Source of the DNA: a bacterium UBP13_UBA5359
Lineage (GTDB): Bacteria > UBP13 > UBA5359
Direction of reading: 5' to 3'
Length of the DNA: 30,339 nt
NCBI GenBank assembly: GCA_002410925.1
Contig: DHPR01000029.1
Location: 62,001-92,339 of the forward strand
Shown here: piece by piece, positions 1-30,339 of the stretch
Layout: each line of letters starts with the position of its first letter
Numbering within the stretch: position 1 is the first letter of the stretch
The notes under the pieces: model-generated
Seen by the model: the letters and a program-made list of their open reading frames with translations, nothing else
What the model was told of the DNA's origin: nothing
Database searches by the model: none
Made by a program: the position numbers and the translations under genes

Positions 1-392
1 TATCTGCACCGGGTGCTTAAAAAATAAGGTGAGCAGTAAAAGCATTGCATCTCCTAATATAATTGTTGCCGTTCCGTTCACCAGCCCTCCGTATCTGAAA
101 CTAGCTCTTCTGCTCAATACGGTATAAAATGCCCAGCAAATGCCTGAGCAAAGAGCCAGAAGAACAGCCAGAAATCCTGCTGCAAAGCTCTCTTTATTTC
201 CGGCAGCTTTCCCTGAACGGCAAGAACTATTAACAGGAAAAGACTCGCCAGAAAAAATCTTAAAAAAGTAAAGAACACGGGAGCTACCGTATGGTTTCCA
301 AACAGAACCCGGCCGACTATATAAAAGCTCCCCCATAAGATTACTGAGCCCAACCCGTAGAAAAAGCCAAGCAGGCTTTTATTCTGCATCAT
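1..392 (-). pseudogene. EamA/DMT-family transporter, internally deleted and frameshifted; runs off window edge
   Basis: N-terminus (GLGSVILWGSFYIVGR...TFLRFFLAS) is a typical first EamA repeat. After about residue 80 a different frame reads LALCSGICWAFYTVLSRRASFRYGGL..., the start of a second EamA repeat, and stays open to position 1. Confidence 0.75.
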
Positions 393-1176
393 ACAGATAT
401 GCCCTGAGCAGATTCATATTGGCTATTTTCTGGAAGTTATCGCTAGTATAGATTATGCTTCTTTCATCTACCTTCCTTACTCCGGGTATCAGACACATCT
501 TCGATACTGTCTGGGTCGTGGTAAACTCTACTCTATAGTCATAGGGTGCTTTAAGGGTAAAGGGCTTTATCTCGTTTATTCTCTCTACCGCTCTTTTAGC
601 TCCTTCCCTGATCAATTCACAGGCCTTCTCGGGATGCAAACTTATGGCCTGATACTTATTGATGCCTTCTTTTACGGTTACAGTCTCCATGCTATCCACC
701 AGGGCTTTGGCCTCTTGCGTTGCCTCGGCATCTCCGGTAAGCAGGATTACCGGCACCTTCATGTTGCCGGCATAGGCCATCTCGAAGCCCAGTTCGCCTA
801 CTGCAATTCCGTTAAGATAGGTGTTAAAGATGGCGCTGTTCCCGGTATGGTTCAATACTCCTGTCCCTACACCGGCCCGGGCATGCTGGCCAACTATAAA
901 GACACCGTCTATCGACTCATCCAGACCGGGCAGATATGAGGCTACGCCTCCGGATAAGACAAGCTTCACTTCCTTATCCAGCTTATCTATAATCACCTTA
1001 TGGCTCTCCGCCACTATTATCTCTTCCGCTCCGCCGCTGCGTGCGCCGTCTATAGCTGCCTGTATCTCTGCCGTCATCCACTCTGTAGCTCTCGTATCTG
1101 AAGATCTTTCCTGGTGTGAATCCCAGTTAACTACACCGGCAACGCCTTCCAAATCTGTAATTATATATATCTTCAT
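379..1176 (-). CDS. M55-family metallopeptidase (D-aminopeptidase DppA-like)
   Basis: MKIYIITDLEGVAGV N-terminal DxEG motif, ESH, VGQHARAG...LNHT, GELG, TGD; 265 aa is the usual family length; GGAGAGG RBS. Confidence 0.92.
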   Translation of the reverse strand: MKIYIITDLEGVAGVVNWDSHQERSSDTRATEWMTAEIQAAIDGARSGGAEEIIVAESHKVIIDKLDKEVKLVLSGGVASYLPGLDESIDGVFIVGQHARAGVGTGVLNHTGNSAIFNTYLNGIAVGELGFEMAYAGNMKVPVILLTGDAEATQEAKALVDSMETVTVKEGINKYQAISLHPEKACELIREGAKRAVERINEIKPFTLKAPYDYRVEFTTTQTVSKMCLIPGVRKVDERSIIYTSDNFQKIANMNLLRAYLYDAE

Positions 1177-1187
1177 TTACCCTCTCC

Positions 1188-3527
1188 TCACCCGAATTCA
1201 ATATCCAGCGCTATTTTTTTGCCTGTCATCCGGTAAATTACTTTGCCTACTTTATTGTTCCATTCCCAGCCAGGGGTTTCTATGCCATCGATTTTAACCG
1301 TTTTAGGACTCTGTGGTGCATAAAAATCCAGTTCGGCTTCCTGATTTATTGGTCCTTCTGTGATTACTTTGAGAGTAGCCGACATTATCTGCTCGCTGCA
1401 GGGATGGGTATTGTGCCGGACATATGCTGCATCGGGGCTATGTTCCTTTAGACGATACACTCTATATTGATAGCCGCTAAGTGTCTCTTTTATCCCTTTT
1501 TGCTGAATATCTTTGTCTTCTATTATAGCCGGATACCCACCTAGGCTATCCACTAGAAGGTATGACGCATTACTTGCCCAGCCCAGTTTGGTCATATCCA
1601 ATCGCCAGCTAAACATAGTATCTGTGCAACCTGGATTAGACAGCACTATCAAGGCTTCCTTATCATTATAGTAAAGCGCTCCCTGCGCACCTTTGCCTAT
1701 TATCTCCAGCAAGTTCTGCCGGTAATCAAGGAAACGATAGTGCGTCAGATCAAAAGCGCGGAATCCGGCAAACAAATCCAAGACGCTCTTATAGCCGCCA
1801 TAAGCCGGATAGGTGAAAACTCCCTGTAGCACACACTTGGAGATAAAATTATCCATCGCTTTTTCAAAGATAGATTTATCACCTCTATGGCTGATATCGG
1901 ATTGGAAGCAGGCTCCGCTATCTGCGCGTGAAATAATGGTCGGGCAAATAATATGAGCGGAGGCATTCATATACTGACAATGAGGGGTAAAGCCTTCCAG
2001 TGCCGGCACATCCATAGTTATAAAGCGCTCTCCATCCAACTCTTCCATTGTTAAAACGGCATCGCAAAAGTTCTCTATTATTACTGACGGCACTGTGGAT
2101 TGGTGAATAGCCAACACTCCTTCTTTGCCAACGGCTCTCCTGGTCCATTCGGTCATTTCGATAAAATCATCGATCATATTGTGCTCGCCATCGCTGTGGG
2201 CTGGATTATTGCAATAATGATACTCGTAACAATCGTAATAGATGCCATCGAATTTATGGTTTGCCAATACCTTCTTTATCAGGCTCTTAAGATAGTCTTT
2301 AAAGCCTGACTGCAGGCAGGTGGGGATTACCACTCCGGTATCCGGCGCATCCCTACTACTGTCAAAATGTGCGCCCATCGAGGACTGGGCCGCCCTGCCG
2401 CTGCTGTCAACGCTGCGCTTCCACTCGTCGATATGCTTGAAACCAGGGGCATTCGAATGAAGGTCGCTTGAGAAATAATTAATCACCTTCAACCCGTAGG
2501 TGTGCGCGGTGTCTATTACTCTGTCCAATTCCTGCATGCCTTCTGCATCGTAAGGAGGATAACAGCCGCGATGCCAATAATTGCCGTCGGCTAGGCCGTC
2601 ACAGTTATGCAACCTTAGTATATTCACTCCGGCATAGGCCCACGCTCTGATCTGCTCATCACTCGGCCAGGGATGGTTATTTATGCCGACATGCATGTAT
2701 TTCTGTTTGGATTCAGCGGTAATATTGGGCAATCCCAGATACGAGATATAGGAGAATTCCCCTTCGGGCCTTATCGGATAATGGCAACAAAAATAAGGCT
2801 CCATCAAAATGACTAGCCTGGCGGGATCGGCCACCCGATGCATGGTAAAACGGCTTAGGCCGTTCTCTCCGGTCAATTGCTTCTCCCATTTATCTATCTC
2901 GGAATTGGGAAATGTCTCTATGCCTTCCACTCCTCGCTTAAAGGCGGCCAGATAATTGGGTGCATAGCGGTCGGTAAACAGAGGATTATAGGCTTCATCT
3001 GCCTTGCCCCATTCTACCGGACAGTTCTTAAGCCAGGCATGAAAGTTCTTGCCCACTTCATTATGATGTGAATGGCGGTAGGCATATTCATCGAGCTCCG
3101 GGATCAGCTCAAGTGAGCCTACTCCCACAATGTGAATATCTTCCTCAATATCCTGGCAGGTAAAACTCCTGATGCACTTTATATATTCGTTATGATATTC
3201 ATAAACATAATCATATTTCACCGGCAAAGGTCTGCCGTCTTCCCGATACAGCTTCCCTCTTGTTCTTATCTTTTTGCAATCTGAAGTATCTTCTAAAATA
3301 TTTACCCGCGGTTGTTTTTCATTTTTATCCTGATAGCTGAACTTCTTGTATACGGAAAAATAGGAAGTAATGGGGGAAACTAGGATGTTTCTGTTGGAAC
3401 CATGCAAAAACTTGATTCGAGCTATGCAACCTCCCTGGTGCAAATCATGCTTCACTTCCCAACAACCGTTGCTGATAACTACATGCTCTCTATCTTTGGC
3501 TAAGGACAAATTCTCTTTGTAATACAC
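1188..3527 (-). CDS. Large putative glycoside-hydrolase-like (TIM-barrel) protein
   Basis: Long ORF within the operon; LDRVIDTAHTYGLKVINYFS and FDGIYYD segments are typical of GH TIM barrels. Start placed at GTG 3527 behind AAGGGGGAG instead of ATG 3572. Confidence 0.6.
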   Translation of the reverse strand: MYYKENLSLAKDREHVVISNGCWEVKHDLHQGGCIARIKFLHGSNRNILVSPITSYFSVYKKFSYQDKNEKQPRVNILEDTSDCKKIRTRGKLYREDGRPLPVKYDYVYEYHNEYIKCIRSFTCQDIEEDIHIVGVGSLELIPELDEYAYRHSHHNEVGKNFHAWLKNCPVEWGKADEAYNPLFTDRYAPNYLAAFKRGVEGIETFPNSEIDKWEKQLTGENGLSRFTMHRVADPARLVILMEPYFCCHYPIRPEGEFSYISYLGLPNITAESKQKYMHVGINNHPWPSDEQIRAWAYAGVNILRLHNCDGLADGNYWHRGCYPPYDAEGMQELDRVIDTAHTYGLKVINYFSSDLHSNAPGFKHIDEWKRSVDSSGRAAQSSMGAHFDSSRDAPDTGVVIPTCLQSGFKDYLKSLIKKVLANHKFDGIYYDCYEYHYCNNPAHSDGEHNMIDDFIEMTEWTRRAVGKEGVLAIHQSTVPSVIIENFCDAVLTMEELDGERFITMDVPALEGFTPHCQYMNASAHIICPTIISRADSGACFQSDISHRGDKSIFEKAMDNFISKCVLQGVFTYPAYGGYKSVLDLFAGFRAFDLTHYRFLDYRQNLLEIIGKGAQGALYYNDKEALIVLSNPGCTDTMFSWRLDMTKLGWASNASYLLVDSLGGYPAIIEDKDIQQKGIKETLSGYQYRVYRLKEHSPDAAYVRHNTHPCSEQIMSATLKVITEGPINQEAELDFYAPQSPKTVKIDGIETPGWEWNNKVGKVIYRMTGKKIALDIEFG

Positions 3528-3583
3528 TGCTCTCCCCCTTCTACATGCTTTAATTAAATGTTGTTGACCCATTTTGGGGCTGT

Positions 3584-4954
3584 CTAGCGATTAGTAACAA
3601 ACATGTTATTCTGATTGTTGTACATTGCCTTCGGCCAGACAAGAGCTTTGGGCTCGCAGGCACCGGTAAACTTGACCAGAAAAGCCTTGTTATAGGCATT
3701 GTAATAGGTAACAATCGCATCCATAAATCCATCGCCGCTGATATCGCCTATTACCGGCCCAGCAATAAGATTACGATTACCAAACAGAACCCTGGGATAC
3801 CCTTCGACGTATTCTCCGCTGTAACGCCACAAATGCAGCTTGCCATCTCTGCTGTTACCCATCAGTTCCAGCTTGTTGTCACCATCCGTATCCACAAGGA
3901 CAATACTTCTGTCTATCCAACTGCTGGTCAATTCCTGAGGCCATCCCGGCAATGTGCTACCATCGCTTTTAATGATATGTATTGCTCCATTACCGGCATA
4001 GCTGCCTCCTTTTCGCTTTATAAGATTAGCTACTATTTCCAGCTTCTTATCGTTGTCAATATCAGCTAATGAAACTTTAATATTTCCTTCACCAAGCTCC
4101 CTGGGTTTCTCCCAGCCTGCCAGCGGCCATAACGTTTGCGCATCCCAGATGTAAATCCTGCCTTTATTGGTACCGGCTACTATCTGCCGACTGCCATCGT
4201 TATTAACATCCGCTACGGCGCAACTTTCAATGCTCTCTTCCTGGAAAATCTTTACCGGCCAAAGGGAGCTTCCGTCTGCCTGCCAGCCGTATAATCTACG
4301 AGAAGCTGTCCAGGCAATCATCTCATTTTTGCCATCTTCGTTAACATCGCCAACAGCTACGCCCGCACAACGTCCGAATATCTCTCTGGGCCAGCCACTT
4401 ATTACCAAACCATCAAAGCCATATACGTAAAGTTTGTCAGGATTTGTGGTCGCAACAATAATCTCCTGTTTGCCATCTCCATTGACATCGGCAATAACAG
4501 GAGCCATACAGGGAAGGGCCTTTTCCGGCATAGTAACCGGCCAGCCGGGAAGGTAATCACCCTTGTAATCCAAAAGATGAACCTTGCCGGGCCCCTGCCA
4601 GCCGCTGGCAAAGCATAGCTCCTGCTTGCCATCGCCATTGAAGTCTGCTACTGCCGGACCTTCGTTGTTGACCATTGAATTACTGTTATCGTCAAAAATA
4701 GATTTGGGCCATCCCGGTAACGATTTGCCGGTATCATTGAATACATAAATCCTTGCTTCATCCTGTTTTGTTGCCAGTGTAGCAATCACTACTTCATTCT
4801 TGCCGTCTCCGTTGATATCAGCAATCAGCGGGTCGGCACTAACCGCTGCAAACACCTCTACCGGCCAATCAGCCCTGGCAACTACCGGTTTTAGATTCAG
4901 AGCTGCAAAGAGCGCCAATAAGCACAATGCCTTCAATATTCTCACCATTTGCAA
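3584..4954 (-). CDS. Secreted FG-GAP/VCBS-repeat beta-propeller protein
   Basis: Signal-peptide-like N-terminus; about eight D-x-N/D-G-D-G-x-x-E/D Ca-binding repeats alternating with LPGWP motifs. Confidence 0.9.
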   Translation of the reverse strand: MQMVRILKALCLLALFAALNLKPVVARADWPVEVFAAVSADPLIADINGDGKNEVVIATLATKQDEARIYVFNDTGKSLPGWPKSIFDDNSNSMVNNEGPAVADFNGDGKQELCFASGWQGPGKVHLLDYKGDYLPGWPVTMPEKALPCMAPVIADVNGDGKQEIIVATTNPDKLYVYGFDGLVISGWPREIFGRCAGVAVGDVNEDGKNEMIAWTASRRLYGWQADGSSLWPVKIFQEESIESCAVADVNNDGSRQIVAGTNKGRIYIWDAQTLWPLAGWEKPRELGEGNIKVSLADIDNDKKLEIVANLIKRKGGSYAGNGAIHIIKSDGSTLPGWPQELTSSWIDRSIVLVDTDGDNKLELMGNSRDGKLHLWRYSGEYVEGYPRVLFGNRNLIAGPVIGDISGDGFMDAIVTYYNAYNKAFLVKFTGACEPKALVWPKAMYNNQNNMFVTNR

Positions 4955-4990
4955 TCGCCTCCTATTTTACTTTAATATGCCCTGCATCAA

Positions 4991-7957
4991 TTACTTGCCT
5001 TGTATCGCCGGCTCATCATAAGGAGCTATGACAAGAATCTCATGCTCATAGCGCCGTTTTTTCTCGCCGACGGTATTCCACCAGGCTCTTGTAATAGTAT
5101 CTATATATCCGGCATCCTCCTGAGAGAAAGACGACAGATCGAACTTATCCGGCAAAGCCAGCTTTTCATCGTTATCTGCGGTAATAGTTACAGGAATGCC
5201 GCTCGCTATATCCTCGGTTTTCCAGTGCCCTGTCTTGCCCCAGAAATCTCCCGGCCGTGATAGCTCCATGCCTTTGCCTAGCATTAAAACCCGATAACCT
5301 TTTTTGTTTAAGCCTAGCTTCTTTAAATCTACGGTCACTACTCCTCTGGCAGGAAAAGAATCTGCATAGAGGGAAACGGCCACCCAATTGCCTTTCTTCA
5401 AGGTAGTCATAATCTTCAAGCCACCTGTTGTAGTGATGGCAGGGTCTGTCTGCTCCTTAATCAGGGAAGATATATACGCCTCTATCTCTTTGTTGTTTCG
5501 CCCCAACTCTCTGGCTATATCAAAGTGGATACCGATAACTTTGCCCTTGCCTAAAACGCAAGATGTCACTGCCGGCATTTCTGTACTGCCAAAACCGGCC
5601 AAAGCATTGGCTTCCAGGGAAATAATATCCACCTGACGAATAGTAGCTTTGCTGCTCAGCTTTACCTCTTTGCCTTTATATGTCAATGCCGCTACTTCTA
5701 TGCTTTTATCAGAATATCCGATGCCTGCCAAATCCGCGGTCTTGTCTTGCTTCCGGGTAAGATCTGGAAGAGAAACAGAGCAGTTGCCGAGCATAACCAG
5801 AGTTCCACCTGCCTTGACATATCTCTCTACGGCGGCAAAAGTTTCCTGGGGAATCCCTCTTAAGGCATAAGTTGGAGCAAGCAGAAGCTTATAGTTCTTG
5901 TAGTACTCTCTGGCGCCCACTAGCAACATATCCACATCTTGCCCAAAGGAGAGCTTGTCAGCTATTTGAAGCTCCTGCAAAGCTGCTTCCGGAGCGCCAT
6001 TTCCCAGTAGCATCTGCAGGCTATTCTGGTTATGCAATACCGCTACCCTGGCTAAATTTTCGCTGTTTGCCCATTCCCGCGTATTACAAATCAAACGCTG
6101 TAATTGGGCTAATCCGTTGGGATTGTTACCGAACGTCAATCTTCGGATTTGATTATCTACAAAATGCATACTTGCACTGTGCCCTCTCAAGGATACAGTG
6201 TTATAATATCCCCATGTATTACCGACATGTCCTCCCACCAGGGCATTGGGGTAGACATAGCAAGGCTCACAATAATCTGCAGAGGCTACATAGTAATAAT
6301 CTGCCCCCAGGTGAGTAAAAGCCTCGTTATCTATCCCGTAGCTCCATCCATTATTCAATCGAGCCGTCGGCCTTAATTCCACGATTATTCCCAGCTTTTT
6401 ACCATGACAATAATCCGCCAGGTCCTTTATGAAGCCTGTATTGGCGTGATTCTTAAATAAAATATACCTGCGCCACCATTTATCCGATGGGTCTACCCAG
6501 GCAACTTTTTTAGCCAGTTTGTCGCTTATATCGCCTGGCAGAGTTTCGCCGAAGTTCTCCTGACAAAACCTGTTAAAAAGCGATATGTCATCCCCATGAA
6601 AATCGATACAATTGAAAAATAGCTCGTCGTAATAAATACCTTTGAAATTGCCATAAACATTGTACTTGACGGCATATTCATCGATCAATGCATGACAAAG
6701 CCGGCGGTAATCAGAAGACAGAACGTCCACCATATTATTATAAGAGGGATGAACGTATTTTTTTCCTTGCTGATCACAGGCAGCCATGTTGTCAGGCACT
6801 GCACCCGGATGCCACATTACCCAGACATCAAGCCCCTCGTCCCTAGCTATCTTTAGCATATCCAACAGTGGGTCTGAGCTCCTCTTTTCAAATCCATAGG
6901 CTATTTCTATACCCGGAAACCTAGCAGGAATATCGGTATGATGACCAATTCCGCTTTTTAAATCACAGCCATAGACTATGTCGGTTACGCCCAGCCATTT
7001 CAGTTGACGCAGGTAAACCCTCATCTGTTCTCTGTCCATATATCTGCCGATAAATCCTACATCATGAAAAAGAAAGAATTTGCCATCTGCCTTGATTGCA
7101 GGCTGCCTTATCAGAAAGCTCCCTCGCAACATATCATCGAAAAACCAGGAAGAATTCGCTGAGGAAGGACTCTCCGTTAATTGCATCTCAGCAATCTCAG
7201 CAAGATATAGCTTCTTTCTCTTATTCAGTTCTTCCCCGGCAAACTTGGTAACAGGCTTCTCTCCCAGCCAGGAAACAGCATTTAACAATACTTTCAGTTC
7301 TTCATCTTTGGGAGCACCCTCTCCCTGACGCTGCGTATCAAGCTCCGACCAGTACCCGGTAATAGATCCATTGGCCACTACCCGGCCATAACCTATTTCG
7401 CCAATTATTACTGCCGGTGTACCTTCTTTATCTTCAACAATGACAGTCCCCTTCGGCCCTTTGCCAAGGACAATATGGTCATAATATGCATGAGTATATT
7501 CTCGTGATATATTACGCAACAACGGATGCCTGGTGTCAAAAAGAGGAACCAGGGTACTCATTCTCGTAACTCTGATACCCCGGCAGACATCCGGAAACAA
7601 CGGCTCTTTCCAATCACGATATCCACAGGCATCGTGATGCAGGAGAGCGCTACCGCCGATATTTACATAATTTCTGATCGATTGAACACTCCTTTGCTCC
7701 ATCCCCTTAAGGCTGCCGATAACCAAAACATCATATCTTAAGAGGTTATCTAAAGTTAGCCTCGTGCTCTTGACCATCTCTACCTGTAGGTCTTTTTCTC
7801 CCTTTAAACCCTCATAGATACCCTTTGCCCCGGCACTGTTTTCATAGATGCCTACGTTTATCTGAGCAAAGGTACAGTGACTGAAGAATCCAAAAAAGAA
7901 TAAAACTATAATCTGGTTTACTACTATTCGCTTGAACACCTTTATCAGCCTCCTCAA
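4991..7957 (-). CDS. Secreted multi-domain carbohydrate-active-like protein (ThuA/GATase-like domain, TIM barrel, beta-galactosidase trimerisation-like domain)
   Basis: Signal peptide; LLRYDVLVIG...YVNIGGSALL..D GATase-like domain; central FKGIYYDE; C-terminal ARVAVL...YKLLLAP...YVKAGGTLV...GKGKVI as in GH42-type trimerisation domains. Confidence 0.6.
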   Translation of the reverse strand: MRRLIKVFKRIVVNQIIVLFFFGFFSHCTFAQINVGIYENSAGAKGIYEGLKGEKDLQVEMVKSTRLTLDNLLRYDVLVIGSLKGMEQRSVQSIRNYVNIGGSALLHHDACGYRDWKEPLFPDVCRGIRVTRMSTLVPLFDTRHPLLRNISREYTHAYYDHIVLGKGPKGTVIVEDKEGTPAVIIGEIGYGRVVANGSITGYWSELDTQRQGEGAPKDEELKVLLNAVSWLGEKPVTKFAGEELNKRKKLYLAEIAEMQLTESPSSANSSWFFDDMLRGSFLIRQPAIKADGKFFLFHDVGFIGRYMDREQMRVYLRQLKWLGVTDIVYGCDLKSGIGHHTDIPARFPGIEIAYGFEKRSSDPLLDMLKIARDEGLDVWVMWHPGAVPDNMAACDQQGKKYVHPSYNNMVDVLSSDYRRLCHALIDEYAVKYNVYGNFKGIYYDELFFNCIDFHGDDISLFNRFCQENFGETLPGDISDKLAKKVAWVDPSDKWWRRYILFKNHANTGFIKDLADYCHGKKLGIIVELRPTARLNNGWSYGIDNEAFTHLGADYYYVASADYCEPCYVYPNALVGGHVGNTWGYYNTVSLRGHSASMHFVDNQIRRLTFGNNPNGLAQLQRLICNTREWANSENLARVAVLHNQNSLQMLLGNGAPEAALQELQIADKLSFGQDVDMLLVGAREYYKNYKLLLAPTYALRGIPQETFAAVERYVKAGGTLVMLGNCSVSLPDLTRKQDKTADLAGIGYSDKSIEVAALTYKGKEVKLSSKATIRQVDIISLEANALAGFGSTEMPAVTSCVLGKGKVIGIHFDIARELGRNNKEIEAYISSLIKEQTDPAITTTGGLKIMTTLKKGNWVAVSLYADSFPARGVVTVDLKKLGLNKKGYRVLMLGKGMELSRPGDFWGKTGHWKTEDIASGIPVTITADNDEKLALPDKFDLSSFSQEDAGYIDTITRAWWNTVGEKKRRYEHEILVIAPYDEPAIQGK

Positions 7958-7977
7958 AGTTACTTCATCAAATTAGT

Positions 7978-8634
7978 TTAATAAATTAATCCGCCATTAA
8001 ACCACTTGGATCCTTCAGGTGGTGAGCCACTAGCGGCTTTTATGGTAGGCCTTTTCCAGGCAACATGGCTATCGGCAAAGAGAACGTTGACTCCTCCGGA
8101 ATGCCGGCTATAAGGGAATCTTTTGCTCGTTTCGTAGATATAGTTGCTGGTTGGAGGATTGTAGGTTATCCAGGAAGTATTATTCCCTGCGGCATATTCA
8201 TTATCTACTACCAGCAAAGTATGAGAAGGAGCCTCCAATCCGGATAGTGTATTTGATGAGTTGACGTTTTCAGCTATTCTGCCGTTGAAGGCATAGCTTA
8301 AATTTCGATATAACGGCACTCCAGGATAAGGTAAGGAGGACGGGCAGTAGTAAGCGGTTGCTCTCTCTCCCATTCCCCATTTCATATCAAGATAAGGCAT
8401 CAACTGAACATCCCATTCATTGTTAAGTCCATTTTTATAGCAACATAAAGTATCCTCCCAATCCTGGCAATACATAACAATAGCTGCACCTATCTGCTTT
8501 AAATTATTGACGCATGTCGCTTGCCTGGCCTTCTCCCTGGCCCGGCCGAATACCGGGAAAAGGATAGCGGCTAACAACGCGATGATAGCAATTACCACCA
8601 GTAGTTCAATCAGTGTAAAACCTCTTCTTTTCAT
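7978..8634 (-). CDS. DUF1559-family protein with prepilin-type N-terminal cleavage/methylation motif and H-X9-DG-like C-terminal motif
   Basis: [49 protein letters not shown] and [15 protein letters not shown]. Confidence 0.95.
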
Positions 8635-8671
8635 GACTTACCCCCCTGCTCTTTATTCATTACTTCAGCAG

Positions 8672-9778
8672 TCAGACCAGGACAACCTCTGCCTGCCTGT
8701 CGTCCAACCGGCTATCCACGATTATATCCTCCAGCAAGGGCATCCGGCCGGCAATCATATCCATCAATATTTCCGTCGCCTTAAAGCCTATATCGAAGAG
8801 CGGAATACGCACTGTGGGAAGTTTAGGCCTCATCGGTACCTTCTCCAGAAAACCGCCTACAGCCAGAAGTTCCATATCATGAGGAACAGAAAGGCCGCTC
8901 TTTATGACCGCATCAAGCACGCCGTAAGCCACATATTCATCGTCGGCAATTACGGCATCAGGCAAGCAGCCCCTCTTCAAGAGATCCTCCATGGTCTGCC
9001 GTCCCGCCTCAAAGGAGTATGGGCATCTTAGCACCATCTCATCCTTCAACTTCATGCCGACTTCATCCAGCGCCCTGTCGGCGCCTCTTTTTATCATCCC
9101 AAATATGGCATCCCAGGGACTGCCTACGAGGGCGATTTTTTTTCTGCCTCTGCGCAGCATATCCCTAACCGCTTGATGTACAGGCCTATCCAGGCCGTAA
9201 GAAATCATGTACGGGCTTATCGAGGCAAACCGCCTGTTCATAAAAACCACCGGTATATTCTTCTCTTTAAGAGGCTCGAGATGATCTTCCTCCATATAAG
9301 GAATCAAGGGGATCAGTACGCCAGAGCTGTTGATACCGGAAACCTTTTCCCATATCTCTTCACGACTCATTATATCAGGCTCAAGGAAGATGAATTCCAG
9401 GTACAAATTGGATTCAACCGTCTTTTCTATAACTCCTCTCAGGATTTGAGAAAAGGCCGGATGGCCGAGCAGATCGAGACCGCGTCTGACTATAAGAGTA
9501 ATGCTCTCCACTGATTCACGCGGACAGGCAGATTGAACAAAAACGCCCTTGCCCCATTCTCCTCTTAATATACCTTCATGCACCAGCTTGGCAATAGCTT
9601 TCTTGCAGGTGGTATCACTGACCTTATATATCAGCTTCAGCTGGCTCAGCGACGGTATGCTCTCTCCCACCGCTATAGCCCCGGAATTTATCAGGCCGAC
9701 AATTATCTCCTTTAGCTGGATGTATTTGGGGATATGGGAATTACCGTCGATTTTGCCTAAAGCCCATCTTGGCATCAT
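8672..9778 (-). CDS. GntR-HTH / LacI-type sugar-binding domain transcriptional regulator (AraR-like architecture)
   Basis: PKYIQLKE...GESIPS...VSDTTCKKAI..LVHEG...GKGVFV winged helix; C-terminal PDAVIADDEYVAYG...GLSVPHDM...LPTVR. Confidence 0.92.
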   Translation of the reverse strand: MMPRWALGKIDGNSHIPKYIQLKEIIVGLINSGAIAVGESIPSLSQLKLIYKVSDTTCKKAIAKLVHEGILRGEWGKGVFVQSACPRESVESITLIVRRGLDLLGHPAFSQILRGVIEKTVESNLYLEFIFLEPDIMSREEIWEKVSGINSSGVLIPLIPYMEEDHLEPLKEKNIPVVFMNRRFASISPYMISYGLDRPVHQAVRDMLRRGRKKIALVGSPWDAIFGMIKRGADRALDEVGMKLKDEMVLRCPYSFEAGRQTMEDLLKRGCLPDAVIADDEYVAYGVLDAVIKSGLSVPHDMELLAVGGFLEKVPMRPKLPTVRIPLFDIGFKATEILMDMIAGRMPLLEDIIVDSRLDDRQAEVVLV

Positions 9779-9810
9779 TTACTGATCTCCTTTATAAACT
9801 GTTGGTCTTT

Positions 9811-9855
9811 TGACATAAAGTTTACCACCAGCAAAACAACTTGTCAATTATGTCA
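9811..9855 (-). promoter_or_regulatory. Sigma70-type promoter of the catabolic operon, bracketed by inverted 8-bp half-sites
   Basis: Minus strand TTGACA (9847-9842), 17 nt, TAAACT (9824-9819) with extended TG; TGACATAA at 9811-9818 and TTATGTCA at 9848-9855. Confidence 0.75.
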
Positions 9856-10213
9856 CAGTTTAATAAAGGTTTGCTAAGCCGCAATCTGCCGGGTACAGCT
9901 GTGCTAAATGTAATCTCCTGGCTCCATTCTTCTGCTGCAAAAGCAGACCCTGGAGCATAATTTTTCCAGGACTCTGCTGATGCCTCTATTTTAGCCACTT
10001 TCCGTTACTTTTAATTCCTCTGATACAAAAACCATCCGTGTCCAGAGATCATGGCTGGTCAAAATGGGGCAAGGAGATAGATAATAGTTTTTCAAGGCGA
10101 TGCTCTGCCAAAGGCTGAAGCTCGTAGTGCCGGCAACCATATTTACATTATGCTTGCCAAACAATCTGAAGTTGGCCAGCGCCGTCTCGGAAGAAGTAAA
10201 ATCGATAATCACG

Positions 10214-11884
10214 TCAGGCCTGGCGGCCGAACAACTCTACTAGCTTAAGTTCTGCTTCTCGTGTCCAAACATCGTCTTTAAGCAATGCGGCCACCTGAGG
10301 CAGCTTTGCAGGCATATCTTTCAATTCCACCAGTCCCAGGCCCTTGCATTCGGGATAAACAAGAATCTTGCCGGCGATAGACCGGTTCTCTACAGCTCGC
10401 ATTCCCTGTTCCGCAGATGCCAGATCTGATACCGCGGCCACGGAAACGTCGGTAGCCAGGCGGCCGGCAATCACCTTCTCCAGCACACTCTTCATATCAT
10501 CCACCGTCGACCCGCTGGTCCCAATAAAGTAGATACGCTGCTTAATGTACCGGTTGAGATCGATAGGTATATACTCCGTGGCCGGAATACCGGCAAAGAG
10601 ATTTATCAAGGCATCATTTCCAACCTGTTTGACGGCTGCAGCCGCCATTTTAGCAGAGGGAACCATGAGTGCTATATAGGAGAAGAGCTCCTCTAGCTTC
10701 TCCCTGCCGGGGTTGCAGGCCTTATACGTTACACCGTTACGCTCTGCCATCGGCCCGGCTACCTTTGACAGTGCCGCCAGACGCTCATCGTCCATATCGC
10801 AGGCAAAGACCACCAGGTTGCTGATATCAAGAGATACATTTCTAATAACGTGCATCATGCCCATCGGACCCCCGGCCCCGATAACGTTCATAGTGTCGCC
10901 CGATCTTACTTCACCCGTTTCAGGAATTCTTTTCATACTTTCCGCCGGATCGGCTGAAAAGGTACCGGTTATTCTGATTCCACCATAGTGAATTCTGCCT
11001 ACGGGAATGCTAATCTCTCTATCGAACGCCCCCCCCGCCTGGACAAAATTGATCAGGCCCTTGGCATCCAGCTTGGAAAAGAGCGCCTCGGCCGTATTTG
11101 CATCGGTTCCAAGGTAAATTATATCGTCAAAACCGTTTTCCTGTAATGCTTCCATAGAAGCAATCTTAGTTACCGGCACGCCAAAATCACCGGCTGGATA
11201 GGCGGACAGCCAGGATATTTCAGCTGGACGGCCATATTGAGACAGCATATTATTTAACGAAAGGAGATCGGGCTCCGTGTCCGCCACAATAAGCATACGG
11301 CCATTCTTCTTTATGGACAATCTCTCTTTGGACATATAGGCATCTTCAACGCAGGCCCACGGCTCTACCAGAGCAATCGAAGAATTGGAAAGTCCTTCGG
11401 GCACCGGCAAAAGGGTGGATTCTCCTTCAGGTGAAGTAATAACCCTGACATCCATCAGCACATACTGCTGCAATCCACCCTCAAAATTATATCCGAAAGC
11501 TGCATTTGAGGCCTCCGTCTTTAGCCAGCGATAATCTGCCTGTACCAGATATTTTTCACCGCTCTTATACGCTGTTACTCTCTCTCCTACGGCAACTATC
11601 GTTACAACGGCCTCATGCCCGGGAACTGTAGGCTGCTCGTTGGGAACGTAGCTCGGCAGATTACGGAGAATGTCCTGATCTATACCGGAGACTATCATGC
11701 CCTTGCGGCCATGACTGGAGAACTGCTTCAGCAGTTTGAGATCAGAGAAACAGAGCCCCACAGCCTCTACACGGCAAAGTATCTGATAAGGCCCCGGGCG
11801 ATATACCTGCTTGTTGTTGTTAGTCTTAATCTTGTCTGGACCGACCAGTTGGACGGCCTGCTGAATATCCGGAATAGCAATCAT
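10214..11884 (-). CDS. Zn-dependent MDR-family dehydrogenase, L-sorbose-1-phosphate reductase-like, extended form
   Basis: GLCFSDLK, PGHE, LVEPWACV, IGAGGPMG. Start taken at ATG 11884 (MIAIPD); the ORF-track extension to 11989 looks non-coding. Confidence 0.8.
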   Translation of the reverse strand: MIAIPDIQQAVQLVGPDKIKTNNNKQVYRPGPYQILCRVEAVGLCFSDLKLLKQFSSHGRKGMIVSGIDQDILRNLPSYVPNEQPTVPGHEAVVTIVAVGERVTAYKSGEKYLVQADYRWLKTEASNAAFGYNFEGGLQQYVLMDVRVITSPEGESTLLPVPEGLSNSSIALVEPWACVEDAYMSKERLSIKKNGRMLIVADTEPDLLSLNNMLSQYGRPAEISWLSAYPAGDFGVPVTKIASMEALQENGFDDIIYLGTDANTAEALFSKLDAKGLINFVQAGGAFDREISIPVGRIHYGGIRITGTFSADPAESMKRIPETGEVRSGDTMNVIGAGGPMGMMHVIRNVSLDISNLVVFACDMDDERLAALSKVAGPMAERNGVTYKACNPGREKLEELFSYIALMVPSAKMAAAAVKQVGNDALINLFAGIPATEYIPIDLNRYIKQRIYFIGTSGSTVDDMKSVLEKVIAGRLATDVSVAAVSDLASAEQGMRAVENRSIAGKILVYPECKGLGLVELKDMPAKLPQVAALLKDDVWTREAELKLVELFGRQA

Positions 11885-12223
11885 TGTTTTCAACCTTTCG
11901 TTTGAAGAATTGCTCGGACAATAAGATAAACTTCCTGTCGGAACTGCCTCGGCCTGCCGGAAACTCGTGCACTTTTGACCATTTTGCAATTCTTCCTATT
12001 TATCGCCCTATAGTATATACCGGGGTTATGTAAAGATCAACGTTTCGAAATTGCCTCGATCTTACTATATAGCGCTGCCATGAAATAATTAACAAGAAAT
12101 ATTTCATAGCGAGCAAGAAACAATCGCTCCTTCAGTATGCCTGAAGCTGCTTCATTTCCACTAGCTAAAACAGCCAAGCAAAATTTCTTTTGTGGTGATA
12201 GCAGTGATGATAACAAGAATATA

Positions 12224-12258
12224 AAAGCCCGCAGAAATTTTAAGAGCTTCTGCGAGGC
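12224..12258 (-). terminator. Probable intrinsic terminator after the small minus-strand ORFs
   Basis: Imperfect stem GCC-CGCAGAA / TTCTGCGAGGC with an adjacent A-run (T-run on the minus strand). Confidence 0.45.
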
Positions 12259-12294
12259 TCGCTACCATTTTACATGATTTATAGAAATGCTCTT

Positions 12295-12474
12295 CTACCT
12301 CCTCTTCTTCTTTTGGGGCGTGGAAGCTGAAGACTTTTTAGCCAGCACCTTCAGTTCAGCCTGCTTAAACTTAATCTCCGGCTTTTTACATCCTTCACTT
12401 GAACAATTATTCATAATCTCGGTCAAGCCCAACATGGGCATCAGATTTCTCAGCGCCTTGAGTTTTTTATTCAC
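12295..12474 (-). CDS. Small basic hypothetical protein (59 aa), absent from the ORF track
   Basis: GTG start overlaps the upstream ORF stop (GTGA); MNKKLKALRNLMPMLGLTEIMNNCSSEGCKKPEIKFKQAELKVLAKKSSASTPQKKKRR; followed by a hairpin. Confidence 0.4.
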   Translation of the reverse strand: MNKKLKALRNLMPMLGLTEIMNNCSSEGCKKPEIKFKQAELKVLAKKSSASTPQKKKRR

Positions 12475-12881
12475 TGCTGCCGAGCCATCGCTGCTAAAAC
12501 ATTCAAAACCAGCGCAGTTTCCTGCTCTTCCATGGCTCTCAGATAGGTGCTAAAACATTTATCAGGTGTTGAAAAGAACTTCTTTATCCTGATCTCGCTG
12601 GAGCGGATCATCTCCTCAGCAACAGAGATAAGATCGGCGTTTGTTTTAGGCCCGGCAGGCACTTGAATACCTACAATACAGTTATCCAGAACAAAGCACT
12701 CCATCGGCATACTGTTGGCTACACACATGCAACCGTAATGTTCGGTCAGCAATGCACTTTGATCGGCCTCAATCCTGGCACCGGCTGAGACATAAACCTC
12801 CATATCTTTGCTTGCCGAGGTTCTATCGGCACAGTAGTAGACTATTATGCGTTCTTCCTGAGTATAGGCATAGGTGCGCAT
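12471..12881 (-). CDS. Hypothetical protein
   Basis: 136-codon ORF with protein-like composition; no family recognised; start uncertain. Confidence 0.4.
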   Translation of the reverse strand: MRTYAYTQEERIIVYYCADRTSASKDMEVYVSAGARIEADQSALLTEHYGCMCVANSMPMECFVLDNCIVGIQVPAGPKTNADLISVAEEMIRSSEIRIKKFFSTPDKCFSTYLRAMEEQETALVLNVLAAMARQQ

Positions 12882-13186
12882 AGCTATGGCAGATGGAAAT
12901 TACAGCACTGAGACTTTATCAAGTTTATTCGGCAGATCGAAAGGCAGGCTTATTCCCTCCAGCATAGGGTGCTGCGATGTTATCATGGACATAAAGCCTA
13001 GCATTTCCAGCCGGGCAATACATCTTCCCGGCAAAGAGAGTACGAGTAGACATAAAAACAGAAGAACAACGCAAATGCTTGCTTGCAACTATCCTGCCAA
13101 TTCAACATGCCTCCGGCAGATAATTCCTGGTTGAGAAGTGGCTGAATACGGGTATAAATTAGAAAAACCTTCAGGAGGATACGGTT

Positions 13187-13594
13187 ATGCAGCATGACGA
13201 ATTTATCGGCCAGGTACAACATAAAGCTAGATTGGCTTCGCGGGGAGAGGCAGAAAGAGCGACGCGAGCTACGTTGGAAACGCTGGGAGAGCGTCTCTAC
13301 AATGATACTACCGATAACCTGGCAGCCCAGTTGCCGCCAGAGATAGGCCGTCATCTTCAAGAGAGCGGCGATTACCATAAATATTCATTAGATGAGTTCC
13401 TGGAATGTATCAAGAATCGAGAAGGAGAAGGTGTCGATCTGCCGGATGCCGTTCACCATGCCAGAGCGGTCATCGCTGAGCTGGAAGAGGCTGTTTCCAA
13501 AGGGCTTATCACGAAGGTCCGCAATCAATTGCCGCCGGAATACGGGCGCCTATTCGAAGCCGGCAGTGAAGGAGAGATGCCGCCGGAACGATGA
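13187..13594 (+). CDS. DUF2267-family protein
   Basis: MQHDEFIGQVQHKARL...AERATRATLETLGERL...LAAQLP...HARAV...VRNQLPPEY..LF; AGGAGG RBS. Confidence 0.92.
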   Translation: MQHDEFIGQVQHKARLASRGEAERATRATLETLGERLYNDTTDNLAAQLPPEIGRHLQESGDYHKYSLDEFLECIKNREGEGVDLPDAVHHARAVIAELEEAVSKGLITKVRNQLPPEYGRLFEAGSEGEMPPER

Positions 13595-13661
13595 AAATTA
13601 TATACTCCTTCATCACCAGCTTCCCCGCTGTTCTAAAAAGGACGGCTGCTAAAGGAAAAGG

Positions 13662-13697
13662 AAAAGGCGCCCTTTTGGGGCGTTCACACAGGGATTT
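13662..13697. repeat. Left attachment junction
   Basis: Host arm AAAAGGCG (13662-13669), TT core (13675-13676), 7 nt, element arm TCACACAGGGATTT (13684-13697). Confidence 0.8.
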
Positions 13698-13730
13698 ATA
13701 AAAAACTTGTGTGACAGCTTCAAGCGAGGT

Positions 13731-13786
13731 AAAAAAGAGACCAGTCTGCATGAGCTTAATTGCTTGGCATGACTGGTCTCTTTTTT
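13731..13786. terminator. Bidirectional intrinsic terminator ending the defence operon
   Basis: Perfect 16-bp inverted repeat AAAAAAGAGACCAGTC / GACTGGTCTCTTTTTT overlapping the stop codon at 13785-13787. Confidence 0.85.
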
Positions 13787-15266
13787 ATATTTTAACATTT
13801 GATGCTGAAGCCTTGTTGTCCGTTGCATCAATTAGAATGATATCTCGGCAATCATGTAATTTCAACTCATTCAATATGTTTGTTATTTTGCCGTGTTCTT
13901 CATCTGTGAAAAACAATATGACTTTTATTGCTCGGTCGGTGTTATTCGCCTTTTTGTATATTTCGACCTGTTTAGCAAGGTTGTTTTTTAACTTGCTATT
14001 TGATGCAAGCTTGAATTCAACAAGAGCAGTATTTTTTGATCCCTTTGATACTTTAAAATCGACAGGACCACGTCCATTATTGACTTCTCTATTAACGTCA
14101 AATTCACTTGCGAACCATACAAGCCGGTACATAATTTGCAAGTCGCTTTCACGGCGAAGTGGCTTCCCATCGATGTAAAATATACGATAGCAATCCATGT
14201 CCTCTATTGCTGATTTCAAGAACATTACACGCTTATACGCTTCCTCATAAGAATCTGCTTTTTCTTTGTAAAAATCTGTGCGACTATGCAGCAATTCGGC
14301 AAGTTCTCGAAGCTGCGTATTAAATAGCTGCTTTACCTCGCGCACTGCTTCCTTGCTTATGGATGTTGCATCTTCTTCGTTTAGCTCTTTGTGCTTTATA
14401 TAGTAATCAATTATTTCAGGGTATTCAGATATCAAGTCAGCAGCCGCTCTGTCTTTTTCAGTTTTTGACATTTCCTTCTTTTTCTTTGGTAGCACTTCAC
14501 GAAAATAATTATTCAGTGCGAATCGTATTGTCGCATCTTCAACTGAAGGAGCTATGTTCTGAAGATTTCCAATCATGTCGCTACGATTGATGAACGTATC
14601 ATCCCGTGTTAGTAAGTCTCTCGGAGTCAACAGAACATAATCGTTGTCAAAGCAGGGAAGGTAACATTCTTTAGACATCCATGTCATAGTTTCATAGTTA
14701 AATTCAACTTTTGGAACAATAAAAATTCGGCATTGGGAAGCATCCATATTTTCTGACGCAAATGCCGCTGTGTAATCCAGTAGGTATTTCTTGGCAAAAT
14801 TGGTCGTAAAATCGCTTATCTTATCGCGGCCGACTTTATGGCTGATAAGGCATAACTTTTCCAGATGCGAACTCTTCGTAATCGTCTCTTTTCCGAAATC
14901 TTTAAAAATAGTTTGTAAGCCACGATGAAGATTTTTTGCGAAATCAACACCTAATCCACGACCTGAATTACCATCCATACTGAATCCAATCCAAGTTTGC
15001 TTTACTTCTGGGAAAAGGTACCATGCGCCCATCATCCCCGCAGGTGGGGTTTGGTGCTTCTCCGCCTGCGATTGTAAGAACAGCAAATATGTGATTATCT
15101 CGTTATGGATAATCTGATATTCTTCTTTCTCGCTGTTAAAAAGCAAAAAAGGGTCAATAAACAGTGGCAGATCATTAATCAAAGAGATATTAATTGCACC
15201 ATATGACTCAACAACATCTTCATCTATTCCGAAAAAGTCAGAAAAGTATAGTCTTATACCACTCAT
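13785..15266 (-). CDS. Uncharacterised protein with C-terminal PD-(D/E)XK nuclease motif; candidate defence gene
   Basis: RESDLQ...REVNNGRGPVDFKVSKG...VEFKLAS pattern; N-terminal DLPLFIDPFLLF; last gene of the mod-res operon; AT-rich. Confidence 0.7.
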   Translation of the reverse strand: MSGIRLYFSDFFGIDEDVVESYGAINISLINDLPLFIDPFLLFNSEKEEYQIIHNEIITYLLFLQSQAEKHQTPPAGMMGAWYLFPEVKQTWIGFSMDGNSGRGLGVDFAKNLHRGLQTIFKDFGKETITKSSHLEKLCLISHKVGRDKISDFTTNFAKKYLLDYTAAFASENMDASQCRIFIVPKVEFNYETMTWMSKECYLPCFDNDYVLLTPRDLLTRDDTFINRSDMIGNLQNIAPSVEDATIRFALNNYFREVLPKKKKEMSKTEKDRAAADLISEYPEIIDYYIKHKELNEEDATSISKEAVREVKQLFNTQLRELAELLHSRTDFYKEKADSYEEAYKRVMFLKSAIEDMDCYRIFYIDGKPLRRESDLQIMYRLVWFASEFDVNREVNNGRGPVDFKVSKGSKNTALVEFKLASNSKLKNNLAKQVEIYKKANNTDRAIKVILFFTDEEHGKITNILNELKLHDCRDIILIDATDNKASASNVKI

Positions 15267-15286
15267 ATCATTCTCCTAAATCGAAT

Positions 15287-18253
15287 TCATCCTTGTGCCA
15301 GAACTTCATTGACTATCTGCACCATCTTCTTGTTATTCAATTGCTTGTGGAAATACACTGTATATCCGTCCTTTGAGAGCATATCAAAGAATATTTCGGC
15401 GCAGCCAATTCTCGCAATTTCCTCTTGACGTAAAACAGCTTTGTTTTCCACATCTTTTGTTTCGACCACAATATTCAATTCCTTTTCACCAGACGCTCGC
15501 TGCACGACATACATGAAGTCCGGGCTATACATCCCACCTGTGATTGTCGGTATTGCGATACTGCAACGCGGAATTTTGCCGTAAACAACGACCTCTGAAA
15601 TATCGGACTTGATGTTTTCCTGTTCCAGCGGTGAATCATAGGCAAAGGAATCAAACAAGTATTTCTTGCTAGGAGTACCCGGTGCAATCTTCGTGCCGAT
15701 ACGTCCTTGGGCAATATGTCTGCGTGGCTCGCCGTCCTCATAAGTTAAAGCGGTGGCCCCAATCGGGACATTACTCTTTTTATAGTGAAAGCGTCCTTGC
15801 AGATTTTTTATCCGCCATGCTTGGAATTCGGAGCAGAACACCGCGACGGTGCTTTCGTTGATATATTTCGGGTCGACGGCACCATGCCTATCGACATATG
15901 TACACAAGGCTTGGTGTAGGACAGTTATCGGAATATTTGTTGCTTTCATAATGCGCTTCAGAAATGCGCCATAGGCAATGGGGCGTGTGACCGCATACGA
16001 AACACCAGTGCCTGTGGCTGTGGTCATCTGCGAACCGTCGCTTTCGACGATGTCTCTGGTGCTGGTCATGACCACATCGGTGAAAACACCCTTTTGCTCA
16101 AGCAGCGACAAAACGATAGCGTCCATATCTGCATCCAAATCTGCGTCATAAAACAGTAAATACCGTTGATTGATTTTTTCCCACAGTTCTCGAATTTCGC
16201 TGTAGACGGCTTTGCGTATTTTGATGGGCTTTGACTTGGTAACATTACGGTCTTTGACCTTGCCGGAGGACAGCCCTATGGCAAAGTCGGGATACTCTGT
16301 AAAGAAAACGTCTCGCGTTTCTGGTTTGATATTATAATGCCTGTCGATATAATGCTTTTCGGCATACAGCGTGTCAAACAAATCGTCGGCGGTCACGCCC
16401 AGTTTCTTCGCCACCTGTCCGAGACGCTCCTCGCTGATAGAGGAGGCTTGCGGTATTTCGCCGTTTATCTGCTCGACAAGGCGTGTTGCAAAGTCGGCTT
16501 CGGTGAAATCTACGATGTAATTTAGCTGAAATTCCTCATTGGATATGCGGTTTCCGTTCTCATCCACGGGCAGACGTAGACCGCGTCCAACCTCCTGCAG
16601 CTTGCTATTATCACTACCGCTGGAGCGTAGTTTTGCTATCGTGAACACATTCGGATTGTCCCATCCCTCTTTGAGCGTCCATTTGGAGAACAGAAAACGA
16701 AGCGTATTATAACTGCCATCTTCATTTTTGAAGGACAGTAGCTGCTTTTTACCATGAAGAATCACATCGACCTCTTTTGCGATATCTGCGTCGGAATCGC
16801 TGTTGTCCTGCGAAAAATATCCTGCATGGCAAGCGGATAAATTAGTAAGGCTTGCTTCAAGATAGGAGCGGTATTCGCTATCATGTTCATCCAGTGTGTC
16901 TATCATCGCGTTTATGCGCTCTCTGAGCAGAAGCTCAAAGGCCAACAGCAGGTACGGCGATTTGCCCTCTGCATCGAGACGGTAGGATGTAATATCGTCG
17001 ATGAAAAACAGGGCAAGTGTTTTTATTTTAAATGTGCGATTACAAAAATTCTCCCGCTCCGTCTCAAAATGCCGTTCAAGAGCAAGCCGAATCATCTGCT
17101 CCTGATAGGAAGTCATATAGATATCCACATCCAGTTCCTCGCCCGTGACCTTTTTTATGCCGTTGGAAAACTCCACGGTGGAGGTGCTGATAGCGGAAAT
17201 GGTGATACCCTCAAAGGCATTGCTAATAATGGAAAGCGAATCGTCTGTCTTGAGCGTATAGGATTTTGTGGTTTCATCGCGCCGCTTATATTGAAACGAA
17301 ACAGAATCTCGGCTGGCAATCGAAGTTATTTTCACTTTTTCATCCCGCTTGGAAACGGGCTCAAAATGTTCCTTTGCTACACCCTTTATGAGGTTTTGAT
17401 TAAAGGAATCGCAGGCGTTCAGGTCATATAACAAGTTTTGATAGTCCTTGACCGTTATTTTGTTCTTGCCACGTCCGCTGCTCGTCTCCGGGAAGGTTGC
17501 GCCAAAGCGGATAATGCACTGAGGTTTTATTTCATCAGTGATGACCGAGAAAGCCTTTTGATCTCGTGAGAATCGGTGCGGTTCGTCTATAATGACAAAC
17601 GGGCGTGTGGCTTTCAGCGCGTCTAACGGGCGGTAGAATCCCTCTGCACCATAATCATAATCGTCACGACTAAGCATTCCGTTTTTTTTCACTACAAGCA
17701 GATGCATGTTGACCAGCATAATATAAATCTTCTTAGAATTCTGGCAGGAGCCCTTAACAAAGTCACTGACCACACTTGGAAAATAGGAGCGTCCTTTTTT
17801 CTTATTTTTCGGTGCTTCAAGGACACCAACCTCAATTTCGGTGCCGTACCCGCAGCCGTCCGTAAAATGTCGTCTGGCGTATTCGTCCTGCAAAAACTGC
17901 GCTGTTCCGGCTTTAATGGCAAGCGACGGTACTGCGATGATAAATTTGTTGATGCCGTACCGCTTATGAAGTTCAAACATCACTTTTGTGTAAACATAGG
18001 TCTTGCCCGTACCAGTTTCCATTTTAATATCCAGATTGAGACAATCGCGGGTAGGCGCACCTCCGCGATACTCGGCGGGTACGCTCTCCTGTAGGGCGCT
18101 GATATTCGCAGCAAGGCGCGGGTCAGCAAGGGCAATGTGCGGATTTTCATAAAACTGCGTCGGTGTTGTAATCGGCACACCATCAAAAGCGGCACATACC
18201 GCATCGACAGCTTTTTGCTGGTGGGGCAATTCTTTCTGAAGAATTAGTTCCAT
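15287..18253 (-). CDS. res: Type III restriction endonuclease subunit (EcoP15I/EcoPI-like)
   Basis: METGTGKT Walker A, IDEPH, LKEGWDNPNVF, QEVGRGLRL, C-terminal YSPDF...VETK nuclease; start MELILQK behind GGGAGGGTGA. Confidence 0.95.
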   Translation of the reverse strand: MELILQKELPHQQKAVDAVCAAFDGVPITTPTQFYENPHIALADPRLAANISALQESVPAEYRGGAPTRDCLNLDIKMETGTGKTYVYTKVMFELHKRYGINKFIIAVPSLAIKAGTAQFLQDEYARRHFTDGCGYGTEIEVGVLEAPKNKKKGRSYFPSVVSDFVKGSCQNSKKIYIMLVNMHLLVVKKNGMLSRDDYDYGAEGFYRPLDALKATRPFVIIDEPHRFSRDQKAFSVITDEIKPQCIIRFGATFPETSSGRGKNKITVKDYQNLLYDLNACDSFNQNLIKGVAKEHFEPVSKRDEKVKITSIASRDSVSFQYKRRDETTKSYTLKTDDSLSIISNAFEGITISAISTSTVEFSNGIKKVTGEELDVDIYMTSYQEQMIRLALERHFETERENFCNRTFKIKTLALFFIDDITSYRLDAEGKSPYLLLAFELLLRERINAMIDTLDEHDSEYRSYLEASLTNLSACHAGYFSQDNSDSDADIAKEVDVILHGKKQLLSFKNEDGSYNTLRFLFSKWTLKEGWDNPNVFTIAKLRSSGSDNSKLQEVGRGLRLPVDENGNRISNEEFQLNYIVDFTEADFATRLVEQINGEIPQASSISEERLGQVAKKLGVTADDLFDTLYAEKHYIDRHYNIKPETRDVFFTEYPDFAIGLSSGKVKDRNVTKSKPIKIRKAVYSEIRELWEKINQRYLLFYDADLDADMDAIVLSLLEQKGVFTDVVMTSTRDIVESDGSQMTTATGTGVSYAVTRPIAYGAFLKRIMKATNIPITVLHQALCTYVDRHGAVDPKYINESTVAVFCSEFQAWRIKNLQGRFHYKKSNVPIGATALTYEDGEPRRHIAQGRIGTKIAPGTPSKKYLFDSFAYDSPLEQENIKSDISEVVVYGKIPRCSIAIPTITGGMYSPDFMYVVQRASGEKELNIVVETKDVENKAVLRQEEIARIGCAEIFFDMLSKDGYTVYFHKQLNNKKMVQIVNEVLAQG

Positions 18254-18266
18254 AATCACCCTCCCA

Positions 18267-20303
18267 TCAATAACGGACATCGAAATTGACACGAAGATTT
18301 TTTTCCGTATCCTTCAGCCGTTTCAGATTTATTTGAAGTTGCTCGGTTTCAGTCCATGTGAAGCTGTAGCCAAACAGCACCACATTCTCCGGGTTAAAGC
18401 TGCCGTCCGTCTCATATTTCACGACAATCGCTTCAATTGCCTCTTGTGACAGTTCCGGGTCGATGAGGTACAGGTGTTTGCCAATGTAATAGCCCTTGTA
18501 TCCGGAAAGGTCGAATTCCTCCACAGGAGCGGTGAAGCCGTATCCGTCCCGAACAAGCCATGTGGCGAGAACAGTAGGTTTTCCAAAATCGTCAAGAACC
18601 GTGTTTTGTATGTACATACCACTTTCATCGGGCTTGAATAGTTCCAGCTTGTCCAGAGTATTTTCGGACGGCTCGATAAGAGTGTAATGCTTAAATCCGA
18701 GGTCTGCGGTGGTATCTGGGTTGCTTTCTTTTATTGCTTTTGCGGCGCGGATAATGCGCTCCATTCCAAGTTGGTCAAGTGTGTGGGGGCGATTCACCGA
18801 ATCAAGGAATGTTATAAGTTTCTCGACTTTTTTCTTATCTTCTCCAGTTGCCTTCCCATATGAAGAATCAAGATTTTCCGGCAATTGAACCATTATATAA
18901 TTAAAAGATTTGCCCAATGCATTACTCCGCATAACTGCTTCTGCAGTAGTTGCGGAGCCAGAAAAGAAATCGCATATTAACATTTTATTTTGCTGTAATG
19001 AAGCGATAAGCTTCATAATTAAAAGCACTGGCTTTGGATAACTCATAAGAGACTGTTGCCCAAATAGAAGACGTTGTTCCTCATCAGCATCTTCATTCGA
19101 TCCCCAACCACTTGATTGCAAATCATCAAAGTTGAAATTATAGGAATATCCTGTAGTGCTCGAATCGCCGAGTCGTAATAATAAATCCTTGAGCCCCTTT
19201 TCTCGTGGTTCCTTAACAATGCGACGCAAATAGAGATCGCGTGTAATATATAGTTCTCCATTATTAGCATACTCGGTCATTGAGTCTTGCCCGTATCGCC
19301 AATTTCCCTCTATTGTTAATTCCTGTGCTAAAACACCGTTTTCAATAACTAAATCTGATAACAAAAGCAAATTCATAGTGGTATCAGAAATAATCTCTCC
19401 CTTTTTCATTACATAATTTTGCTCACGATATTTGCTTTGTATTCCGGATGGAATTATTCGTATATCTCTACTGTTTGTAGCGTTTACACAGGGATAAGTT
19501 TCCTCTGCACTGTTAATTTGCCCAATAAGACCGGTAAATGCTGTTTTATTCTTAGCGTATACGAGCACATATTCTTTAATGTTTGTTATATCGTTTGCAA
19601 GGTATGAGCCTTTCTTTTTCTTTTCCCATACCAATTCAGATACAAAATTTTCTTCGCCGAACACATCGTCACATAATATTTTAAGATTATGCCCCTCGTT
19701 ATCATCAATTGAAATAAATATGACACCATCATCCGTTAGCAAATCACGTGCCAGCAGAAGTCTCGGATACATGAACATCATCCACGATGAGTGCGACGCA
19801 GAGCCGCGCTTTGTTAAATCCAGTATGCGCCGCGCTTGCTCTTCGTCAATGCTCAGTTTTGCGGAAAGTTCTTCGGCGGTAAAATTGAAGCTGTCGTTAT
19901 AAACGAAACCATCAGAACCAGTGTTATACGGCGGGTCTATGTAGATACATTTCACCTTTCGAGCGTAGGATTTAAGCAAGTGCTTCAAGCCATCCAGATT
20001 ATCACCGCTAATATAGACGTTCTCGCTGGCAGAATTCTTCGGCTTTTCATTATGCTCCTCATTCGGCACAATCACAGTAGTCGTATCCACGGAGGCAAGC
20101 AGACGTGCATAATTCTTGCCGAGAAATTTCAGTTCGTATCCTTCACTAGTGACAGTAACCTTATCGCTCAGAAACTCTTTGAAACGTTCTATATCAAATG
20201 TGCCGTCCGGGTGAAAACATGACGGGAAGTTTTCTTTCAAAATCGCCATCTCGCGGCTGTTGGGAGCTGCGCTCTCATTGGCGGCAATAATATCCTTAAT
20301 CAT
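18267..20303 (-). CDS. mod: Type III R-M DNA methyltransferase subunit (beta class)
   Basis: GDNLDGLKHL, YIDPPYNTG (motif IV), central TRD, YPKP, DFFSGSATTA (motif I); start MIKDII behind GGAGGGGG. Confidence 0.95.
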   Translation of the reverse strand: MIKDIIAANESAAPNSREMAILKENFPSCFHPDGTFDIERFKEFLSDKVTVTSEGYELKFLGKNYARLLASVDTTTVIVPNEEHNEKPKNSASENVYISGDNLDGLKHLLKSYARKVKCIYIDPPYNTGSDGFVYNDSFNFTAEELSAKLSIDEEQARRILDLTKRGSASHSSWMMFMYPRLLLARDLLTDDGVIFISIDDNEGHNLKILCDDVFGEENFVSELVWEKKKKGSYLANDITNIKEYVLVYAKNKTAFTGLIGQINSAEETYPCVNATNSRDIRIIPSGIQSKYREQNYVMKKGEIISDTTMNLLLLSDLVIENGVLAQELTIEGNWRYGQDSMTEYANNGELYITRDLYLRRIVKEPREKGLKDLLLRLGDSSTTGYSYNFNFDDLQSSGWGSNEDADEEQRLLFGQQSLMSYPKPVLLIMKLIASLQQNKMLICDFFSGSATTAEAVMRSNALGKSFNYIMVQLPENLDSSYGKATGEDKKKVEKLITFLDSVNRPHTLDQLGMERIIRAAKAIKESNPDTTADLGFKHYTLIEPSENTLDKLELFKPDESGMYIQNTVLDDFGKPTVLATWLVRDGYGFTAPVEEFDLSGYKGYYIGKHLYLIDPELSQEAIEAIVVKYETDGSFNPENVVLFGYSFTWTETEQLQINLKRLKDTEKNLRVNFDVRY

Positions 20304-21168
20304 CGTTTCCCCCTCCATTATCGTCAGGCAGCTTCCCAGCTTGCTGAGCCATCTTTTTTTCCTGCGTTTTTACACGACGTTCCAACTTCTTTATATCCTC
20401 TGATGGCGGCAACTCTTCTGGTTTAATGCCACGCTGCCCGAGCATTGCACGGACAGAACGATTGTTTTGAGTATGCTCATCTGTAATTGGCGTTTCGCCA
20501 CGCAAATCCTTTTCTTCAACATTGTAATTGGTCATTTCAGTCGCAAGATTCTTTGCCGCGATTGATAATGTGGGCAAAAAATCTGCCAGAGGACGATTAT
20601 CTTTCACACCGAGTATCGCCTTCATATCCTGTGTGGTATAGCCGCCAAATAGTGCACGATCACCCTTAGAACGAATGCGCCCAAAACCAGCATCATCAAC
20701 CCCGCGTTCATATATGTTTTGCGATAAACGTTTTTCGGATTCTTTCAGACGGCCACGGGCTTCTGTCCGTTCGATATAGGCGATACGATCTTCAATCAAT
20801 TCTTGCTTTCTTGTCTGGAAAGCAAAATAGCTCTGTGCAAATGCAATTTCCTCTTTTTTTGGATCACCGTTTTGAGCAATTAAATAGCAAGCATAACGAG
20901 TTAATATATAGTCTTTTACTTCGCGCTTTGAACCACTGCCTAATTGAACCATTTTCGTGACCTCACGAAAATGGTCTGACACTTCTATTCCTGTGGCTTG
21001 ACAGGAATCAACTGCGCGTGAAATTGCTTTATCAAAATTCTCCCATCGCTCATAGCCAAGTAAAGGCATGAGTTCTCTGGCAAACCAATATTCGATATTT
21101 CCATCTTCAATACTGTGAACAACAATATCAAACTGCTGTTTTATCAATGCAATACGCTTTTTATCCAT
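20296..21168 (-). CDS. dinD: DNA-damage-inducible protein D family (BRO-N-like N-terminus)
   Basis: EYWFARELMPLLGYERWENF, LTRYACYLIAQNGDPKKEEIAFAQSYFA, GIKPEELPPSEDIKKLERRV. Confidence 0.93.
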   Translation of the reverse strand: MDKKRIALIKQQFDIVVHSIEDGNIEYWFARELMPLLGYERWENFDKAISRAVDSCQATGIEVSDHFREVTKMVQLGSGSKREVKDYILTRYACYLIAQNGDPKKEEIAFAQSYFAFQTRKQELIEDRIAYIERTEARGRLKESEKRLSQNIYERGVDDAGFGRIRSKGDRALFGGYTTQDMKAILGVKDNRPLADFLPTLSIAAKNLATEMTNYNVEEKDLRGETPITDEHTQNNRSVRAMLGQRGIKPEELPPSEDIKKLERRVKTQEKKMAQQAGKLPDDNGGGNDD

Positions 21169-21407
21169 TATTCTGCCTCCGCAACATTCTTTTTCTCAGT
21201 GTTATTCGGCACGAATTCCATTATGTCTTCCACATTGACTCGCAGCGCAGAGCCTATTTTAAGCAACACGTCCATGCTAACATTCTGGTGCTTAGACAGC
21301 TTCGCCACGGAAGATGGGCTGATTTTTGCAAGAATTTGCAAATCCTGCTTATTCATATCTCGGTCTATCAATAACTTCCACAGCTTTTTATAGCTTACGA
21401 CCAGCAT
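21168..21407 (-). CDS. Xre/Cro-C1-type helix-turn-helix regulator
   Basis: VSYKKLWKLLIDRDMNKQDL...ISPSSVAKLSK...VSMDVLLKI...VEDIMEFV; GAGGTGG RBS; stop overlaps the dinD start. Confidence 0.92.
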   Translation of the reverse strand: MLVVSYKKLWKLLIDRDMNKQDLQILAKISPSSVAKLSKHQNVSMDVLLKIGSALRVNVEDIMEFVPNNTEKKNVAEAE

Positions 21408-21437
21408 TGTACCACCTCGCATATCATATTAAATTTT

Positions 21438-21498
21438 ATTATAGCATATAATCTTCGAGTTCGCAATAAATATCGTGTAAATTCGAATATAATATTCG
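21438..21498 (-). promoter_or_regulatory. Sigma70 promoter for the xre-dinD-mod-res operon plus a palindromic operator candidate
   Basis: Minus strand TTGCGA (21466-21461), 17 nt, TATAAT (21443-21438) with extended TG; palindrome CGAATAT-A-ATATTCG at 21484-21498. Confidence 0.75.
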
Positions 21499-21530
21499 GA
21501 TCATACTTGGACTACCCAATTATCAATCTC

Positions 21531-21567
21531 TGCGGCATCCGTAAAACATCGGATGCCGCATTTTTTT
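21531..21567 (+). terminator. Intrinsic terminator upstream of the replication module
   Basis: TGCGGCATCCG / CGGATGCCGCA 11-bp stem followed by T7. Confidence 0.88.
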
Positions 21568-21578
21568 GTGTGTCTTGG

Positions 21579-21955
21579 TACGAATTTACCTTCTGCCTGT
21601 CCTGTACGAGGTGAGGGGGTTTACTTCTGCCGTTCTCGTGGCCTACCTGTAAAGGCAAGAATTTTTCATAAACAGGTGTATAAAACAGCTTCTAAATCTC
21701 CGTATAGCGTAAGAACAAAAGAGTTTTCTCGTTTCACTACGGATTTAGCCATGTGCCTGTCCAGTAGGAAGTGAGGAGCAGGAAATATAGGTCGACACAT
21801 GTGGGTTAATATTTTCGGCTTATAGCAGAGGGGTAAAAAGAAATTTTTAAAGATTTCGTTCAAACAGTCTCTTAAGCTCCAGTGGTTAGTGGAAAGGGAA
21901 TTTTTCAAAGCACCCCATTAAAACAGCCTGTTTTTATCCGTACCTTGTGAGGCTA
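21579..21955 (+). promoter_or_regulatory. Non-coding array of about seven imperfect promoter-like motifs
   Basis: 21579-21618 and 21738-21778 match at 33 of 41 aligned positions; three further units start AAACAG (about 21682, 21862, 21920); units end in GT(G/A)A(G/A)-type purine tracts. Confidence 0.5.
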
Positions 21956-21987
21956 CAAAAATACAAACCCCGGAAGGAAGTGAACAA

Positions 21988-24318
21988 ATGCAATACGACA
22001 ATCTGCCAAAGGAGCTGCGCGACAACGGCGCATTTTGCCTGTGGAACTATGAAGAGCGCAAAGGACAGGTAAAACCTGCAAAGGTGCCTTATCAAATCTG
22101 TGGCAAGCGTGCGCAGTCAAACAATGAATGTACATTTTCCAGTTACTCTGACACAGTCGCGGCGGTGAGTAAATATAACGGTCTGGGGCTTGGTATATTT
22201 CGTGGCTTTAGTGCCGTGGACGTAGACCACTGCATTAATGCGAACGGTACGCTGACCGATATCGGGCAATCCATCGTGGACATATTTACAGGCTGCTACA
22301 TCGAGAAAAGTCCCTCCGGCACCGGCCTGCGTATCCTTTTTAAGGCAACGGGCTTTAAATACGATATCGCAAAGTACTACATTAATAACACCAAACTCGG
22401 CGTTGAGGTGTACGTTTACGGCGCGACAAAGAAATTCGTGACCGTTACGGGCAACGTCTACCAGCAGGGTGATATTCTTGAAGCTGAGGCGCATCTGCAA
22501 ACGCTTCTCGATAGTTTTATGATTCGAGCAGTAAAGCCGAGCGAGAAATACAGCTCAGAACAACAGCCCGCAGTGGCGGCCTCCTATCTTTCAGATGACA
22601 GCGTCATTGAAAAAGCGAAAGCGGCAAAAAATGGAGCGGCGTTTGCAAAGCTCTGGGAGGGTGATATCAGCGGATACCCGTCACAGAGCGAAGCCGACCT
22701 TGCTTTCTGTTCCCACCTTGCGTTCTGGTGTGGTAAGGACATAGCACAGATGGACAGGCTGTTCCGGCGCTCTGGTCTTTACCGTGACAAGTGGGACAGA
22801 CCACAGAGCGGCTCGACCTACGGACAAATCACTCTTGGAAAAGCGGCATCGCTCTGCGCAACTGTCTATCAGCCAATCCTGCACACCGATGCAAATGAGG
22901 ACTTCGGTATTCTAGCGCCGAGGTTGGCAGAACTGAAGCCGGACAGCAATAGACGCTACGGCTGGTCGGACAGCGGCGCAGGGCGGCTTTTCGCGGACGT
23001 CTACAAGCCTTACGCAAGATATGTGCCGGAGCGGAAGGTCTGGTACGTCTATGACGGCACCCGCTGGGTCACTGACATGGCAGCTCTAAAGGTAATGGAA
23101 CTGTGCAAAGACCTCTCGGACGCTCTTATGACATACGCGCTCAGCATCCACGATGAGCATAAGCGAAAAGACTACATTAAATATTGCGCCAAATGGCAGA
23201 TCCGCGGTGTTCGAATTACAGTCCTGAACGATGCGCAGAGCGTGTATCCCATTTCAATGGAGGATTTCGATACTGACCGGTACCTGTTCAACTGCAACAA
23301 CGGAACATTGGATTTACGCACCATGCAGTTTCGCGACCACAGCCCGGAGGACAGGCTTACCAAAATCGCACCTGTGAAATATGATCCGAGCGCCGCGCGC
23401 CCCCGCTTCACCAGCTTCATCGATGAAATTATGAGTGGTGATAAGGAAAAGGCGAAGTTCCTGCAAAAGGCTCTCGGCTATGCGGTCAGTGGGGATACCC
23501 GTTTCGAGTGTATGTTCTTCCTTTACGGCGAAACGACCAGAAACGGCAAAGGCACTCTAATGGAGAGCATCCTGCGTGTGTTCGGGGATTACGGGAAAGC
23601 GGTGCGCCCGGAGACCATTGCGCTCAAGCAGTACAGTAATAGTTCAAACCCCAGTGAGGATGTCGCAAGGCTAGCGGGTGTGCGCTTTGCCAACATCTCC
23701 GAACCGAGCCGTGGATTGTTACTCAATGCCGCGCAAGTAAAAAGCATGACGGGCAACGATACCTTAAACGCGCGCTTCCTGCATGAGAACTCCTTCGATT
23801 TCGCTCCGCAGTTTAAGCTGTATGTCAACACCAACTATCTGCCTGTCATTAACGACATGACGCTGTTCACCAGCGGGCGTGTGCTGATAGTCCCGTTTGA
23901 CAGGCATTTTGAGGAATGGGAACAGGACAAGACGCTGAAAGCAGAGTTCGGCAAGCCAGAGACGCAGAGCGCCATCCTCAACTGGCTGCTTCAAGGTTAC
24001 ATTATGCTCCGCAAAGAGGGTTTCACCATGCCACAGTCGGTAATAGATGCGACATACGAATATTCCCATGACAGCAATAAAATCCAGCTATTCGCGGATG
24101 AGCACCTTGAGGAGCGGGGTGATGCCGATGTAAAGACCGCCGATGTGTACGCTGCCTACCGTGAATGGTGCGGTATAAACGGCTGCTACCCGGAGAGCAA
24201 TCGCAACTTCAATCAAGCACTGCGCTCCTTCGGTACCGTCGTTCGCAAGCGCCCTGCCGATGGCGGGGAGAAGACCACATTGCTCATCGGCTACAGGCTC
24301 AAAAAGACGTTTTTATGA
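21988..24318 (+). CDS. Primase-polymerase / SF3 helicase fusion (NrS-1-like primpol plus P4/D5-family helicase)
   Basis: DVDHC and EKSPSGTGL primpol motifs; SQSEADLAFCSHLAFW...MDRLFRRSGLYRDKWD helical bundle; D5_N region; GETTRNGKGT Walker A; KSMTGNDTLNARFL. Confidence 0.93.
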   Translation: MQYDNLPKELRDNGAFCLWNYEERKGQVKPAKVPYQICGKRAQSNNECTFSSYSDTVAAVSKYNGLGLGIFRGFSAVDVDHCINANGTLTDIGQSIVDIFTGCYIEKSPSGTGLRILFKATGFKYDIAKYYINNTKLGVEVYVYGATKKFVTVTGNVYQQGDILEAEAHLQTLLDSFMIRAVKPSEKYSSEQQPAVAASYLSDDSVIEKAKAAKNGAAFAKLWEGDISGYPSQSEADLAFCSHLAFWCGKDIAQMDRLFRRSGLYRDKWDRPQSGSTYGQITLGKAASLCATVYQPILHTDANEDFGILAPRLAELKPDSNRRYGWSDSGAGRLFADVYKPYARYVPERKVWYVYDGTRWVTDMAALKVMELCKDLSDALMTYALSIHDEHKRKDYIKYCAKWQIRGVRITVLNDAQSVYPISMEDFDTDRYLFNCNNGTLDLRTMQFRDHSPEDRLTKIAPVKYDPSAARPRFTSFIDEIMSGDKEKAKFLQKALGYAVSGDTRFECMFFLYGETTRNGKGTLMESILRVFGDYGKAVRPETIALKQYSNSSNPSEDVARLAGVRFANISEPSRGLLLNAAQVKSMTGNDTLNARFLHENSFDFAPQFKLYVNTNYLPVINDMTLFTSGRVLIVPFDRHFEEWEQDKTLKAEFGKPETQSAILNWLLQGYIMLRKEGFTMPQSVIDATYEYSHDSNKIQLFADEHLEERGDADVKTADVYAAYREWCGINGCYPESNRNFNQALRSFGTVVRKRPADGGEKTTLLIGYRLKKTFL

Positions 24319-24319
24319 T

Positions 24320-24407
24320 GGGGCACTCTGTGGCAAGAAATTATGGTTATTCCCTATAGAAAAACGATATCAGCAAATAACCATAAAAACCTGCCACAAG
24401 TGTCCCC
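24320..24407. repeat. Long imperfect inverted repeat, candidate replication origin
   Basis: GGGGCACTCTGTGGCA..TTATGGTTATT mirrored by AATAACCATAA..TGCCACAAGTGTCCCC around an AT-rich centre, immediately after the primase stop. Confidence 0.65.
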
Positions 24408-24500
24408 AAGGCGAAAAGGAGGTGGTGCCTTTGATTGCACTGATACGGCATTCAGAGGAATGCGGACTGTGATTCAAATAAAAACGAAAGGAAAAACACT

Positions 24501-24743
24501 ATGAAAAACACAAAGATGTACCCGGCAATGCAGCCGAGTGATTTCGACTGCCAGGGCTATGAAGGTCGGTTTCTGTTTCAAACGAATGATGGCAGACCTG
24601 TTGTACTAGCTCAGTACAATGACCCCGACCGCGCTATATGGCGCGTCATGTTCGGCACGTCTTCGGTGTTCTTTGGAACATACGGAGAGGCAATGGAATA
24701 CTGCAAAGCGCGCTTTTTAAGCAGAAGCGGCAAGCCGCTGTGA
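24501..24743 (+). CDS. Small hypothetical protein (80 aa)
   Basis: GAAAGGA RBS, co-oriented in the module, protein-like composition. Confidence 0.7.
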   Translation: MKNTKMYPAMQPSDFDCQGYEGRFLFQTNDGRPVVLAQYNDPDRAIWRVMFGTSSVFFGTYGEAMEYCKARFLSRSGKPL

Positions 24744-24758
24744 AGATTGGAGGCAATC

Positions 24759-24986
24759 ATGCGAATCGCAAAGTATTTCAAAGATTTCATTTTCCGCAAA
24801 TGCAAACACAGCACCTACGGAACGCTGCACTTGGTAGGCTCTACCGGAGAACCAGTGACGGTAACAAAGGAAATCCGTTACAACATCTCAAGAAGCGCAT
24901 CGACAGTACACATCAACAGCTACCCAGACCTTGCGGAGTTTTGCAAGAAAAGCGGATACAGAACGGCGGATGGCAAAAATCTGTAA
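24759..24986 (+). CDS. Small basic hypothetical protein (75 aa)
   Basis: GGAGG RBS before ATG 24759; follows the previous ORF closely. Confidence 0.65.
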   Translation: MRIAKYFKDFIFRKCKHSTYGTLHLVGSTGEPVTVTKEIRYNISRSASTVHINSYPDLAEFCKKSGYRTADGKNL

Positions 24987-24994
24987 GCCTGCGC

Positions 24995-25090
24995 CCGGTG
25001 GGGGCGGTCAAATCTCCACAACTTTTCATCTCGGACAGCGGCGTGGGGCAACGCGCGTGAAAACGCGGTTTCAAACGGGGTAATAGCCCC
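24995..25090 (+). other. Putative cos-type packaging site
   Basis: Non-coding GC-rich GTGGGGGCGGTCAAATCTC...GGACAGCGGCGTGGGGC..CGCG; from recall this resembles the HNH-terS intergenic region of HK97-type Firmicute phages; not verified by search. Confidence 0.5.
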
Positions 25091-25121
25091 TAATCAAACA
25101 AAATTCAGGAGGATAACAACA

Positions 25122-26036
25122 ATGTTAGCAAATGAAACTTATTCCAGAGCGTTCTGGAACAGCATGAGAAACAAAAATACTGATAACAGCATGCTCGAAG
25201 AAGCTGTAAATCGTGCCAATGGCTCATATTTCCTGCCCGAAGCATCAGCGGAAAAATATGCAGCGGCATTGGCGAAAGAAAACCTGTTCCGCACAAGGGC
25301 TACATTCGTGAGAGCGACAACGAGCAGCGGCAGAATTATCACCTCGGATACTCCTGTTGATGCGGACTGGGTTAGCGAAGGAGGGACAGTACCCGAAGCG
25401 GAGCTGGTGGCAGACAGAATCGCTCTGGGCGAGCATAAGCTCGCTTGTATCTCGGTACTGGATAGCGATTTTGTCCATGATACAGGCTTCAACATCTCTG
25501 ACTATCTGCCACGCGATTTCGCCCGTGTTTTCGCTAAAGCGGAGGAGGATGCATTCCTCAACGGTGATGGTGTCGGAAAGCCCAAGGGTCTCTTGCACGC
25601 CACAGCGGGTGCTGATGTAGGCGTAACGGCAGCTTCGGCAACGAATATCGCCTTTGATGAAATTCACAAGCTGTACTTCTCGCTAAAGCCGGAATACCGT
25701 TCCAATGCGATATGGGTCATGAATGACGAGACTGCGCTCGGATTGCGCGACCTTAAGGACAGCACCGGCAACTATCTCTGGCGCGGTGCGGCGGACACGC
25801 TGCTCGGCAAGCCTGTGGTTATTTCCAATCACATGCCCTCTGCGGCAAGCGGCACAAAGCCAGCCCTGTTCGGTGACTTCAAGTACTACTGGGTCGTGGA
25901 GCGGCAGCCGCTGTCCATCAGGGCACTTCACGAAAAATACTCCTTTGCCAACAAGGTAGGATATCTCGGTATAGAAACGCTGGATGGCTGCCTGATTCGC
26001 TCCGAAGCGATCAAGGTTCTCCAAATGGCTGAATAA
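25122..26036 (+). CDS. HK97-fold phage major capsid-family protein with shortened N-terminus
   Basis: GSYFLPE, ADWVSEG, EEDAFLNGDGVGKPKGLL, NAIWVMND, LKDSTGNYLW, TLLGKPV, FGDFKYY; AGGAGG RBS; 304 aa. Confidence 0.93.
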   Translation: MLANETYSRAFWNSMRNKNTDNSMLEEAVNRANGSYFLPEASAEKYAAALAKENLFRTRATFVRATTSSGRIITSDTPVDADWVSEGGTVPEAELVADRIALGEHKLACISVLDSDFVHDTGFNISDYLPRDFARVFAKAEEDAFLNGDGVGKPKGLLHATAGADVGVTAASATNIAFDEIHKLYFSLKPEYRSNAIWVMNDETALGLRDLKDSTGNYLWRGAADTLLGKPVVISNHMPSAASGTKPALFGDFKYYWVVERQPLSIRALHEKYSFANKVGYLGIETLDGCLIRSEAIKVLQMAE

Positions 26037-26045
26037 CAGCAATGC

Positions 26046-26079
26046 GCGGTGCTGGGTCTGCACTCAGGCTCAGTACCGC
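26046..26079 (+). other. Strong hairpin after the capsid gene, without U-tract
   Basis: GCGGTGCTGGGTCTG-CACT-CAGGCTCAGTACCGC, 15-bp stem with G-U pairs. Confidence 0.55.
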
Positions 26080-26109
26080 CATCCATAACATAGATGGGAG
26101 GTGTCGCTT

Positions 26110-28067
<1,958 letters not shown>

Positions 28068-28077
28068 CAGGGATATA

Positions 28078-28112
28078 AAATCCCTATGTGAGGACAGCTT
28101 CCGACGCCTTTT
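28078..28112. repeat. Right attachment junction
   Basis: Element arm AAATCCCTATGTGA (28078-28091), 7 nt, TT core (28099-28100), host arm CGCCTTTT (28105-28112). Confidence 0.8.
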
Positions 28113-28117
28113 TTATT

Positions 28118-28297
28118 CTATTCACGAGCTTCGTATACCCGTGAATCTTTGTTTTTTACTCTGCTCTTTGCCAGAGCAGCTTCAAGCGCAGTCGCTTCCT
28201 CGGGAGTCATCGCTTTAAGCTCCCGCAGCAGAGGCCAATTTTTTACGTCCGTATTATAAAGCGTAACAATTTCTATTGTTTTTTTACCATTCATCAT
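28118..28297 (-). CDS. Unannotated 59-aa protein at the CRISPR trailer
   Basis: GGGGGTGA RBS, ATG, MMNGKKTIEIVTLYNTDVKNWPLLRELKAMTPEEATALEAALAKSRVKNKDSRVYEARE, stop just before the reconstructed terminator. Confidence 0.65.
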   Translation of the reverse strand: MMNGKKTIEIVTLYNTDVKNWPLLRELKAMTPEEATALEAALAKSRVKNKDSRVYEARE

Positions 28298-28313
28298 CTA
28301 AAATCACCCCCAA

Positions 28314-30339
28314 ATAGGTAGTATCGGAACTGGTGCTGTGCGCGTGCGCAGCTAAAGGCCGGCGCAGTTTCAATTCCTTATAGGTAGTATCGGAACGGGA
28401 TAGAGGATATCATAGCTGCCGCACAGGACGAGTTTCAATTCCTTATAGGTAGTATCGGAACAAACAAGGACTGGGGCGATACCTATCACGATTGGGAGTT
28501 TCAATTCCTTATAGGTAGTATCGGAACCGGCAGGCCTTTTTGCGGGCTTAGCCCGCCATGCCCGGTTTCAATTCCTTATAGGTAGTATCGGAACTGAATG
28601 CACAGCCAACAGCCTGAAAGAGGCTGTTGAGGTTTCAATTCCTTATAGGTAGTATCGGAACAACCTTGCAGAAGCAAACCTTGCAGATGCTTACCTGGTT
28701 TCAATTCCTTATAGGTAGTATCGGAACCTAACAAGCGCATACATTCAGCTTGATTTCATTCTGAAGTTTCAATTCCTTATAGGTAGTATCGGAACTCGGC
28801 CATCATTTGCCTTGTCATACGACCATATTCAGTTTCAATTCCTTATAGGTAGTATCGGAACTGAAGGCAGCGGAAGCAGACATAAAGTCCATATTTGAGT
28901 TTCAATTCCTTATAGGTAGTATCGGAACGTATTCGCACATGAGGAGGAAAGATCATGACAGGAAAGTTTCAATTCCTTATAGGTAGTATCGGAACCCGCG
29001 CGTAACCTCTCACACCGTCAGCGAGAGAGCCAGTTTCAATTCCTTATAGGTAGTATCGGAACGGAAGGACGGGCAGCGTAAAACTATCAGCGAAGTAGGT
29101 TTCAATTCCTTATAGGTAGTATCGGAACCTGAAAAAGATTGCCATGATATGCGGAGAGGAAGCCAGTTTCAATTCCTTATAGGTAGTATCGGAACTATCA
29201 GACCTATGAAATTACCGATGTTTACGAAGTCGTTTCAATTCCTTATAGGTAGTATCGGAACACAGAGCCAGAACGATTGCAGCTATATCAGCACTCGTTG
29301 TTTCAATTCCTTATAGGTAGTATCGGAACGCCAATCCGCTTGGCTTGTATGTTCTGAAATCGTTCTGGTTTCAATTCCTTATAGGTAGTATCGGAACCGC
29401 TATCTGCAATATCGCCATCAGCAGTTCTTGTTACGTTTCAATTCCTTATAGGTANNNNNNNNNNNNNNNNNNNNNNNNNNNNNNNNNNNNNNNNNNNNNN
29501 NNNNNNNNNNNNNNNNNNNNNNNNNNNNNNNNNNNNNNNNNNNNNNNNNNNNNNNNNNNNNNNNNNNNNNNNNNNNNNNNNNNNNNNNNNNNNNNNNNNN
29601 TCCTTATAGGTAGTATCGGAACTGTATAAGCCCATAGGCTTCACGGATGATGGGGTTTGTTTCAATTCCTTATAGGTAGTATCGGAACACATTTGCTGGA
29701 TGGCGTCGGCCGATATTGTAGGCAGTTTCAATTCCTTATAGGTAGTATCGGAACGGTTCAGCGCAAAGGACAAGACCCCTTTGAATTCAAGTTTCAATTC
29801 CTTATAGGTAGTATCGGAACGGCGTTGGAACGATTGAACGCATGATGGGGGTGAACGTTTCAATTCCTTATAGGTAGTATCGGAACGCAAGATGAAAGGT
29901 TCATTCAGTGTGGGGGTTGATGGTTTCAATTCCTTATAGGTAGTATCGGAACGGAAACCAAAGACCGAACAGCCTTTGACGAATACGGGTTTCAATTCCT
30001 TATAGGTAGTATCGGAACTTTCTGCACCGAAGAACACAAAATCAGGTTCTTTGACGTTTCAATTCCTTATAGGTAGTATCGGAACGGTGGTGGCTGATGG
30101 TGATGTAAGAACCTTATCCTTGTTTCAATTCCTTATAGGTAGTATCGGAACAAGCCACAAGCGCATTCATCGAATCGGACAGAAGAAGTTTCAATTCCTT
30201 ATAGGTAGTATCGGAACGCAATGCCCATACAAGTACAAAATGCGATACATTGAGTTTCAATTCCTTATAGGTAGTATCGGAACCGGTGATACAGGTACTT
30301 TTGAGGATGTTCCACATGGGTTTCAATTCCTTATAGGTA
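28314..30339 (-). CRISPR. CRISPR array, 30-bp repeat GTTCCGATACTACCTATAAGGAATTGAAAC; trailer end at left, continues beyond the window
   Basis: 30 visible repeat copies (one truncated terminal copy, three cut by the N gap or the window edge) and 28 readable spacers of 35-38 nt. The ATTGAAAC 3' end and the degenerate left copy give minus orientation. Repeat style fits Cas6-processed type I-B/III arrays; no cas genes are in the window. Confidence 0.98.
29455..29600. other. Assembly gap (146 N) inside the CRISPR array
   Basis: Run of N flanked by partial repeats. Confidence 1.

Follow-up and report, generated by a model that had tools for sequence, protein, structure and literature searches.

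Ccm of SaPIbov5 is described as a homologue of capsid proteins, encoded by a satellite, that becomes part of helper shells and alters their size (PMC8569155, PMC6893505). PICI-like tycheposons with an integrase, a primase, and a lone major capsid protein (MCP) gene have been described and were recovered from viral-fraction metagenomes, together with the proposal that tycheposons hijack phage heads (Hackl et al., 10.1101/2020.12.28.424599). phiRv1/phiRv2 of Mycobacterium are counted as PICI-type satellites by SatelliteFinder (PMC10085698). Here we describe a short, solitary capsid gene in a stretch of 30,339 nucleotides (the whole of the DNA analysed, hereafter the window). We put at about 0.5 the probability that this gene supplies the capsid protein of a PICI-like satellite, a small, integrative, self-replicating element. 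The features of the locus are collected in Table 1.

Table 1 Features of the integrative element and of the short capsid gene, with positions in the window.
Feature	Positions	Strand	Evidence
Integrative element (14,426 bp), inserted within the loop of a terminator-like host hairpin	13675..28100	.	Homology ends, empty site
attL: host hairpin arm, TT core 13673-13676, P' arm	13650..13790	.	Alignment A1 of 5 loci, motif scan
493-aa protein related to defence candidate PDC-M36A, accessory	13785..15266	-	PADLOC PDC-M36A E 1e-19; no Pfam match
Type III restriction endonuclease (Res)	15287..18292	-	Pfam ResIII, RE_endonuc; PADLOC REase_III E 6e-257
Type III methyltransferase (Mod)	18267..20318	-	Pfam N6_N4_Mtase, T3RM_EcoP15I_C; PADLOC MTase_III E 1e-156
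Bro-N domain protein, defence candidate PDC-S13	20296..21168	-	Pfam Bro-N E 5e-12; PADLOC PDC-S13 E 2.5e-119
Cro/C1-type HTH regulator, putative master repressor	21168..21422	-	Pfam HTH_26 E 1e-15
Divergent control region, putative function	21423..21987	.	Promoter/terminator scan
P4/D5-type primase-helicase, ~777 aa, replication	21988..24318	+	Pfam NrS1-1_pol-like_HBD, D5_N, Pox_D5
Two small accessory ORFs, 80 and 79 aa	24501..24986	+	No family match
Capsid-gene ribosome-binding site AGGAGG	25107..25112	+	9 nt before ATG, read from sequence
Delta-less HK97-type major capsid protein, 304 aa	25122..26036	+	ORF call, Pfam, NCBIfam, alignment, structure model
TnpW family small protein	26101..26313	+	Pfam TnpW PF14202 E 7e-15
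TnpX-type large serine recombinase	26291..28039	+	Resolvase, Recombinase, Zn_ribbon_recom, DUF4368; PHROG integrase E 2e-92
attR: hairpin after recombinase gene, P arm, host 3' hairpin arm, T run	28040..28125	.	Alignment, motif scan

A complete HK97-fold shell subunit without the delta domain

No in-frame ATG, GTG, or TTG by which the capsid ORF could be extended was found upstream of its start at 25122, and the strong ribosome-binding site of its own noted in the original prediction is present (Table 1). Pfam Phage_capsid (PF05065) matched the ORF with an E-value of 2e-67 and 227.8 bits (cut-off, 24.2), and residues 34–301 aligned with profile positions 1–279 of 280, that is, with the entire capsid domain. 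Since this match begins at residue 34, 33 residues lie ahead of the GSYFLPE motif, close to the figure of about 30 that had been predicted. NCBIfam TIGR01554 (major_cap_HK97) matched as well (E 6e-73; 246.2 bits; cut-off, 27.5), the match beginning only at profile position 86 of 385. Therefore, the delta part of the model is missing. In alignment A3, six full-length relatives (393–415 aa) carried ~95 additional, helical-looking N-terminal residues, and the Y..AFW..MR motif was the starting point of all 20 short forms (20/20). The missing N-terminal delta/scaffold domain leaves the protein about 85–95 residues short of full-length relatives, which bears out the earlier view of a 304-aa capsid protein lacking most of that domain.

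The AF2 model of the protein (pLDDT 88.5, pTM 0.85) and the Foldseek search showed the N-arm, the E-loop, and the P and A domains of the HK97 fold. The top Foldseek matches were phage, GTA, or cf-PICI capsids throughout, including RcGTA (6tb9; E 3e-23), cf-PICI EcCI2 (9gyi), and HK97 (1ohg), and the probability was 1.00 to the capsids of RcGTA, T5, HK97, and SaPI1. These results show that the short protein, of ~33 kDa, is a complete HK97-fold shell subunit, equivalent to what a delta-bearing capsid protein of a prophage becomes on maturation.

An HK97 fold, no scaffold domain, and a similar length are also found together in encapsulins, and PF05065 is said to include one of the described encapsulin families. 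The protein might then self-assemble into a closed, small nanocompartment that holds protein cargo. However, no Linocin_M18 or other encapsulin Pfam match was obtained at E ≤ 0.01, nor was any encapsulin chain among the hits of the PDB profile search (E ≤ 0.01) or the listed top 50 Foldseek matches. Furthermore, no conserved enzyme gene was seen next to the capsid gene, whose neighbours are the replicase, the small ORFs, TnpW, and the recombinase. We consider an encapsulin-like role very improbable.

Gene content and boundaries of the element

The core of the element measures ~6.5 kb and consists of the genes for the HTH repressor, the P4-type primase-helicase, the capsid protein, TnpW, and the serine recombinase. 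The element reaches 14.4 kb here because R-M and other defence cargo have been added to this core. The HTH regulator is divergent from the core operon, with 565 bp between the HTH_26 gene (-) and the primase operon (+), and counterparts were found at the equivalent position in many related loci. In a scan that stood at chance level overall, this interval yielded a terminator-like hairpin before the primase gene (21531–21560, plus strand) and a promoter-like site for the regulator (21466–21438). The primase-helicase matched TIGR01613, P4-family primase (E 5e-68), and PHROG DNA primase (E 7e-166). The 80- and 79-aa ORFs are variable across loci and are missing in the closest relatives (L002–L007). 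The serine recombinase may start slightly downstream of the listed TTG. In run X20, an RNA library, contigs spanning the genes for the primase, the capsid, TnpW, and the recombinase were 90–96% alike; these were not taken as expression because DNA is possibly present in the library.

Similarity to related elements begins near 13677–13680 and ends at 28100, and at the empty site in the genome of a sister species (G001) both flanks lie 83 bp apart. With its att sites and this empty site, the element of 14,426 bp agrees with the size of ~14 kb assumed in the original prediction. TT is present at both the left and right junctions. The right-end P arm terminates in ...GACAGC-TT at 28100, and the P' arm of the left end is its inverted repeat; in the interior of attL, the P' arm is followed by 110 bp of conserved non-coding sequence that contains a strong hairpin. 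Neither a circular junction nor an empty site was found in the contigs of four of the 20 public runs listed, all of which consist of contigs only. Since rare forms escape detection in contigs, this result carries no information and should not be read as a negative. In run X2, one contig connects 21409 with 28026. At the left end, an X2 contig joins 13734 to 15298, skipping the 493-aa PDC-M36A-like gene. An Rfam scan of 12000–30339 returned CRISPR repeats only, and the 25 CRISPR spacers adjoining the element gave no match to the element or to the related loci compared.

The capsid gene proved as solitary as had been claimed. No portal, protease, or terminase was found within the window, and Phage_portal, SPP1_portal, TerL_ATPase, Terminase_6N, Terminase_3, and Peptidase_S78 gave no match in the 98.4%-complete genome. 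A candidate helper was likewise absent from the window's own genome. The locus thus combines an integrase and defined att sites at a length within the PICI-like range of about 10–20 kb, a repressor divergent from the replication (pri-rep) operon, and a capsid gene in place of a full virion module, all of which are PICI-like features. On the other side, a search for packaging signals gave neither a cos or pac site nor terS, and we count this, like the absence of a helper, against the satellite reading.

Neighbourhood, selection, and spread of the short-capsid clade

In a wider scan of relatives, the primase was located upstream of the short capsid in 55 of 62 loci, with the serine recombinase downstream in 54 and TnpW downstream in 50 of 64, and a head module was seen at none of the 79 short-capsid loci. 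Gene order was fixed across distant subfamilies. In other subfamilies, the partners of the short capsid are tyrosine integrases, of the Tn916 type or otherwise, and a DUF3987 replicase. Since varied integrases stand beside it, the capsid is tied to a replicate-and-integrate lifestyle and not to one recombinase. Across 116 large flanking ORFs, 73 Pfam families were matched; R-M and integrase families made up most of the 25 commonest, among which neither a portal nor a terminase family occurred. Full-length relatives (36–43% identical) lay in ordinary TerS-TerL-portal-protease-MCP modules at 13 of 14 loci. These results show that, in the loci examined, the short-capsid clade adjoins a replicase and an integrase and never a head module.

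The short capsid gene is the sole head gene left, and partial capsid deletions occur in two related loci, as might be seen if it were an inert remnant of a decayed prophage head module. However, dN/dS among 11 intact 304-codon homologues was 0.08–0.22 (median 0.13; 50 of 55 pairs), and none of these genes contained a stop. The relaxed selection or frequent stops that the original prediction had listed as points against itself were therefore not seen, and the gene is under strong purifying selection, with the N-arm and the whole shell fold strongly conserved. Length was held at 299–317 aa in 115 of the 120 best homologues. In the tree, 47 of 56 short forms and none of the 37 full-length prophage forms were placed on one side of a branch with 95% SH-aLRT, which argues against the nesting among ordinary prophage MCPs that had been listed likewise. 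The clade is also large, comprising dozens of 50%-identity clusters, and decay sits badly with this size and with the fixed gene order. Taken together, these results show that the short-capsid clade is old, diverse, and selectively maintained. By its selection and phylogeny, the gene is not a remnant, and we give decay almost no credence.

A scan of 185,579 species genomes yielded at least 586 relatives that matched the short-clade profile and were confirmed by tblastn; many or most of these are expected to be short forms. In 2 of 22 close loci, a deletion has joined the capsid gene to that of the recombinase. Therefore, the capsid gene is dispensable for persistence, which counts against the satellite reading.

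One subfamily showed 93.5–97% DNA identity over up to ~6 kb between isolates of Bacilli (Aneurinibacillus and Ureibacillus) and of Clostridia (Clostridium, Haloimpatiens, and Anaerotaenia), and its copy in a Bacillus isolate showed 90% DNA identity. Cultured carriers include Clostridium aromativorans WLY-B-L2, Aneurinibacillus aneurinilyticus ATCC 12856, Bacillus badius NBPM-293 (plasmid pPM400), and Haloimpatiens lingqiaonensis KCTC 15321, the last of which has two copies together with two full-length capsid genes. The window's copy was 84–88% identical to Bacillota copies, though its host belongs to a different, very small phylum. The host ranges of tailed phages are usually far narrower than such a cross-class spread, and near-identical elements in different bacterial classes are awkward for a purely phage-borne lifestyle. 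Four close copies (L080–L083) are present as database entries in IMG/VR, and GenBank holds a 4.7-kb record from human faeces with 45% identity, titled 'UNVERIFIED: Bacteriophage sp.'; neither these entries nor the record title implies an origin from purified particles.

The distribution across classes and phyla at 84–97% DNA identity would suit transfer that needs no phage, by conjugative mobilisation, transformation, or vesicles, in which case the capsid-like protein would have some other role, such as coating or protecting replicating DNA or acting in regulation. The TnpW and TnpX-type module, which is of the Tn4451 mobilisable-transposon type, and the absence of a helper from the window's own genome point the same way. 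However, no relaxase, oriT-type, or coupling-protein family was seen among the island ORFs or the 25 commonest flanking families, and, encapsulins apart, a full HK97 shell subunit is not known to serve as anything other than a capsid. Phage-free transfer is thus unlikely in our estimation. In favour of the satellite reading, all five other host genomes checked (5/5) also contained a PF05065 capsid gene whose open frame is ~400 aa long and which may belong to a helper.

The same broad host spread, being at odds with phage-borne transfer, would also fit a protein that serves defence only and has no part in island transfer. Such a protein would be a dominant-negative decoy that co-assembles with the HK97-type capsid protein of an invading phage and spoils head assembly or maturation; the host population would be protected and, therefore, the island. 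The island is otherwise rich in defence genes (Type III R-M, PDC-S13, and the PDC-M36A-like gene), the cargo in relatives is mostly R-M, and the protein mimics the mature form without the part needed for ordered assembly. Against this, the capsid is a fixed core gene beside the replicase and integrase and not variable cargo, and the protein had no PADLOC match. In addition, the conserved N-arm and shell fold suggest that normal lattice contacts are still made. Nor would defence exclude piracy, since interference and piracy are compatible in Ccm, which does both (PMC6893505). A purely defensive role is therefore conceivable, though we rate it as rather unlikely.

Proposed role and comparison with known systems

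The short capsid marks, as a conserved feature, a family of small genomic islands that replicate themselves and are widespread, and these islands probably travel in the heads of other phages. If the capsid belongs to a PICI-like satellite, the divergent repressor would be relieved, the likely trigger being a helper phage that infects or is induced, and the single derepressed operon would express replication, capsid protein, and excision together. The scaffold-less subunit would join the head-assembly pathway of the helper, either by co-assembly with the helper's delta-bearing capsid protein or by use of the helper portal, protease, and terminase, and would bias assembly to small shells that fit 6.5–15 kb of island DNA. 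Packaging of this DNA would then fall to the helper terminase and its delivery to helper tails, with the helper bearing the cost. HK97 needs its delta domain for assembly, and this counts against the satellite reading of a delta-less subunit.

A more far-reaching form of the satellite reading is offered tentatively and is, in our judgement, possible but doubtful. The 'pre-matured', scaffold-shed subunit may define a very large family, undescribed in the literature searched, of minimal 6.5–15 kb elements (repressor, primase-helicase, capsid, and integrase) that form the shell of their own small transducing particle and borrow only the portal, terminase, and tail, or that form a shell with no phage scaffold, and whose recent crossings between classes and phyla carried R-M. 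Their strategy would then be a new one between Ccm-type size redirection and cf-PICIs, with an unusually broad host range.

If the satellite reading is true, a common satellite family is present in anaerobic Bacillota and neighbouring phyla, for whose detection current satellite finders are not built. It would also be a natural experiment in capsid assembly, in which an HK97 subunit without the delta domain thought essential has long been kept under strong selection, and the mode of its assembly (with helper subunits, at pentamers only, or alone) bears on how capsid size is set. Moreover, the elements carry R-M between distant bacteria and insert in terminator loops, both of which are relevant to the flow of defence genes in digesters and guts.

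Our literature searches gave no paper in which a capsid protein lacking the delta domain is reported next to TnpW, a serine recombinase, or a P4 primase, though such a paper may still be in print. Two matches for TnpW and capsid (PMC13195806 and PMC11076991) were irrelevant, and following up Tn6215 led nowhere.

The HK97-type prophage MCPs of Clostridia (L019–L034) are of the same Pfam/TIGR family as the short capsid, are 36–43% identical to it, and share the N-arm motif; they differ in being ~400 aa long, with a ~95-aa delta domain and an additional 5-residue loop, and in lying inside head modules. The element also has the TnpX-type large serine recombinase (DUF4368) and TnpW, a module that we take to be that of the Tn4451 family of mobilisable transposons, and no relaxase or Mob family corresponding to the TnpZ-like mobilisation protein was found among the element ORFs scanned. 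With P4-like satellites it has in common an integrase, a P4-family primase-helicase, a head-size determinant (putative here), and defence cargo, whereas P4 uses the external scaffold Sid instead of a capsid homologue and a tyrosine integrase. phiRv1/phiRv2, at ~10 kb, have an HK97 capsid gene together with genes for a serine integrase and a P4-type primase, and also keep a prohead protease and a terminase gene; their likeness to the element here is one of gene content.

Among PDB sequences, the short-clade profile matched the phi12 capsid chain 7rwz_B (E 1e-4) and no further chain of 7rwz at E ≤ 0.01, an entry which is presumably the structure containing Ccm. Like the short capsid, Ccm is encoded without other head genes on its element; it is a 355-aa protein that has a cleavable delta domain (1–87) and forms pentamers, whereas the protein here is delta-less (PMC8569155). 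Because Ccm retains the delta domain, the short capsid stands outside the Ccm family and, by sequence comparison, is placed in another HK97 branch. The original prediction of a Ccm-like redirector is thus partly supported: the surroundings, with repressor, integrase and att sites, P4-type primase, and defence cargo, are those of a satellite, while the relation to Ccm itself is reduced to an analogy.

cf-PICIs such as EcCI2 (PDB 9gyi) likewise encode an HK97-type capsid protein on a satellite, and the EcCI2 capsid protein was the second-best PDB sequence match of the short-clade profile (E 2.5e-35). cf-PICIs carry the complete set of head and packaging genes and rely on another phage for tails alone (10.1101/2022.09.08.507074). 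In contrast, the element here encodes the shell subunit alone, and the portal, protease, head-tail connectors, and terminase are absent. The tycheposons of Prochlorococcus resemble it in being small integrative elements with an integrase and a primase/helicase in which the capsid gene is the sole virion gene. They are described with tyrosine recombinases and tRNA targets in cyanobacteria, with no extra cargo reported (10.1101/2020.12.28.424599), whereas the element here combines a TnpX-type serine recombinase and TnpW with a terminator-loop target, mostly Bacillota hosts, and R-M cargo.

Capsid gene and its product

The capsid gene starts at the earliest possible start codon in its frame, 9 nt downstream of AGGAGG, in agreement with the original prediction of a 304-aa product with its own strong ribosome-binding site. 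The protein matched Pfam Phage_capsid (PF05065; E 2e-67; residues 34-301 on profile positions 1-279 of 280), PHROG 10 (major head protein; E 2e-64), and NCBIfam TIGR01554 (HK97 major capsid; E 6e-73), the last only from profile position 86 of 385. We aligned it with 19 other short homologues and six full-length relatives (393-415 aa). The full-length relatives carried ca. 95 extra N-terminal residues of charged, heptad-like sequence, which form the delta (scaffold) domain; the predicted lack of most of this domain was thus confirmed. A 5-residue loop after W220 is also missing from the short forms. Since the delta domain is absent and every aligned short form starts a few residues before a Y..AFW..MR motif common to both forms, the 304-aa protein corresponds almost exactly to the mature portion of a capsid protein of the delta-bearing kind.

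The AlphaFold2 model was confident (pLDDT 88.5, pTM 0.85), and its best PDB matches were all virus-type capsids: Rhodobacter GTA 6tb9 (E 3e-23, 33% identity) and, also at the top, Mycofy1, T5, cf-PICI EcCI2, and HK97. By sequence and fold, the protein belongs to the HK97 capsid family, but it has neither the delta domain nor the head-module setting usual in that family. An encapsulin-like shell is improbable: no encapsulin occurred among the top 50 structure matches listed, and nothing supports such membership.

The gene is the only capsid gene of its genome (2.25 Mb, 98.4% complete), in which no Phage_portal, SPP1_portal, TerL_ATPase, Terminase_6N, Terminase_3, or Peptidase_S78 match was found; it is therefore solitary, with no portal or protease nearby, as had been proposed. 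The phylum is represented by three genomes of one genus in the GTDB-based collection, and the remaining two do not have this gene. Chromosomal genes in the window include those for N-methyl/DUF1559 pilin-like and FG-GAP proteins.

Positions of the element, its capsid gene, and associated features
Feature	Sequence	Positions	Strand	Remarks
Whole integrative element	window	13675-28100		14,426 bp; homology limits, empty site in G001
Left junction	window	13650-13700
Block inside left end	window	13700-13788		conserved in 5 loci
Terminator-like hairpin	window	21531-21560	+	strong, with T run; between repressor and primase genes
Two small ORFs	window	24501-24986		upstream of capsid gene
Delta-less HK97-type major capsid protein	window	25122-26036	+	304 aa; Pfam, NCBIfam, PHROG matches
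Right end with terminator-like target	window	28095-28125
CRISPR array	window	28367-30339		30-nt repeats, at least 27 copies
Capsid-recombinase deletion fusion	L033	~10348-10704
Capsid-recombinase deletion fusion	L036	~10001-10348

Ends, layout, and target site of the element

Homology with related loci begins near 13677-13680 and ends at 28100. Both junctions have TT, half-sites in inverted orientation lie at the two ends, as a serine-recombinase attP would have, and in a sister species (G001) the two flanks lie 83 bp apart, forming an empty site. The element was delimited from these features, and its length bears out the earlier guess of ca. 14 kb. A terminator-like hairpin is split by the element, with one half in either flank, and the left and right flanks of the related loci L033 and L036 are complementary arms. 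Insertion takes place in the loop of hairpins resembling intrinsic terminators; the element's left end provides a replacement arm, and a hairpin is therefore retained by the upstream host gene.

In all nine right flanks found by the end motif (window and eight loci), a T run comes after a GC-rich arm; right ends with such a target are those of the window, L002-L007, L033, L036, and L082. Immediately within the left end, the right-end half-site occurs a second time (…TGTGTGACAGCTT…), and a hairpin with a perfect 15-bp stem comes after it; this block may be an accessory recombinase site plus terminator.

The right half is a single-strand operon encoding, in order, a P4/D5-type primase-helicase, two small accessory ORFs, the capsid protein, TnpW, and a TnpX-type large serine recombinase, with a divergent Cro/C1-type HTH gene. 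The left half carries defence cargo (Type III Res and Mod, a PDC-S13 Bro-N protein, and a PDC-M36A-like protein). The hairpin between the repressor and primase genes may serve as an attenuator of the core operon. The closest relatives have neither of the two small ORFs, and distant subfamilies (e.g. L170, L178, L182) have different ~100-aa ORFs immediately upstream of the capsid gene; any of these might conceivably be a mini-scaffold. In the metagenome run X2, one contig joins 13734 to 15298 (direct junction of the left end with the Res gene, the 493-aa gene being absent from this variant), and another joins 21409 to 28026 (repressor gene start to recombinase gene end, without the whole 6.6-kb core). 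The CRISPR array starts 266 bp right of the element and has a masked N stretch around 29400-29650; its 25 readable spacers had no match in the related elements and phage loci compared.

Conservation, context, and host spread of the short capsid family

Pairwise dN/dS among 11 intact 304-codon genes (window and L002-L011) was 0.08-0.22 (median 0.13; 50 of 55 pairs, those with dS between 0.05 and 3), indicating that selection is not relaxed. Length is conserved: 115 of the 120 best matches of 3,077 homologues have 299-317 aa, and when 1.84 billion cluster representatives were searched exhaustively with phmmer, the best 14 of 15,024 matches all had 302-324 aa. We built a quick IQ-TREE phylogeny (LG+G4) from the window protein and 92 of the 150 listed phmmer representatives, keeping matches that span query residues ≤14 to ≥297 (58 partial rows dropped). 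Nesting among ordinary prophage capsid proteins was not seen for most short forms: 47 of 56 were set apart from all 37 long forms by a branch with 95% SH-aLRT support. The other nine fell on the long side as a clade of four, a clade of three with N-terminal extensions of ~30 residues, and two singletons. Given this separation and a minimum of 3 short/long state changes (shuffled mean, 29), the delta domain was lost long ago and mostly in a single event, after which the short forms diversified widely. An inert remnant was rejected on the dN/dS, the conserved length, and the separate clade, and a relic is thus very improbable. In two of 22 close loci (L033 and L036), independent deletions removed the capsid 3′ part, TnpW, and the recombinase 5′ part, fusing the remaining gene ends; the homologous protein P0035 is one such fusion. 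These two loci are probably immobilised, decaying copies.

The first scan comprised 17 loci with ≥44% and 14 with 36-43% identity. In the former, TnpW and a downstream serine recombinase were each found in 11 of the 12 loci with enough flank, an upstream primase in 12/14, and head-module matches in 0/17. In contrast, the latter had no primase or recombinase and showed head-module matches in 13/14, a partly circular count since three of the 14 supplied head-module queries. The second scan, with a short-clade profile, gave at least 586 relatives, of which 80 loci were kept (79 near-full): recombinase was found in 54/64, TnpW in 50/64, primase in 55/62, and head-module matches in 0/79 near-full loci. 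In the exceptional loci, the partner of the short capsid is a tyrosine integrase (Tn916-type or other), a serine recombinase of another kind, or a DUF3987 replicase. The module also occurs on the Bacillus badius plasmid pPM400, beside Type III R-M genes, where its RefSeq labels are primase, 'phage major capsid protein', TnpW, and recombinase.

Pfam assignments for 116 of 119 large unexplained flanking ORFs of L143-L222 included N6_Mtase (18), HsdM_N (14), Methylase_S (13), Phage_integrase (9), and Eco57I (8), with no portal or terminase among the 25 commonest of 73 families. R-M genes (Type I HsdM/HsdS, Type III, Eco57I-like) dominate this cargo, and the elements look like dedicated R-M carriers.

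One subfamily (L187-L217) has a 296-aa capsid 44% identical to that of the window. Relative to its Clostridium aromativorans copy, DNA identity was 93.5-97% over up to ~6 kb in isolates of Aneurinibacillus, Ureibacillus, Haloimpatiens, Anaerotaenia, and three further Clostridium species, and 90% in a Bacillus isolate. Identity of 93.5-97% was likewise found in metagenome bins labelled Caldisericales, Saccharibacteria, and Micrarchaeota, the last on a 2.7-kb contig that may be mis-binned. Such identity across Bacilli, Clostridia, and bins of other phyla implies recent transfer over very large taxonomic distances. Copies in Bacillota bins share 84-88% identity with that of the window, though the host phylum differs.

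Satellite interpretation and known systems

In layout, the island is of the PICI- or P4-like satellite type: the repressor gene faces an operon for replication, capsid, and excision, and the island further has an integrase, att sites, and defence cargo at a size of 6.5-15 kb. From this and the precedent for a lone capsid gene, we favour, at about even odds (ca. 0.5), a satellite whose scaffold-less subunit joins the head assembly of a helper, giving small heads in which the island fits. Beyond the fold, delta loss, selection, clade structure, context, and mobility observed here, a helper phage would induce the island, the subunit would co-assemble in its head pathway, capsid size would be redirected, and island DNA would be packaged in the small heads. 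A pure dominant-negative defence protein, the interference half of the original proposal, is unlikely. The main difficulties of the satellite interpretation are the absence of a helper from the window's genome, the cross-class spread, and the unexplained delta-less assembly route; a phage-independent island that puts the capsid-like protein to another use is rather less likely still than the defence protein. In all five other host genomes checked, an open frame of ~400 aa also encodes a PF05065 capsid protein; because such prophages are common, this is only compatible with the helper idea.

With the short-clade profile, entry 7rwz, which we take to hold Ccm, gave the phi12 capsid protein, and no other chain of that entry matched at E ≤ 0.01. 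The element has no portal or terminase and is therefore not a cf-PICI. In the literature searched, we found no description of a delta-less monophyletic capsid clade, of its pairing with TnpW and a TnpX-type recombinase, or, for such islands, of terminator-loop targeting or of R-M cargo with very broad spread. Solitary capsid genes on satellite-like islands are themselves already known, from PICI-like tycheposons (10.1101/2020.12.28.424599) and Gram-negative PICIs (PMC6893505). The original proposal is thus partly supported, but the protein does not belong to the Ccm family: Ccm, a further precedent for a lone satellite capsid gene, keeps the delta domain that the window's protein lacks (PMC8569155).
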